Source: Hyalangium minutum
GTDB taxonomy: Bacteria > Myxococcota > Myxococcia > Myxococcales > Myxococcaceae
Direction of reading: 5' to 3'
Length of the DNA stretch: 64,000 nucleotides
Assembly (NCBI RefSeq): GCF_000737315.1
Contig: NZ_JMCB01000003.1
Coordinates: forward strand, 558,001-622,000
Part shown: positions 1 to 64,000 of the stretch, piece after piece
Position numbering within the stretch: position 1 is the first letter of the stretch
Layout of the letters: each line of letters opens with the position of its first letter
Notes under the pieces: model-generated
Seen by the model: only the letters and a program-made list of their open reading frames with translations
The model's database searches: none
Told to the model about the DNA's origin: nothing
Made by a program: the position numbers and the translations under genes

Positions 1-218
1 GAGTCCGTCGTGAAGATGAGGAAGAGGTCGATATCGTGCAAAGGCCGGATGGCCGTATTCCGTCCATACGAGCCACTGAGAATGGACTCCCGCGGGCTCA
101 GATGGTGACGCAACGCATCGAAGACGACCCGCTCCTGACGCTGCGCCTCGCGGTTCTCACCTTCGCGGAGCTCTAGGTCCTGCATGAACTGCTCGAATGA
201 CTGCGCCACAGTCGGCAT
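1..218 (-). CDS. SMODS / CD-NTase (cGAS-DncV-like) nucleotidyltransferase, N-terminal 72 codons only (gene continues beyond the left edge)
   Basis: Manual translation of the minus strand from ATG at 218: MPTVAQSFEQFMQDLELREGENREAQRQERVVFDALRHHLSPRESILSGSYGRNTAIRPLHDIDLFLIFTTD. It contains the GSY-x-R-x-T-x-I-x4-DID motif of Pol-beta-family CD-NTases. AGGAG RBS at about 228-232. Not in the ORF track because no stop codon lies in the window. Confidence 0.8.
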   Translation of the reverse strand, partial: MPTVAQSFEQFMQDLELREGENREAQRQERVVFDALRHHLSPRESILSGSYGRNTAIRPLHDIDLFLIFTTD

Positions 219-414
219 CGTTGGTGTCTCCTCTCTTGCTAAGAGACACGAAGGAGACCGCAGGCATTACATCTGCTGAGCACAGCAAGCCGACAATTCC
301 TGGACTACATTGCCCCACCTCCTTCGCGCAGGGCGTCCAGCGCGAGGAGCAGGAGAGAGCAAATTTCCCGCTCTCCCCCTCCCCTTCAGCTCAAGGCCGC
401 GCGAGCGTCTCCGC

Positions 415-1680
415 TCACCACTTCCCGTTCTTGCTCAGGCCCTTGAGCTTGGTCTCGGCCTTGGCGAAGTTGTCGGCCGCCTTCCCCTTGCCGGAGAGCG
501 TGGCGTAGACGCTGTTGCGGAACTCGTTGCTCACCTGGTTGTACTTCGTGCCGGTGATGGTCGGCCGAGGCACCGCGTTGGTGAAGGTGGTGTAGAGGCT
601 GCCGAAGAACGGGTTGGCCTTCAGCAGCTCCGCGTCCTGGTAGAGGCTGGTGATGGTCGGGTTGAACGCACCCACCAGGGCCCGGCGCTTCTGCTCCTCG
701 TAGCTGGTCAGGTACTTCACCAGATCCACCGCCAGATCCTTGTGCAGCGAGTACTTCGGCACCCCGAGCTGCCAGCCACCCAGCGTGCCCGTGGACTTGC
801 CGTCCGCGCCACCCTTGGGCAGCGCCATCACGCCCACCTTGCCCTTGATCGGGCTGTCCTTGTTGTTGGCCAGCGCCCACGCATACGGCCAGTTGCGCAT
901 GAACACCGCATTGCCGGACTGGAAGGCGCCGCGAGCCCCCTCCTCCTCGTAGCTCAGCACGCCCTTGGGCACCACGTTGCCCACCAGCGAGGCGATGAAG
1001 TCGACGGCCTCCGCGGCCTTCGGGTTGTTGAGCGTGACCTTGCCCTGGGGATCCACCACCGTGCCGCCGCCGAAGGAGTCCACCCACTCCAGCGCGTTGC
1101 ACGTCAGGCCCTCGTAGGACTTGCCCTGGAACACGAAGCCCACGAGCTTGTCATTGCCCGCCTTCTTCTCACCCTCCAGCACCGTGCGGGCCGCCTGCGC
1201 CAGCTCCTGCCACGTGGTGGGCGGCTTCTGCCCGTACTTCTCCAGCAGATCCGTGCGGTAGTAGAGCAGCCCCGCGTCCGTGAACCAGGGCATGGCCACC
1301 AGCTTCCCGTTCACCGTGTTGTTCTGCACGATGGGCTGGAAGTGCTGCTTCAGCACGTCCTCGGGGATGTAGGGCTTCAAGTCGATGAAGTGGTTGGCCA
1401 CGAGGCCCGGCCACACGATGTCGATGCGCGCGACATCCAGATCCGTCGAGCCCGCCGCCAGCAGCTGCTGAAGCTGTGCCAGCTCCTGGGTGGCATCCGT
1501 GGACGCGCTCATGATCTGCACGGTGTGCCCAGTCTTCTTCGCCCAGGCCTCCGCGCCCTGCGTGCACAGGTCCTTCTCCATGCCCACGCTGCCACAGGCG
1601 ATGTGGAGCGTCTCGGCTCGCGCCAGTGTGGGGTTGACCAGCGCCGCCGCAGCTACGAGCCCTGCCATGACCTTCTTCAT
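415..1680 (-). CDS. ABC transporter sugar-binding protein (trehalose/maltose-type, SBP family 1)
   Basis: Signal peptide [22 protein letters not shown]; motifs [36 protein letters not shown] and [11 protein letters not shown], typical of trehalose/maltose-binding proteins. Confidence 0.9.
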
Positions 1681-1728
1681 TGCGTGTGTCTCCCTTGCTG
1701 CCAGGCGCTCCGGGCTTGGAGCGCGTCC

Positions 1729-4131
1729 CTACAAAAGGATCTCCAGCCGCCTCCAGTCCCCCTCCACGTCGAGCGTGAGCTTCCCCTCCGCGAAGCGGTG
1801 CTGTCGGGCGCCTCGCACCTCGCGGGGAGCGGGCAGGCCGTAAACACACAGCGTCTCCTGCTGGCGCGCCAGCGGCAACTCTCCTTCCGTTGCACGCTCG
1901 AGCACGCAGCGGCCGGACTGCCACTCTCCGACGAGCCGCGTTAGCCGCGCCGCGCCATAGCCCTCGCCCGCGTCTTCATACAGACGCGCGTCAATGCGCG
2001 GCGCCGCGTGGATGTGCCACGTGAGCTGCTTCCACTGGGCCGTGGTGGTGTGCAGCGCCGGCTCCGTGAGCGCCACCGCGCCTCCCGCACGCAGCCACAG
2101 CGGCACCGTGTCCAGCGGGGCCTCGGCCAGCGTGTGCTGCCGCCCCTCGAGGATCTCCCCGGAGGGCGCCAGCTGCGAGAAGGGCAACCACCGGCCCTCG
2201 GGCAGGTACATGTGCCGCCGCGTCCGGTACTGGCGAACGATGGGCGCGACGAGCAGATCCCGGCCGAACAGGAACGCATCGTCCATGCGCAGCGCCTCCG
2301 TGTCCCCAGGCGCATACATGACGAGCGGACGCATCACCGGCAGCCCCTCCACGGACGCCTCGTGCATCAGCGTGTAGAGGGTGGGCAGCAGCCGGTAGCG
2401 GTGCTCCATCCACTGGCGGGTGAGCGACAGGTAGGGCTCGCCGAAGCACCAGGGCTCCTGCTGCGGCGTGCCCTTGGCGGAGTGGTTGCGCAGCATCGGG
2501 TAGAAGGCGCCCAGCTGCGTCCAGCGCACCAGCATCTCCCCGGAGGCCCGCCCCAGGAAGCCCGGCACATCCACTCCCGCGAAGGACACCCCGGACAGAC
2601 CCAGCCCCAGGAGCATGGAGATAGAGAGTTCCAGGTGCGCCCAGTAGCTGGAGTTGTCCCCCGTCCACACCGCAGCGTAGCGCTGGATGCCAGCGAAGCC
2701 CGCCCGCGTCAGCACGAAGGGCCGCCGCTCCGGTGCCAGCTCGCGCAGCCCCTCGTAGGTCCCCTTCGCCATGCCCAAGGCGTAGACGTTGTGCACCTCC
2801 AGGTGGCGCCTGTCGCCGTGCCGGGCGTCATAGGGCAGCGTGATCCCCTCCACCTTGCCCACGTCCGCCGAGGGCACCCCGGGCACGGAGAAAGACTCAT
2901 TCCCGTTGAGGAGCTTGAAGCAGGACGGCTCGTTCATGTCGTTCCAGAAGCCCGAGATGCCGGTCTCCAGGAACTCCTTGTGCAGCTTGCCCCACCACTT
3001 TTGCACCGGCGCGCGCGTGAAGTCCGGGAACACGGCGGGCTTGGGCCACACCTCTCCGAGCAGCACGCTGCCCCGGTCATTGCGCACCAGGAAGTCGCTG
3101 GCGAGCGCCTCGTCATAGACGCGGTAGCCCGGCTCGGCCTTCACCCCGGGATCGACGATGGTCACCAGCCGCACGCCCTGCTCGGCCGCCTCGCGCGCCA
3201 GCCCAGCGGGATCCGGATAGCGGGTCTTGTCCCACGTCCAGACCTTGTAGCCCTCCATGTAATCGATATCGAGGTACAGGCAGTCCAGCGGGAGCCGGGC
3301 CTTGCGATAGCCGTGGAGGACAGCGCGGATGTCCTTGGCGTTCTCGTAGCCCCAGCGAGACTGCTGCGCCCCCAGGCTCCAGAGCGGCGGCAAGGGCGCC
3401 CGGCCCGTGAGCGCGGTGTAGCGCTTCACCACGTCCGAGGGCAGCGGGCCCGCGAACACATAGGCATCCAGTTCGGGGCCCGAGGACTCCCATCGCACGC
3501 CCAGGGGATCCTCGGCCGCCACGTCCACTTCCATCCTCCACGACTCATCGAGGAAGAAGCCCCAGGCGATGCCATCGCGCAGGCCCAGGCTGAAGGGGAT
3601 GGACTGGTAGAGCGGATCCGTGTCCGGGTGGTGCGGCAGCACGTCCGTGTTCCAGAAGGTGAAGCGCATGCCGCGCTTGTCGAGCGCCCCCACCTTCTCG
3701 CCGAAGCCCAGCCAGGCCTCGTCGACGGGCGAGCGCAGCGTGAGCCGGGAGCGGAAGCGCGTCACGGGGTAGTCCGGCCGCACCTCTCCGGCGAAGCTGT
3801 CACACCGGGCGAGCTCCCGGCCGCCGGCATCCCTCAGCCGCCAGGTGCCCAGTGCCAGCTGCACCTCCAGCGACAGCTCTTCCGTGCCCACCACCACGGT
3901 CTGCTCCGCGCCCTGCCCCTCCCGGCGGATCGACAGGGGCCGCTCCAGATGCTCCAGCACGGACCAGGACTGCTTGGAGGGCACCTCTCGCAGCGTGACG
4001 GCCGCGGCCCCCAGCGAAGGCAGGTGACGCAGCCTCAGGACTCCGGGCAACGGGCTGCGGATCTCCAGGGCGGAGTGGGAACCCCAGAAGGTGACTCGGG
4101 TGGTTTCAGCGGAGAGATCGTTGAAGTGCAT
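1729..4131 (-). CDS. GH31 alpha-glucosidase
   Basis: Motifs LDIDYMEG, GFWNDMNEPS (nucleophile), WTGDN (acid/base), RWTQLGAFYPMLRNHS. Start moved from 4161 to ATG 4131 because 4161 lies inside the upstream terminator stem. Confidence 0.92.
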   Translation of the reverse strand: MHFNDLSAETTRVTFWGSHSALEIRSPLPGVLRLRHLPSLGAAAVTLREVPSKQSWSVLEHLERPLSIRREGQGAEQTVVVGTEELSLEVQLALGTWRLRDAGGRELARCDSFAGEVRPDYPVTRFRSRLTLRSPVDEAWLGFGEKVGALDKRGMRFTFWNTDVLPHHPDTDPLYQSIPFSLGLRDGIAWGFFLDESWRMEVDVAAEDPLGVRWESSGPELDAYVFAGPLPSDVVKRYTALTGRAPLPPLWSLGAQQSRWGYENAKDIRAVLHGYRKARLPLDCLYLDIDYMEGYKVWTWDKTRYPDPAGLAREAAEQGVRLVTIVDPGVKAEPGYRVYDEALASDFLVRNDRGSVLLGEVWPKPAVFPDFTRAPVQKWWGKLHKEFLETGISGFWNDMNEPSCFKLLNGNESFSVPGVPSADVGKVEGITLPYDARHGDRRHLEVHNVYALGMAKGTYEGLRELAPERRPFVLTRAGFAGIQRYAAVWTGDNSSYWAHLELSISMLLGLGLSGVSFAGVDVPGFLGRASGEMLVRWTQLGAFYPMLRNHSAKGTPQQEPWCFGEPYLSLTRQWMEHRYRLLPTLYTLMHEASVEGLPVMRPLVMYAPGDTEALRMDDAFLFGRDLLVAPIVRQYRTRRHMYLPEGRWLPFSQLAPSGEILEGRQHTLAEAPLDTVPLWLRAGGAVALTEPALHTTTAQWKQLTWHIHAAPRIDARLYEDAGEGYGAARLTRLVGEWQSGRCVLERATEGELPLARQQETLCVYGLPAPREVRGARQHRFAEGKLTLDVEGDWRRLEILL

Positions 4132-4141
4132 GGGCGCTGAT

Positions 4142-4186
4142 AAAAAAGAGAGGCTGCCCATAGCATTCCTTGGGCAGCCCCTCTCT
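4142..4186 (-). terminator. Rho-independent terminator downstream of the GH87 gene
   Basis: Imperfect inverted repeat agagaggctgccca (4147-4160) / tgggcagcccctctct (4171-4186), followed on the minus strand by a T6 run (4142-4147). Confidence 0.75.
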
Positions 4187-4210
4187 AGAAAACCGGCAAC
4201 TTCTTACGCG

Positions 4211-7200
4211 CTACCAGTTGTTGCCACCACCGCTGGTGATGGTGAAGCCGCCGCTGCTCTGGTTGGCGACCTTGGCGGTGGGGGCGTTGTTCACCGTCAC
4301 GTTGGTGAAGGTGCCGCCGCCCCGCGCCGTGGACAGCACCTGGATGCCGTAGTTGGTGGGGTTGTTGATGGTGATGTTCTGGAAGGCCAGGTTGGTGAAC
4401 ACGCCTCCGTTGCTCTGGATGCTGATGCCCTGGTACGTCGGGTCGATGATGTCCACGTTCTTGATCGTGATGTTGTTGGTCGGGTTCTGGTCGGCGCGCA
4501 GCCAGATCGAACCGAACTGCTGCCCACCCCAGTAGGTGCCGCCGCTGCGGATGATCGTCAGGCCATCCACCGTCGCGGACTGCATGGGGTACGGATTGAA
4601 CTCGGAGCTGACCGTCAAGCCGGGATAGGTCAGCGTGTCGGAGACGACGCTGTTCTCGATCCGGTTGTTGAGGCCGCCGTAGATGGCGAAGCCCGCGGCG
4701 CGCCAGACGATCTGCACGGTGCAGTTGCGAATCACGTTGTTGGTGGCCGGGAACGGGTACAGGTCGGTCGCGGACCAGATGGCGAACGCATCGTCACCCG
4801 TGTTGCGGGCGTGGGAGTTCTCCACGATGCTGTCCTTGGTGCCGTTGCAGAGGTTGACGGCGTCCGCGCCGGTGTTGCGGAAGCGCGAGTTGCTGATGCG
4901 CAGGTTCGTCGACTCGGAGTTGCCGCCCACCCAGTAAGCGCACTGGACGTGCTCGACCCACATGTTCTCGATGACGGTGTTCTTGTAGGCCGAGTTCACC
5001 CACGCCTTGCCGCCCTGGGTCCGCAAGCCATCCGTGTTGCCGAAGATGGCGAAGTCCCGGAACTTCGCGTTGTCGCCAGTGATGATGAAGCCCGTCTGGC
5101 CCCAGCCCGCATCCTCGTTCAGCGCGGCGTTGTAGAGCTTCGTGTACCACATGCCCGCGCCCTGGATGGTGACGCCCTTGACCTGGATCTTGTTGGTCTG
5201 GTCGAAGGTGCCCGGCGGCAGGTACACACCCGCGTAGGTGCCAGCCTGCACCGCCCAGATGGCCTGGTTGATGGCGTTCTCGTCCGAGATGCCGTCGTTG
5301 GGGATCGCGGGCGCCCAGCTGTGGCCGCCCTCGGTGACGTCGATGTAGCCCGCGGGCTTGGCGATCGGCGCGCCCACCAGCTCCAGATCGATGAAGTCGA
5401 TGGCGTAGTACGGCGAGGTGTCGCCCGAGTCCTTCTGCAGGCGAACGGTGGCCCCGGCCGGGATGGTGGTGTTCAGCAGCTTGCTCGACTCGTCATAGAT
5501 GCGGCGCGGGGCGCCGGCCGAGGGCGAGTTGAACTGGGTGGCATCATCGCCGTAGACCCAGGCCTCCTTGGAGGAGAGGTTGAGCGTCCCCAGCTTGCTG
5601 CCGTTGACGTAGAGGCTCAGCGTCGCCTGGATGCCACCACCGCCCGCCGCGTCCGGCATGCTGTTGCGGACCACGATGGCGTTCGCCGGGGCCACGGTCG
5701 TCCACTCCACGTACTGGCCCGTCGCGTTGAGGACCACCGCCTTGCGGCCCGAGGCCTCACCCGCGATGGTGCCCAGCGCCCGGCTCGGGCCCTGGACGGC
5801 GCCGTTGGTGCGCCCGTTCTCCGCCTCGTACTCGATCCAGGGCACGTTGGCGCCACGGCCGACGAAGAGGCTCGAGGTCAGCGAGTTGTTGGTCTCCACG
5901 GACTCGGAGATGGCCGACGCGGGGTCCACCGTCGCCACAAGGGTGTGGTTGCCGTTCGTGGCCGTCCACGTGCCGCTCAGGGTGACCGCCGCGCCGGCGC
6001 CCGCCGCGAGCGAGCTGGGCACCGTCCCATTCAGGGTCGTCGCTCCATCAATCACCAGCCGCACCGCCACGGAGGAGCCGGGCGTGGGATCGAGGCCCTG
6101 GTTCGTCACCGTCACCGTGAAGGAGACCGCCGCGCCCGCCGCGGGCGTCGACGGCGTCGAGGAGATGGCCTGGACGATCAGGTCCGGACCGGGGCGCCGC
6201 GACACCGTCAGCGTCTTGGTGAAGCTGTTGTTGCTGTCGTTGAACTCGGCGATGGCGTTGTCCGGATCCACCACGGCCGTGACCGGATAGCTGCCGTACG
6301 AGGTGGACCACGAAGCGTTCGCCGTCAGGGTGACGCTGGCGCCCGCCGCGAGGGACGTCGTCGAGGGCAGCGTCGACACCGCGACCTCCGCGCCGTTCAC
6401 GAGGAAGGAGACCTTGTGGACGCTGCTCGGGCTGGCGCCGGTGCCGGCGTTCTTCACGACGGCCTTGAAGGAGATGGCCTCGCCCTCCTGCGGGGGGCTG
6501 CTCGGCGCGGTCCACTGGATGTCGGTGACGGTCAGGTCCGCCCGCTGCGTGGCCGTGGCGGCCACGGTGATGTAGTCCAGGTTGACGTTCGCCACGTCTC
6601 CCGCGTCGTACTGGTACGCCACCGCGTTGCTGCCCGCGTTCAGATAGACGGCCTGCGCCTTGTTGGCCCAGGTCGTCCAGGCGCCCGTGGTGGGCAGCGA
6701 GACCTGGCCCTGCTTCGTGCCGCCCACGTAGAGCGAGAGGTTGGAGTCCGTGAAGCCATTGCCGTAACGCAGCGTGACGTCGTACCAGCCGGCGCTCGCG
6801 ACGGACACGTTGAACTGGGTGCGCGCGCCCTGGGTCCAGTAGCCCTCCACGAAGCCCGTGCCGCTGTAGCCTGTGTGGTTGCTGTTGATCTGCGCGCCCC
6901 CGCTCAGGGTCGCGGACTCACCCTCATACTTCGAGCCGCCGGTGCTCGCCGTGTACGTGGCGGTGATTGTCGTCGCGGCCGCGGTCATCGTGTACGTCGT
7001 CGAGGCCGAGCTGGCATTGCCGAAGCTCGAGGCCACGCCACCAGTCCAGCCATTGAAGACCTGGCCGGACGACGGAGCGTTGGCCGAGATGTTCACGACG
7101 GCGCCGGACGCGTAGGAGCCACTGCCCGAGCCGTTGTTCACGGTCAGTGCATAGGTCGTTCCGCCCGCAGGCGAGCCCAGGATCTGGAACTCCGCGACCT

Positions 7201-7729
7201 GACCGCCCGGGGCGCCGCTGTTCGCGGTGAACTGGAGCCGCACCTCGCTCACCGTCCCAGAGACGGGGATCGTCACCTGATTGCCCGTCGACGGATTGAA
7301 GGTGTAGGTCGCCGAGGCCACGAGCGTCGAGAAGGTGGTCGTGCTGGCGTTGTGTCCCAGCACCGAGAACGTCTGGGTGCGCGTGCTCCAGGCACTGTCC
7401 GGGTTGAGCTGCACCACGACGGAGCTGATCGTGTGGTTGCTGCCCAGGTTCACCGTCAGCGTGTTGGGGTACGCGTTGGCCGTGCCCTCCCAGTAGGTGG
7501 CCCGGTTGTTGTCGTTCGCGTTCGTCGCCGCGTAGACCTGCGTGTAGCCGGAGGTCGTGATGCTCTTGCCGAGCGCGACGTTCGTGTCCACCGCCTGCGT
7601 CACGACTCCGGCGGGATCCACCACGGAAGCTGAAGGCGAAGGTTCGCAAGCGCTGATGAGCAGTTGGAGAACCATCCATACGGCGACGCCGCTTGTGCGC
7701 CGCCAATCTGACACTCTCGTGTTTTTCAC
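4211..7729 (-). CDS. Lipoprotein alpha-1,3-glucanase/mycodextranase (GH87-like) with CBM32, CBM6/35 and 2x CARDB domains
   Basis: Lipobox LLISAC; F5/8-type domain (NLALGK-like NVALGK...ATYWE); CBM6/35-like YEGESATLSGGA; two CARDB repeats (DLTVTDI, DLIVQAI); C-terminal VPWIEYEAE...EASGRKAV...ANAIVVRNSMPD and beta-helix repeats (RNTGADAVN, RNTGDDAFAIWS) typical of GH87. Confidence 0.82.
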   Translation of the reverse strand: MKNTRVSDWRRTSGVAVWMVLQLLISACEPSPSASVVDPAGVVTQAVDTNVALGKSITTSGYTQVYAATNANDNNRATYWEGTANAYPNTLTVNLGSNHTISSVVVQLNPDSAWSTRTQTFSVLGHNASTTTFSTLVASATYTFNPSTGNQVTIPVSGTVSEVRLQFTANSGAPGGQVAEFQILGSPAGGTTYALTVNNGSGSGSYASGAVVNISANAPSSGQVFNGWTGGVASSFGNASSASTTYTMTAAATTITATYTASTGGSKYEGESATLSGGAQINSNHTGYSGTGFVEGYWTQGARTQFNVSVASAGWYDVTLRYGNGFTDSNLSLYVGGTKQGQVSLPTTGAWTTWANKAQAVYLNAGSNAVAYQYDAGDVANVNLDYITVAATATQRADLTVTDIQWTAPSSPPQEGEAISFKAVVKNAGTGASPSSVHKVSFLVNGAEVAVSTLPSTTSLAAGASVTLTANASWSTSYGSYPVTAVVDPDNAIAEFNDSNNSFTKTLTVSRRPGPDLIVQAISSTPSTPAAGAAVSFTVTVTNQGLDPTPGSSVAVRLVIDGATTLNGTVPSSLAAGAGAAVTLSGTWTATNGNHTLVATVDPASAISESVETNNSLTSSLFVGRGANVPWIEYEAENGRTNGAVQGPSRALGTIAGEASGRKAVVLNATGQYVEWTTVAPANAIVVRNSMPDAAGGGGIQATLSLYVNGSKLGTLNLSSKEAWVYGDDATQFNSPSAGAPRRIYDESSKLLNTTIPAGATVRLQKDSGDTSPYYAIDFIDLELVGAPIAKPAGYIDVTEGGHSWAPAIPNDGISDENAINQAIWAVQAGTYAGVYLPPGTFDQTNKIQVKGVTIQGAGMWYTKLYNAALNEDAGWGQTGFIITGDNAKFRDFAIFGNTDGLRTQGGKAWVNSAYKNTVIENMWVEHVQCAYWVGGNSESTNLRISNSRFRNTGADAVNLCNGTKDSIVENSHARNTGDDAFAIWSATDLYPFPATNNVIRNCTVQIVWRAAGFAIYGGLNNRIENSVVSDTLTYPGLTVSSEFNPYPMQSATVDGLTIIRSGGTYWGGQQFGSIWLRADQNPTNNITIKNVDIIDPTYQGISIQSNGGVFTNLAFQNITINNPTNYGIQVLSTARGGGTFTNVTVNNAPTAKVANQSSGGFTITSGGGNNW

Positions 7730-7853
7730 TCGTGCCTCCTGCCGTGGGGGTCTGGAGCGTTTCGCATTGCGTCAAAGACTTGCGTGAATTCCTGAGAACG
7801 CTTGCTAAACGCGCGAAACCATCTAAAGGCGATTTTGCTGGCAGTAAAGTGAA

Positions 7854-7873
7854 TTCTGAAAACGCATTCAGAA
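7854..7873. promoter_or_regulatory. Candidate LacI-family operator 1
   Basis: TTCTGAAAACGCATTCAGAA: 7-bp perfect arms with a central CG, in the AT-rich intergenic region upstream of the GH87 gene. Confidence 0.55.
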
Positions 7874-7931
7874 ATAAACGTCTCCTGGCAAACGCTGCAC
7901 TGCGGCATGGCAGAGTGGGTACACGTCAGTC

Positions 7932-7945
7932 TGAAAGCGCTTTCC
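7932..7945. promoter_or_regulatory. Candidate LacI-family operator 2 (cre-like)
   Basis: TGAAAGCGCTTTCC contains the perfect 12-bp palindrome GAAAGCGCTTTC (7933-7944). Confidence 0.55.
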
Positions 7946-8007
7946 CAGCTGAGACGTAGGGGACAATCCTCCAGCCCCGCCGACGCAGTGATACAAGAGG
8001 GCCCGCT

Positions 8008-8730
8008 ATGGGACGCATATTCGAGACACGCAAGGCGACGATGTTCGCCCGCTGGAACAAGATGGCGAAGGTGTTCACGCGCGTCAGCAAGGACATTGCG
8101 ATCGCCGTGAAGGCCGGGGGCCCGAACCCGGACAGCAACCCGGCCCTGCGCCGCGCCCTCCAGAACGCGCGCGCCGCCAACATGCCCAAGGACAAGGTCG
8201 AGGGTGCCATCAAGCGCGCCAGCGGCCAGGACGCGGCCAGCTATGATGTCGTCCTCTACGAGGGCTATGCCCCCCACGGTGTCGCTGTGATTGTCGAAAC
8301 GGCCACTGACAACGTCGTCCGGACCGTCGCCAACGTGCGCATGCGCTTCAAGCGCAACGAAGGCAGCATGGGCAACACGGGCAGCGTGGCCTTCCAGTTC
8401 AAGCGCATGGGCGTCTTCCGGCTGAGCCCCGAGGGCGTGGATCAGGAGGCCTTGGAGCTGGACCTGATCGACCACGGGCTCGAGGAGATGGGCGAGGGCA
8501 CCGGCGAGAAGGGCGAGAAGCAGATCGTCATCCGCTGCGCCTTCAACGACTTCGGCAAGCTGCAGTCGGCCATCGAAGCGCGCGGCCTCACGGTGGTGTC
8601 CGCGGACTCGGAGTACATCCCGACGACCCCCGTGGAGCTCCCCGAGGACAAGGCGACCGAGGTCCTCAAGCTCGTGGACGATCTCGAGCAGGACGAAGAC
8701 GTGCAGCGCGTCTTCCACAACCTCGGCTGA
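8008..8730 (+). CDS. yebC: YebC/PmpR family protein
   Basis: [54 protein letters not shown] and [10 protein letters not shown] motifs. Confidence 0.93.
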
Positions 8731-8757
8731 TCGCCCTGCCCTGCCCCTCCCGGGGCC

Positions 8758-11700
8758 TCAGCGCAGTTGCATGATGACCTGCACCAGCGCCAGGGCCTCG
8801 GTGACGGACTGCCAGACCTGCATGGCCTTCAGGTCTTCCTCGCCGGACTGGAGGCTGCGCTTCGCGGCGCGCTCCAGGGGCTCCAGGGCCGCCTGGATGA
8901 GCGCCACCTGCCTCGGGAGATCCACCGGAATGGGCGCGGAGGCGGCTCGCTGCAGCGCGGGCGCCATCTGCACCTGGCGCTCCGACATGGCCGCCACCGC
9001 CTTCGTGAGCTGCTCCATATAAGGACCCAGGTCCGGAGGCGGAGCCGCAGCCGCCGGGGCAGCCGCCGGAGCCTGGATCGAGCGCTCGGCCAGGGCCTTC
9101 ATCACCTTCGCCAGGTGCTGGAGGTACGGCGTCAGATCCGTTCCCGAAGTCACATTCACCACCGGTGCGGGCGGCGGCGTCTCCTTCACCTCGCGGGCCA
9201 CCTTCGCCACCTCGAGCACGGCTTCGCGCAGCGCCTCCAGGCGCGGCGTCACGGTCGCCACGGGATCCGGACCGGGCTTTCGCTCCTGCTGGCCCTTGCG
9301 CACCGTCTCCGCGGCCTGAGAGACGGCCTGTCCCACCACGCCCAGCTGCTCCTCGATGGCGCTGAGCTGGCCTGTCACGCGAGCGACCGGATCGTCCTCC
9401 TTGCCGCCCATGCGCTTGATGCGCGCGAAGCCCTGCTTGATCTCCTCCCAGCGCTTCGACTTCTCCGGAGTGAGCCGCCCGCGCATCTCGGACAGCTTGA
9501 GCAGGTTCTGCTCCGCCGCCGTGGTGAGCGTCTGGGACTCGCCCTGGTAGTGGTCGTCGATGAGCCGCTCCAGCTCCTCGTCGGTCATCGCCGCGACCAC
9601 CTTCTCGGCGAGCTTGTTCATGTTGCGGTAGCTGCCCTGGAGCTTGAACGCGGGCTCGCTGCGGAAGCGCTCGTCCTGCGCCGCCGAGGCGATGTACTGC
9701 AGGTTCACCTTCAGCAGCACCTTCTGCACCCGGAACAGCCGCTCCAGCACCGCGGTGATCTCCTGGATCTCCGCCGCCGCGTAGCCGTACGAGAGCTCGC
9801 CCGTGTTCACCTCTTCGCCGCGCGACATCCGGATGAACTTGTGGATGTCACCCTGATCGCGCGTGGCCAGCGGGGCCAGCGCCGAGTTCGAGGTGAGCGA
9901 GTTCTCGATGTAGCTGAGCGAGAACAGATCCTCCTTGCCGTCGAGGATGTCGCCCAGGTTGTACGTGTCGGCGCGGTTGGCGAGCATGTCCGGGATCTTG
10001 AAGCGCTCGCCCGTCTCCGTGTACGGGTTGCCGGCCATCACCACGCAGAACTTCTTGCCGCGCAGGTCATACGTGCGCGTGCGGCCGTTCCAGACGCCCT
10101 CGATGCGGCGCTGTCCGTCGCACAGCGAGATGAACTTCTGCAGCAGCTCCGAGTCCGTGTGCTGGATGTCGTCGAGGTAGAGCATCACGTTGTTGCCCAT
10201 CTCGAAGGACAGGTTGATGCGCTCCACCTCCTGGCGGGCGGTGGCGTTGGGCGCCTCCGCCGGATCCAGCGACTTCACCGAGTGCCCCAGCGCCGGGCCG
10301 TTCACCTTCACGAAGGTCAGCCCGAGCCGGCTCGCGACATACTCCATGAGCGTCGTCTTGCCGTAGCCGGGAGGCGACATGAGCAGCAGCATGCCCATGC
10401 GATCCGTGCGCTTGTTCTCTCCCGCCGCGCCGAGCTGCTTGGCCAGGTTGGCGCCGATGAGCGGCAGGTACACGCCGTCGATCAGCTGGTTGCGCACGAA
10501 GGACGTGAGCACCTTGGGGCTCAGCTCCTCCAGCCGCAGCTTCCGGCGCTCGCGCTCCAGCAAGTCCCGCAGCAGGCCACGGTAGGCGTGGTAGGCCGGC
10601 ACCCGGAGCTGGCGGAACTCGCCCAGCCGCGCCAGGAACTCGTCCAGGCGCAGCATCATCTTGCGGTCTGTGATGCGCGGGTGCTGGCCGAGCAGTCCGG
10701 TCACCTCCAGCGAGGTGAGCGCGCCCGCCTCCTGGCGATCCAGCTTGCGCTCCGTGAGCAGCAGCACGGCGGCCTCCGCGGCCACGTGCGCCGCGTCCCC
10801 TGCCCCACCCTCGCGCTGCGCCAGGTACGCGTCCACCCAGGCCCGGGCAATGCGCAGGCGCTCGGGCAGGTTCTTCTCCAGGCCCCGCAGATCGTCCTCG
10901 AAGGCCGGGCGGTTCCCCTTCCGGTCCAGCTGGCCGAGGAACGCATCCTTGACCGCCACGGCCTCGGCGCTGGTGGTGAAGCGCGGCCGCTCCGCTCCCA
11001 GTTCCTCCACGAGGTAGCGCCCGGCCTGCCGGGCCTCCGCGATCGAGTGAGCGATCTTGTTCGCCGTGAGGAAGGCCCCCACGTGATCGCCCAGCTCGTT
11101 GCCCAGCACCGTCAGCTCCGCCGCGCTGGAGAACACCGAGCGCAGGCGGGCCAGGCTGCGCGCCCGGCGGTGGAGAATGGTACGGGCCGCGTCGTCCGAG
11201 TCGAAGGCCCAGTACAGCGCCGCCCAGGCCCGAGGCGTGGGAGCGAAGCGCAGCAGCCCCGCGCCCTTGTGCAGCGTCAGCAGCTTCTCGAGGATGGCGG
11301 CGGCGTCCGAGTCGTGGATGCCGCGCTCGTAGCCCTCATCGAACTTCTCGGCCGAGTACGCGCGCACGCGCTCCAGCAAGGTGCCATCGGCGGCGGACTC
11401 GTGCAGAGCCAGGAGGCTCACGCTGCTCCGGCCCTCCTCCACGTCCGCGAGCATGTTGGAAGCCAGATACTCCGAGCGGTACACCTCGCGCGTCTCGGAG
11501 ACGAGGTGCTGATCCCAGAGTTCCTTGTACTTCTCCAGCTCCGGATCCTCGAGGCGCTGGGCGTAGTCCGTGCCGGTGAGCTGCAAGTAGAGCACGCCGT
11601 CGCGCGGCAGCAGCGTCAGCTCCAGCGGCTGGGTGTTGACGTTGAAGCGGTACTTCCCGAACTTGATGACGGACTGGCCGTCCTCGAAGAGATCCTGGCG

Positions 11701-14262
11701 ATCGCGCAGGGCCCGCAGCGCGTCCTGGCGTGCGCTCTTCACGCGCGAGAGCACCTCGTCCGCGCGGACGCTGTCCTGCAGCTCCATCAGCTGCTCGGAG
11801 AGCTGGCGCAGCTTCTGGACCATGGTGTCGGACGCGAAGTACGTGTTCAGCTCGTCGTCCGACTTGAAGCTCTTGGCCCGGCGCTGCACGCCCACGAGGA
11901 TGCGCTCGGCGGCGCTGAACAGGTTCTGCGCGCGGCGCTGGCGCTCGTCCACCAGTGCCTGCTTCTTCGCCCCGAAGGCCTCGATCAGCTCCTCGCGCTT
12001 CTGGGTGATGGGGCCGAGGAACTCGTCGAACTCACCGAAGCGGCCCTCCAGCTCCTCGAGCTGGACGGTGATGCGCGACATGCCCTCGTCGCACTTCTCC
12101 GGCGTGTCCGCCACGGACAGGCCACTCTCGATGTTCTGCGCGAGCAGCTTGAACTGGGCGCCGAACTCCGCGCGCTTCTCGCGGCCCACCAGCTCCTTGC
12201 GCTTCACCTGGAGCCCGGCGCGCACCCGGTTCAGCCGGGAGAACAGCTCGGAGACCCCTTCCAGGATCTTCGCGCGGGCCAGCGGATCGCCCACCTGGAG
12301 CCCACCCACCACCTCGCCCAGCACCTCCAGGCCCTTGCCCACCTTCTCGATGTCCTCGGCGAGCGGGGCCAGCTCTGACGTGGTCTGCACCGGCTCCAGC
12401 CTGCCCAGCAGCACGTCCAGGCGATCGCCCACGGGCTGGAGCGCCTCGCCCTTCTGGAAGAAGTTCACACAGTCGGCGCTGACGCGGTCCGTCTCCTCGA
12501 CGACCTGCTTCTCCAGCGCCTCCACCCGCGAGAGCTCGATGTAGCGGATCTCCTTGAGGCTGATGAGGTGGCCGCGCTGCTGACGCAGCTCGGTGAGGGC
12601 CTGCATGTAGGCCTCGGCGTTCGTCAGCTCCTCGGGCCGCACCTTCAGCACCAGCGCCTGCTGCTTGGCGTCGGCCTCGGTGATGGCGGTGACGGCGCGC
12701 TTCTGCAGCGCCTGGACCTTCTCGAACTCATCGATGATGAGCTCGGCGGTGCGGCGCAGCGCCTCCATGGGCGCCTGGAGCCCCACCTCGGCGTGCGCGA
12801 GCCAGTAGTACGCGTCCAGCGCGCGCGTCACCGAACCAATCAGATCCTCATAGATGCGGCGGGTGGGCTTCTCGGACTTCGCGCTGCGCTGCAGGGTGAG
12901 CGCGTCGGAGATGCCGCGCACCAGCTCGGCGTTGCCCACCTTGCCCAGGTAGCCGGGGGCCGCGGGCAGGGCGGCGGCGTGCTCGGCGGAGACGAACGGC
13001 GTCTGCCAGATCTGCATCGGGTGGACGCGCGTCGGCTCGTTCGAGGTGGCGCGGAAGAGGGCCAGACACCCGTCCGCGAAGAGGCTGTAGCCGTGCCCGA
13101 GCAGCGGGTTCTGCACCTCCTTGCGCACCAGGTTGTACGGGAAGAGGACGTAGCTGCCCTCGTCGCGCCGGTGGAAGATGTAGAGCACGTCCTCGCCGTT
13201 GGGCGAGCGGATGGCCTTGGTGAACTCCATGCCCTCCGAGGTGCCCTCGAAAACCTTGAAGTCGCCCGTCTGCAGGTAGAAGCCGCCGGGGAAGATGACG
13301 CCCTGGTCCTCCGGGAGCCGGACGCACGCCTGCCCGATGGCGTCGATGCGCACCACGTGCTGTGTGCGCGTGTTGAAGACGAGGTAGCGGTGCTCCTTCT
13401 CGCGGAACGGCAGCACGCGCAGCAGAATCAGCGCGCCCACCTGTGAGTAGGCGATCTCCGCGTCATCCAGAGACTGGTCCGCGTCCGCCACGGGCTCGCT
13501 GTAGATGCCCAGGCCCGTGCTGGTGTTGTTCTCCACCTTGACGGTGAGGTCGCCCTTCACCGTCTCCACGAAGACCTGATCCAGGATGTTCACGTGCGGG
13601 TGGGTGCCCAGCACGTAGTTCTCGCGCCGCGCCACCGTCCACTCGAAGTCGTGTGACGGCGGGAAGACGTGATCGCGCTCGCCCTGGTTGTCGATATAGG
13701 TAGCGCGGCCCTCCACATCGACGCTGAAGCGGAACACCTTGATGTCCCGCAGGGTCAGGCCCGTCTGGAAGATGGCCAGCAGCCGCGACTCGGTGCGAAC
13801 CAGCTGCAGCAGCTTTGCGTCCTTGTAGTACTTGTACAGCTCCCCAAAGTCCTTCACGAACCGGGGATCCGCCAGGAAGCCACCGGCCTCCGTGGTGGGC
13901 ACAGCGGAGAGATCGAAGCCCTCCGCCGTCTTCTCGAACTTGTGCAGCGAGAAGACGTCCGCGACGGTCGTCTCCTTCTTCAACCCGATGAAGACGTTGT
14001 AGCCGAAGAGCAGGTACTTCCCGACGCTGACGATGTCGCGCGGGACGCAGTTGTTCTCCGTGCGGACCCGCTCGTTCCCGATGACGGTGAGCTCGGTGCC
14101 ACCAAAGAGGGCCTTGCGGCGCGCGTTGAGATCCGCGGCTCGGGTGCCCAGCTCTTCCGCCTGAGCGAGCAAACGGGCGCGGATGACCTCGTAGCTGCCG
14201 CCCTCCAGCGTCGTCTCGCCCGCGGGGGCAGTCCCCGCGGGCTTCGCGCCGTCAGTTGCCAT
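8758..14262 (-). CDS. Giant (1834 aa) coiled-coil AAA+ ATPase (DUF3686-type, often labelled 'DNA repair ATPase')
   Basis: Walker A SPPGYGKT, Walker B MLYLDDIQH, sensor-1 VVMAGNPY, Arg-finger-like DMLANR; long coiled-coil middle; N-terminal LEGGSYEVIRARL; strong GC3 codon bias. Confidence 0.85.
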   Translation of the reverse strand: MATDGAKPAGTAPAGETTLEGGSYEVIRARLLAQAEELGTRAADLNARRKALFGGTELTVIGNERVRTENNCVPRDIVSVGKYLLFGYNVFIGLKKETTVADVFSLHKFEKTAEGFDLSAVPTTEAGGFLADPRFVKDFGELYKYYKDAKLLQLVRTESRLLAIFQTGLTLRDIKVFRFSVDVEGRATYIDNQGERDHVFPPSHDFEWTVARRENYVLGTHPHVNILDQVFVETVKGDLTVKVENNTSTGLGIYSEPVADADQSLDDAEIAYSQVGALILLRVLPFREKEHRYLVFNTRTQHVVRIDAIGQACVRLPEDQGVIFPGGFYLQTGDFKVFEGTSEGMEFTKAIRSPNGEDVLYIFHRRDEGSYVLFPYNLVRKEVQNPLLGHGYSLFADGCLALFRATSNEPTRVHPMQIWQTPFVSAEHAAALPAAPGYLGKVGNAELVRGISDALTLQRSAKSEKPTRRIYEDLIGSVTRALDAYYWLAHAEVGLQAPMEALRRTAELIIDEFEKVQALQKRAVTAITEADAKQQALVLKVRPEELTNAEAYMQALTELRQQRGHLISLKEIRYIELSRVEALEKQVVEETDRVSADCVNFFQKGEALQPVGDRLDVLLGRLEPVQTTSELAPLAEDIEKVGKGLEVLGEVVGGLQVGDPLARAKILEGVSELFSRLNRVRAGLQVKRKELVGREKRAEFGAQFKLLAQNIESGLSVADTPEKCDEGMSRITVQLEELEGRFGEFDEFLGPITQKREELIEAFGAKKQALVDERQRRAQNLFSAAERILVGVQRRAKSFKSDDELNTYFASDTMVQKLRQLSEQLMELQDSVRADEVLSRVKSARQDALRALRDRQDLFEDGQSVIKFGKYRFNVNTQPLELTLLPRDGVLYLQLTGTDYAQRLEDPELEKYKELWDQHLVSETREVYRSEYLASNMLADVEEGRSSVSLLALHESAADGTLLERVRAYSAEKFDEGYERGIHDSDAAAILEKLLTLHKGAGLLRFAPTPRAWAALYWAFDSDDAARTILHRRARSLARLRSVFSSAAELTVLGNELGDHVGAFLTANKIAHSIAEARQAGRYLVEELGAERPRFTTSAEAVAVKDAFLGQLDRKGNRPAFEDDLRGLEKNLPERLRIARAWVDAYLAQREGGAGDAAHVAAEAAVLLLTERKLDRQEAGALTSLEVTGLLGQHPRITDRKMMLRLDEFLARLGEFRQLRVPAYHAYRGLLRDLLERERRKLRLEELSPKVLTSFVRNQLIDGVYLPLIGANLAKQLGAAGENKRTDRMGMLLLMSPPGYGKTTLMEYVASRLGLTFVKVNGPALGHSVKSLDPAEAPNATARQEVERINLSFEMGNNVMLYLDDIQHTDSELLQKFISLCDGQRRIEGVWNGRTRTYDLRGKKFCVVMAGNPYTETGERFKIPDMLANRADTYNLGDILDGKEDLFSLSYIENSLTSNSALAPLATRDQGDIHKFIRMSRGEEVNTGELSYGYAAAEIQEITAVLERLFRVQKVLLKVNLQYIASAAQDERFRSEPAFKLQGSYRNMNKLAEKVVAAMTDEELERLIDDHYQGESQTLTTAAEQNLLKLSEMRGRLTPEKSKRWEEIKQGFARIKRMGGKEDDPVARVTGQLSAIEEQLGVVGQAVSQAAETVRKGQQERKPGPDPVATVTPRLEALREAVLEVAKVAREVKETPPPAPVVNVTSGTDLTPYLQHLAKVMKALAERSIQAPAAAPAAAAPPPDLGPYMEQLTKAVAAMSERQVQMAPALQRAASAPIPVDLPRQVALIQAALEPLERAAKRSLQSGEEDLKAMQVWQSVTEALALVQVIMQLR

Positions 14263-14293
14263 GAATGTTCACCGGGAAGGAACGGGTGGGAGC

Positions 14294-16525
14294 CTAGCCC
14301 TGGGACTTCTCAGAGGAGGCCGGCCGGGCGCTGCCCTCGACGATCGGCTGCTGCGGCTGAGCCGCGGCCTGCGGAGCCGGAGCGCTGGTCACCATGCGGT
14401 GCAGGAGCGCCGCCACGGCCAGGTTCTGCGCGTCGTTGGTGAGCCCGGGCTTGGAGAGGATCTCCTTCAGATCCGCGGAGAGATCCTTCTCGCCGGACAG
14501 GTAGGGCTGGGCCACCGTGCGCAGCGCCTCGCCGTGATCGAGCGCGCCGTCCACCGAGGCGCCAACTGTGACGGCCTTGACGAACCGCTCGAAGAACTGG
14601 CCGTCGCCGCCGACGATCTGGAACTTCGCGTGGCTGAAGGCCTCCGCGAGCACCTTGGCCTGAGACTCGGCCACGGACTGACGGACGCGGATGGCCTCGA
14701 GCTCCACATCGCGCTCCTTGGCCAGGCGCAGGCGGAACTCCTCGTGCTCCCGGCCCACGCCGTCCAGCGCCTTCATGGAGTTGGCCTTCTCGGCCAGGCC
14801 CTTGGCCTCGGCCATGAGCTTCTCCTGGATGGCGACCGCCTCGGCCTCGCCGCGCTTCTGGATGGCGCTGGCCTCGGCCTCTTGGGCACGCGCGTGCGCC
14901 AGGCCCTTCTCCTGTTCGCCGGATGCCTCCGCCAGCAGGCGCTTCTGCAGGGCGGCCGCCTCGGCCTCCTGGATGCGCGCCTTGGCGAGACCCTTCTCCT
15001 GCTCACCCGCGGCCTCCGCCAGCAGCCGCTCGCGGATGGCCTCGGCCTGGGCATGGCCCTGCTTCTTGATGACCTCGGCCTCGGCCTCCTTCACGCGCAC
15101 GTTGGCCAGGCCCTGCTTCTCGCTGGCCACGGCGTCCGCCTCCCTCACGCGCACGTTGGCCAGGCCCGGGGCGGCCGTCTCCGCCTGGACGCCCTCGGCC
15201 AGCCGCGCCTTCGCCTTGGCCGTCTTGTCGGCGGCCTCGAGGTCCGCCTCGGCCAGGGTGAGCCGCTCCTTGGCCAAGTACTTGGACACCTCGTTGCTGG
15301 CCTCGGCGGCCTTGATGTCCTTGACGAGCTTCTCCTGAGCGTGGGCCTCGGCGGTGATGAGCAGCGCGTCCTTGTGGCGCTTGGCCTCGGCCGTCACGCG
15401 CAGATCCTTGATGCGCTCCTCCTCCTCGGCCACCGTCTTGTCCACGGCGATGCGCGAGCGGATGACGTCCGCGATGGCCTTCTTCTCCGTCTCGAGCGCC
15501 TTCTCCTTGGCGATGCGCTGCAGCTCCGTCTCCCGCTCGCGGTTGATGGCCTCGAGCATCCGATCCTTCTCGACGCGCTCGGTCTCCACACCCACCACGC
15601 GCTCGCGGTTCTTCTCCGCGACTTCGACCTGGCGCTGCTTGTTCTGCTCGTTGATGAGGATCTCTTCCTCGGCCTTGATGCGAGCCAGCTCCGACTTGGC
15701 GTGCTCCTCGGACTTCACGCGCTCGGCCTCGGACGTCTCGCGGGCCTGGACGCTCTCGATCTCCCGCTTCTGCTTGGCGGCGGCCTCGGTGCGCTGGCGC
15801 TCGAGGGCGAAGATGGCCTCGTCCGCCTCCACGTTGCGCTTGGTCATGGCCATGCGCTCGTTCTGCTTCAGCTCGTTGGTGCTGACGTTCTGCACCGTGG
15901 TGAGCTCGGTGATCTTCCGGATGCCCTGCGCGTCCAGGATGTTGTCCGGATCGAGCATCTCGACCGGCGTCTGCTCCAGGAAGTCGATGGCGCAGTCCTC
16001 CAGCATGTAGCCGTTGAGATCCCGGCCGATCACCTTGACGACCTCGTCCTTGATCTCGTCGCGCTGGGTGTAGAGGTCCTCGAAGTCGAACTTCTTGCCC
16101 ACCGTCTTGAGGGCCTCGGAGAACTTGGCCTCGAAGAGGTTCTCCAGCGTCTGCTGGTCACTGGCGCGGACGCAGCCGATGGCGCCAGAGACCTTGAGCA
16201 CGTCCTCGCGCGTCTTGTTCACGCGCACGAAGAAGGTGACCTTGATGTCCGCGCGGATGTTGTCCCTGCAGATCAGGCCCTCCTTGCCGCGCCGGTCGAT
16301 CTCCACCGTCTTCAGGGAGATGTCCATCACCTCGGCACGGTGGATGATGGGGATGACCACCGCGCCCGTGAAGGTGACGGTCGGCTCGCTCTTGAGCGTG
16401 TTGATGATCAGCACCTTGCCCTGATCCACCTGCCGGTAGAAGCGAGCGATGGTGAAGAGGGTGCCGAACAGCAGGACGCTGCCGGCACCGATGGCTCCGG
16501 CGACTGTGGGGAGATCCAGATCCAT
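14294..16525 (-). CDS. Flotillin-like SPFH protein (YqiK-like)
   Basis: N-terminal TM helix; SPFH domain (EVMDISLKTVEIDRRGKEGLICRDNIRADIKVTFFVRVN); long AE-rich coiled coil with repeated GLA-x-AR/VR-x-x-EAEA units. Confidence 0.9.
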   Translation of the reverse strand: MDLDLPTVAGAIGAGSVLLFGTLFTIARFYRQVDQGKVLIINTLKSEPTVTFTGAVVIPIIHRAEVMDISLKTVEIDRRGKEGLICRDNIRADIKVTFFVRVNKTREDVLKVSGAIGCVRASDQQTLENLFEAKFSEALKTVGKKFDFEDLYTQRDEIKDEVVKVIGRDLNGYMLEDCAIDFLEQTPVEMLDPDNILDAQGIRKITELTTVQNVSTNELKQNERMAMTKRNVEADEAIFALERQRTEAAAKQKREIESVQARETSEAERVKSEEHAKSELARIKAEEEILINEQNKQRQVEVAEKNRERVVGVETERVEKDRMLEAINRERETELQRIAKEKALETEKKAIADVIRSRIAVDKTVAEEEERIKDLRVTAEAKRHKDALLITAEAHAQEKLVKDIKAAEASNEVSKYLAKERLTLAEADLEAADKTAKAKARLAEGVQAETAAPGLANVRVREADAVASEKQGLANVRVKEAEAEVIKKQGHAQAEAIRERLLAEAAGEQEKGLAKARIQEAEAAALQKRLLAEASGEQEKGLAHARAQEAEASAIQKRGEAEAVAIQEKLMAEAKGLAEKANSMKALDGVGREHEEFRLRLAKERDVELEAIRVRQSVAESQAKVLAEAFSHAKFQIVGGDGQFFERFVKAVTVGASVDGALDHGEALRTVAQPYLSGEKDLSADLKEILSKPGLTNDAQNLAVAALLHRMVTSAPAPQAAAQPQQPIVEGSARPASSEKSQG

Positions 16526-16636
16526 TGCGATCCTTCTAACGTGACAAGCGGCGGGCTGTGGCTGACGCGTCCGGAGTCCCCCGCGAACGGCTCTCCGGAC
16601 GGCGAATGAAGCGACGGTGAGACGTCGCCAAGAGGG

Positions 16637-17503
16637 CTAATGGACCCGATCCCGTGCACGGGCGGCGATGGCGGTGGCCTTCGCCGGGTCCTGAATCTGG
16701 GCGATCTCCTCTGGGAGGAGGAAATCGACAGGCTCCACCTCGTAGACGTCCCGCGCCGGGTCGTAGCCGAGGATGAGCGCCTGATCGCCGCGCTTGAGCT
16801 CATTGTCGCGAGCGCAGAAGACGTTGAGGATGAGCCCGGCGCCGCCATCCGCGAGCGTGGCGTGGCCATGAGCGCCCGTGACGCTGCCGCTGTTGATGGT
16901 GCACACGCGGCCCATGAGCGAGTCCCGCCCGGGGGCCTGCTTGGCGATGAAGATGGGGCGCAGCGGCCTCACGGCCAGCGACGCCGCGAGCGTCCCGAGC
17001 ACCGAGCACAGCACAAAGAGGCCCGCGCCAATGGCAGCCCCCGGCACGAAGGAGCCCAGCAGGTTGTAGGCCGGGCCCCGGGTCGCGATGGAGAGGATCC
17101 AGGCCGCGAAGATGACGAAGCTGAAGGAGATCGTCACCGGGATGCCCGCGAAGCCCAGCGAGGCGAAGAGGCCCGACGCATCCCCGTCTACGTCATGATC
17201 GTGTCCGGCGTGGCCGTGAGCATCCGCGCCCTCGAAGGCACCCGAGGCGGCCTTGGCGCCACCCTCCAGCATGCCCCCGGCGGCCTTGGCACCACCCTCC
17301 AGGAGTCCACCGGCGGCCTTGGCACCGCCCTCCAGGAGTCCACCGGCGGCCTTGGCACCCGCCGAGAGGTCCACATCCCCATCGAGGACGTCGATTCCCA
17401 CTGCGCCGAGGATGACGCACAGCCAGTACGTCAGCGTCACCCCCATAAGGATGGTGAAGAAGGCGGTGGGGAACGCGAGGATGGACTCGAGGAAGGGAGA
17501 CAT
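16637..17503 (-). CDS. DUF1449/YqiJ-like inner-membrane protein (NfeD-like OB-fold C-terminus)
   Basis: Several TM helices (FPTAFFTILMGVTL..., FASLGFAGIPVTISFS); C-terminal GRVCTINSGSVT...G.A.L.DGGAGLILNV OB-fold. Likely start MSPFLES at 17503 rather than 17629. Confidence 0.8.
   Translation of the reverse strand: MSPFLESILAFPTAFFTILMGVTLTYWLCVILGAVGIDVLDGDVDLSAGAKAAGGLLEGGAKAAGGLLEGGAKAAGGMLEGGAKAASGAFEGADAHGHAGHDHDVDGDASGLFASLGFAGIPVTISFSFVIFAAWILSIATRGPAYNLLGSFVPGAAIGAGLFVLCSVLGTLAASLAVRPLRPIFIAKQAPGRDSLMGRVCTINSGSVTGAHGHATLADGGAGLILNVFCARDNELKRGDQALILGYDPARDVYEVEPVDFLLPEEIAQIQDPAKATAIAARARDRVH
17246..17360. repeat. 33-bp tandem repeat (about 3.5 copies) encoding GAKAAGGLLEG
   Basis: Unit ggcggccttggcaccaccctccaggagtccacc starts at 17246, 17279, 17312 and 17345. 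Confidence 0.9.
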
Positions 17504-17658
17504 CAGCCCAAGGGTTGGTGTTCCAAGAAAGTCTAGACGATCAGGGGGGCGGCCAGGGAAGCCCCGCCGGACGAATCTGGTCACGCTTGCCTGCCCCTCA
17601 TGCCACCTGCCTGTAGCGGATTGCAGCAAGGGGGCAGGCTGCGCATCCCAACTGGGCC

Positions 17659-18693
17659 ATGACCCAGATTGAGTGCCTGCAGCAGAAGGGAATCCGGCGA
17701 CTAGGGAGCCCCCAGCGAGGCTTCCGGTATGTGCGAGCGGACGGGCGCCCGGTCTCTGCCCAGGAGCGCGAGCGGATCCAGGCGCTCAAGCTCCCGCCGG
17801 CCTGGAAGGACGTGGCGATCTCGTCGGCGGCGAAGGCGAAGCTGCAGGCCATTGGGAAGGACAACGCGGGCCGGTGGCAGTACCGCTACCACGAGTCCTT
17901 TTCGAAGCGGCAGCAGGAGGAGAAGTACAAGCGCATCGTGGGCTTTGCGCGCGCCCTTCCCCGCATGCGGCACCGGGTGAGCGTGGATCTGCGCAAGAAG
18001 GGCCTGGGGCGGGACAAGGTGCTGGCGTGCATGCTGCGCATCCTCGGCACGTGCTTCATCCGGCCGGGGAGCCAGGTGTACGCGGAGGAGAACGGCAGCT
18101 TCGGGCTGGCCACGCTGCGCGCCAAGCACGTGAAGGTGGTGGGGGACACGGTGCTCTTCGACTTCCCGGGCAAGAGCGGCCAGCAGCAGCACCGGGAGCT
18201 GAAGGATCGACGCGTCGCGGTGATCGTGCGGCAACTGCTGAAGGTGCCGGGCCGGGACGTCTTCAAGTTCGTGCTGGATGACGGCCACATCGTGGACGTG
18301 CGCCGCCGCCACATCAACGAGTACATCCAGGAAGTGATGGGCCCCGACTACAGCGCCAAGGACTTCCGGACGTGGGGCGGCACGCTGATCTGCGCGTGCG
18401 CGCTGGCTCGGGCCCGTCACCGGCTCAATCACGCGGCGGTCGAGGGCTGCGTGAAGGCGGTGAAGAAGACCATGGTGGCCGCGGTGCGCGAGGCCGCCGA
18501 GCACCTGGGCAACACGCCAGCGGTGGCGAGGTCCTCGTACATCTACCCGTCGGTCCTGGCGATGTTCGAGCAGGGCAAGGTCGTGGGAAAGTACTTCGAG
18601 TCCGTGGAGGAGCTGACGAAGCACGACGCGCCGGAGCTGCACTGCTCGGAGAAGGCGCTGCTGTCGATGCTGAAGGACGGCGCGGCCGTGTGA
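17659..18693 (+). CDS. DNA topoisomerase IB (bacterial, poxvirus-like)
   Basis: Motifs KLQAIGKDNAGRWQYRYH, IRPGSQVYAEENGSFGLATLR, FDFPGKSG, KDFRTW, HLGNTPAVARSSYI (catalytic Tyr). Confidence 0.92.
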   Translation: MTQIECLQQKGIRRLGSPQRGFRYVRADGRPVSAQERERIQALKLPPAWKDVAISSAAKAKLQAIGKDNAGRWQYRYHESFSKRQQEEKYKRIVGFARALPRMRHRVSVDLRKKGLGRDKVLACMLRILGTCFIRPGSQVYAEENGSFGLATLRAKHVKVVGDTVLFDFPGKSGQQQHRELKDRRVAVIVRQLLKVPGRDVFKFVLDDGHIVDVRRRHINEYIQEVMGPDYSAKDFRTWGGTLICACALARARHRLNHAAVEGCVKAVKKTMVAAVREAAEHLGNTPAVARSSYIYPSVLAMFEQGKVVGKYFESVEELTKHDAPELHCSEKALLSMLKDGAAV

Positions 18694-18733
18694 CCCCGGG
18701 AGCAGCTCCCGAGGCCCCACGGCCCGATGACAC

Positions 18734-19492
18734 TCAGGGCTTCTTGTCCGAGGGCACTTCACCCGTCAGCACGCAGATGAGCGCGACGGGATCGCACTTC
18801 ACAGGGAAGATCGGGTTGATGCCCGAGCCGCGCAGCCGGCCCACGTTGTAGTCCGGATACGGATCGCACTTGGTCTCGTCCGGCTTGCCGCTCGTGGCAC
18901 AGCTCACCACCGGCCAGATGCCCCGCACGGTGTACTCCGCGGTGCACCCGTTCTCCGTGTAGCGCAGGTCCGCGATGAACTGCGTGCCAGGGATCTCCGG
19001 CGTGTTGTAGACGCGCAGGCCGGACCACTCGTAGGTGAAGCTCTGGGCCGGGAGGCTGGAAGTGGCGGGCACCTCCAGGCGCGCGGGCGCCAGCTCCGGC
19101 ACGTCACAGAAGTTGTCCGGCCCCGGAGTCTCGGAGGCCAGGGGACCCAAGGCGTACGGCGCGCCCGCGGTGGCCGCATCGAGCTGGGCGGCATACTGCG
19201 TTCGCAGCCGCCCCATCCGGTCCGTGCGAATGGCCACGGTGTCGGGCGCCGAGGGATCCTGGTTGAAGTACTTCTGCAGGCCCACGGGCTCCGACTTGAG
19301 CTGGGTGCACAGGCGAGCCGGATCCGGACTCCCCTCCTTCAAGGTGTAGGTGGCCGCGAAGGAGCCCGTGGAGCCATCCGAGACGGCCCTCGCCACCGAG
19401 CACTGCCGCTCGGGATCCTCGGTGTTGCACGCGCTGAGTACGGCGGCCAGGGCCACCGCGCTCACGCTCATTCCCATCAGGTCGCGCTTCAT
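18734..19492 (-). CDS. Cys-rich lipoprotein, MlpA-like partner of the upstream TonB-dependent receptor
   Basis: True start MKRDLMGMSVSAVALAAVLSAC (lipobox) at 19492; several further Cys; directly downstream of the Oar-like gene, as in M. xanthus oar-mlpA. Confidence 0.72.
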   Translation of the reverse strand: MKRDLMGMSVSAVALAAVLSACNTEDPERQCSVARAVSDGSTGSFAATYTLKEGSPDPARLCTQLKSEPVGLQKYFNQDPSAPDTVAIRTDRMGRLRTQYAAQLDAATAGAPYALGPLASETPGPDNFCDVPELAPARLEVPATSSLPAQSFTYEWSGLRVYNTPEIPGTQFIADLRYTENGCTAEYTVRGIWPVVSCATSGKPDETKCDPYPDYNVGRLRGSGINPIFPVKCDPVALICVLTGEVPSDKKP

Positions 19493-19515
19493 GGAAGGTG
19501 TTCTCCGGGAAGGGG

Positions 19516-22500
19516 CTAGAAGCTGAGCTTCGCGCCGAGGCGAATGGACCGAGGCGCCTGGTAGGCGGTCGGCTTGCCGAAGTTGGGGTTGATGTCCGAG
19601 CTGGTGATGGGCTGGCCATTGGCCGTCCCGATGATCTTGCAGGTCGCCTTCGGATCCGAGCACGACTTCAGATCGGCCAGCTTCGTCCCATCCTCCAGCG
19701 AGTACACGCGGGTGAAGGTGAGGGTCTGATCGACGTTCGTGTACTGCTGGAAGTTGAAGAGGTTGAAGACGTCCAGGGAGAGGGTCAGCACATAGTTGTT
19801 CGCGAGCTTCTGGTTGAGGCCCACGTGCCCGTCGACGTTGTGGAGCCAGGGCAGCCGGCCACCGCTGCCGCGGGGCAGGATGAACGTCTCCGAGCCGCTG
19901 CGCCGCGGGTGCGCACCCAGCACGTTGGTCACCGTGCCAGAGCGGCCGCGGTAGCTCGTGCCGATGTTCAGGCTGGTGCTGTCGGTGAGGATGAACTCGC
20001 GCGCGCCGTAAGCCTTGAGGCTGTGCGTGCGGTCGCCGGGCAGCAGGCCGTACCGGTTGAACGTGAGCGACAGCAGGTCGAAGTCGCGCGTCAGGTTGGG
20101 CGACAGCTGGCCGGTGTCCGCGCGGAACAGGCCCGAGTAGTTCCCCTCCAGCCGGGCCCACGTGTAGCTGGCCTGGGCCAGCCACTGGTTGGAGAAGTTC
20201 TTCTGGTAGTAGAGCGTGACGCCGTCGTACCTGCGCTGAGCCTCCGGGAAGTCCGTGGAGTAGCCCTTGCCTGGGTTGCCGATGAAGAAGGTGCTGCCGT
20301 CATCGCGGCTCATGTCCTCGATGACGTTGTTGAGCTGGCGCCGCGTATAAGTGAGTCCCAGTCGGCCCAGGAGCAGCTCCAGCTCGCCGCCCACGACGAT
20401 CTCGTCCATCGACTGGGGCTTGATGTTCGGGTCCACGGGGACGCGATCGCCGCCCTCCACGCTCCAGAACTGGTTGGGGCTCTCCCGGTTGCCGATGACC
20501 GTGCGGTTCGCGTCGCTGGCGCAGGCGGTCTGCAGGGACTCGGGATCCGAGGGATTGCACGCGGGCGCCTTGTACGTGGCGGACATGAGCTGCTGCTGCG
20601 GGAACGAGAGGTCCGCCATGTCCAGCGTCATGCTCTCGTAGAAGCGGGCGTAGTTGACGAAGAGCTTGGAGCGGCCCTGCTGCGTGGGATCGTAGATGAC
20701 GCCCAGGCGCGGGGACCACTGGTTGGGCAGGTAGAGGCCCACCTTGTTGTCCAAGCCCCAGACCGTCTGCGCGTCGTAGCGGAGGCCCACGTTGACGGTG
20801 ACCTTGTCGAGCACCGACCAGCTGTCCTGCACGAAGCCGCCCACGGTCATCGACTTGGAGGTGCCCTCCTTCGTCTCCAGGAACACGGGCTGGTCCGGCC
20901 CGTCCAGGTAGCCATACTGGTTGAGGCTGAAGAAGCACGAGCCGTCCGTGCACTCCTGCCAGTGGGCGAAGCCCGTGCGCGCGCGGTTGTTGTAGAAGCT
21001 CAGCCGCTCCGCGTCGAAGCCCGCCTTGACGATGTGGTGGCCGCGCCACTCGAAGAGGTACGTGCCCAGCACCTTGCCCTGGATGCGATCCAGCTTCTGG
21101 ATGCTGATGGTGCCCGGGCCACCCGTGGTGTACGCGCTCACCGGGCAGCGCGAGGCACGCTGCTCCGCCGGCAGCTCCGACGGAGAGTCACAGACGGAGG
21201 GATCCGGCAGCGACTCGAACTCGGTGATGCTGTGGAAGTCGCGCCCCGCCACGCCGGTGGTGGTGGAAGGCCGGCGCGTGCGCCGCCAGGAGACGCGCGG
21301 ATCCTTGGAGAGCCCCGTTCCCGAGTTCAGCCCCGAGTCATCCGACGGCAGGATCGTGTCGTACTGGTGGTGCCAACCCACCGTGGCATCCAGGAGCAGC
21401 TTCTTGTCGAAGAACGAGGAGGACTGCTTCGCCACCAGGTCCAGCGCGTTGTTGTCCCGCATGGTGGCGATGGACTCGTAGCTGCCCTGGACAAAGCCGG
21501 TGCAGGACAGGCTCGAGCACACCTCGGGCTCACCGTCGTCGCTGAAGGCGTACTTCCCTGCCCCACCCGAGGAGCGCGGCACGCCGAACACGGAGATCGA
21601 CAGGTTGTGATCGGGGGTGAAGAGGTACGTCAGCTTGGCCGTGTACTGCAGGCTGCGCTCGTCCGCGAAGCGGTTGACCTGGGTGCCCTCAATGGGCGTG
21701 GACACCTGGAACAGCGTCTTGGGATCCACCCGCGCCGCGCCCACCGCCGTGCAGCCGTTCTCGCGATCCACCGCCGTGCAGATGTCCAGCGTGCTCAGCC
21801 GCCGCTGCACCTGGATGCGGCTGAACGACGGCGCCACGCCCACGTAAAACCAGAGCTTGTCCTTGAGGATCGGTCCACCGAGATCGAAGCCGAAGTCGCC
21901 CAGGTTCCAGGGCTTGCCCTGGGCGCTGATGACGGAGCCCGCCTGCTGCACCACCGTGCCCGATGTCTGCAGGACGCCCGGGGCCATGTTGGCGAACACC
22001 GAGCCGTGGAACTCGTTGGAGCCGGACTTGGTGACGACGTTGAGGATGCCGCCCGTGGCGCGGCCGTACTCGGGCATGTAGCCGCTGGTGATGACGTTGA
22101 CCTCCTTGACGAACTCCACCGACAGCGGCGTGCCCACGGTGCCCACGCTGGGATCACTCACGGACAGGCCGTCCACCACGTACTGGCTCTCTGGAGAACT
22201 GCTGCCGCTGATGCTCACGCCGTAGCGATCTTCCTGGGCACCGGGGGCCAGCTCGGCCAGCGACTCGAAGGAGCGCGTGGCGGAGCCCTTGCCGCCCGGG
22301 CGGATGACGGCCACGTTGCGCAGGAAGTCCGAGTCCACGCTCACGCCCGCGGCGCTGGAGCCGATGTCCACGGTGGGCGGAGTGGCGACGATCTCCATCG
22401 TCTCGCCCAGGGCGTCCGGCAACAGTTCCACATTGACGCGGATCGTCACGCCCAGGCGCAGGGTGATGCCCGACCGCGCGTAAGGCCTGTAGGACTCCTT

Positions 22501-22752
22501 CTCGAACCGGAGGGTATAGGTGCTCGGCGGAAGCTGAGGGATGCGGTACTGCCCGCTCCCATCCGTGACGACCGTCTGCTCGCCCATGAGGCCCGGGGCC
22601 GTAGCGGTGACGATGACATCGGGGACGGGCTTCTTCGTCGAAGCGTCGATGACGGTGCCGGTGATGACAGAAGTGGTTTGGGCCAGCGCCTCGGAGCCAG
22701 ACAGCGCGGCCACGAGACACAGCCCCCATGCGAGAGCCAGACGTTTGAACAA
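19516..22752 (-). CDS. Oar-like TonB-dependent outer-membrane receptor
   Basis: Carboxypeptidase-regulatory-like N-domain (VITGTVIDASTKKPV...G.YRIPQLPP), plug (SPESQYVVDG...MPEYGRATGG..NVVTKSGSN.FHG), C-terminal YQAPRSIRLGAKLSF. Likely TTG start at 22752 with a GGAGGGG RBS and a signal peptide ending ALA-Q. Confidence 0.9.
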   Translation of the reverse strand: MFKRLALAWGLCLVAALSGSEALAQTTSVITGTVIDASTKKPVPDVIVTATAPGLMGEQTVVTDGSGQYRIPQLPPSTYTLRFEKESYRPYARSGITLRLGVTIRVNVELLPDALGETMEIVATPPTVDIGSSAAGVSVDSDFLRNVAVIRPGGKGSATRSFESLAELAPGAQEDRYGVSISGSSSPESQYVVDGLSVSDPSVGTVGTPLSVEFVKEVNVITSGYMPEYGRATGGILNVVTKSGSNEFHGSVFANMAPGVLQTSGTVVQQAGSVISAQGKPWNLGDFGFDLGGPILKDKLWFYVGVAPSFSRIQVQRRLSTLDICTAVDRENGCTAVGAARVDPKTLFQVSTPIEGTQVNRFADERSLQYTAKLTYLFTPDHNLSISVFGVPRSSGGAGKYAFSDDGEPEVCSSLSCTGFVQGSYESIATMRDNNALDLVAKQSSSFFDKKLLLDATVGWHHQYDTILPSDDSGLNSGTGLSKDPRVSWRRTRRPSTTTGVAGRDFHSITEFESLPDPSVCDSPSELPAEQRASRCPVSAYTTGGPGTISIQKLDRIQGKVLGTYLFEWRGHHIVKAGFDAERLSFYNNRARTGFAHWQECTDGSCFFSLNQYGYLDGPDQPVFLETKEGTSKSMTVGGFVQDSWSVLDKVTVNVGLRYDAQTVWGLDNKVGLYLPNQWSPRLGVIYDPTQQGRSKLFVNYARFYESMTLDMADLSFPQQQLMSATYKAPACNPSDPESLQTACASDANRTVIGNRESPNQFWSVEGGDRVPVDPNIKPQSMDEIVVGGELELLLGRLGLTYTRRQLNNVIEDMSRDDGSTFFIGNPGKGYSTDFPEAQRRYDGVTLYYQKNFSNQWLAQASYTWARLEGNYSGLFRADTGQLSPNLTRDFDLLSLTFNRYGLLPGDRTHSLKAYGAREFILTDSTSLNIGTSYRGRSGTVTNVLGAHPRRSGSETFILPRGSGGRLPWLHNVDGHVGLNQKLANNYVLTLSLDVFNLFNFQQYTNVDQTLTFTRVYSLEDGTKLADLKSCSDPKATCKIIGTANGQPITSSDINPNFGKPTAYQAPRSIRLGAKLSF

Positions 22753-22913
22753 GGAACCCCTCCAGAGGTGCGGGGCGCACTTTGTCCCAAACCAGACGGA
22801 AGCCCAAATCCCATCTGGCGAGTGGGTTGGGAAAAAGCACTCGGGGCGGATGCCAGGTTCCACTGCCGGGCCTACCTTCTCTCGGCCTCCATGTGCAGCC
22901 GAGGAGCCCAGGT

Positions 22914-25073
22914 ATGGCGAAGCGCGCTCCCAACGCCCGGGGTGGCGGACGGAAGACAGTTGAGCGGGACACCATCCCCGAGGGTGTCGAGGTCCCGGAC
23001 AAGGCTCTGTTCTTCAACCGGGAGCTGTCCTGGCTGCTCTTCAACGATCGGGTGCTGCAGTTGGCCGAGGACAGCGCGGTGCCGCTACTGGAGCGCCTGA
23101 AGTTCTGCGCCATCTACGCGCGCAACCTGGACGAGTTCTTCATGATCCGCGTGGCCCGGCTGCACGAGCAGCACCGCGCGGGCGTCGTCCGGCTGGTTCC
23201 GGATGGGGCCACACCGGGCGAGACCCTGGACAAGCTGCACGCGCGCATCCGCGAGCAGGGGCTGCGGCACAGCCACTGCTTCGAGCAGGTACTGCGGCCA
23301 GCGCTGGCGGAGAAGGGGCTGCGCATCCTCTCCATGAAGAAGCTGGATGCGGAGGCTCGGGCGCAGATAAATGAGCGCTTCCGCGCGCAGATCTTTCCCG
23401 TGCTCACGCCGCTGGCGATCGGGCTGGGGCGGCACTTTCCCTATATCTCCAATCTCTCGGTGAGCCTGGCGGTGCTGCTCCGGGATCCGGTGGCGGAGGT
23501 CGAGAACGTCGCACGGGTGAAGGTGCCCAAGGAGCTGCTGCCTCGCTTCGTGCCGCTCAAGAACGACGCCACGTCCTTCGTGCCGCTCGAGGACATCATC
23601 GCGCACAACCTGGGCACGCTGTTCCCGGGGATGGAGGTGCTGGACTACGGGGTGTTCCGCGTCACGCGGGACGCGGACTTCACCGTGTCCGAGGACGCGG
23701 AGGATCTGCTGGTGGCGGTGCAGGACGAGCTGCGACAGCGCCGCTTCGGAGACGTGATCCGCTTGGAGCTACAGGCGGGGATGAACCCCACGCTGCGCGA
23801 GTCCCTGGTGGAGGCGCTGGGGCTGGAGCCTCGGCAGGTGTACGAGGAGCAGGGACTGCTGGCGCTGGCGGATCTGCACTCGGTGGTGGCCACGCCGGGC
23901 TTCTCGGAGCTGCGGGCCACCTCGTGGACTCCTGTCACCCAGCCCCGGCTGCGGCCCGAGGGTGACACCGAGGGCACGGTGATGGCGGCCATGCGTCGCG
24001 GCGATCTGCTGGTGCACCACCCCTACGAGTCCTTCGCCACCTCCGTGGAGCGCTTCGTCACGGAGGCGGTGGAGAACCCGGACGTGCTGGCCATCAAGCA
24101 GACGGTGTACCGGACCTCGGACAGCTCGCCGCTGGTGCCCGCGCTCATCCACGCGACGGAAGGCGGTAAGCAGGCCGTCTGCATGGTGGAGCTCAAGGCC
24201 CGCTTTGACGAGCGCACGAACATCCAGTGGGCGCTGGCGCTGGAGGAGGCCGGGGTGCATGTGGTCTACGGCATCCCCGGGCTGAAGACGCACGCCAAGG
24301 CGATCCTCATCGTCCACCGCGAGGGCGAGAAGATCCGGCACTACGTCCACATCGGCACGGGCAACTACAACCCGAAGACGGCACGGCTCTACACGGACCT
24401 GGGACTGTTCACGACGGACCCGGACATCGGCGCGGACGTGGCGGACCTGTTCAACTACCTGACCGGGTTCGCCCGGCCCGAGACGTTCCGCAAGCTGCTC
24501 GTGGCGCCCATCAACCTGCGCGAGGGACTGCTGGAGCAGATCCGCCGCACGGTGGCGGCACACTCGAAGGAGAAGCCGTCGCGCATCCTGATGAAGATGA
24601 ATGCGCTGGTGGATCCCACGCTCATCCGGGCGCTCTATGACGCCTCTCGTGCGGGAGTGAAGGTGGAGCTCAACGTGCGAGGCATCTGCTGCCTGCGGCC
24701 CGGGGTGCCCGGTGTCTCGGAGAACATCCGGGTGGTGTCGCTGCTCGGCCGCTTCCTGGAGCACTCGCGCATCTATTGTTTCGAGCGCGGCGGAGAGACG
24801 CGCTGCTACATCGGGTCGGCGGATCTGATGCCGCGCAACCTGGACCACCGCGTGGAGGCGCTCGTTCCAGTGGAGGATCCGCAGATCCTCGCCCAGGTGC
24901 GAGACATCCTCGAACGCTCCCTCGCGGACAACACTCACGCGTGGGAACTGGACGCGGATGGCACCTGGCGCCGCCGCACGGCCAAGAACGGAGAGAAGCG
25001 CTGGGCCCAGGGCGAGCTGATGGAGCGCTCCGTCCGTCTGGCCCAGGCTCCCAGCGGCCGTCCCCTTCCCTAG
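22914..25073 (+). CDS. ppk1: Polyphosphate kinase 1
   Basis: FNRELSWLLFNDRVL, LLVHHPYESF, ELKARFDE, YVHIGTGNYN, GRFLEHSRI, SADLMPRNLDHRVE. Start at ATG 22914 after a GAGGAG RBS. Confidence 0.96.
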   Translation: MAKRAPNARGGGRKTVERDTIPEGVEVPDKALFFNRELSWLLFNDRVLQLAEDSAVPLLERLKFCAIYARNLDEFFMIRVARLHEQHRAGVVRLVPDGATPGETLDKLHARIREQGLRHSHCFEQVLRPALAEKGLRILSMKKLDAEARAQINERFRAQIFPVLTPLAIGLGRHFPYISNLSVSLAVLLRDPVAEVENVARVKVPKELLPRFVPLKNDATSFVPLEDIIAHNLGTLFPGMEVLDYGVFRVTRDADFTVSEDAEDLLVAVQDELRQRRFGDVIRLELQAGMNPTLRESLVEALGLEPRQVYEEQGLLALADLHSVVATPGFSELRATSWTPVTQPRLRPEGDTEGTVMAAMRRGDLLVHHPYESFATSVERFVTEAVENPDVLAIKQTVYRTSDSSPLVPALIHATEGGKQAVCMVELKARFDERTNIQWALALEEAGVHVVYGIPGLKTHAKAILIVHREGEKIRHYVHIGTGNYNPKTARLYTDLGLFTTDPDIGADVADLFNYLTGFARPETFRKLLVAPINLREGLLEQIRRTVAAHSKEKPSRILMKMNALVDPTLIRALYDASRAGVKVELNVRGICCLRPGVPGVSENIRVVSLLGRFLEHSRIYCFERGGETRCYIGSADLMPRNLDHRVEALVPVEDPQILAQVRDILERSLADNTHAWELDADGTWRRRTAKNGEKRWAQGELMERSVRLAQAPSGRPLP

Positions 25074-25086
25074 CGAACCTCGCGGC

Positions 25087-26343
25087 TCACATCTTCTTCA
25101 CGAGCGCCGCACGCTCCTGGACCTTCTCCATCGTGTCCAGGCTGAAGCTGCGCGCGTGTCCCAACTCCTCCTTGAGGAACATGGCGACGTTGTCCGCGAG
25201 TTCCTGGGCTGCCTTCTTCCGCTTCGGAGGCAACGGATCGAAGGTGGCGAAGACCCCCTGGCCCGCGGACGGATCGAACTCCCAGAAGCCCACCACGCGC
25301 TCGCCATCGAGCAGCGTCCGCGACAGAAGGTGCTTCACCTCCCCCAGCGTCGAGCCCTTCTTGCTGCCCCACTGAGACACCGCTCGCGAGTGGTGCTTCG
25401 GGTCGATCAGCAGTCCGGGCCCACCATGGACCGTGAGGTAATTGTCCTCGGCCGCGAGCATCGACAGGGACGTGGCCCCGGGCTGGGCCTCCTTCAGCGC
25501 CGAGACGTCCTGCTCCAGCACGAAGGCCTCGTCGGCGTAGCCCTCCACCTTTACCGGCACCACGGGGAGCTTCTCGAAGGCCGCGCGAGCATCCCGCTGC
25601 GAGAGCGCCGACCACGCCGCGAAGTCCGCCACCGTCACAGGCCCCACCTGCCGGACGAAGATCTCCGCGAGCCGCACGTTCCGCTCGGCGGCATCCGCCG
25701 GAACTTTGGCGCCCGTGAACGGGCTCTTCGCCGGGATTCGCCAGAGGTACCGCTCCGTGTCCAACCGCCCGGCATCGAGCGTCCGCTCCAGCTTCCCTTC
25801 GAACTCCAGGTAGCGCAGCGCTGGGGGAAGCGGAGAGGAGATCCCCACCTTCTTGCCCTTCTCTCCCAGGCTGCGGACAGTGCCCTCGGGCAAGGCCTTG
25901 CGCAGCGCGTCCGTTGTCAGCGGGCCCTTGCGCAGCACCTTGAGCACGGCCTCACCGATGCCGGACAGCTCGGATTGCGGGACGCCGACCTTCTCCATCT
26001 CCTTGTCCATCCGCTTGCGCGCCTGGTCCTCGGCAATCCGCAGCACGAGCGGCACTTGCGCCCGAGGCACCACGTAGATGCAGCCGCGAACCGCCGGGAT
26101 GACCTGGATCCGGGACTGGGCCACGGCCTCATCCAAGTCTTGTCGGCGCAGCCCCGGAAGACGCGCCCGCACCGCGAGATACACATCCACGCCCCCGAGC
26201 GTGCGAGGCCAGCTCGTGGCCGCGAGCGTCTCCTCGATGCTTCCCTTCCCCGGCTCGGCGAGCCCCTGGCGGCGGTGCCAGAACGCGCGCGCTTGCTCGA
26301 GGGAAACAGAGACTGCGGGTGCGGCGGGCTTCGTCCGAGCCAT
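25087..26343 (-). CDS. HTH_42 / AlkZ-YcaQ-like winged-helix DNA-binding protein
   Basis: Architecture ...YLAVRARLPG...AVRGCIY...GPLTTDALR...GPVTVADFAAWSAL...LDGERVVGFW, typical of the AlkZ-like glycosylase family. Confidence 0.72.
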   Translation of the reverse strand: MARTKPAAPAVSVSLEQARAFWHRRQGLAEPGKGSIEETLAATSWPRTLGGVDVYLAVRARLPGLRRQDLDEAVAQSRIQVIPAVRGCIYVVPRAQVPLVLRIAEDQARKRMDKEMEKVGVPQSELSGIGEAVLKVLRKGPLTTDALRKALPEGTVRSLGEKGKKVGISSPLPPALRYLEFEGKLERTLDAGRLDTERYLWRIPAKSPFTGAKVPADAAERNVRLAEIFVRQVGPVTVADFAAWSALSQRDARAAFEKLPVVPVKVEGYADEAFVLEQDVSALKEAQPGATSLSMLAAEDNYLTVHGGPGLLIDPKHHSRAVSQWGSKKGSTLGEVKHLLSRTLLDGERVVGFWEFDPSAGQGVFATFDPLPPKRKKAAQELADNVAMFLKEELGHARSFSLDTMEKVQERAALVKKM

Positions 26344-26424
26344 GAACTTCCTCCAAGGGGCGCGCAGTCTAAACCGATGCGCGCGCCCCAGCGGAAGAGG
26401 CCGCCGGCTCCTTTGAGCCGGTCC

Positions 26425-27417
26425 TCAGTGGGCGCGGGCCGTCGCAGGCCGCAGCGGCGCTGTCGCGGACGAGGCCGCTCCCTTCATGGCCTCGAGCGTC
26501 TGGCGGATACCCTCGTGATAGGGAGTCTTGCGCACCTCTCCCAAGAGTCCTCGCAGCGCTGAGTCATCCATCAGCACGGGCGTGGTCTGCAGGTAGTACA
26601 TCTCCACGAGCTCCCGCATGAACGGGTCGAACAGTCCCAGCGCGCGCACCATCCACGGGCCCGCGACGCGGAGCTTCGGGGGACGGCCCACCTCCGAGAA
26701 GATCCGCTCCACGATCTCTCGCTGGGTGGTGACCCCGGCTCCCGCCAGGTTCCAGGCTCGGCCGTAAGCGCGCGGCTCGTCGATGAGCGAGGCGACCACC
26801 GGCCCCACGTCCGGGACGAACACGAACTCGTGAGGCGTGTCGATGGGCCCGATGAGATCGGCCCGCGTGCCCTGAAGCGCGGCCTGGAAGACTCGGTAGA
26901 GAAGACTGCGCTCGAGGTTTGGACCGTAGAAGTCCGGCAGTCGCAGAATGGCCGTCTGCAGCCCGTCCCGGCCATGCGCCCCGAGCACGAGATCCTCCTG
27001 CTCCTTGCGCATCCGCCCCTTGAAGGTGTGGGGCTCGCGCGGATGGGACTCATCGACTCGCGCGCGCTGGGGCCGGCCAAACGGATACACCGTCCCGATG
27101 AGCAGCAGCTTGGACACCCCGGCGGCCCGCGCCCCCTCCAGCGTCTTCTGCATGAGGATTGGGTGCAACCGGAAGTCCCAGTACGGCACCCCCACCAGGT
27201 AGATGAGCGTCTCCAGCCCCTGCGCGGCGGCCTTCACGGACTGGGGATCGTCCGGGTTCCACGTCACGATCTCCGCCAGCGGATCGGCGCCGAACTCTGC
27301 CTCGAGCGCCCCTCGCGAGCGCCCCACCACCCGGTACGGACGCCCGCTTGCCCTCAAGGCGCTCGCCACACTTCCACCGATGGCTCCAGCCGCTCCAAAC
27401 AGTCCCACCAGGCCCAT
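26425..27417 (-). CDS. NAD-dependent epimerase/dehydratase family protein
   Basis: Rossmann motif GLFGAAGAIG; LRLPDFYGP; AGGAGG RBS before ATG 27417. Confidence 0.88.
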   Translation of the reverse strand: MGLVGLFGAAGAIGGSVASALRASGRPYRVVGRSRGALEAEFGADPLAEIVTWNPDDPQSVKAAAQGLETLIYLVGVPYWDFRLHPILMQKTLEGARAAGVSKLLLIGTVYPFGRPQRARVDESHPREPHTFKGRMRKEQEDLVLGAHGRDGLQTAILRLPDFYGPNLERSLLYRVFQAALQGTRADLIGPIDTPHEFVFVPDVGPVVASLIDEPRAYGRAWNLAGAGVTTQREIVERIFSEVGRPPKLRVAGPWMVRALGLFDPFMRELVEMYYLQTTPVLMDDSALRGLLGEVRKTPYHEGIRQTLEAMKGAASSATAPLRPATARAH

Positions 27418-27450
27418 GACATGCCTCCTTGTCTGAACACCTAACCACGG

Positions 27451-27479
27451 AGTGAACACTGTTCACTGAACGCCGTTCA
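27451..27479. promoter_or_regulatory. Tandem TetR operator candidates
   Basis: AGTGAACA-C-TGTTCACT (27451-27467) and TGAACG-C-CGTTCA (27467-27479), plus a half-site TGAACAC at 27434, between the divergent epimerase and TetR genes. Confidence 0.75.
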
Positions 27480-27523
27480 TTTAATGATGACCGTCCGGGC
27501 CGTCAAGGCTTAAAGTTCCTTTC

Positions 27524-28141
27524 ATGGGGATCGCAGAGCGAAGGCAGCGGCAGAAAGGGCAACTGCGCGAGCAGATCCTCGCGGCCGCTCGGGACATCGT
27601 GCTGAAGGAGGGTTTTCGCGCCCTGTCGATGCGCAAGCTGGCGGACGCGGTGGAATACGCCCCGGCCACGCTCTACCTGCACTTCAAGAACCGGGATGAG
27701 ATCGCCCAGGAGCTGAGCGCGCGGGGGTTTCAGGAACTGTGGACCTTCCTGGCGCCTGCGGCCTCCTCGCCGGATCCAGAGGCGCGCTTGCGCGCGGCGG
27801 CCCAGCGCTACCTGCAATTCGGCGTGAGCAACCCGGAGACCTACCGGCTGCTCTTCATGGAGGATCCGGAGATCACCAGCGCGGTGCTCCGCAGCACTCC
27901 CAAGGAGGGCGGCGAGCAATCCTTCCGTCTCCTCGTGGAAGCTTTCGAGGCGCTCCAAGCCGAGGGGCGTCTGGTGCCTGGCGCGGATCCTCAGCGGCTG
28001 ACAGAGATTTTCTGGGCGGGGCTCCATGGGGTGGTGAGCCTCAAGCTGACGTGCAAGGACTTCCTGACGACCCCCATGGAGGTGCTCTCCGAGCACATGA
28101 TCCGCGCGCTGTTGAGCGGGATGCTCCAGCCCCCTCGTTGA
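27524..28141 (+). CDS. TetR/AcrR family transcriptional regulator (WHG-like C-terminus)
   Basis: ILAAARDIVLKEGFRALSMRKLADAVEYAPATLYLHFKNRDEI HTH; FWAGLHG. Confidence 0.92.
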   Translation: MGIAERRQRQKGQLREQILAAARDIVLKEGFRALSMRKLADAVEYAPATLYLHFKNRDEIAQELSARGFQELWTFLAPAASSPDPEARLRAAAQRYLQFGVSNPETYRLLFMEDPEITSAVLRSTPKEGGEQSFRLLVEAFEALQAEGRLVPGADPQRLTEIFWAGLHGVVSLKLTCKDFLTTPMEVLSEHMIRALLSGMLQPPR

Positions 28142-28213
28142 GAGGACAGGCGAGCCCATGCCCTGTGCTTTGGGAGTCCCCTGCCCCTCCCGAGACCCGC
28201 TACGCTGGAGGCC

Positions 28214-28924
28214 GTGAGCGAGTACGTCACCCACCGCGACGCGCTGACAGGTCCCCGGCTGGAGGCCCTCCGGGAGGCCCTGCTCGCGTCACGCTTCGTA
28301 GCGCGCAGCCCGCTCATGGGGTCGTTCCAGGCCAGCAAGGGCTTCGCCTTCATCTTCACCGAGGCGGGCAAGGCCACGCTGCTGGAGCGCTTCCCCTTCC
28401 TCGCGGACTACCTCTCTCTGGTGATGGAGCCGAGGACGACACGGGGCCTGCTGCCCTGGCGCGAGCGCCTCTTCGGCCCGAGCTCAGAGCGGCTCCGCCC
28501 CAATGCCTTCTACTTGAACCTGCTGCTGCTCGAGGCTGGCAAGGGTGTGGGGCGGCACATCGACGCCACGCTGTCGGACCCCAGTGGCGTCCGGAACGCG
28601 GTCCCCGAGCATGTCAGCGTGCTCTACCTCACGGTGCCTTCGGGCGTTCAAGGTGGCTCGCTGCACCTGCTGCGTGAAGATCAGCTGGTGGGCAGTGTCC
28701 GTCCTCGGCCCGGGCTCCTCGTGCAGTTTCGTGGGGACCTTCAGCACGAGGTCGAGCCCTTCACGGGCGGCGAAGCGGGAGCGGTTCGCGCGAGCCTCGT
28801 CTGCGAACAGTACGCGTTCGGCTCGGAGGCGCTGGCGCGCATCCCCATGTTCCGGATCCAGTCCAAGGCGGGCTTCGCGGCCTACCTGGATGCGCACCGC
28901 GATCGCGAAGCGGCCACGCCCTGA
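28214..28924 (+). CDS. 2OG-Fe(II) oxygenase superfamily protein
   Basis: H-x-D (RHIDATL), distal His (LQHEV) and 2OG-binding R-x-S (VRASLV); GTG start. Confidence 0.78.
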   Translation: MSEYVTHRDALTGPRLEALREALLASRFVARSPLMGSFQASKGFAFIFTEAGKATLLERFPFLADYLSLVMEPRTTRGLLPWRERLFGPSSERLRPNAFYLNLLLLEAGKGVGRHIDATLSDPSGVRNAVPEHVSVLYLTVPSGVQGGSLHLLREDQLVGSVRPRPGLLVQFRGDLQHEVEPFTGGEAGAVRASLVCEQYAFGSEALARIPMFRIQSKAGFAAYLDAHRDREAATP

Positions 28925-28947
28925 TCCCTGAGTCAGCGCCAAAGACA

Positions 28948-28979
28948 AAGCCGGCGCCCCTTTTCAGGAGCGCCGGCTT
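28948..28979. terminator. Likely bidirectional terminator between the oxygenase and the tRNA genes
   Basis: 10-bp arms aagccggcgc / gcgccggctt. Confidence 0.7.
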
Positions 28980-28984
28980 CTTGA

Positions 28985-29059
<75 letters not shown>

Positions 29060-29087
29060 ATAACCTTTGTGACTCTGAGTAGAACGA

Positions 29088-29123
29088 CGGAGGCCCTTCC
29101 AGTTATTTCCGGAAGGGCCTCCG
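29088..29123. other. Stem-loop in the inter-tRNA spacer
   Basis: 13-bp perfect arms cggaggcccttcc / ggaagggcctccg with a 10-nt loop. Confidence 0.7.
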
Positions 29124-29132
29124 GTGCTTCCA

Positions 29133-29207
<75 letters not shown>

Positions 29208-29221
29208 GCAAAAGCGGGAGG

Positions 29222-29260
29222 GTAAGTACCGCCCTCCCCCTGGTGCGTCAACACCTTTTT
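29222..29260 (-). promoter_or_regulatory. Possible sigma70 promoter of the tRNA pair
   Basis: A-tract, then TTGACG (-35; plus-strand 29246-29251), 17 bp, then a weak -10 TACTTA just upstream of the tRNA. Confidence 0.35.
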
Positions 29261-29274
29261 CCGGAGCCCACTCC

Positions 29275-31347
29275 TCAGACCTTCTTGTTCTTCAACAGGT
29301 CCGCGAGCGTGCCGAATCCCTTGCCGCCACCGCCCTGGGGCTTCTGGGTCTTCTGCCAGGCGTCGAGCTCCGCGCGCTCCTCCGCACGCTCGGCCGCGGT
29401 GACGGACAGGCGAATCTTCCCGGACGCGTCGATGTCCAGGATGGCCACCTTCACGTCCTGGCCGAGCGAGAAGACCTTGCGCAGATCCGTGCCGCGATCC
29501 GTGCCCGTCTCAGCGGCCGGCAGGAGCCCCTTGCCACCGGGGAACTGCAGGAACACGCCGTAGGGCTCGATGCGGTCGACCTTGCCCACGACCACCTGGC
29601 CCACCTTCGGGCGCGGAGCGGCGGGCTCGGCCGGCTTGGCGGCCTTGGCCTCGGCGGCCGGGCGCTCCTCGGGAGGACGCTGCGCATCCTCCTCGGAGAT
29701 CTTCCGCAGGCCGATGCGCTTCTCGTTCGGGTCGATCTTCTCGACCACGACCCAGATCACCTCGCCCTCCTTCACCACGTCGCGCGGGTGCGCGATGCGG
29801 CGATCCGAGAGCGCGGAGATGTGCACCAGGCCATCCACGCCCGGCTTCAGCTCCACGAACGCGCCGAACGCCTGCAGGCGGACGACCTTGCCCTGGAGCC
29901 GGTCGCCCTCCTTGATGGAGGCCAGCGCCGCCTTGAAGGGATCCTCCTGGCGCGAGCGCAGGGACAGCGTGATGCGCTCCTTGTGCTTGGCCTTGTCCGG
30001 CGAGTTCGGCTGGGCGGCCTCGAGGCGGATGATCTCCACCTCCAGCTCGTCGCCCACCTTCACCACCTCGCTCGGGTGGCCGATGCGCACGTGAGACATC
30101 TCGGAGACGGGGATCATGCCCTCCACGCCGCCCAGATCCACGAAGGCGCCGAAGTCGCGCACGCCGGTGACCTTGCCCTTGACGACCTTGCCCTCGGACA
30201 GCGTCTTCCGGGTCTGGTCCGCCAGCTTCTTCTGCTCCTCCTCGAGGAGCGAGCGGCGCGACAGCACCACGTTCCGGTCCCGCACCTCGGTGACACGGAA
30301 CGTCAGCTTCTCGCCGATGAACTGATCCGGCTTCTCCACGAAGCGGATGTCCAGCTGGCTGATGGGGCAGAACGCGCGCACGTCGCCGATGGCGACCTCG
30401 ACGCCGCCCTTGTTCACGCTGAGGACCATGCCCTCCACCGGCATGCCCGACGCGCGAGCCTCGGCCAGCATGGCCATGTTCGCGTTGCCCTTGGTCAGGG
30501 CCCGGCTCAGCTGGATGCCGCGAGCGCCCGCCTCGATGACGTGCGCCTCGAGCGTGTCACCCACGCCGTAGCGCAGGATGCCCTCGTCGTCCTTCAGCTC
30601 GCGCAGGTCGATCATCGCCTCGCTCTTGACGCCGTCGAGCGACACGAAGGCCGTATCCGCGCCGAGCTGGAAGATCTTGCCCGTCACCTTCTCGCCCACG
30701 CGCACGCTGCGCCGGGTGGGGACGTTGCCGTCCTTCACCTGCGCCTCGAACATCTCCGCGAAGGACTCGCTCTCGGGCACGTCCTCATAGAGGGCGCTGC
30801 TCGGAGCCGGGACCGGCGCCGGACGCGGCGTGGGAGCCGGCGTCGGAGCCACGGGGGCCTCGGCGGCCGAAGCCTCAGCGGCCGCAGTCGTCTCCGCAGA
30901 CGTCGCCGTGGACGCGGCGGGCTGCTCGCCCACCGGGCCGCGCGTCTCGATGACGCCCGACGCACGTTTCACGACGACCATGGGGCCCGAAGGCTTGCGC
31001 TCACCGCCACCGCGGCGCTCGCCACCCCCTCCGCTGCCACCGCCTCCGCCGCCACGAGGGCCGCGATCCCGGTCACCCCGGGGCCGCCGGTCCTCACGAG
31101 GACCCGCGGCGGACGCACCCCCCGCCTCACCCTCGGGGCGCGGCGGACGAGCCTCGCGGTCGCCTCCCTTGCGGTCAGGACCGCCACGGCCCCGGTCTCC
31201 ACCCCGGTCGCCGCCGCGATCACCCCCACGGCCGCCCTCGCGCTCACCGGCGCGGCCCGCGGGGATACCGAGCATCACGTCACCGAAGGTGGCCTTGGGC
31301 TTCTTCGGACCAAAACCACCTGCTCCACCGCTCTTCTCGTCGCTCAC
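29275..31347 (-). CDS. S1 RNA-binding domain protein (RpsA-like, five S1 domains) with a long disordered N-terminus
   Basis: Five S1 repeats (e.g. VKGKVTGVRDFGAFVDLGGVEGMIPVSEM; GKVVRLQAFGAFVELKPGVDGLVHISAL); about 190-aa RGG/Pro/Ala-rich N-terminus. Confidence 0.88.
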   Translation of the reverse strand: MSDEKSGGAGGFGPKKPKATFGDVMLGIPAGRAGEREGGRGGDRGGDRGGDRGRGGPDRKGGDREARPPRPEGEAGGASAAGPREDRRPRGDRDRGPRGGGGGGSGGGGERRGGGERKPSGPMVVVKRASGVIETRGPVGEQPAASTATSAETTAAAEASAAEAPVAPTPAPTPRPAPVPAPSSALYEDVPESESFAEMFEAQVKDGNVPTRRSVRVGEKVTGKIFQLGADTAFVSLDGVKSEAMIDLRELKDDEGILRYGVGDTLEAHVIEAGARGIQLSRALTKGNANMAMLAEARASGMPVEGMVLSVNKGGVEVAIGDVRAFCPISQLDIRFVEKPDQFIGEKLTFRVTEVRDRNVVLSRRSLLEEEQKKLADQTRKTLSEGKVVKGKVTGVRDFGAFVDLGGVEGMIPVSEMSHVRIGHPSEVVKVGDELEVEIIRLEAAQPNSPDKAKHKERITLSLRSRQEDPFKAALASIKEGDRLQGKVVRLQAFGAFVELKPGVDGLVHISALSDRRIAHPRDVVKEGEVIWVVVEKIDPNEKRIGLRKISEEDAQRPPEERPAAEAKAAKPAEPAAPRPKVGQVVVGKVDRIEPYGVFLQFPGGKGLLPAAETGTDRGTDLRKVFSLGQDVKVAILDIDASGKIRLSVTAAERAEERAELDAWQKTQKPQGGGGKGFGTLADLLKNKKV

Positions 31348-31565
31348 TGCCGAGACCTTCCTGAAGGAAATCCTGGCCAGGTTTCAGGCAAAACCGGGCT
31401 CCTGAAAAAGGCGGCGCACTCTACACGCGCTCAACGCCGGGACGGAAGACGCTTGCGGCCTTCTTTCGCAAACACCCCATCCGCTGCTTAACGCGCCGCG
31501 CCCACCGTCCCATCCCCAACCCCCACTTTTGAGGCTGCCTGGCTGCCCTCCCGAGAGCGCCCAGG

Positions 31566-33266
31566 CTAGCGCCCCAGAAGCCTCCGCGCCCGGCGGAAGA
31601 CGGCCTGTGCCTGGGGCAGGCCCATGGCGGCCGTGAGAGCGAAATAGATGATGCCGTAGGGGGCGACGACGGCCAGGAAGGTCACCACCGAGGGCAGCGC
31701 CGGAGGGGCCAGCAGGCTCCCACCCCACTCCTCCGCCACCCCCAGCATGGGCCCCCGGAGCGAAGTCAGGGCGGCCTTGACGCCCAGGGCCACCACGCCC
31801 GCCACGGCGGCGGCGCCCCAGAGCTTCGGCAGCAGGCCCGGAGGTGGACCTACATGGCCTCCAATGCGGCGGGCCAGGCTCCGGCGCAGCAGAAAGGCCT
31901 CCACCCAGGCCACCAAGCCGCTCGCCACGGTGATGAAGGCGGCGCCCAGGTGCCGGGGCAGCCCCAGCCACTCCGGCAGGTACAGGCCGAGCCCCCAGGC
32001 CATGAGCGCCCCCAGGCCCACCCGGACGATGGCGAAGCGCAGCGGGGTGCTGGGGTCCTTCAGGGCATAGAAGGCGGAAGAGTACAAGCGGCCCACCGTG
32101 GCAGACACCAGCCCCACGGCCGAGCCCATCAGCAGGTACCAGACATAGCGGGAGTCCGCCGGGGTGAACCGGCCTGTCTGGAGGAGTGTGGCCGCCACGA
32201 CATCGCCCAGGAGCAGGAAGGCGGTGGCGGACGGCACCACGAAGAAGGCCACGCGGCGGGCACCCGCCTCGATGCGCTCGCGGAGCTTGGCGTTGACCTC
32301 CTCTGTGGCGCCACCGGTGGCGCGGGACATCTCTGGCAGCTCGGCGGCGGACACCGCCATGCCGAAGAGGCTCACAGGGATGAGGTAGATGGTCTGCGCA
32401 TAGAAGAGCGAGGACAGGGCCCGCTCGGACAGCAGCGAGGCCACGGCCGTGTCCACATAGGCGCTGATCTGCACCACGCCTCGGCCGATGACCACGGGGA
32501 CGAAGCTGCGCAGCACCCGGCGAACGGACTCGCTGGCCACGGAGAGCGAGGGCCGGAACTTCCCCAGCAGCCGCATCACCGAGGGCACCTGCACGGCGAA
32601 CTGCAGGAAGCTTCCGGCCACCACCGCGTACGCCAGCAGCTCCGCCAGCCGCTCCTCGCCCACCCGGCCGCCCATCACCACCAGCGTGCCGATCAGCACC
32701 AGGTTCCACACCACCGGCGCCAGATAGGACAGCAGGAAGCGGCGGTGACTATTGAGGATGCCCAGGCACCACGCCGACAGCACCAGCAGCCCCGTGCCCG
32801 GGAAGACGATGCGCACCAGCTGGATGGCCAGGGCCCGGGACTCGCCCTCGAAGCCGGGGGCAATGGCGTCCACGAACAAGGGCGTGGCCAGCATGCCCGC
32901 CGCCACGAACAGGCTGGTGGCCAGCGCCATCAGTCCGAAGATGGCCCCCGCCAGCCGATCCGCCTCCTCCTGGTTCTTCTGCCCCAGCAGCTGGGCGTAG
33001 ACCGGGATGAAGGAGCCGGACAGCACGCCCTCGCCGAACAGGTTCTGCAGGAAGTTGGGGATGCGAAGTGCCGCCTTGAAGACAGCGGCGGCCTCGGCGT
33101 TGCCCAGGTAGTGCGCGAAGACGCGCTCCCGCACCAGACCCATGAGGCGCGAGGCCAGGATCCCCGCAGCGACGAAGAGGGCACCCCGGCCGCTTCCCGG
33201 CTCGGACTTCTTCGCGGGGACTTCGGGCGGTGGGGGAAGGTTCTGACCTGGCACGGAGGCAGTCAA
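31566..33266 (-). CDS. murJ: Lipid II flippase MurJ (MviN)
   Basis: SRLMGLVRE, AAAVFKAALRIPNFLQNLFGEGVLSGSFIPVY; many TM helices. Confidence 0.94.
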   Translation of the reverse strand: MTASVPGQNLPPPPEVPAKKSEPGSGRGALFVAAGILASRLMGLVRERVFAHYLGNAEAAAVFKAALRIPNFLQNLFGEGVLSGSFIPVYAQLLGQKNQEEADRLAGAIFGLMALATSLFVAAGMLATPLFVDAIAPGFEGESRALAIQLVRIVFPGTGLLVLSAWCLGILNSHRRFLLSYLAPVVWNLVLIGTLVVMGGRVGEERLAELLAYAVVAGSFLQFAVQVPSVMRLLGKFRPSLSVASESVRRVLRSFVPVVIGRGVVQISAYVDTAVASLLSERALSSLFYAQTIYLIPVSLFGMAVSAAELPEMSRATGGATEEVNAKLRERIEAGARRVAFFVVPSATAFLLLGDVVAATLLQTGRFTPADSRYVWYLLMGSAVGLVSATVGRLYSSAFYALKDPSTPLRFAIVRVGLGALMAWGLGLYLPEWLGLPRHLGAAFITVASGLVAWVEAFLLRRSLARRIGGHVGPPPGLLPKLWGAAAVAGVVALGVKAALTSLRGPMLGVAEEWGGSLLAPPALPSVVTFLAVVAPYGIIYFALTAAMGLPQAQAVFRRARRLLGR

Positions 33267-33373
33267 AGAGGCGGCGCAATCTACGCGGGACGTTCACCTC
33301 CATGAAGCAAGAAGACAGCCCTCCACTGTTTTCCTTGACGGTGCCCCAGGCAGGCCGCAATGGTCCCCCCCCG

Positions 33374-33880
33374 ATGGCTGGGTCCTCCGACAATGATCTC
33401 CTGAATGACGTCGCTCGCATCCGTCGCGTGTTGGCGCGCGAGCTGGAGACCATCAATGAATACGAGGCCTTTGCCCAGGCCTCCTCCCACCCCGAGGTCC
33501 GCGCTTTCTTCGCCCACCTGGCCGCCGAGGAGAAGGAGCACGTCGCCGAGGCCACCCAGATGCTGCGCATGCTGGACGCGGGGCAGGACGCCCACTTCGC
33601 CAACCCCATCGCGCCGGGTCACTTCCAGAAGGCTGTCGGTGCCCCCTCTGTCCCGTCGCCTGCACCCTCGCCTGCTTCTTCTGTCCCCTCGCCTGCTGCC
33701 GCCGTGTCGGGAGCCAACGGGGGCCGCCTTGTCGTTGAGCCTGTTTCCACCCTTCCCCCCCACCGCGTCATCTACGGCCTGACCGCTCCACCCTCCGAGA
33801 ATGCCTACCCGCTCACCGTGGGATCGCTCAGGCGATCCGGCGGTACGGGGGGCGGCGGTGGCCGGGGCGGCGCTCGCTGA
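33374..33880 (+). CDS. encB: Encapsulin cargo ferritin-like protein (EncB-like)
   Basis: ARELETINEYE...EEKEHVAE ferroxidase motifs; targeting peptide LTVGSLRR at 33812-33835; start MAGSSDND at 33374. Confidence 0.92.
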   Translation: MAGSSDNDLLNDVARIRRVLARELETINEYEAFAQASSHPEVRAFFAHLAAEEKEHVAEATQMLRMLDAGQDAHFANPIAPGHFQKAVGAPSVPSPAPSPASSVPSPAAAVSGANGGRLVVEPVSTLPPHRVIYGLTAPPSENAYPLTVGSLRRSGGTGGGGGRGGAR

Positions 33881-33906
33881 CGATTCCTCCTTAGAGGAGC
33901 TTGCCG

Positions 33907-34773
33907 ATGCCTGACTTCCTTGGACATGCCGAGAACCCCCTCCGCGAGGAGGAGTGGGCCCGCCTCAATGAGACCGTCATCCAGGTCGCGCGCCGCTCGC
34001 TGGTGGGCCGCCGCATCCTGGACATCTATGGACCGCTCGGTGCGGGCGTGCAGACCGTGCCCCATGACGAGTACCAGGGCGTCTCCCCTGGCGCGGTGGA
34101 CATCGTCGGCGAGCAGGAGACGGCCACCGTCTTCACTGATGCGCGCAAGTTCAAGACGATCCCCATCATCTATAAGGACTTCCTGCTGCACTGGCGCGAC
34201 ATCGAGGCGGCCCGCATCCACAACATGCCGCTCGATGTGTCCGCCGCCGCTGGCGCCGCCGCCCTCTGCGCCCAGCAGGAAGACGAGCTGATCTTCTACG
34301 GAGACCCGCGGCTCGGCCACGAGGGCCTGATGACGGCCACGGGCCGGCTCACCGTGCCGCTCGGCGACTGGACGCACCCGGGCGCCGGCTACATGGCCAT
34401 CGTCGAGGCCACCCGGAAGCTCAACGAGCACGGCCACTACGGCCCCTATGCCGTGGTGCTCTCGCCGCGCCTGTTCTCCCTGCTCCACCGCATCTACGAG
34501 AAGACCGGCGTGCTGGAGATCGAGACCATCCGCCAGCTCGCCGCGGATGGCGTCTTCCAGTCCAACCGCCTGCGAGGCGAGGCGGGCGTGGTGGTGTCCA
34601 CCGGCCGCGAGAACATGGACCTGGCCGTGGCCATGGACATGGTCACCTCGTACCTGGGCGCCTCCCGGATGAACCACCCGTTCCGCGTGCTCGAGGCACT
34701 CATCCTGCGCATCAAGCACCCGGACTCCATCTGCACGCTCGAGGGCGGAGCCACCGCTCCTCCGCGCAAGTAG
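33907..34773 (+). CDS. encA: Family 1 encapsulin shell protein (EncA)
   Basis: MPDFLGHAENPLREEEWARLNETVIQVARRSLVGRRILDIYGPLGAG, as in M. xanthus EncA; AGAGGAG RBS. Confidence 0.95.
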   Translation: MPDFLGHAENPLREEEWARLNETVIQVARRSLVGRRILDIYGPLGAGVQTVPHDEYQGVSPGAVDIVGEQETATVFTDARKFKTIPIIYKDFLLHWRDIEAARIHNMPLDVSAAAGAAALCAQQEDELIFYGDPRLGHEGLMTATGRLTVPLGDWTHPGAGYMAIVEATRKLNEHGHYGPYAVVLSPRLFSLLHRIYEKTGVLEIETIRQLAADGVFQSNRLRGEAGVVVSTGRENMDLAVAMDMVTSYLGASRMNHPFRVLEALILRIKHPDSICTLEGGATAPPRK

Positions 34774-34783
34774 CCTGAAAGCC

Positions 34784-36241
<1,458 letters not shown>

Positions 36242-36307
36242 ACCCGAAATAACGCCGCGATCGCGACGGTTTCGGCCCCGCGTACCGCTCGACCTCAGGG
36301 AGCCTGC

Positions 36308-37357
36308 ATGCGGCCGTCTCTACCCACTCTTGGTGCCCCCCCGAAGCGGAGCCGGACCGGCTCTGTCGTCTTCGTCTCGCTGCTCCTGGGCGGCGCCGCG
36401 GGAGGCGCCTATTGGTGGAAGCAGAACAAGGGCGCCCTGCCCTTCCAGTCGCCGCCTCCTGCCGCTGTCGCCGAGGCCTCTCCCTCCGCCGCCAACCCGG
36501 CTGCTGTCCAGGCACCCACTCCGCCTCCGGCGCCGGTGGATCCCCTCACCGCTGCGGGCCTGTCTCGCGTCTCGGTGAAGATCGACGGGCCGCTGGAGAC
36601 GGCGCTCGTGCAGGCCTCGGATCCCTCCGTGGGCCCCGCGTTGGCGCAGGTGGTGACGCGCACCCTCGTGTGGTGGGTGCGAGTGCCCAACGAGATCCTC
36701 CGGGGCGACACCCTCGACGTGCTCTACCAGCTCCGCCCCAATGAGGAGCCGCTCGTGCACGCCGTGCGCTTCACCAGCGGCAAGACGGGCAAGACGCACA
36801 GCGCCTACCGCTTCCAGGCCCCGGGCGACGGGTACGCTCGCTTCTTCCTGCCCACCGGCGAGGAGATGGAGGAGCGCCTGGAGCACTCGCCCCTGGATGA
36901 CTTCGAGCAGGTGACGTCCCTGCTGCGTGATGGCCGCGGCCACAAGGGCGTGGACTTCAAGGCCGCCGTGGGCTCGCCCGTGAAGGCCCCCTTTACCGGC
37001 GTCGTCAAGCGCAAGAACTGGAACTTTGGCAGCAACGGCAACTGCCTGGAGCTGGAGGAGGTTGGCGGAAAGCGCCGGCGTGCGCTCTTCCTCCACCTCT
37101 CGGAGCTGCCCAAGAGCCTCAAGCCCGGGGCGCGCTTCTCCACGGGCCAAGTGCTCGCGCAGAGCGGCAACAGCGGCCGTTCCTTTGCTCCGCACCTGCA
37201 CTACCAGCTCATGACGCAGGACGATCGGGTGATGGACCCCTTCGACAGCCACCGCACGTTCCGGCGCACCCTGTCCGCCGACCAGAAGTCCTCGCTGGAG
37301 GCGGAGGTCCGGCGAATGGACTCACTGCTCGGCTCGGCAGTGGCATCTGGGAACTGA
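36308..37357 (+). CDS. M23 family metallopeptidase (membrane anchored)
   Basis: N-terminal TM helix; HKGVDF and PHLHY zinc motifs. Confidence 0.88.
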   Translation: MRPSLPTLGAPPKRSRTGSVVFVSLLLGGAAGGAYWWKQNKGALPFQSPPPAAVAEASPSAANPAAVQAPTPPPAPVDPLTAAGLSRVSVKIDGPLETALVQASDPSVGPALAQVVTRTLVWWVRVPNEILRGDTLDVLYQLRPNEEPLVHAVRFTSGKTGKTHSAYRFQAPGDGYARFFLPTGEEMEERLEHSPLDDFEQVTSLLRDGRGHKGVDFKAAVGSPVKAPFTGVVKRKNWNFGSNGNCLELEEVGGKRRRALFLHLSELPKSLKPGARFSTGQVLAQSGNSGRSFAPHLHYQLMTQDDRVMDPFDSHRTFRRTLSADQKSSLEAEVRRMDSLLGSAVASGN

Positions 37358-37512
37358 GCCCACCCATTTCTTGACACCCCTGCACATGACGGCTAGCGTC
37401 CCTGGTAATTTCTCAACAGTTCTCAGGGGTTAGGCCACCGCAGTCCGCAGTCCCGAAGGGGGCTGCCTGCATCCGCGGGCCCTGAGAGCCACTAGGGTTC
37501 TTCGGAGGTCGG

Positions 37513-38766
37513 ATGTTCAGGCTTCGCGCCGTTCTCGCCGCGCTGCTGTTCGGCGCCCCGCTGGCCGCAAACGCCGCGGAGATCACTCGGATCGCTTCCT
37601 CGTTCGACGAGGACGATCCGTTCGATCTCATCCTCGACGCCAAGTTCCACCGGACGCAGACGCACACGAAGATCGTCCGCGAGGAGCTCACGGGTACGCA
37701 GGGGCTCATTGAGCGGCCCGAGGTCTGGCACAAGGGCTCCGACACGCGGCTCGACATCAACCTGGCGATCGGTCTCTACAAGGACTTCGAGTTCTCGTTC
37801 GGGATCCCCATCGTTCTGCAACAGAACGACAACTACGCGTTCACCTCCGCGACGAGCGAATCAACCTCCACCATCATCAAAAACACCCTGAACCCGGACG
37901 GCACCCAGCGGGATACCCCGCTGACTCTGTTCCCCATCGACTCCAACGATCCCAGAAAGCGTGGAGGCCTGGGCAACATGCGCTTCGGCATGGCCTACGC
38001 CTTCTTCAACCAGAACCGGGACGACACCAAGCCGATGTGGATTGTTGGCCTGGACTACGAGGCGCCCACCGCGAAGCTGCGCGATCCGAGCCAGGACAAC
38101 CGGGATTCGGTCGGCACCCGCGGCAACGTGGGCGATCGCGTCCACAAGTACACCTTGTACACGTCCTTCTCGCGGAAGGTGGGCGTGGCGGATCCGTACT
38201 TCAAGGTGCACTACACGATCCCGGTGCAGGGCCCGGGCATCTACTCGAATTGCTTCAACTTGGAGTCCCAAGGCACGCCCGGCAACTGCTTCACCGGGAA
38301 GTGGAGCCGCAAGGAGACGGGCATCCAGGCTCCCACGGTGGCGGGCATCGTCACGGGCGCCGAGTTCACCGCGTTCAGCGACAAGACCAAGTCCCAGAAG
38401 TTCGCGCTGGATATCCGCGCCATCGGCACCTACATCGGCGAGGGCCGCTACTACAACGAGCTGAGCGCGGCCCTGGGCAAGCTGCTGGCCACCCAGGAGT
38501 ACTTCCAGATCGGCGGCCAGTTCGGCGCCACGGCGAGCGCGGGCGAGGCCTTCACCCTGCGCGCCTCGGGCACGTTCCTCTACAACACGGACCACGGGCT
38601 CACCAACGAGGACCTGGGCGTGAAGCCGGAGGAGTTCAGCGATCCGTCGAAGAAGCAGGACATCAACCCGAACTTCGACTTCCGCTACGATCTGGTGTCC
38701 CGGCGCTTCCGGGCGGTGGAGAGCACCAGCTTCCGGCTGGAGCTGTCCGCAGCGTTCGCGTTCTGA
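37513..38766 (+). CDS. Secreted protein, putative outer-membrane beta-barrel
   Basis: Signal peptide ending ANA-A; alternating aromatic beta-strand pattern; C-terminal ...LELSAAFAF (terminal Phe). Confidence 0.6.
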   Translation: MFRLRAVLAALLFGAPLAANAAEITRIASSFDEDDPFDLILDAKFHRTQTHTKIVREELTGTQGLIERPEVWHKGSDTRLDINLAIGLYKDFEFSFGIPIVLQQNDNYAFTSATSESTSTIIKNTLNPDGTQRDTPLTLFPIDSNDPRKRGGLGNMRFGMAYAFFNQNRDDTKPMWIVGLDYEAPTAKLRDPSQDNRDSVGTRGNVGDRVHKYTLYTSFSRKVGVADPYFKVHYTIPVQGPGIYSNCFNLESQGTPGNCFTGKWSRKETGIQAPTVAGIVTGAEFTAFSDKTKSQKFALDIRAIGTYIGEGRYYNELSAALGKLLATQEYFQIGGQFGATASAGEAFTLRASGTFLYNTDHGLTNEDLGVKPEEFSDPSKKQDINPNFDFRYDLVSRRFRAVESTSFRLELSAAFAF

Positions 38767-38778
38767 TTCCGAAGTCCC

Positions 38779-39606
38779 CTACCGCTTGAGGCTCAGCCCC
38801 AGGCGGTAGACGTCCTGTCCGGACCAGCCCGCGCGGCGGGCAAGCTCGGTGCTCAGCGCCTTGAGCTTCTCGCCGCGCGCCAGTCCCTCCTCCAGCGCCC
38901 GCCGTAGCTCCTCCTCGGACCAGCGGCGCTCGCCGGTGCGCCCCTCCACCAGCACCACCACCTCGCCCCGAGGCTCCTCGGCCGCGTAGCGCGCCGCCAG
39001 CTCCGAGAGCGGCCCCCGGACGAACTCCTCGTGCATCTTGGTGAGCTCGCGCGCCACGCAAGCGCGGCGGTCTCCCCAGGCCTCCTGGAGGTCCGGCAGC
39101 GTCTCCGCCAGCCGACGCGGGGACTCGTAGAGCACAAGCGTGGCCGAGAGCTGCGCCACCTCCTCCAACATGACGCGGCGCTCGGGGCCCTTGCGCGGCA
39201 GGAAGCCCAAGAAGTGGAAGCGGCCCGTGGGCAGCCCGGAGGCACTCAGCGCCGCGACCAGGGCGGTAGCGCCGGGCACAGGGACCACCGTGAGGCCTCG
39301 TTCGAGGGCCTCGGCCACCAGCCTCTCGCCCGGATCGCTGATGCCGGGGCTGCCGGCGTCGGTGATGAGGGCACAGTCCTCGCCCCCGGCGATGCGGTCG
39401 AGGATGCGCCCGGCGCGTTGGCCCTCCGCGAAGGCGGGCAGGCTCACCGTCTCCGGGGCGAGCCCGAAGTGCTCCAAGAGCACGCGCGAGTGCCGCGTGT
39501 CCTCGCAAGCGACGAAGGCGACGCGCCGCAAGGTCTCCACGGCCCGGGAGGTGATGTCCCCCAGGTTCCCGATAGGCGTTGCGACCAGATAGAGCGTCCC
39601 AGCCAT
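38779..39606 (-). CDS. rsmI: 16S rRNA (cytidine1402-2'-O)-methyltransferase
   Basis: LYLVATPIGNLGDIT, ACEDTRHS, DAGSPGISDPG, YESPRR, RELTKMHEE. Confidence 0.96.
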   Translation of the reverse strand: MAGTLYLVATPIGNLGDITSRAVETLRRVAFVACEDTRHSRVLLEHFGLAPETVSLPAFAEGQRAGRILDRIAGGEDCALITDAGSPGISDPGERLVAEALERGLTVVPVPGATALVAALSASGLPTGRFHFLGFLPRKGPERRVMLEEVAQLSATLVLYESPRRLAETLPDLQEAWGDRRACVARELTKMHEEFVRGPLSELAARYAAEEPRGEVVVLVEGRTGERRWSEEELRRALEEGLARGEKLKALSTELARRAGWSGQDVYRLGLSLKR

Positions 39607-39609
39607 GCG

Positions 39610-39987
39610 TCACATCCCCGCGTCGAAGGCGTTCGGAAGGTGCTCCACGGTGGCCTTCTCGCCGTGGCCCACCACCGAGACAACATCGAAGCGCATCATC
39701 CTCTCGCGCAGGTCATAGGCGAAGAGATAGTGCAGCGCGGCTTTCACCACGCGACGCTGCTTCGCAAAAGACACCGTGTGCGACGGGTCTCCCCACACGG
39801 CCGTGGAGCGCATCCGGACCTCCACGAAGCAGACGGTGTTCCCGTGCTCAGCCACGATGTCCAGCTCGCCATAGCGGCACCGGAAGTTGCGCGCCCGGAT
39901 GCGGTAGCCCCGCTCCTCCAAGAAGCGGACCGCCGCTGCCTCCGCCGCGTTGCCATACCCCTGCCTATCCACCGCCGCCCGTCCCAT
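39610..39987 (-). CDS. yraN: YraN family protein
   Basis: RNFRCRYGELDIVA...FVEVR...RFDVV. Confidence 0.93.
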   Translation of the reverse strand: MGRAAVDRQGYGNAAEAAAVRFLEERGYRIRARNFRCRYGELDIVAEHGNTVCFVEVRMRSTAVWGDPSHTVSFAKQRRVVKAALHYLFAYDLRERMMRFDVVSVVGHGEKATVEHLPNAFDAGM

Positions 39988-40135
39988 CCCTTCCCTCCTC
40001 CTTCACGCCCTTACTGGCGGTCCGTCACCTAGCACCGGGCTCCGACACACTCTCCGAGAGAGCTCGGCGCAAGGGGACCGGCCACTACTGCCACGGCCTC
40101 CAGGTCAGCGGCTCCGCCATGGCAGCTCCTCCTTG

Positions 40136-41548
40136 TCAGCACTCGGGCAGACCGACGCTCAGATCCGACACTTCGAGCACGTTGACCGCGAGTCCTCCGC
40201 GAGCGGTCTCCTTGTACTTGTCCTTCATGTCGCGGCCGGTGTCGCGCATGGTCTTGATGACCTTGTCCAAGCTCACGAAGTGCGTGCCATCTCCGGACAG
40301 CGACATGCGCGCGGCGTTGATGGCCTTCACCGAGGCCATGGCATTGCGCTCGATGCACGGCACCTGCACCAGCCCGCCGATGGGATCACACGTCAGGCCG
40401 AGGTTGTGCTCCATGGCGATCTCCGCCGCGTTCTCCACGTGGAGCGGCGTGCCCCCGAGCACCTCCGTCAGCGCCCCCGCGGCCATGGAGCAGGCGCTGC
40501 CCACCTCGCCCTGGCAGCCCACCTCCGCGCCGCTGATGGACGCGTTCTCCTTATAGAGCACCCCGATCGCCCCCGCCGTGAGCAGGAAGCGCACCACGCC
40601 GTCCTCGTCCGCGCCGGGCACGAAGCGCCAGTAGTAGTGCAGCAGCGCCGGGATGATGCCTGCGGCTCCGTTCGTCGGGGCCGTCACGACCCGCCCGCCC
40701 GCAGCGTTCTCCTCGTTCACCGCGAGGGCGTAGAGGTTGACCCAGTCCAGCACCGTGAGCGGGTTGGTGAGCCCCGCCTCGGGCCGGCTGAGGAGGCGCT
40801 GGTAGAGCTTGGCGGCACGGCGCTCCACCTTGAGGCCTCCAGGAAGGATGCCGGAGGAGGTGCAGCCGCGCTTCACGCACTCCTGCATGACCTCCCAGAT
40901 GCGCAGCAGGCCCGAGCGGATCTCTGCCTCGGTGCGCCAGGCCTTCTCGTTCTCCAGCATGAGGGAGCTGATGGGCAGGCGCTCGCGGTTGCAGTGCGCG
41001 AGCAGCTCGGCAGCCGAGCGGAACGGGAAGCGCAGGGGCGTCTCGTCCGGGCGAACGGGGGACTCGCCCTGCGCGGCGGACTCGTTCACCACGAAGCCTC
41101 CGCCCACCGAGTAGTAGACACGCACGCACAGCTCCGTGCCGTCGCTGTCCCAGGCGGAGAAGCGCATGCCATTGGGGTGGAACGGCAGCGCGCGGCGGCG
41201 GTGCATGACGAGCTGCTCGGCCTCGCGGAAGGGCACCTCGCGCTGGCCCAGCACCGCGACGCGGCCCTCGGAGTGCCAGCGGAAGATGCGCGCGGGGATG
41301 CCCTCCACGTCGACGCCCTCCGGCGTCTCTCCCATCAGGCCCAGGAGCACGGCCTTGTCGCTCCCGTGGCCCTTTCCGGTGGCGCCCAGGGAGCCAAACA
41401 GCTCGACCTTCAGGCGAGCCAGCCGCTCGAGCTTGCCCTCGTCGCGCAGTTGGAGCGCGAACATGCGCGCGGCGCGCATGGGCCCAACGGTGTGCGAGCT
41501 GGAGGGACCGATACCAATCTTGAAGAGGTCGAAGACGCTGACGGCCAT
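40136..41548 (-). CDS. sdaA: L-serine ammonia-lyase (Fe-S dependent, single chain)
   Basis: [27 protein letters not shown]; [12 protein letters not shown]; [19 protein letters not shown]. Confidence 0.96.
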
Positions 41549-41791
41549 GGGGATTTCAACATCGCACCTCCGCTGTCCTTCTTCATCGCCTGTCTGCTCT
41601 CCTGCCCCCATACAGAGCGTGTAGGCGCCCCTTCACCCGCCATCAGGAGCACCGAGTGCGGTATGGTGCCCGGAGTTCCGGTGTTACGAAGGACTGCGGC
41701 GCCGAGCGGCGGACGGCTGTGAGGGAATCCTCCCTCGCGGATCCCCGGCTCTAGTGGTGGCGGCGTGGGTTGGCGTGAGAGCGGGTGAGCG

Positions 41792-42883
41792 TTGTCGCAA
41801 GCATCGAAGGTGAAGTTCCTGGAGGCAGGGCGCTTCCATCAGGATCTCAAGACACGGGTCGAACAGTACTTGAAGGACCGCGGGCGCTCCCCGCGCGATC
41901 TGCCAGGCATGTATGCCAAGACGGCGCTCATCCTCGGCTGGTTCGTCTCCTCCTATTTATGGCTCGTCTTCGGAGCGGCCTCGCCCTGGGGCGTGGCCGT
42001 AGGGTGCGTGTCGCTGGGACTGGCCATGGCCGGGATCGGCTTCAGCATCCAGCATGATGCGAACCACGGCAGCTACTCGGAGCGGAAGGGCGTCAACCGG
42101 CTGCTCGCGTGGACCCTGGATGCCGTGGGCGGCTCCTCCTACGTGTGGAGCTGGAAGCACAACATCTTCCACCACAGCCACCCGAACGTGGCCGGGCTCG
42201 ATGAGGACATCGACATCCAGCCCCTGTGCCGGCTGGCGCCCAGTCAGAAGTCGCACGCGCCGCACCGCTTCCAGCACGCCTATATCTGGGTGCTCTACGG
42301 GCTGCTGCCGCTGAAGTGGCACTTCATCGATGACTTCAAGGATCTGCTCACGGGGCGGGTTGGACGGCAGAAGATGCCGCGCCCCAGCGGGTGGAAGCTG
42401 ACCGGGGTGCTGGGTGGGAAGCTGCTGTTCTACGGCTGGGCGCTCGTGGTGCCCGCGCTCTTCCATCCCCTGTGGCAGGTGGCGGTGGGCTACCTGCTGA
42501 CCGCGTTCGTGCTCGGGCTGACGCTGTCGACGGTGTTCCAGCTCGCGCACTGCGTGAAAGAGGCCGAGTTCACCGAGCTGCCGGAGGCCTCACACACCTT
42601 CCCGCGCGACTGGGCGGCGCACCAGGTGGAGACGACGGTCGACTTCGCCCGGGGCAACCCGGTGGTGAGCTGGTACCTCGGGGGGCTGAACTTCCAGGTG
42701 GAGCACCACCTGTTCCCGCGCGTGTGCCACCTGCACTACCCAGCGCTCTCGCGCATCGTCGAGGAAACCTGTCGGGAGCATGGGGTACGCTACCGTGCCA
42801 ATGTGAGCGTGGGCGCGGCACTGAAGAGCCACGTGAGCTGGCTCAAGCAAATGGGCCGTCCGGCCCTCGGAGTGCAGTCATGA
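41792..42883 (+). CDS. Membrane fatty acid (acyl-CoA/lipid) desaturase
   Basis: Three His boxes HDANH, HNIFHHSH and QVEHHLFP; TM helices; TTG start. Confidence 0.92.
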   Translation: MSQASKVKFLEAGRFHQDLKTRVEQYLKDRGRSPRDLPGMYAKTALILGWFVSSYLWLVFGAASPWGVAVGCVSLGLAMAGIGFSIQHDANHGSYSERKGVNRLLAWTLDAVGGSSYVWSWKHNIFHHSHPNVAGLDEDIDIQPLCRLAPSQKSHAPHRFQHAYIWVLYGLLPLKWHFIDDFKDLLTGRVGRQKMPRPSGWKLTGVLGGKLLFYGWALVVPALFHPLWQVAVGYLLTAFVLGLTLSTVFQLAHCVKEAEFTELPEASHTFPRDWAAHQVETTVDFARGNPVVSWYLGGLNFQVEHHLFPRVCHLHYPALSRIVEETCREHGVRYRANVSVGAALKSHVSWLKQMGRPALGVQS

Positions 42884-43257
42884 ATGACGAGAAGGCAGAG
42901 AAGGTCCGCTTCGGACGCGCACAGAAGTTTCGGCTCTCGCCGAAGGGTACCGAGGCCGCGCAGGCTTATACGGCCATGATCGAGGCCGCCAAGGAGGGCA
43001 ACGGCCGCGCCCAGTTCGATGCGGCGCGCGCCGCGTGGGGTGCGCCCCTGGGGTTGAGCTCCGAGGATGGGCTCTTCCTGGTGGAGTTCGGAGAGAGTGC
43101 CCGGACCATCCCGGAGGCAGCGCGCAACCTCGAGAGCTGCGGCACCACCGCGAAGGAGGTCAAAGCGGCCGTCGAGCGCTTGCTGACGTCCGGCATGCTA
43201 GAGCCCTTGCCCGCGGCTCCGCCTCCTCCGGCTCCGCCTCCGCGCCGTTACTGGTAA
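42880..43257 (+). CDS. Hypothetical protein (125 aa), translationally coupled to the desaturase
   Basis: ATGA overlap at 42880-42883; MNDEKAEKVRFGRAQKFRLSPKG...PPPPAPPPRRYW; host-like codon usage. Confidence 0.75.
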   Translation: MNDEKAEKVRFGRAQKFRLSPKGTEAAQAYTAMIEAAKEGNGRAQFDAARAAWGAPLGLSSEDGLFLVEFGESARTIPEAARNLESCGTTAKEVKAAVERLLTSGMLEPLPAAPPPPAPPPRRYW

Positions 43258-43284
43258 TCCGTGCGCGAGGCTGAGCGGCCCTAG

Positions 43285-43752
43285 CCCGGATCTGTCACAC
43301 GGAGGAGCGCGCCGGGCGGCTCGGCCTCAATCCTCGGAGTCTGGTTGCCGCGCTTGGCAAAAGGAAGCTCGGCAGCGTGCTGCAGGCATGACAGGAGCCT
43401 GCACCGGCCGGTGTTGGGACCCGTCGAGGTTGTCAAAGAGCAACAGGGCGTCAGGAGGGAGCTGGGACTTCGCAGAGCTGTTGCGCGACGCGCGCGAACA
43501 AATCCTGCACTGGGGCCGCCGCGCTGAGCGAGAGCACGACACGACGGACGCTGACGCGGACGATGGCGGCGACCTTGAGCAGCTTCAGCCGGAGGGTGCC
43601 CACTTGGGCCCGCTCCATCTCGGTGCCGCGCAGGCCGAAGTGGCGCAGCAGGTTGAGCAGCACGTACGCGGCGGAGGAAAACCAGAGGCGCAGCTGGTTG
43701 GCGCGCAGGGTGTGGCACTGGTCCTGTCGGCGAACAGGCCCAGCTGCTGCTG
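43285..43752 (-). mobile_element. IS1380-family remnant (3' end of transposase, frameshifted, with a possible terminal inverted repeat)
   Basis: QQQLGLFADRTSA, then a 1-nt deletion near 43714, then TLRANQLRLWFSSAAYVLLNLLR...LRLKLLKVAAIVRVSVRRV, which is the IS1380 DDE C-terminus. Candidate end CCCGGATCTGTCAC at 43285-43298, flanked by CTAG. Confidence 0.8.
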
Positions 43753-44010
43753 GTACTCAAAAGCAAAATGCTGAAGGCGTGTGTGGCGGATGCGGTCGGT
43801 GTCGAAGGCCACCTCCGGCATTTCGATGACAGCAATGCGATGGCTTGCAGCATCATTGGCGAAAAAGCCCGCGCGCACTTTCAAATCGGGTCCCTTGTCT
43901 CCAATCGGCCGATCCGAAAGATAGACAAGCCTCGCGCCGATCACTTTGCCATACCAGTCGGCCATGCGGTCGAGGTCGGCGGTGACAAGCCCAATATGGT
44001 TTCCTCCCAA
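43753..44010 (-). pseudogene. VOC (glyoxalase/extradiol dioxygenase) gene, 3'-truncated by the IS fragment
   Basis: NHIGLVTADLDRMADWYGKVIG...HRIAVIE...LQHFAFEY joins directly to the IS1380 sequence; the C-terminal beta-alpha-beta-beta-beta module is missing. Confidence 0.72.
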
Positions 44011-44012
44011 AG

Positions 44013-44462
44013 CTAGCCCCGCGCTCTGGGCGAGATGGGCGCACGTGTGAAGCGGCCCCAAGCGACGAATGCTGCGAGTGCTGCGGGCACGATGTTGAAG
44101 GCGATCACGTTCGCCTCGCCCCTCATGATGTGGAACGGCACCGCGAGCAGCATGATGATCGCCAGACCGACCGCGGCGATGGGCGTCAGCTTCGGAGCGA
44201 TACGGGTGGCTGACGGCAGCACGACCCCCAGTACACCGGCGAGCTCCGCGATGCCGATGAACCGCGCGAGGGCGACGGGAATCCCGAGGATCCACGGTGA
44301 GGTCTTCGCGGCCTCTTCGATCGGTTTGAGGCCGTGGTTGACGCCGGCCATGAGAAAGAACAGCGCGAGCAGGACTTGAACGACCCAGAGTGAGATGTGC
44401 AGCCCCCGGCTTGGGCGATGGGACGAAGCCGGGGGAGTAGCGGAGACAGAGGTGTTGGCCAT
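44013..44462 (-). CDS. DoxX family membrane protein
   Basis: LWVVQVLLALFFLMAG..., FIGIAELAGVLGVVLP, AVGLAIIMLLAVPFH. Confidence 0.88.
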   Translation of the reverse strand: MANTSVSATPPASSHRPSRGLHISLWVVQVLLALFFLMAGVNHGLKPIEEAAKTSPWILGIPVALARFIGIAELAGVLGVVLPSATRIAPKLTPIAAVGLAIIMLLAVPFHIMRGEANVIAFNIVPAALAAFVAWGRFTRAPISPRARG

Positions 44463-44495
44463 GACGGAATCCGGGTGAGGCAGGGGTACCAGTGA

Positions 44496-44963
44496 CTACA
44501 GCTTCACGCGTCGAAGCGCATCCTCGAGTGACCGCGGCGGGCGCCCCGCGAGCCGTTCGACGTCGCCGGTCGTCACATCGAAGCCGCAGGCCGACCACAT
44601 GTCCTGGATGCTCTGCCAGAGGTGCGGAGCATCGGCAGACCTCGTGCCGAGCGCCGATGTGAAGACCACATGCTCGACGCCCGCGTCGACAGCACGCTGG
44701 ATGGCGTTGTGCCCCTGCGTCGCGCGCACACCGGGGCGCATGTCGCTCGAAGGGATGATCAGCAGTCGATCGAGGCCAGCGAACGCCTTCGTGAGCGAGT
44801 CAGGATTATCGAAGTCGCCGAACCGCGCTTCGATGCCGAGCGCACTCACCTTGTCCGGCGAACGCGAGATGCCGACGAGCTGCGCTCCCGGCGCGCGTGA
44901 CTTGAGCGCCGCGGCCGTCGCTGCGCCGAGTTGCCCGCTTGCCCCACTGATTCCAATCTTCAT
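44496..44963 (-). pseudogene. NmrA/atypical SDR oxidoreductase with a probable large in-frame internal deletion
   Basis: N-terminal MKIGISGASGQLG...VVFTS joined near 44611 to the family C-terminus (GFDVTTGDVERLAGRPPRSL). Only 155 aa versus about 290 aa typical of the family. Confidence 0.68.
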
Positions 44964-45005
44964 GATGACTGCCTTTCTGTTGCTTTGCGCACTACCGGCG
45001 CGACC

Positions 45006-45144
45006 AAGGATCTTGTCGATGACCTCTTGCGGACTGCCGCCGACGAGTGCGCCCTGCGGCGAGAGCATCTGCTCGTAGGTGGCACGCGGCATCGGTCCGA
45101 GGATCGGCGACCAGATCGCCGAACGTATAGAGCCCGAGCTCCAT
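45006..45144 (-). pseudogene. LLM-class flavin-dependent oxidoreductase remnant
   Basis: N-terminus MELGLYTFGDLVADPRT fused out of frame to the C-terminal piece GPMPRATYEQMLSPQGALVGGSPQEVIDKIL; most of the gene is missing. Confidence 0.68.
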
Positions 45145-45232
45145 CCCGGGACCGATGTTCGCAACTTCCATGCGAGCAGTATTCGGCGCCCCAGGGCTCT
45201 CCACAATACGTAACTGTGTAATATACCAGTGC

Positions 45233-46117
45233 ATGCCTGCAACAATCGACATCACGCTCCTCGCGAGCTTCGTCGAGGTCGCCGATGCGTCCAGCTTCTC
45301 TGGCGCGGCCCGTGCCCTTGGGACGACCACCGCGACAGTGAGCCGCACCATCGCGAAGCTCGAAGCCTCCGTCGGCTCGAGGCTCTTTCACCGAACGACC
45401 CGCCGTGTCTCACTGACCACGGCGGGAAGAGCGCTCTACGAGCGAACCGCCGCGCATGTGCGTGCGCTGGCGCACGCCACGAAGGAACTGCCCGAACACC
45501 AAAGCGAGCCAGCCGGTACGCTGAAGCTCACGGCGCCGTACGACCTCGGCGCCATCTTCCTCGGCAGCGTGATCGCACGCTTCGTCGCGCTCTATCCGAA
45601 GGTGCAAGTGCAGGCGGAGTTCAGCAGCCGCGTGGTCGACCTCGCTGCCGAGGGATTCGATGTCGCAATCCGTGGCGACATCAGCAAGCACAAGGACCCG
45701 TCGCTCACGGCGCGACCGCTCGCCCAGCGAAGTGAGCTCAGTCTGTACGCGGCGCCGAGCTACCTCGCACGGCGCGGAAACCCTCGGGAGCTCGCGTCGC
45801 CCGGGCACGACTGGCTCGTGGCGGGCCCGCTACGTCGCGCGTTCGACTTCCCGGCAACGCTCACTCCAAAGGTCGTCGCGAACGATTTCCTCTTCCTGCG
45901 CGGCGTGGCCGCATCGGGAGGAGGAATCGCGATGTTACCTTCGTTTATCGCGCAGCCGTACGTGGCAAGCGGTGAGCTCGTGCGCGTCCTTCCCTCGGTG
46001 CGTGTGACCGTCGGCGGGCTCGTGCTCGTCTACTCGTCCACGCGGCCGCTCGCACGCAAAGTGGCGGCGTTTCGCGACTTCTTGGTGGAGGTCACCAAGA
46101 GGGAGTGGGTGGGCTGA
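45233..46117 (+). CDS. LysR family transcriptional regulator
   Basis: FVEVADASSFSGAARALGTTTATVSRTIAKLEASVGSRLFHRTTRRVSLTTAG; codon usage differs from the host. Confidence 0.94.
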   Translation: MPATIDITLLASFVEVADASSFSGAARALGTTTATVSRTIAKLEASVGSRLFHRTTRRVSLTTAGRALYERTAAHVRALAHATKELPEHQSEPAGTLKLTAPYDLGAIFLGSVIARFVALYPKVQVQAEFSSRVVDLAAEGFDVAIRGDISKHKDPSLTARPLAQRSELSLYAAPSYLARRGNPRELASPGHDWLVAGPLRRAFDFPATLTPKVVANDFLFLRGVAASGGGIAMLPSFIAQPYVASGELVRVLPSVRVTVGGLVLVYSSTRPLARKVAAFRDFLVEVTKREWVG

Positions 46118-46128
46118 GTGACCCGCGC

Positions 46129-47124
46129 TTACGGGGAGAAGCTTCGCCGGAGGATCTCCGTGAGGGGCACGCGGCAGGCGCGCAGCAGGGCCAGGAGCGT
46201 CGTCGCAGCCCACGGCGAGGGCGTCACGAAGTACCGCTGCGGCGTCAGCCCCGGGAAGGCCTCCTTCAGCTCGCGGAGCCGGGTGAGGTAGCCGATACCC
46301 GCCAGCCGGCGCTCCATCCACTTCACCTGGCGCGCCAGCACGGGCGAGCAGCCCTCGGTCTCCACCCCTACCAGCGGGCAGAACCCGAGCGAGAGCTGGC
46401 GCACCCCCTCCCCTCGCAGGCGCTCGGCCAACCTCGCGACGGCCGAGTAGTACACGCCCCACAGCCGGGTCCGCTCGAAGCGGATGAGGTTCAGGAGGTA
46501 GCCCTGGACGCGACCTCCGTCGAAGTACGGATCGAGCACCGCGTAGCCGAACACCTCAGCGTCCGCGCCCTGCCGCAGCACGAACATCCGCGCCAGCCCG
46601 TCGTCCTCGAACCCGAGCGGGCGGTTGAGGAAGTGCATCTCCACGGGGACCGCGCTCCGGCCCAGGTAGCTCCGGGTGATGGCGTCGAGGCGGGCCCGCT
46701 CCTCCTGCCCCAGCGCAGAGGGACGGACCTCGGCCACCTCGAAGCTGCCGCGCGTGGCCTTCTTGAGCGCTCCCCGCACCCGGGGGTGAACCTCAGCCGC
46801 GGGCGCATCGAGCTCCAGGATCTTGTCCATGCCCATGCCGCTGGTGCGGAAGCGGGGGCCGCCGAGCTCGGAGACGAGCGCCGCGACCTCCCTCGGCACG
46901 TAGAAGAAGAGCGGGTTCTTGCTGCTGCGGAGGAACCGCTGGATCAGCTCCACCCGATCGGCGCGGGCACAGACGGGAGGCCCCAGCGTGAGCTCGAAGC
47001 CGAAGGCGCGCTGGAAGGCGACATAGCCGAACGAGGTCTCGAAATAGGAGAGCCCCGGCTGCAGCGTCGAATAGGAGATCGGATCCGAGCCATGGGCTCG
47101 TACCAGCTCGTGCCTCACGCGCAC
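46129..47124 (-). CDS. Stand-alone DUF2156 / aaPGS-synthase-domain (aminoacyl-tRNA-dependent transferase-like) protein
   Basis: HGSDPISYSTLQPGLSYFE...GYVAF...LGPPVC, MHFLNRP, YLLNLIRF, QLSLGFCPL resemble the MprF C-terminal GNAT-like domain; no TM flippase domain. Confidence 0.65.
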   Translation of the reverse strand: MRVRHELVRAHGSDPISYSTLQPGLSYFETSFGYVAFQRAFGFELTLGPPVCARADRVELIQRFLRSSKNPLFFYVPREVAALVSELGGPRFRTSGMGMDKILELDAPAAEVHPRVRGALKKATRGSFEVAEVRPSALGQEERARLDAITRSYLGRSAVPVEMHFLNRPLGFEDDGLARMFVLRQGADAEVFGYAVLDPYFDGGRVQGYLLNLIRFERTRLWGVYYSAVARLAERLRGEGVRQLSLGFCPLVGVETEGCSPVLARQVKWMERRLAGIGYLTRLRELKEAFPGLTPQRYFVTPSPWAATTLLALLRACRVPLTEILRRSFSP

Positions 47125-47185
47125 AGGTTACGGTATTTTGAGGGTTCGCCGCCCGCGACTCCGCCGGGCGTCTCGGGGAGGGCCG

Positions 47186-48778
47186 GTGAAGAGACTCAAG
47201 GTCGGCGTCGTGGAGCTGCTGGCACACTCGGTCACCACCCCATTCTTGAGGCGCCGCGTCATCGCGCCGGAGACGGCCTCGGTGATGCCTCAGGCGGTGG
47301 CCGTCTGGGCGGAGGAGCTTGGGTGCGAGGTGCACTATGCCGTCTGGACCGCGGAGGAGGATCTCCGCCGCCTGCTGCCCGACGGGCTGGACCTGGTGTT
47401 CATCTCCGCGTTCACCCGGGCCTCGTTCGTGGCCTACGCGCTCTCCCGGCATCTGCGCTCGGGCGGCGCGGTGACGGTGCTGGGCGGCCCCCACGCGCAG
47501 TCCTTCGCCGAGCACGCACGCGATTATTTCGACTACATCTGCCAGACAACGGACCGAGCGCTGATCGCGGATCTGCTCCAAGCACCCGAGCGGCAGGAAC
47601 GAGGCCTCGTGCTCTGCGCGGATGAGGGGCCCTCTTCCCTACCCGGCGTTGCTCAGCGCGCGCGCTTCATCGATCACTGCCTCCAGAAAGGCACCAGGGT
47701 GCTGCGGCTGGTGCCGATGCTCGGAAGCCTTGGGTGCCCGTACACGTGCAGCTTCTGTGTCGACGCTCCCGTGCGGTGGCGGGGCCTGCCAGTGGACCCG
47801 ATCATCGAAGACCTGCGCCACATCGAGCGCCGCTGGGGCGAGGACACGCTTGTCGGGTGGCACGATCCGAACTTCGGGGTGCGGTTCGACGAGTACCTGG
47901 GCGCCATCGAGGATTCGGGCACGCACCTGGTGCACTGCGCACACATGAGCCTGTCCCTGATGAGCGCGCAGAACGCGCGGCGGCTCGGACGGGCGCGGTT
48001 CGGGCTCCTGGCGCCGGGGGTCGAGTCCTGGTTCGACTTCTCCGACAAGTCCGGGCGGGCGCGAGTCGTGGGAGAGGCCAAGGTCCTGCACGTCGCCGAG
48101 ACCCTGAACGTCATCCAGGCCGAGGTGCAGCACATCCAGACGAACATGATCGTGGGGCTGGACACCGATCAGGGCGAGCTGCCCTGGGAGCTGACCCAGC
48201 GGCTCGCGGAGCTCTCGCCGGGCATCTACCCGACCTACTTCCTGGCGACGAACTTCTACAACGCGCCCTTGAGCCGGGAGCTGCACGCCTCGGGACGGAC
48301 GATGGCCATGCCGTTCTCGCTGCTGGACACCAACTGCTTCGGCAACGTGCGGCCCCTGCACTACTCGCCGGTGGAGCTCTACGATCGCCTCATCGAGCTC
48401 TACGCATTCGCCTACTCGTGGAAGGCCGTGCTCCGCCGCACGCGCGTGACACCCGGCGGCTGGGGAAAGCTGGTGAACTTCGGCCGCAGCGTCGACGAAG
48501 GCCGAGGCTTTATTGCCTTCCACCGGAGCCTTCGCGCCCGCCTCGAGAGCGACCGGGAGCTGCGCGCGTTCTACGAAGGCGAACGCGTGGCACCCCCCAC
48601 CTCCTTCATGGACGAGGTGAAGGCGCAGCTCGGCCCGTACCAGGAGCTGCTGCCCGCAGAGCTCCTCTCGCCCGAGCGCTACGCCGAGTCATTCCGAGCC
48701 GCCGCCGAGGCCGCCGTGCGCACGATCCGCGCCCCCGCCGCGGGTTCAGTCCCCAAGGAACGCGCGGCAGCATCCTGA
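47186..48778 (+). CDS. Cobalamin-dependent radical SAM protein
   Basis: B12-binding domain (DLVFISAFT...VTVLGGPHA) followed by SLGCPYTCSFC, DPNFG and GVES; GTG start after GGGGAGGG. Confidence 0.88.
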   Translation: MKRLKVGVVELLAHSVTTPFLRRRVIAPETASVMPQAVAVWAEELGCEVHYAVWTAEEDLRRLLPDGLDLVFISAFTRASFVAYALSRHLRSGGAVTVLGGPHAQSFAEHARDYFDYICQTTDRALIADLLQAPERQERGLVLCADEGPSSLPGVAQRARFIDHCLQKGTRVLRLVPMLGSLGCPYTCSFCVDAPVRWRGLPVDPIIEDLRHIERRWGEDTLVGWHDPNFGVRFDEYLGAIEDSGTHLVHCAHMSLSLMSAQNARRLGRARFGLLAPGVESWFDFSDKSGRARVVGEAKVLHVAETLNVIQAEVQHIQTNMIVGLDTDQGELPWELTQRLAELSPGIYPTYFLATNFYNAPLSRELHASGRTMAMPFSLLDTNCFGNVRPLHYSPVELYDRLIELYAFAYSWKAVLRRTRVTPGGWGKLVNFGRSVDEGRGFIAFHRSLRARLESDRELRAFYEGERVAPPTSFMDEVKAQLGPYQELLPAELLSPERYAESFRAAAEAAVRTIRAPAAGSVPKERAAAS

Positions 48779-49063
48779 ACGCCATGTCGCGCTGCGCGAT
48801 GTTTGGGGAGCAACCGGGCGTGCTTGGCACGACGTCCTGGGCAGGCTCGTTCCAGCGATATTTGCTGATGCCAGGGCGCCCCAGCGTCAGAGCAGGGTTA
48901 CCCCTTGAACCAATACAGCAGGTAGGCGCGGCCTCGCGTGGGGCTGCCGTGACCTCGGGCCGGCGGGGTGCAACCCCAGGCGCGGCTCGCTAGGCTTCGG
49001 TGTCGGACAACCAACAGAACATGCGTTGTGCCGCAGCATCGATTCCCCCTTCTTGAGGCCTGG

Positions 49064-52000
49064 ATGTCATCTCGTCCCCTGTTGTCCGGAGTGTATGTCG
49101 CGCTGACCGCGCTGCTGGTCTTTGCAGCCGGCTGTCATGAAGATCCGCCGCCGCCGCCCAGCGAGCAGCCGGATGCGACGCGCTCGCAGGTGCAGGTGAG
49201 CCGCAGCTCCAACGTGCTGGCCAACGGACGGGACGTCGTCACCCTCACCGTGAAGGTGGTGAAGGCGGATGGTGCGGCGCTGGCGGGCCGCACGGTGAAG
49301 CTGGAGATCAGCGGGGACGGCGCGATCGTCGCGCCGGCCTCGGGCCAGACCAACCCGGAAGGGGTGATGACGGCGACCCTGGTCTCCACCCAGGCCGGGC
49401 TCAAGAAGGTGAAGGCCTCGGTGGAAACGGACGGTGGACCGGTGGTGCTGACCTCCCAGCCCACCGTCGAGTTCATCGAGGTCCCAGCGGCGAAGCTGGC
49501 CTTCCTCAACACGAGCATTCAGGGCACGGCGGGCGCCCCGTTGAGCCCGGCCGTAGAGGTGGAGCTCCAGGATGCCGAGGGCCGTCGCGTCCCAGGCAGC
49601 ACGGCCTCGGTGACCGTGGCCCTGGCGACAGGGCCTTCGGACACGCTGGAAGGCACGCTCACGGTGGCGGCCGTGGATGGGGTCGCGCGCTTCAGCGATC
49701 TCGTCATCCAACAGGTGGGGACGGGCTACTCGCTGCGAGCCACCTCGGGAACGCTGACGGAGGCCACCAGTCCTTCCTTCGCGGTGACTGCCGCGCAAGC
49801 GGCGGTGCTGGAGCTGACAGGGCTTCCGAACAGCCTCGTCGCAGGGAGTTCGGCGGAGGTCCAGGTGACGCTGAAGGATGCCTTGGGCAACGTGGCCACC
49901 GGCTACACGGGCACGGTGCGCTTCACCTCCACGGATGGGGCGGCGGTGCTCCCGAGCGACTACACCTTCACGGCGGCCGACGCGGGGCAGAAGACGTTCA
50001 GCGCGGTGGAGCTGCGCACGGCGGGGTCCCAGTCCCTCACGGCCACGGATACGGTGACTGCCTCGCTGACGGGCACTCAGAGCACCACGGTCTCCCCTGC
50101 TGCGGCCACCAGCCTGAGCCTCTCGGCCCCGGCCTCCGCCACCGCGGGCAGTGCCTTCAGCGTCACGGTCACGGCGCGCGACGCGTTCAGCAACGCGGCC
50201 ACCGGCTACACGGGCACCGTGTCCTTCAGTTCGGATGACACGCGTGCGGCGCTGCCGGGCAGCTACACCTTCACGGCCGCCGATACGGGGGCGCACACCT
50301 TCAGCGTCACTTTGGGCACGACGGGCTCTCAGCCGGTGCGCGTCACCGACGGCACGCGCAACGCCAACGCCACCGTCACCGTCACTCCGGGCGCCGCCAC
50401 CAGCCTGAGCCTCGCTGCGCCCCTCACCGTCATGGCGGACGGCCCCTTCAACGTCACCGTCACGCTGCGGGACGCCTCCGGCAACGTGGCCACCGGCTAC
50501 ACCGGCACGGTCTCCTTCAGCTCGGACGATACGCGCGCAACGCTGCCGGGCAGCTACACCTTCACGGCCGCCGATGCGGGGGCGCACACCTTCAGCGTCA
50601 TCCTGGGCACGGCGGGCTCCCAGCCGCTCCGTGTGACCGACGGCACGCGCAACGCCAACGCCACTGTCACCGTCACACCGGCTACCGCTGCCACCCTGAG
50701 CCTCTCGGCTCCGGCCTCCGCTACGGCGGGCTCGCCCTTCTCCGTAACGGTCACGATGCGGGATACCTCCGGCAACGTGGCCACCGGCTACACCGGCACG
50801 GTGCACTTCACCTCCACGGACGGGGCGGCGGTGCTTCCGGCGGACTACACGTTCACGGCGGCCGACTCGGGGCAGAAGACATTCAGCACGGTGGAGTTGC
50901 GCACGGCGGGGGCTCAGTCCCTCACGGCCGCCGATCGGGTGACCACGACGCTGACGGATACCCGCAGCACCACGGTCTCCGCGGCCGCGGCCTCCAGCTT
51001 GAGCCTCTCCGCCCCGGCCTCTGCCCCCTCGGGCAGTGCCTTCGATGTCACGGTCACGGCCCGTGACGCGTTCAGCAACGTGGCCGCCGGCTACACGGGC
51101 ACTGTCTCCTTCAGCTCCGATGACACACGCGCCGGGCTGCCCACCAGCTACACCTTCACGGCCGCCGACGCAGGCAGCCATACCTTCAGTGTCACCCTGG
51201 GCACGGCAGGCGACCAACCGGTGCGCGTCACCGATGGCACGCGCAACGCCAGCGCCACTGTGAACGTCACCTCGGGGGCCGCCGCCACCCTGAGCCTCTC
51301 GGTCCCCTCCACCGCCACGGCAGGCAGTGCCTTCTCCGTGATGGTGACGCTGCGGGATGGCGCGGGCAACGTGGCCACCGGCTACACGGGCACGGTGCGC
51401 TTCACCTCCACAGACGCGGCGGCAGTGCTTCCAGGCGATTACACCTTCACCGCCGGCGACGCGGGGCAGAAGACGTTCAGCACGGTGGAGTTGCGCACGG
51501 CGGGGTCCCAGTCCCTCACGGCCACGGACACAGTGACCGCGACGATGACGGACACCCGCAGCACCACGGTCTCCCCTGGCGCGGCCGCCAGCCTGAGCCT
51601 CTCGGCCCCGGCCTCCGCCACCGCGGGCAGCGCCTTCAACGTCACCGTGCTGGCGCGCGACGCGTTCAACAACGTGGCCACCGGCTACACGGGTGCCGTG
51701 TCCTTCAGCTCGGATGACACGCGCGCGGCGCTGCCGAGCAGCTACACCTTCACGGCCGCCGACGCGGGCAGCCACACCTTCAGCGTCACCCTGGGCACGG
51801 TGGGCTCCCAGCCGGTGCGCGTCACCGACGGCACGCGCAACGCCAGTGCCACCGTCACCGTCAACCCGGGCGTCGCCGCCAGCCTGAGCCTCTCCGCCCC
51901 AGCCTCCGCCACCGCGGGCAGCGCCTTCAACGTCACGGTCACGGTCCGTGATGCCTCCGGCAACGTGGCCACCGGCTACACGGGCGCCGTGTCCTTCAGC

Positions 52001-55000
52001 TCGGATGACACGCGCGCGACGCTGCCGGGCAGCTACACCTTCACGGCAGCCGACGCAGGCAGCCACGCCTTCAGCGTCACCTTGGGTACGACGGGCAGCC
52101 AGCCCGTCCGGGTGACGGATGGCACACTCAACGCCAGCACCACCGTGAGTGTCACCCCAGCCGCCGCCGCGACCTTAAGCCTTTCGGTCCCGGCCTCTGC
52201 CACTGCGGGCAGCCCCTTCAACGTCACTGTCACGCTGCGAGACAGCTTCGGCAACGTGGCCACCGGCTACACGGGCACGGTGCACTTCACCTCGACGGAT
52301 GGAGCGTCGGTGCTCCCGGCGGACTCCACCTTCACGGCCGCGGACGCGGGGCAGAAGACGTTCAGCACGGTGGAACTGCGCACGGCGGGGTCTCAGTCCC
52401 TCACGGCCACGGACACAGTGACCGCGACGATGACGGACACCCGCAGCACCACGGTCTCCCCTGGCGCGGCCGCCAGCCTGAGCCTCTCGGCCCCGGCCTC
52501 CACCACCGCGGGCAGTCCCTTCGCGGTCACAGTGACAGCGCGCGACGCGTTCAACAACGTGGCCACCGGCTACACGGGCACCGTGTCCTTCAGCTCGGAT
52601 GACACGCGCGCGACGCTGCCGGGCAGCTACACCTTCACGGCCGCCAACGCGGGCAGCCGCGCCTTCAGCGTCACCTTGGGCACGGTGGGCTCCCAGCCGG
52701 TGCGCGTCACCGACGGCACGCGCAACGCCAGCGCCACCGTCACCGTCACTCCGGGCGCCGCCTCGAACCTGACCCTCTCGGCCCCAGCCTCTGCCACCGC
52801 GGGCAGCGCCTTCAACGTCACGGTCACGGCCCGCGATGCCTCCGGCAACATCGCCACCGGCTACAACGGCATGGTGTCCTTCACCTCGACCGATCCGGCC
52901 GCGGTGCTGCCGGGCATCTACCTCTTCACGCCGGGAGACGCGGGCGTGGCCTCCGTGTCCGTGGAGCTGCGCACTGCGGGGAACCGCACCATCACCGCGA
53001 CGGACACCCTCGATGCGGGGCTCACGCACACCGTGGCGGTGGCGGTCTCGGCCGGTGCTCCGGCGCAGCTCGCGTTCACCACGCAGCCACAGAGCGGCAC
53101 CGTGCGCGCGACCCTGGCCACGGTGCGTGTGGAGATCAGGGATGCCTACGGCAACACCTCCACTGCCTCGAGCCCCTCCGTGACGGTGAGCCTCACGGGC
53201 GGCAACCCTGCCTCTACGCTGAGTGGGACACGGACCGTCTCACCGGCCAGTGGCGTGGCCACGTTCTCGTCTCTCTCCATCGACCAGGAGGGCACGGGCT
53301 TCCAGCTCGTGGCCGCCGCCACGGGCCTGACGGGGGCCACGAGCACGGCTTTCCAGATCGTGGACAACCTGGCTCCGGCCGCGGCGGTCCTCACCGCCAC
53401 ACAGGCCTCGTCCTCCAGCATCCAGGTGTCGTGGACGGCGGTGGGCGATGACGGCACCCTGGGCACCGCCGCGAGCCACGATCTGCGCTACGCCACCGCT
53501 CCCATCACCAACGATGCGCAGTTCACCGCGGCCACGCCCGTTTCCCTGGCCGCGCCTCAGCCCCCGGGGAGCGCCGAGTCGGCCACCGTCACGGGACTGA
53601 ACCTCACGTCCACGTACTACTTCGCGCTCAAGGTCTTCGACGGGGCGGGCAACTCCAGCCTCTCGAACAGCCCCGGCGCGGGCGGCTCGGATCCCTGCGC
53701 GTCCGTCACGTGCACGCCGCCGGCCACAACGTGCTCGGCCAATGGCCGGAGCGTCGTCACCTACACCTCGGCGTGCGTGGACTCCGGAGGCGTGGGCGTC
53801 TGCCAAAACACCCCGACAAGCACGCTGTGCGCTTCGAACCAGACCTGCAACGCCGGCGCGTGCGTGCCAGTTACCGCGGCCAGCCAGCAGGGCCAGATCA
53901 TCATCAGTGAGTTCAGCGCCCTCGGCGCGGAGTTCATCGAGTTGCGCAACACCACGGCCACGGCCATCGACGTGCGGGGCTACACGCTGCGCAACATCGC
54001 AGGCCAGGAGGTGGATATCCGCGCTCCGAACGACCCGAACGGCACGGGCTCCACCCCGGTGCAGGTGCCCGCCAACGGCGTGCTCTACGGCATCCCCAAC
54101 CCGTCCAGCTCTGTCCCGGGAGGCGTGGGCTTCATCTACGGCGCGCCGGGCACCTCCTTCGCGCTGGCGGACACAGGGGACGCGCTCGCGCTCTACGCGG
54201 CGCCTCCGGCGGGCAACCTGCAGGACCTGGTGGACTTCCGCACCTTCGTCACCAACCCGAACACGCCACTGACGGCGAGCGCCTTCGTGGGCTTCTCCGG
54301 CAGCTCCACCCAGCTGGAACCCACCACATCCACGGCGGCTGGCAACGACACGGCCACCAACTGGTGCGTGAGCTTCTACCCGAACGGGGCTCGCGGCTCG
54401 CGCGTCACGAACACGGCGGGCGCTCTCAACGGCAGCTGCAAGGTGGCCGTCATCAACGAAGTCATCATCGATCCGCCGGGCACGGACGATCAGAAGTCCT
54501 TCGTGGAGCTGGCCGGCCCGGGTGGAGCCGTCATCGGCGGAGCAAAGATCACGGACGTGGAAGGTCTCGGGGGCACGGCGGGCGCACTGAATGCGGATGG
54601 AGATCTCAGCACGGGCGAGACGGACGGCGAGTTCACCCTCCCCGCCGGCACACGCTTCCCTGCGGATGGCATCCTGCTGGTGGCGGACGCGAACTCGTCG
54701 GTGACCTCGACTCAGGTGGTGGGCTTCACGCCGGGAGTGGACGTCCTGGCCCGGGACATGGACGTGGAGAACTCCGGAGGAGACTCCATCCAACTGGTCT
54801 CCGCCACGGGCACCCTGCTCGATGCGGTGGGCCATGACGCCAACGGCGCCACCCTGGCCACCAACGTGGCCTACAACGGCCTGGCCCTGTACGAGACGGC
54901 CACCGCGCTGACACCCACGACGCCAGCCGGCACTGCGGCCCCCTCGCTCGCTCGCAATACGCTGAGCACGGACACCGACAACAACCGCAACGACTTCCGG

Positions 55001-55756
55001 GCGGATCCCACGCCCACGCCTGGCTCGCCCAATGACGCCCTCAACCTCACCGTCTCCACGTTGTTCCCGGACGACGGACCGGCCACCGCGGGAGCCTCCA
55101 GCGTCCTGGTGACCGGAACGGATATCTCTCCGGGGTTCCGGGCGGCGTTCGGAGCCAACCCTTCGCAGCCCTGCACGGTGGCCAGCCCCACCTCCGCCAC
55201 CTGTAGCGTGGTGAGCAACACTGGCAACGCCGTGGCGAGGGTGAACGTGACGTTCTCCAACCCGGCGAGCGTGGGGACTCCCAACTTCGTCCTCCCCAGC
55301 GGATTCACCTACACGGGCAACGAGAACGAGACGAACAGCATGCTGGAGGCGGACTACTGCAACCTCCAGTTCCCCGCGAGCTTCTCGGTGCCGTCCAACA
55401 CGGCGACACCGCTGCTCTACGGCCGCATCTTCGAGACGAGCATCACCGAGTCCATGGGAGCGCCCTCGGGCATCCTGGCCGAGGTGGGCTATGGCAACAA
55501 CGGCACGGACCCGCGAAGCACCAACTCGTGGAAGTTCTTCTCCGCGAACTACAACGTGCAGGTCGGCAACGATGATGAGTTCTCAGGCTCGTTCACGGCG
55601 CCCACCGTGGCGTCGAACACGAACTTCTCGTACACATTCCGGTTCAGCCAGGACAACGGGCTGAAATGGACCTACTGCGACCTGAACGGAGCGGGCTCCA
55701 ACACGGGCATGAACTTCGAGACGACGCAGATGGGTGTGATGACGGTCACTCCCTAA
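49064..55756 (+). CDS. Giant surface lipoprotein/adhesin: Big_1 Ig domain, 11 Ig-like repeats, FN3, Cys-rich segment, 2 lamin-tail domains, IPT/TIG, myxobacterial C-terminal domain
   Basis: Lipobox FAAGC after start MSSRPLL (49064); ANGRDVVTLTV (invasin-like); repeated GNVATGYTGTV units; SWTAVGDDG (FN3); IISEF..EFIEL and INEV..SFVEL (LTD); EADYCNLQFP...WTYCD. Confidence 0.88.
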   Translation: MSSRPLLSGVYVALTALLVFAAGCHEDPPPPPSEQPDATRSQVQVSRSSNVLANGRDVVTLTVKVVKADGAALAGRTVKLEISGDGAIVAPASGQTNPEGVMTATLVSTQAGLKKVKASVETDGGPVVLTSQPTVEFIEVPAAKLAFLNTSIQGTAGAPLSPAVEVELQDAEGRRVPGSTASVTVALATGPSDTLEGTLTVAAVDGVARFSDLVIQQVGTGYSLRATSGTLTEATSPSFAVTAAQAAVLELTGLPNSLVAGSSAEVQVTLKDALGNVATGYTGTVRFTSTDGAAVLPSDYTFTAADAGQKTFSAVELRTAGSQSLTATDTVTASLTGTQSTTVSPAAATSLSLSAPASATAGSAFSVTVTARDAFSNAATGYTGTVSFSSDDTRAALPGSYTFTAADTGAHTFSVTLGTTGSQPVRVTDGTRNANATVTVTPGAATSLSLAAPLTVMADGPFNVTVTLRDASGNVATGYTGTVSFSSDDTRATLPGSYTFTAADAGAHTFSVILGTAGSQPLRVTDGTRNANATVTVTPATAATLSLSAPASATAGSPFSVTVTMRDTSGNVATGYTGTVHFTSTDGAAVLPADYTFTAADSGQKTFSTVELRTAGAQSLTAADRVTTTLTDTRSTTVSAAAASSLSLSAPASAPSGSAFDVTVTARDAFSNVAAGYTGTVSFSSDDTRAGLPTSYTFTAADAGSHTFSVTLGTAGDQPVRVTDGTRNASATVNVTSGAAATLSLSVPSTATAGSAFSVMVTLRDGAGNVATGYTGTVRFTSTDAAAVLPGDYTFTAGDAGQKTFSTVELRTAGSQSLTATDTVTATMTDTRSTTVSPGAAASLSLSAPASATAGSAFNVTVLARDAFNNVATGYTGAVSFSSDDTRAALPSSYTFTAADAGSHTFSVTLGTVGSQPVRVTDGTRNASATVTVNPGVAASLSLSAPASATAGSAFNVTVTVRDASGNVATGYTGAVSFSSDDTRATLPGSYTFTAADAGSHAFSVTLGTTGSQPVRVTDGTLNASTTVSVTPAAAATLSLSVPASATAGSPFNVTVTLRDSFGNVATGYTGTVHFTSTDGASVLPADSTFTAADAGQKTFSTVELRTAGSQSLTATDTVTATMTDTRSTTVSPGAAASLSLSAPASTTAGSPFAVTVTARDAFNNVATGYTGTVSFSSDDTRATLPGSYTFTAANAGSRAFSVTLGTVGSQPVRVTDGTRNASATVTVTPGAASNLTLSAPASATAGSAFNVTVTARDASGNIATGYNGMVSFTSTDPAAVLPGIYLFTPGDAGVASVSVELRTAGNRTITATDTLDAGLTHTVAVAVSAGAPAQLAFTTQPQSGTVRATLATVRVEIRDAYGNTSTASSPSVTVSLTGGNPASTLSGTRTVSPASGVATFSSLSIDQEGTGFQLVAAATGLTGATSTAFQIVDNLAPAAAVLTATQASSSSIQVSWTAVGDDGTLGTAASHDLRYATAPITNDAQFTAATPVSLAAPQPPGSAESATVTGLNLTSTYYFALKVFDGAGNSSLSNSPGAGGSDPCASVTCTPPATTCSANGRSVVTYTSACVDSGGVGVCQNTPTSTLCASNQTCNAGACVPVTAASQQGQIIISEFSALGAEFIELRNTTATAIDVRGYTLRNIAGQEVDIRAPNDPNGTGSTPVQVPANGVLYGIPNPSSSVPGGVGFIYGAPGTSFALADTGDALALYAAPPAGNLQDLVDFRTFVTNPNTPLTASAFVGFSGSSTQLEPTTSTAAGNDTATNWCVSFYPNGARGSRVTNTAGALNGSCKVAVINEVIIDPPGTDDQKSFVELAGPGGAVIGGAKITDVEGLGGTAGALNADGDLSTGETDGEFTLPAGTRFPADGILLVADANSSVTSTQVVGFTPGVDVLARDMDVENSGGDSIQLVSATGTLLDAVGHDANGATLATNVAYNGLALYETATALTPTTPAGTAAPSLARNTLSTDTDNNRNDFRADPTPTPGSPNDALNLTVSTLFPDDGPATAGASSVLVTGTDISPGFRAAFGANPSQPCTVASPTSATCSVVSNTGNAVARVNVTFSNPASVGTPNFVLPSGFTYTGNENETNSMLEADYCNLQFPASFSVPSNTATPLLYGRIFETSITESMGAPSGILAEVGYGNNGTDPRSTNSWKFFSANYNVQVGNDDEFSGSFTAPTVASNTNFSYTFRFSQDNGLKWTYCDLNGAGSNTGMNFETTQMGVMTVTP
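49800..53060 (+). repeat. Intragenic tandem Ig-like repeats with a higher-order (ABBAB)x2+A' structure
   Basis: The conserved caacg(t/c)ggcc-type anchor occurs at 49888, 50191, 50482, 50773, 51076, 51367, 51670, 51961, 52252, 52555 and 52846. Spacings are 303, 291, 291, 303, 291, repeated twice (1479-bp period). Confidence 0.92.
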
Positions 55757-56355
55757 GCCGGCACGGGGATCTGCAGGCAGTACCTCCCGAACCCCACCAG
55801 CGAGCTGAAGCGCGGGTGGAGGTCCGGGGGGTACTCGAACCGGCGGGCAGCCCGGGCCAGCTCGGCGAGGTGAGCGTGGTAGCCGCCCGCGATCGCCGAG
55901 AGCATGGGCGCGAGCGGATCCTCTCCCGAAGCCACCTCCCCCGCGGCGCGCTCCAGCGCTTCGAGCCCGCCTGGGTATGACTGGAGCAACTGCAGGTCGT
56001 AGGCGATCACGCCGTCCTCATGGAACGAGGACAGCAGGTGCTTGATCAGGACGTGCGGCGTGGCGAGCAGCCCATTCCAGACGATCACCTGCTGGGGGCA
56101 GTAGAGGAGCTGGAGCGGAACCCGGAGCAGAATGTGGCCCCAGAGACTCCGGCGGTTGGCGGCGTGCTCGATGGGCGTCTCATTGAACGCGAAGGGCAGC
56201 ATCTCGAGCGTCGCGGCCTTCACCTGTGCCGGATGAGGAACCGCCTCCAGGAGGCCCTGCGCGACGAAGAACTCGAACCGAGGCTCCCAGCCGCTGTCCC
56301 GGCAGAGCCCCACCTTCAGCCCCAGCTCGAACACCCGCTCTATCGTCAATGACAT
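55753..56355 (-). CDS. Hypothetical protein, HED-YDLQLL family paralogue 1
   Basis: 200-aa ORF, clearly collinear with 58027-58644 (RVPLQ, KHLLS..HED...YDLQLLQS, RFEYP, PRF..LVGF..C). Confidence 0.82.
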   Translation of the reverse strand: MSLTIERVFELGLKVGLCRDSGWEPRFEFFVAQGLLEAVPHPAQVKAATLEMLPFAFNETPIEHAANRRSLWGHILLRVPLQLLYCPQQVIVWNGLLATPHVLIKHLLSSFHEDGVIAYDLQLLQSYPGGLEALERAAGEVASGEDPLAPMLSAIAGGYHAHLAELARAARRFEYPPDLHPRFSSLVGFGRYCLQIPVPA

Positions 56356-56399
56356 GGGAAGCCTGTCCTGTCGGCGGCCGCTACTCTAGAACAAGGGCC

Positions 56400-57182
56400 A
56401 TGGACCCAAAACCCGGAGGGCTCAAGTACAGGACGGCGCTCATCACCGGAGCCTCAGGAGGAATCGGGCGCGGGCTGGCCGCGTGGTTTGCTCGGCGCGA
56501 AGTGAAGGTCTTCGGTGCCGCTCGCCGCTTGGAGGAACTCGAAGCGCTCGCGCGAGAGCTCCAGGGACAGGGAGAGCTCATCCCGGTAAGGCTGGATGTG
56601 GCCGACGCCCGGGCGACCCTGGAGACCCTGCGATCGATCGACGATGCGTGTGGAGGGCTCGACCTCGTCGTGGCGAACGCGGCCGTGGCACTGGAGACTC
56701 CGGGAGACGCGCCCTCATGGGATGCGGTGGAGCGGATCCTCGACGTGAACGTCCGAGGGGCCGCCGCCACGCTCACCGCAGTGGCAGACCGGATGGCCTC
56801 ACGCGGCCGTGGCCACCTGGTGGGCATGTCCTCCCTGGGTGGAGGACGCGGTGTCCCCCGGCACAACACCTACAGCGCGTCCAAGGCCTTCCTCACCAAC
56901 TTCCTCGAAGGGCTGCGGATCGAGCTCGCGCCCCGAGGGGTTCAGGTGACCACCATCCATCCTGGCTTCGTGAAGACCCCCGGCACGGCGGGCAACACGT
57001 TCAAGATGCCGTTCCTGCTCGAGCTCGACGATGCGGCCGAGCGCATCGGCCGCGCCATCGTGCGAGGCTCGGCTGAGTTCTCGTTCCCCTGGCAGACGGC
57101 GCTGATGGCGAAGCTGGTGCGGATGCTCCCGAATGCGCTCTGGGATCGCGCCGCGAGGAGCCTGGGGCCTGGACGCGAGTAA
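56400..57182 (+). CDS. Short-chain dehydrogenase/reductase (SDR)
   Basis: TGASGGIG, VANAA, YSASK, HPGFVKTP; start MDPKPGG at 56400. Confidence 0.92.
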   Translation: MDPKPGGLKYRTALITGASGGIGRGLAAWFARREVKVFGAARRLEELEALARELQGQGELIPVRLDVADARATLETLRSIDDACGGLDLVVANAAVALETPGDAPSWDAVERILDVNVRGAAATLTAVADRMASRGRGHLVGMSSLGGGRGVPRHNTYSASKAFLTNFLEGLRIELAPRGVQVTTIHPGFVKTPGTAGNTFKMPFLLELDDAAERIGRAIVRGSAEFSFPWQTALMAKLVRMLPNALWDRAARSLGPGRE

Positions 57183-57211
57183 GCAACGGATCCGTGGCAT
57201 AGTGCGGCGCG

Positions 57212-58027
57212 ATGAAGGGTGCCGAATCCCCCGTGGATACCGTCTCCGAGCCCTACTTCGAGCGCCTGTGCGAGCTGGCGGCGCGCGACCAGTGGCGGCT
57301 CGAGGATCTCGACTGGCACACGCTCGATGTGGCGGCACTCCCGGAGGAGTTCCGGCAGACCGCGGCCGATGGCTTCGCGCAGCTCCAGTGGGGAGAGCGG
57401 ACCGCGCAGCACGCGGCGGCGAGGCTCGTGGAGCTCCTGCCCGAGGGCTCCGCGCGAGCGTTCCTCGTGACGCAGCGCACGGACGAGGCCCGGCACGTGG
57501 CCTTCTTCGAGCGAGTCATGCAGGTGCTCGGCTGTGAGGGGCGCGTGAGGCCCTCGGTGCAGCGGCTGATGCGCGAGGTCCAGGAGGCCGACACGCCCGA
57601 GGCGCTGGTGCTCGGCATGCAGATCCTCATCGAGGGCGTGGCCCACTCGCTCTTCCAGGAGGCGGCCAAGGTGGTCAACGGCTTCGAGGCGGACGAGAGC
57701 CTCGCGGGCCCGCTCCAGGCGCTGAAGAAGGTCATGGGCGAGTGGATGCCTCGGCTGCTCGCGAGAGACGAGAGCCGGCACATCGCCTTTGGGATCCACT
57801 ACCTGCGCCAGCGCCTGCCCCGGCTCGACGGCGCGTCCCGGCGCCAGTTGGAAGAGAAGGTCTCGCTGTGGGGCGAGTGGGTGCTGGAGCAGGCCCGGGA
57901 TCCGGATCTCGTGTACGGGATTGGCATCGACGGCGAGGCGGTGTGCGGGCAGCTGCTCGAGGATCTGAACCTCCGCCTCGGGCAGGTGGGGCTCGAGACG
58001 CGGATCGCACCCTTGAAGGCGGCGTGA
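57212..58027 (+). CDS. Ferritin-like di-iron carboxylate enzyme (R2lox/desaturase/ADO-like fold)
   Basis: Four-helix ligand pattern WGE...DEARH...IEG...DESRH. Confidence 0.85.
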   Translation: MKGAESPVDTVSEPYFERLCELAARDQWRLEDLDWHTLDVAALPEEFRQTAADGFAQLQWGERTAQHAAARLVELLPEGSARAFLVTQRTDEARHVAFFERVMQVLGCEGRVRPSVQRLMREVQEADTPEALVLGMQILIEGVAHSLFQEAAKVVNGFEADESLAGPLQALKKVMGEWMPRLLARDESRHIAFGIHYLRQRLPRLDGASRRQLEEKVSLWGEWVLEQARDPDLVYGIGIDGEAVCGQLLEDLNLRLGQVGLETRIAPLKAA

Positions 58028-58644
58028 TGGGCACCGAGCAATCCATCCAGGAGCGGATCGGCTTCTTCGTGAAGCACGGGTACCTCGATCGGCTGCCGAC
58101 GCCCTGGCAATTGAAGGTGGGCTGGCTGGCGATGCTGCCCATCACCCTGAGCGAGAGCGAGCGGGAGCGAGAGCGCAGCCGGAACACACTGATGGGGCAG
58201 ATCCCCATCCGGGTGCCGCTTCAGGTCCTCTACAGCCCGAGACAGTTCGTCACGGACACGGGGATCACCCAGGGCTCGGAGGCCCTCGTGAAGCACGTGC
58301 TCAGCGTGTACCACGAGGATGCGTTCCTCGGTTACGACCTGCAGTTGTTGCAGTCGCATCCCAACGGCCTGGCGCTGCTGCGCGAAGAGGCGGCGAAGGT
58401 TGTCGAGGGCAAGACGCTCTGGGCGCCTTACCTGCGCAAGCTGGTGGGCTGGCCGGGCTACCACGAGGGGCTCATCCGGCTGGCAGAGGCGGCCGAGCGC
58501 TTCGAGTACCCGGATCCGCTGGATCTCGATCCGCGCTTCGCGACGCTGGTGGGCTTCTCGGAGTTCTGCTGCTCGATGCCGGACTGGCCTCCGAGCGGGT
58601 TCTACGGCTTCGAGTTCGAGAAGGTCTTCTCGCGGTGGAAGTGA
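58027..58644 (+). CDS. Hypothetical protein, HED-YDLQLL family paralogue 2
   Basis: ATG overlaps the TGA of the di-iron gene (58025-58029); 205 aa; collinear with 55753-56355. Confidence 0.85.
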   Translation: MGTEQSIQERIGFFVKHGYLDRLPTPWQLKVGWLAMLPITLSESERERERSRNTLMGQIPIRVPLQVLYSPRQFVTDTGITQGSEALVKHVLSVYHEDAFLGYDLQLLQSHPNGLALLREEAAKVVEGKTLWAPYLRKLVGWPGYHEGLIRLAEAAERFEYPDPLDLDPRFATLVGFSEFCCSMPDWPPSGFYGFEFEKVFSRWK

Positions 58645-59426
58645 GGCCCGGCGATCTGGAGGCGTGTGATCCGGAGTTCCAGCGGCGCCATGCCGGCTGG
58701 ATCACGAAGGCCGTGCGCACGTGGTTCCGAGCGGACATCCAGGGAATGGAGCACCTGCCGGACGGTCCATTCGTGGGCGTCGGGAACCACAGCGGAGGGG
58801 TGCTGATTCCGGACACCCTGCTGTGGGTCGGCACGTACCACACGTCGGGGCGCAAGCCGCCGATGGTGACGCTGGCCCACGATGGGATGTTCGACGCGTA
58901 CCCGAAGCGGCTCGCGAGCGCCCTGGCGAAGCTGGGGGCGGTACGGGCGCGCAAAGAGATCGCGGCCGAGGCGCTTCGGAGAGGCTTCGCCGTGCAGGTG
59001 TACCCGGGAGGCGACCACGACGCGTGCCGGCCTTTCTCGCGGAGGAACGAGATCGTCTTCGCGGGCCGCAAGGGCTACGTGGAACTGGCACGGGAGGCAG
59101 GAGTGCCGATCGTGCCCGTGGTGTCGGTGGGAGCGCACGAAGCCTTGGTGGTGCTCTCGGACGGGGCGTCGCTGGCGAAGCGGCTGGGCCTTGACCGCCG
59201 CTTCCGCCTGAAGGCGTTTCCGATCACGTTGTGCCTGCCGTGGGGAATCTGGCTGGGTCCCCTGCCCGGCTATCTGCCGCTGCCCGCGAAGATGAGCCTT
59301 CGGGTGTTGCCGCCAATCTCCGCCGAGGGTGGGGACATCGACGCGATTGACGCGCGTGTGCGAGCATCCATGCAACGCGCGGCTGACGAGCTGGCACGAA
59401 GGAGACGCTTCCCATGGATCGGATGA
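58641..59426 (+). CDS. Lysophospholipid/MGAT-DGAT2-like acyltransferase
   Basis: NHSGG (HxxxxD: HSGGVLIPD), YPGGD, RKGYVELAREAGVPIVPV; GTGA overlap with the upstream gene. Confidence 0.88.
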   Translation: MRPGDLEACDPEFQRRHAGWITKAVRTWFRADIQGMEHLPDGPFVGVGNHSGGVLIPDTLLWVGTYHTSGRKPPMVTLAHDGMFDAYPKRLASALAKLGAVRARKEIAAEALRRGFAVQVYPGGDHDACRPFSRRNEIVFAGRKGYVELAREAGVPIVPVVSVGAHEALVVLSDGASLAKRLGLDRRFRLKAFPITLCLPWGIWLGPLPGYLPLPAKMSLRVLPPISAEGGDIDAIDARVRASMQRAADELARRRRFPWIG

Positions 59427-60892
59427 AGGTCTTCAGGTTCGACGAGTCCCTGGACGTGAACACCGCGACAGAGAGCGAGCTCGGGGCGAGGCTGGAGCGG
59501 CTCTGGGACAAAGCGCCGGAGCTGCGGCCTCGGCCGGAGATGCACGACTACCAGCTCACCTACCCGCCCGCGGTGCAGATGGAGAAGCGGGACGGCTACC
59601 GGCGCACACCCACGGACGAGGAATACCTGCGCGACGCGGTGGGAGCGTTCAACGCGGCCGGGTATTACTTCCATTTTGGCTTCTGCAAGTACCGTTGCCG
59701 CTACTGCTTCCACTACGAGCTGCTGACGCGGCACAACGATGAGCTGATGTCGCGGTACGTGGATGCGCTCTCGCTGGAAATGCGGCACGTCCGGGAGCTG
59801 ACGCCGAAGCTGAAGCCCGCGCTGTACTTCCTGGGAGGCGGCACCCCGACGGCCCTGCCAGTGCACCTGCTGGAGCGGTTCCTGAAGAACCTGGTGACGC
59901 ACTTCGGCCCGCCGCGCACGTCGATGAGCACGGTGGAGGCCAAGCCGGTGACGGCGTCGGATGACAAGCTCCGGGCTCTGGTCCAGGCGGGCTTCCGGCG
60001 CATCAACTTCGGGGTGCAGACGCTGGATCCGGAGCTCTACGCTTTCCACCACCAGAAGGAGGACATGCGGGTCGCCCTGGATGCGATCGAGCGGGCCCGG
60101 AAGCTCGGTTTCGAGTACATCAACATCGACATCATGACGGGGCTGGAGCGGCAAACGCCCGAGTCCTGGCAGAAGACGCTCACGGAGATCGAGCGGCTGG
60201 CGACGAGCGGCGCAGTGGACAGCGTCTTCATCTACCCGTACCACGACGATCCGCGCAGCGGCACGTACGGGAAGCCCGGGGCAGTCCCCTCCATCGTGCA
60301 GACAGCGCACAGCGACGCGCAGGCGCGGGCGCTGTTCACGCGGCTGGGCTGGAAGGAGCTGGGCGCGAGGTTCTACAGGGCGCCTCGGCACGTGCGGCGC
60401 GAGATCCTGGAGCTGGCGAAGCTGCGAGTGAACCCGGCCTACGGCGAGGTGCTGTACCACGGGCTGGGCAACTCCAGCTTCTCGATCGGGGATCGGGCGA
60501 CGTTCCTGAACCACCGGGACGTGCAGGACTACTGCGCGGCGGTGGAGAAAGGCGGCCTGGGCATCGCGTACTGGCGGACGCTGGATAACGCCCAACGGGC
60601 AACGCGGGACGTGACGTTCGACCTGCTCTACAGCCCGTTCACGCGGGTACGCTCACGGGCGAGGAAGTACGGGGCGGAGACGATGGCGCACCACCGCAAG
60701 CAGCTGGAGCGGTGGGCCGAGCTGGGCCTGGGCGAAGAGAACTGGCTGCTGGGCACGTTCTCGCTGTCACCGCTCGGCAAGCTGGTGCACCAGCAGCTCA
60801 TCCCCCAGCACTACCTGGCCGAGGATCGCCGCGAGCTGGAAGAGACGATGCAGCGGCGCCAGCAAGAAGGCCGCCGCTACCGAGGCTACTGA
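59423..60892 (+). CDS. HemN-like (class C-type) radical SAM protein
   Basis: FCKYRCRYCFHY (CxxxCxxC), LGGGTPT, INFGVQT, NIDIMTGL..QT; ATGA overlap with the acyltransferase stop. Confidence 0.86.
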   Translation: MKVFRFDESLDVNTATESELGARLERLWDKAPELRPRPEMHDYQLTYPPAVQMEKRDGYRRTPTDEEYLRDAVGAFNAAGYYFHFGFCKYRCRYCFHYELLTRHNDELMSRYVDALSLEMRHVRELTPKLKPALYFLGGGTPTALPVHLLERFLKNLVTHFGPPRTSMSTVEAKPVTASDDKLRALVQAGFRRINFGVQTLDPELYAFHHQKEDMRVALDAIERARKLGFEYINIDIMTGLERQTPESWQKTLTEIERLATSGAVDSVFIYPYHDDPRSGTYGKPGAVPSIVQTAHSDAQARALFTRLGWKELGARFYRAPRHVRREILELAKLRVNPAYGEVLYHGLGNSSFSIGDRATFLNHRDVQDYCAAVEKGGLGIAYWRTLDNAQRATRDVTFDLLYSPFTRVRSRARKYGAETMAHHRKQLERWAELGLGEENWLLGTFSLSPLGKLVHQQLIPQHYLAEDRRELEETMQRRQQEGRRYRGY

Positions 60893-60909
60893 CCCCGCTC
60901 CGCCCCGGC

Positions 60910-62892
60910 TCAGAGGTTGACGGAGCCGTCAGCCATTTGCGCCAGGCCCGGATGCGTCGTCACGAGCAGCACCTGCGTCAGCGTGCCCAGGTGCTTCAGC
61001 ATGCGCCCAATCAGCGGCAGCTTCACCTCGTCCATGCCGACGAACGGGTGCTCCATGATGAACGGGTACTTCACCCGGGTGCTCACCTTCTCCACGACCA
61101 CCATGCGCAACGCCAGGTAGTACATGTCCAGGTCGCGCGGGGGGATGTCGCCCACGAGCAGCTGTTGGCCCGGCACGAACACCGAAGCCCTACCGTCCTT
61201 GTCCCACTCGACGCCCAGATAGCGGCGATCCGTGAGCGCGCTCAGGTACTGGGTGCAGCGATCCCGCAGCATCCCGCCCAGCGTGGTGATGTCCGTGGAC
61301 AGCAGATCCGCCGCCAGCATCATCACCACCGGAGACGGATCCTCCATCGGCCCCGAGCCCATCCCCGCCGGCTCCGCACCCGCCGGCCCCGCCCCAGCGG
61401 GAGTCGGAGGCGGCGCTCCCGCCTTGGCCAGAACGATGGACTCCTTGGTCCGGGAGAGCTCGCGCTCCACCTCGCGCAGATCGCGCACGAAGGAGCCCTT
61501 CCGGGAGACTTCGACGCTGAGCTCGTCGATCTGCTGCTTGATCTCGTCGCGCTGCTGCCCGGCGGCGACGAAGTCCGGATCGGCCTCCATGGCCGCGAGC
61601 TGATCCCTCAGCTCGTTGAAGCGCTGCTCCAACAGGCCCTTGCGCTCGAAGACGCCTGGAATGTCCTCGTGGTTCTCCAGCTCGAGGATCTTCATCGCCT
61701 TGCGCACCGGCGAGACCTCAGCCTCGAACTCCTCGAGGATCTTCTTCTCGCGGGCGGAGAACATGCCCTCCTTGTTGCGCACGGTGGACGTCTTCGACAG
61801 GTCGTCCACGTACCGCAGCGCCAGCATCGCCGCGAAGCCGAACGCCGGGATGTCCAGCAGCGTCAGGTACCGCCAGCCGCTGTCCACCGCGAAGCCCAGG
61901 ATGATGCCGCCCAGCAGGAACAGGGCGCCGACCCCGAGCCCCGCCCAGAACAGCCGGTTCTGCTTCAGGGGCTCCACCGCGACCGGAGCCGCCGCCGCGT
62001 CCTGCTCGCGCTCCACGGCCAGCCGGTTCAGCGCGTCGTCCTTCTTGGCCACCACCTTGGAATAGCGCTCCACGCGCGTCAGGATGTCCGCGGGCAGCCC
62101 CAGCGACTCGGGGGTGGGCGCGGCGTTCCACGCGTTCTCCGCGTCCCGCACGGCCGCCTTCACGCCCTCGGTGCTCTTCAGCTTCCGCTCGGTCTCGAAG
62201 AGCTGCGAGTTCAACCCGTCCAGCTTGAACTGCACCTCCTCCATCTCGCGAGACTTCACCAGTTCCTGCTCCAGCTCCTTCACCTTGGCCTCAGCCGCGG
62301 GGATGTTCTCCGCGGGGGCCACCGCCTGGGTGCTGGCCAGGGCCGGCATGTTCGGGTTGCTCGCGAGCCCTCCGTGCCCGTGCCCGCTGTGCAGGCCCGG
62401 GTTGCTCGCCGCGCCGGGCATCGACGGCCGCTTGAGATCCGGCTTCGAGGTGCGCACCCGCGGGCGGCGCGACGGGAGCTGGCTCGGCATCAGGCAGCAC
62501 ACCTGCTCCCAGACGTTGCGCGACGGCAGGCCCACCTGCACGCGCAGGAACTGGCCGATCTCCGCCGTGTCCCCGGACACCAGCTCCGGAGGCTGCCCCG
62601 GCACCGTCTGCTTGTGCAGCGTCCCCGAGCCGCCCAGCTCCCGTAGCAGCCGGTACGTGAGGTTGTCCTGGCCCAGCATGGTGAAGGCGGACTTGCCACG
62701 CTTATCGGCCTGCGCCGAGAAGCTGGCATCGTCGCCACGCCCATCGGCGTACAGGAGCGCCAGGGACAGCGCCGCCAGAGGCGTCATCTCGGCGGCTGGG
62801 GGCTTGAGGACGAGGTAGCCCGGCTTGAGCTGGAAGCGGCCTTGTGCCGAGAAACCCCGGACGTTTTGGACAGCAACCTCGAGGAAGTGCAT
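60910..62892 (-). CDS. SMC/Rad50/YhaN-like coiled-coil membrane protein with degenerate ATPase motifs
   Basis: N-terminal FLEVAVQNVRGF strand; coiled coils; two TM helices (LFWAGLGVGALFLLGGIILG..., IPAFGFAAMLAL); C-terminal ..YLALRM...PFIMEHPFVGMD resembles the Walker B/D-loop region. Confidence 0.65.
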   Translation of the reverse strand: MHFLEVAVQNVRGFSAQGRFQLKPGYLVLKPPAAEMTPLAALSLALLYADGRGDDASFSAQADKRGKSAFTMLGQDNLTYRLLRELGGSGTLHKQTVPGQPPELVSGDTAEIGQFLRVQVGLPSRNVWEQVCCLMPSQLPSRRPRVRTSKPDLKRPSMPGAASNPGLHSGHGHGGLASNPNMPALASTQAVAPAENIPAAEAKVKELEQELVKSREMEEVQFKLDGLNSQLFETERKLKSTEGVKAAVRDAENAWNAAPTPESLGLPADILTRVERYSKVVAKKDDALNRLAVEREQDAAAAPVAVEPLKQNRLFWAGLGVGALFLLGGIILGFAVDSGWRYLTLLDIPAFGFAAMLALRYVDDLSKTSTVRNKEGMFSAREKKILEEFEAEVSPVRKAMKILELENHEDIPGVFERKGLLEQRFNELRDQLAAMEADPDFVAAGQQRDEIKQQIDELSVEVSRKGSFVRDLREVERELSRTKESIVLAKAGAPPPTPAGAGPAGAEPAGMGSGPMEDPSPVVMMLAADLLSTDITTLGGMLRDRCTQYLSALTDRRYLGVEWDKDGRASVFVPGQQLLVGDIPPRDLDMYYLALRMVVVEKVSTRVKYPFIMEHPFVGMDEVKLPLIGRMLKHLGTLTQVLLVTTHPGLAQMADGSVNL

Positions 62893-62919
62893 GCGCGGCC
62901 CCATCCTAGCGCACCAACG

Positions 62920-62954
62920 AAAAAAGGAGCGTCCGCGAACGGACACTCCTTTTT
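62920..62954 (-). terminator. Rho-independent terminator after rplS
   Basis: Minus strand aaaaaggagtgtccg-ttcg-cggacgctcctttttt: GC stem, UUCG loop, U6 tail. Confidence 0.85.
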
Positions 62955-63000
62955 CGAAACTGCGGAGACCTGAGAGAGCGGCCCGGGGGGCCTCCCCGAA

Positions 63001-63375
63001 CTAGGACTTCTTGGCGGCCGGGGTGTTCTCTTCCTGCACGTCCACGCGGGAAGCCTTGCCCTTGAGGTTGCGGAGGTAGAAGAGGCGGTTGCGGTTCACG
63101 CTGCCGCGGGAGAGGATCTCGATCTTCTCGTAGCGGGGGCTGTGCAGCGGGAAGATGCGCTCCACGCCGACGCCGAAGGACACCTTGCGCACGGTGAAGC
63201 TGGCGCGGTTGCTGCCCTTCTTCTTGCGGATGACGACACCCTCGAACGCCTGGACGCGCTCCTTCTCGCCCTCCTTCACCTTCCAGTGGACCCGGACGGA
63301 GTCCCCGGTCCGGAAATCGACCAGCTCCTTGCGGAGGTGCTTGGACTCGACGTACTCGATGGCGCTTCGACGCAT
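63001..63375 (-). CDS. rplS: 50S ribosomal protein L19
   Basis: [26 protein letters not shown]...[21 protein letters not shown]. Confidence 0.98.
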
Positions 63376-63506
63376 GACTGTCCTCAGAAATCCTGTGTGG
63401 TGCGAATCGACCAGTAAGAGGGGGGCCTAGTAGCAGAGACGAGCGGGTCGGACAAGTCCGCAGATTGCCCAGTGTTTCCTCTCCCCACCCCCACCCAACC
63501 CGGGTG

Positions 63507-64000
63507 CTACAGGTCTTCCTCCCGGAGGGCGAGCAGTTTCTGATCCGCCTTCCCGAGCTCCAGGCGGCCAAAGAGGTCCGGCCGGCGCTCCCGGGTGAGC
63601 ATCAGGGCCTTCCAGCGGCGCCAGCGGGCGATCCGGGCGTGATCGCCGCTCTGGAGCACGGCGGGTACCTCGGCGCCCCGGAAGACAGGAGGCCGCGTGT
63701 ACTGGGGGTGCTCCAGCAGTCCCTCCTCGAAGCTCTCGCTGACGTGGGACGCCTGGTTGCCCAGCACCCCGGGGAGCAACCGGGCCACCGCATCCACCAC
63801 CGCCAGGGCTGCGATTTCCCCGCCCGTGAGGATGAAGTCCCCCAGGGACAGCTCCTCGTCCAGGAACGGCATGACGCGCTCGTCGACGCCCTCGTAGCGG
63901 CCACAGACGAGGATCAGGCCCGCGGAGTGGCTCACCAGCTCACGCGCCCGCGCCTGGGTGAACGCGGGCCCCCGAGGGCTCATCAGCAGCACCTTGGCGC
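63507..64000 (-). CDS. trmD: tRNA (guanine37-N1)-methyltransferase, 5' end outside the window
   Basis: [46 protein letters not shown]. Confidence 0.97.

Follow-up and report, generated by a model that had tools for sequence, protein, structure and literature searches.

Layout of the five-gene cluster

Positions 56400-60892 of the window, by which we mean the whole 64-kb stretch of DNA that was analysed, raise the question of whether five co-oriented genes form an operon of their own for the tailoring of a lipid, as an earlier note had proposed, or belong to a different functional unit. The cluster itself is confirmed. The open reading frames for a classical SDR of 260 amino acids (56400-57182; adh_short, 1e-41), a ferritin-fold di-metal carboxylate oxidase of the R2lox/AurF type (G2; 57212-58027; PF11583, 8.8e-9), a soluble all-alpha protein of 205 amino acids from an unclassified family (G3; 58027-58644), a soluble LPLAT/DGAT2-type acyltransferase of 261 amino acids (G4; 58641-59426; PF01553 and PF03982) and a HemN-family radical SAM enzyme of 492 amino acids (G5; 59414, or alternatively 59423, to 60892; Radical_SAM, 1e-20) are all present on the + strand, and Pfam and NCBIfam bear out the families that the note had assigned to them. 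The best NCBIfam match of the SDR is PRK07024 (217 bits, under the cutoff of 266). G2 to G5 were said to be joined by overlapping stop and start codons, which holds for all three junctions: TGATG at 58025-58029 between G2 and G3, with GTG at 58024 as an alternative start of G3, GTGA at 58641-58644 between G3 and G4, and ATGA at 59423-59426 between G4 and G5, where the in-frame, orthologue-conserved ATG at 59414 would make the overlap 13 nt. The SDR gene and G2 do not overlap and are separated by 29 bp. We take the module ORFs to be coding because GC3 amounts to 0.81-0.92, with 0.81 in the SDR gene as compared with 0.84-0.92 in the others. The ORFs scanned throughout the window likewise yielded no domain of the PKS, NRPS or ACP type, in line with the note, which had seen none in the cluster. 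The order G3-G4-G5 is repeated in more than 20 loci at protein identities of 54-92%, an arrangement far beyond chance, and its tight coupling is retained in the Myxococcaceae.

Boundaries of the conserved module

The note had made its proposal depend on conservation of the gene set elsewhere, which was found for G2-G5 in a comparison set of 30+ related loci, Myxococcota by label or by similarity; all but two of the taxonomically labelled module members belong to this phylum. The outline of the unit as five SDR-led genes was drawn wrongly, and the linkage to a DUF2156 gene, the member most telling about the chemistry, was missed. This gene (46129-47124, - strand) encodes a freestanding PF09924 (LPG_synthase_C/DUF2156) aminoacyl-tRNA transferase homologue of 331 amino acids (full-length Pfam match, 3.5e-23) and lies 9 kb upstream in the window, on the opposite strand. 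The profile of its orthologues matches MprF (7f47), A-PGS (4v34) and LpiA (6lv0) along its entire length with E values of 5e-6 to 2e-5, and no hydrophobic segment or membrane domain was found in the protein. In every locus with upstream coverage (>25 loci) the DUF2156 gene is linked to G3, being located directly upstream on the same strand in Polyangia, Nannocystaceae and Sandaracinaceae and divergently in Myxococcaceae, and G3 is usually translationally coupled to it. Three loci (L037, L020 and L024) contain the complete co-directional operon G2-DUF2156-G3-G4-G5, and the ancestral operon likely had this order of oxidase, DUF2156, G3, acyltransferase and radical SAM enzyme. As judged from sequence comparison, the window carries one copy of a larger myxobacterial gene module that includes DUF2156.

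The linkage is kept through rearrangements. In L036, G5 is inverted yet still linked, and the four enzymes of the distant variant L038, which lacks G3, are found together at 38-54% identity in a convergent layout. G4 is missing in L010-12 and L032 and G5 in L028, L029 and L031, and therefore the chemistry is not uniform. Although several clades thus lack one module member, it is highly improbable that common descent alone keeps the genes side by side and that their processes are unrelated, considering that their linkage holds across Myxococcota families at 38-70% identity and survives inversions, insertions and the replacement of every flanking gene, and that translational coupling is conserved.

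The SDR gene, claimed as an operon member, occurs in three loci only (the window, L006 and L030) and is absent from the closest relative, L001. It shares an insertion of 8.5 kb with a diverged paralogue of G3 of 200 amino acids (55753-56355, - strand; about 45% identity, tblastn cross-matches), which is arranged head-to-head with it, retains the superfamily-invariant residues in alignment and has orthologues in L006, L007 and L030. G2 retains its own upstream motif, GTGGCATAGT (57194-57203, + strand), 8-10 nt ahead of its start codon; GGCATAGT, preceded by T or GT, occupies the same position in the window, L001, L002, L004, L007 and L030, and remains constant though the preceding gene varies between loci. 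Possibly, it serves G2-G5 as a -10-like promoter element or as a translation signal. A B12-binding-type radical SAM protein of 546 amino acids (47138-48778, + strand; weak Pfam B12-binding and Radical_SAM matches below gathering score) carries the cluster motif CPYTCSFC, and its orthologues in L001, L002, L006, L007 and L030 are placed identically; divergent from the DUF2156 gene, it is an accessory limited to Myxococcaceae. We regard the SDR, the G3 paralogue and this protein as lineage-specific additions in this genome; the last two had gone unnoticed in the note.

A self-contained SDR-led operon would subject an acyl chain to redox at keto/hydroxy groups, to desaturation or hydroxylation and to methylation before its installation in a glycerolipid, without tRNA-dependent chemistry. 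The co-orientation and correct families of the five genes, the DGAT2/LPLAT type of G4, the likeness of G2 to R2lox and the remote, opposite-strand position of DUF2156 in the window would fit. We nevertheless consider this quite unlikely, given that the SDR is missing from most loci and is separated from G2 by the conserved motif, and that all loci with G3 show the DUF2156 linkage, which is still kept in L038.

A predicted tRNA-dependent lipid modification

As the best explanation, we tentatively favour a module that combines tRNA-dependent aminoacylation and acylation of a hydrophobic acceptor with subsequent oxidative and radical SAM tailoring. The DUF2156 protein would transfer the aminoacyl group from aminoacyl-tRNA to an acceptor hydroxyl, forming an ester, and G4 would add an acyl ester, either making the acceptor or capping the product. 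The O2-dependent oxidation by G2 could be chain hydroxylation or desaturation, or oxidation of the new amine. G5 could provide a SAM-dependent radical step, which might be C-methylation or cyclopropanation, or else an oxidative decarboxylation as in HemN. G3 may be a non-catalytic or novel-catalytic partner that presents the substrate or serves as a scaffold. The sequences show which genes are present, their protein families, active sites with intact motifs and a linkage that withstands rearrangement; each substrate, the sequence of reactions and the product itself are those that we infer here. The product is probably, by prediction, a new kind of modified lipid. Of the earlier note's proposal, a lipid-type product thus stands as the best-supported reading, whereas it stays conjectural that an acyl chain is tailored and built into a membrane lipid.

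To our knowledge, all characterised lipid-modifying PF09924 members esterify phosphatidylglycerol (PG), cardiolipin, diacylglycerol, glycosyl-diacylglycerol or ergosterol. The lipid reading draws on this esterification of amino acids onto lipids by PF09924 members, some of which are freestanding (PMC8913301; PMC6103681), on G4 passing both PF01553 and PF03982, and on R2lox being nearest to G2. In addition, it is based on lipid-type neighbours in independent lineages, namely an aryl-polyene-like cluster (KS, ACP, LpxL-like acyltransferase, LolA and DUF3261) in L026, a PF04116 fatty-acid hydroxylase in L038 and a fatty-acid desaturase close to the module in the window and L001, as well as on the SRPBCC lipid/polyketide-binding domains fused to some remote G3 relatives. 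On the other hand, each kind of neighbour is found in a single lineage, DUF2156 specificity is unreadable from sequence (PMC8913301), and PF09924 also holds VlmA-type enzymes that use small hydroxylamines (PMC9379638). It likewise counts against a lipid that the module proteins contain no membrane segments and that no flippase or exporter was found, that none of the known radical SAM enzymes acting on lipids is as close to G5 as HemN is, and that in one clade the module lies between hemA and hemC, which points to tetrapyrroles.

G2, G3 and a possible azoxy-type chemistry

The G2 profile matches the R2lox 4hr0 group in the PDB over its full length (E 2e-7), and with its AF2 model (pLDDT 94.6) the top Foldseek matches were R2lox (24% identity) and RNR R2. 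The metal ligands E62, E92xxH95, E141 and E187xxH190, invariant across 60 sequences, are the same 2-His/4-carboxylate set as in R2lox, whose crystals contain a bound long-chain fatty acid; G2 differs from it in its NCBIfam score (35, cutoff 194) and its length (271 versus about 315 amino acids). Since Pfam assigns all G2 orthologues to PF11583, the AurF N-oxygenase family, and the oxidase gene directly precedes DUF2156 in the ancestral-looking operon, we also considered that the DUF2156 protein aminoacylates a hydroxylamine or small nucleophile and that N-oxidation by the oxidase leads to a metabolite with an N-O or N-N (azoxy-type) group, which may carry an aliphatic tail, rather than to a membrane lipid. 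In the valanimycin and azodyrecin pathways, the PF09924 enzyme (VlmA type) likewise stands beside a di-iron oxygenase (VlmB) and a small, iron-binding helical protein with invariant His and Asp (VlmO) (PMC9379638; PMC11705231). G3 is a helical protein in which two His and one Asp are invariant, an APH-type kinase upstream in one clade loosely resembles VlmJ, and all module proteins are soluble without a flippase.

We nonetheless judge this route unlikely. Neither a VlmH/VlmR-type flavin N-hydroxylase nor the DUF4260 membrane protein (VlmO) is present at any conserved position, the known azoxy pathways are actinobacterial while the module is myxobacterial, and they have no counterpart to the DGAT2-type acyltransferase or the HemN-like enzyme. 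With its R2/R2lox ferritin fold, the oxidase does not resemble VlmB: in contrast to its full-length match to R2lox, it aligned with the VlmB homologue 6d9f over 65 residues only (0.03), and AurF and CmlI were not among the top 50 fold matches. Moreover, the G2 residue four places ahead of E187, which we take to be equivalent to the third His ligand of AurF, is not a His. G3 is not membrane-bound and gave no DUF4260 signal; it had no Pfam or NCBIfam match even at E<=10, and its confident all-alpha model (AF2, pLDDT 90.5) no fold match in the PDB (best E 1.6). As the signature gene of the module, it has orthologues at 57-89% identity and the superfamily invariants Q28, R62, G79, H96, D104 and Y145.

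G5 and a possible tetrapyrrole link

The best structural relative of G5 is HemN (1olt, 4.7e-23, residues 82-391 aligned). Among 15 orthologues with a mean column identity of 74%, C91/C95/C98, H100 and GGGTP are invariant, and equivalents of HemN Y56 and H58 are kept. G5 thus shares CX3CX2C, GGGTP and the HemN-like C-terminal domain with HemN/CgdH, HemW and the class C methyltransferases (ChuW, NosN/NocN, Jaw5), and differs from them in the invariant His100 that replaces the fourth cysteine of CX3CX2CXC, in its fixed partnership with an acyltransferase and in remaining under every curated cutoff (NCBIfam bits: STM4012 134; hemN 118 < 325; ChuW 115 < 400; HemW 99 < 205).

Could the module modify, redirect or control the flux through the haem pathway or a tetrapyrrole conjugate, with G5 acting on porphyrinogen or haem in the manner of HemN, HemW or ChuW and DUF2156 using Glu-tRNA(Glu), on which HemA also acts? 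In three Polyangiaceae loci (L009, L014 and L018) the order is ccsA/hemX-like, hemA (GluTR), DUF2156, G3, G4, G5 and hemC, all in one direction and separated by 1-50 bp. In its N-terminal part, G5 has the invariant motif DYxLTYPPA, which we liken to HemN PRYTSYPTA but which BLAST left unaligned. The enzyme is also distinguished from HemW by a long region at its N-terminus (PMC11442138). Its relation to HemN agrees with such a role, whereas the missed cutoffs and the absent cysteine do not, and the three loci form one related clade (flanks 93% and 79% identical), that is one or two evolutionary events, with haem genes absent from every other locus context examined. We know of no tetrapyrrole-pathway role for acyltransferases or DUF2156 enzymes, and we regard this link as rather improbable.

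Relation to known lipid-modifying systems

Returning to tRNA-dependent lipid modification, we found no published description of a pathway with this gene set, in line with the earlier note, and in the aminoacyl-glycerolipid synthase (aaGLS) systems known to us the synthase has no such partners as G3, the di-metal oxidase, the acyltransferase and the HemN-like radical SAM enzyme. The synthases MprF, LysX and Ala-DAG synthase as well as ErgS/ErdS have the full-length PF09924 double-GNAT domain in common with the DUF2156 protein, which in contrast carries neither a flippase domain nor a paired alpha/beta-hydrolase and is very distant from MprF (NCBIfam MprF, 25 bits). Its freestanding architecture is also found in fungal ErgS (PMC8913301).

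The module further resembles the ornithine-lipid system in having a GNAT-fold amino-acid supplier, an LPLAT-type O-acyltransferase and oxidative tailoring, though the supplier is of the tRNA-dependent PF09924 type rather than the OlsB type, and no match to the OlsB, OlsA or OlsF families was obtained. Ornithine lipids are made by OlsB/OlsA or OlsF and then tailored by OlsC/D/E; radical SAM tailoring of them is not known to us.

G4 exceeds the gathering scores of both PF01553 (1e-9, 38.8 bits) and the DAGAT family PF03982 (2.9e-6, 26.9 bits). With DGAT2/MGAT enzymes it shares HPHG-like (NHSGG) and RxGFxKLA-like motifs, and the stretch RKGYVELAREAGVPIVPV resembles the DGAT2 motif. In contrast to these enzymes, it is bacterial, operon-encoded and soluble, without the N-terminal membrane hairpin. 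Across 16 orthologues, the motifs NHSGG, YPGGD and AGRxGY do not vary.

Genomic Organization of the Gene Cluster

Gene calling in the window, which has a GC content of 66-71%, was based on the GC3 pattern. In line with the earlier note, we observed five co-oriented genes on the forward strand, beginning with an SDR gene (56400-57182) that codes for a classical adh_short protein (1e-41). It is followed by the oxidase gene G2 (57212-58027), which matches PF11583 (AurF family) and, weakly, the R2lox models; by G3 (58027-58644), which has no family match; by the acyltransferase gene G4 (58641-59426), which passed both PF01553 and PF03982 (DAGAT); and by the radical SAM gene G5 (59414 or 59423 to 60892), for which HemN-type models score best. 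The last four genes are joined by overlapping stop and start codons (TGATG at 58025-58029, GTGA at 58641-58644 and ATGA at 59423-59426), and a gap of 29 bp separates the SDR gene from G2. Likewise, no PKS, NRPS or ACP domain was found in any window ORF scanned, as had been claimed. The reverse strand carries a DUF2156 gene (46129-47124(-); Pfam 3.5e-23, full length) and a diverged paralogue of G3 (55753-56355(-)) that is ~45% identical to G3. The divergent DUF2156 gene is followed, in Myxococcaceae only, by a putative B12-type radical SAM gene (47138-48778(+)). Its B12-binding (20.5) and Radical_SAM (20.9) domains both score below Pfam gathering (32.1 and 29.5, respectively), and a CX3CX2C motif is present.

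The closest relative of this region, a locus from a Hyalangium sp. MAG (L001), shares 84-87% nucleotide identity with the window. Compared with L001, the window contains an 8.5 kb insertion (48768-57231), in which lie the gene for an Ig-domain surface protein of 2262 aa, the G3 paralogue and the SDR gene. Among the related loci, only L006 and L030 share the SDR gene with the window, and at all three it is head-to-head with the diverged G3 paralogue. This distribution, as well as that of the DUF2156 gene described below, contradicts the earlier proposal that the SDR leads the operon, and renders a five-gene pathway headed by the SDR, in which tRNA chemistry is not involved, quite unlikely. The B12-type radical SAM gene, the SDR gene and the G3 paralogue are most likely lineage-specific extras.

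In the 2262-aa ORF (48968-55756(+)), a hydrophobic segment at the N-terminus accompanies Big_1/invasin-like, fn3 and lamin-tail domains, and Hyalangium rubrum harbors other cargo at the site of this insertion. A second insertion relative to L001 (43260-46135) is located between a fatty-acid desaturase gene (41792-42883) and the DUF2156 gene, and encodes an NmrA-like NAD-binding protein (44496-45245(-)) and a LysR regulator (45155-46117(+)).

The motif GTGGCATAGT is located at 57194-57203, 8-10 nucleotides upstream of the G2 start codon, and is kept at the same position in six Myxococcaceae loci (the window, L001, L002, L004, L007 and L030). Its retention even though the upstream gene differs suggests that G2-G5 are expressed from a signal specific to them, the SDR gene being a separate add-on. 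The motif may represent a -10-like element that gives rise to a near-leaderless transcript. In addition, the AT-rich motif TTACGGTATTTTGAGGG lies in the intergenic region that separates the divergent DUF2156 and B12-type radical SAM genes (~47133-47150). L001, L002 and L030 retain it there, and a variant is present in L003 and L005. This is probably a shared promoter region. A scan for sigma-70 promoters and terminators revealed nothing exceeding shuffled controls.

Conservation and Linkage of the Module

The search with G3 yielded 156 clusters with 57-89% identity, and those with a taxonomic label belong to the Myxococcota (Hyalangium, Pyxidicoccus, Myxococcaceae, Sandaracinaceae). A scan with one genome per species revealed 25 loci in Myxococcaceae, Polyangiaceae, Nannocystaceae and Sandaracinaceae, and in two MAGs with generic proteobacterial labels; M. 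xanthus was not represented among them. The window proteins were mapped onto these 25 loci and 12 further contigs. G3, G4 and G5 were found together at almost all loci mapped. Moreover, the DUF2156 gene adjoins G3 at every locus with upstream DNA available. It is located directly upstream of G3 on the same strand in Polyangia, Nannocystaceae and Sandaracinaceae, and is divergent and slightly further upstream in Myxococcaceae. The complete module is arranged co-directionally as G2-DUF2156-G3-G4-G5 in L037, L020 and L024.

Losses are clade-specific: G4 is absent from the clade comprising L010-12 and L032; G5 is absent from L028, L029 and L031, and in L036 it is inverted yet adjacent. In the distant variant L038, G2, DUF2156, G4 and G5 are still clustered with 38-54% identity in a convergent layout, alongside a PF04116 fatty-acid hydroxylase gene, and no G3 was detectable at this locus. 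A linkage that outlasts such divergence and rearrangement indicates a joint function of the module genes. The notion that they are neighbors by chance is at odds with this conservation and therefore highly improbable.

Several neighbors were considered as a general context of the module and rejected, as each is restricted to one lineage: an APH kinase gene (L010-12, L032), the hemA/hemC pair (L009, L014, L018) and an aryl-polyene cluster (L026). In the latter, from a Sandaracinaceae MAG (L026, 1-8970), a long aryl-polyene-like series of co-directional genes ends with the module at its 3′ side, and includes genes for KR, KS, a halogenase-like flavoprotein, ACP, AMP-ligase, an LpxL-like acyltransferase, a 4HBT thioesterase, LolA-like and DHDPS-like proteins and DUF3261. 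The gene downstream of G5 was likewise dismissed as a member of the module, as its conservation is confined to L001 and L002, the two closest relatives. Its 678-aa product (60910-62946(-), convergent with G5) has no family match above threshold, and contains one strongly hydrophobic stretch near residue 336.

The DUF2156 Enzyme Resembles tRNA-Dependent Aminoacyltransferases

The DUF2156 protein matches PF09924 with 82.6 bits (cutoff 27.5) over profile positions 3-296 of 298, which corresponds to a full-length double-GNAT LPG_synthase_C domain. Full-length matches of the orthologue profile were obtained to the structures 7f47 (MprF), 4v34 (Ala-PG synthase) and 6lv0 (LpiA), with E values from 5e-6 to 2e-5. 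The 331-aa protein contains neither an MprF-type N-terminal flippase domain nor a hydrophobic 19-mer above 1.6, and scores 24.9 bits with NCBIfam bifunc_MprF (cutoff 600). As it is soluble and devoid of the flippase domain, it represents a freestanding DUF2156 protein, as exemplified by fungal ErgS (PMC8913301). The characterised lipid-modifying DUF2156 members use aminoacyl-tRNA to aminoacylate hydroxyl groups of lipids, with PG, cardiolipin, DAG and ergosterol as known acceptors, and their specificity is not predictable from sequence (PMC8913301). PF09924 also includes VlmA-type enzymes of azoxy natural-product pathways (PMC9379638). By analogy, the enzyme of the module may use an aminoacyl-tRNA donor and a hydrophobic acceptor.

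The Oxidase G2 and the Acyltransferase G4

The ligands E62, E92xxH95, E141 and E187xxH190 of G2 are invariant in 60 sequences. Among PDB entries, G2 is closest in sequence to Geobacillus R2lox (E 2e-7 over the full length), and the AF2 model (pLDDT 94.6) matches the fold of R2lox (24% identity) and of RNR R2 subunits; AurF and CmlI were not among its top 50 fold matches. With the NCBIfam R2lox model, G2 reaches 35 bits (cutoff 194). PF11583, which all orthologues carry, is matched with 35.4 (gathering 29.6), over 48 residues only. Moreover, G2 has no His four residues before E187, the position at which the third His ligand of the AurF-type N-oxygenase site would presumably be expected. The match to the VlmB homologue 6d9f has an E value of 0.03 over 65 residues. 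In source annotations, the orthologues are named 'diiron oxygenase' or 'ferritin-like'. Crystals of R2lox contain a bound long-chain fatty acid.

The grouping of a PF09924 enzyme with a di-iron oxidase and a helical protein containing His and Asp invariants parallels VlmA/VlmB/VlmO (PMC11705231), which would be compatible with Vlm-like N-O or N-N chemistry. However, G2 appears closer to R2lox than to VlmB, the flavin N-hydroxylase VlmH/VlmR and VlmO (DUF4260) are absent among the called neighbors in 12 annotated contexts, and the known azoxy pathways contain no equivalent of the acyltransferase or of the radical SAM enzyme. We therefore regard Vlm-like chemistry as unlikely.

G4 scores 38.8 bits with PF01553 (gathering 23) and 26.9 bits with PF03982 (gathering 22). 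The motifs NHSGG (with the catalytic-type H50), YPGGD and AGRxGY are invariant in the orthologues, and the stretch RKGYVELAREAGVPIVPV is, as we assume, similar to the DGAT2 signature.

G5 Is a Non-Canonical HemN-Like Radical SAM Enzyme

G5 matches PF04055 (Radical_SAM) with 74.8 bits (cutoff 29.5), and the cluster cysteines are invariant. The best NCBIfam scores were obtained with the HemN-type models STM4012 (134 bits), hemN (TIGR00538, 118.1 bits, cutoff 324.95), ChuW/HutW (114.8 bits, cutoff 400) and HemW (TIGR00539, 99.3 bits, cutoff 205.4), all below the curated cutoffs. G5 aligns to HemN 1olt over residues 82-391 and retains the equivalents of Y56, H58, three cluster cysteines and GGGTP, and the match to NocN 9p2u (9.6e-12) is limited to the radical SAM core. 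The cluster motif reads C91-x3-C95-x2-C98-F-H100, the fourth cysteine of CX3CX2CXC being replaced by a His that is invariant in 15 orthologues. Residues 45-53 (window 59546-59572) form the motif D-Y-x-L-T-Y-P-P-A, which is invariant in orthologues and which we take to be similar to PRYTSYPTA of E. coli HemN. When the G5 N-terminus was compared by BLAST with an E. coli HemN N-terminal sequence, the cluster region was aligned and the N-terminal motif was not. HemW has a truncated N-terminus (PMC11442138). Both HemW and G5 lack the fourth cysteine, whereas G5 contains a long and conserved N-terminal region, with ~84 residues preceding the core. Thus, G5 is neither a canonical HemN nor a HemW.

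In one Polyangiaceae clade (L009, 1931-9190; L014; L018) the four-gene module is located between hemA (glutamyl-tRNA reductase) and hemC (porphobilinogen deaminase) in one co-directional string, which is preceded by a ccsA/hemX-like gene. A link to tetrapyrroles would account for this placement and for the HemN-like character of G5, and HemA, too, uses an aminoacyl-tRNA. However, since this context is confined to the one clade and G5 failed every curated haem-family test, such a link appears improbable.

G3 Defines a Protein Family without a Fold Match

The AF2 model of G3 is all-alpha (pLDDT 90.5) and gave no match in a fold search against the PDB (best E 1.6). Likewise, no Pfam family, DUF4260 included, gave a signal at E<=10, and hhalign revealed no relation to G2. 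Among 1.84 billion representative proteins, no more than 166 relatives were detected by a full HMMER scan. Q28, R62, G79, H96, D104, L105 and Y145 are invariant in the superfamily, and H90 is nearly so. Pfam scans of 20 longer superfamily proteins revealed only two informative fusions, both with SRPBCC. A remote subfamily is largely myxobacterial; in three of three contexts (L033, L034, L035) its gene is directly downstream of and overlaps a GntR/FCD regulator gene, a coupling that revealed no function, and the next gene in L033 and L034 encodes a ~184-aa family-less protein.

A Tentative Pathway to an Aminoacylated Lipid

Gene content, intact motifs and conserved linkage of the module were observed directly, whereas we infer its substrates, step order and product as follows. 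The DUF2156 enzyme would employ aminoacyl-tRNA to aminoacylate a hydrophobic acceptor, G4 would add an acyl ester, and the conjugate would be tailored by G2 in an O2-dependent and by G5 in a SAM-radical reaction, with G3 in a helper role, probably as partner of the transferase. That such a combination of aminoacylation, acylation and tailoring yields a lipid-type product is the reading we tentatively favor. It is suggested by the precedents of the DUF2156 and DGAT2/LPLAT families, by the resemblance of G2 to R2lox, and by the SRPBCC fusions among the relatives of G3. Moreover, lipid-type neighbors occur in independent lineages, namely the aryl-polyene-like cluster of L026 and the fatty-acid hydroxylase of L038, and both the window and L001 carry a fatty-acid desaturase gene in the vicinity of the module.

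More speculatively, and with considerable doubt, the product could belong to an unseen lipid class, in which a tRNA-delivered amino acid is joined by an ester bond to an acceptor that is a neutral lipid or lipid-like, and the conjugate is then rebuilt by the HemN-type radical SAM enzyme and the R2lox-type oxidase. In this step, the side chain of a glutamyl or aspartyl residue could be oxidatively decarboxylated, or C-methylation could be combined with N- or C-oxidation. G3 would then be a new fold partnering the tRNA-dependent transferase, and the hemA-hemC placement in Polyangiaceae would reflect the common use of Glu-tRNA. If so, an R2lox-like protein would gain a physiological role, and aminoacyl-lipid metabolism a radical SAM step, each for the first time.

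Full-text literature searches retrieved no paper that pairs DUF2156 with radical SAM enzymes and none on STM4012, and searches combining HemN-like proteins, acyltransferases and myxobacteria gave no description of the gene set, in agreement with the earlier note, which knew of no described pathway with these genes. The module is an undescribed combination of known enzyme families together with a protein family without fold match. It would belong with the tRNA-dependent aminoacyl-transfer systems, and its product could make it more novel. tRNA-dependent lipid aminoacylation is known as a one-enzyme modification of surface charge; the same enzyme family fixed in a multi-enzyme tailoring operon would broaden the range of aminoacyl-lipids, and would supply testable functions for R2lox-like oxidases, non-canonical HemN-like radical SAM enzymes and the new all-alpha family. 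As Hyalangium rubrum, Pyxidicoccus xibeiensis and other cultured strains carry the module, the question is directly testable.

Further Features of the Window

Nine proteins were compared with the PADLOC anti-phage defence models, with 0 matches. Rfam analysis of the whole window revealed only two tRNAs, both tRNA-Met (CAT), at 28985-29059(-) and 29133-29207(-), 74 bp apart; as their Rfam scores are the same, they are probably identical copies. Furthermore, the region 8758-16525(-) codes for an 1834-aa DUF3686/DUF7902/AAA ATPase beside a 743-aa family-less protein.
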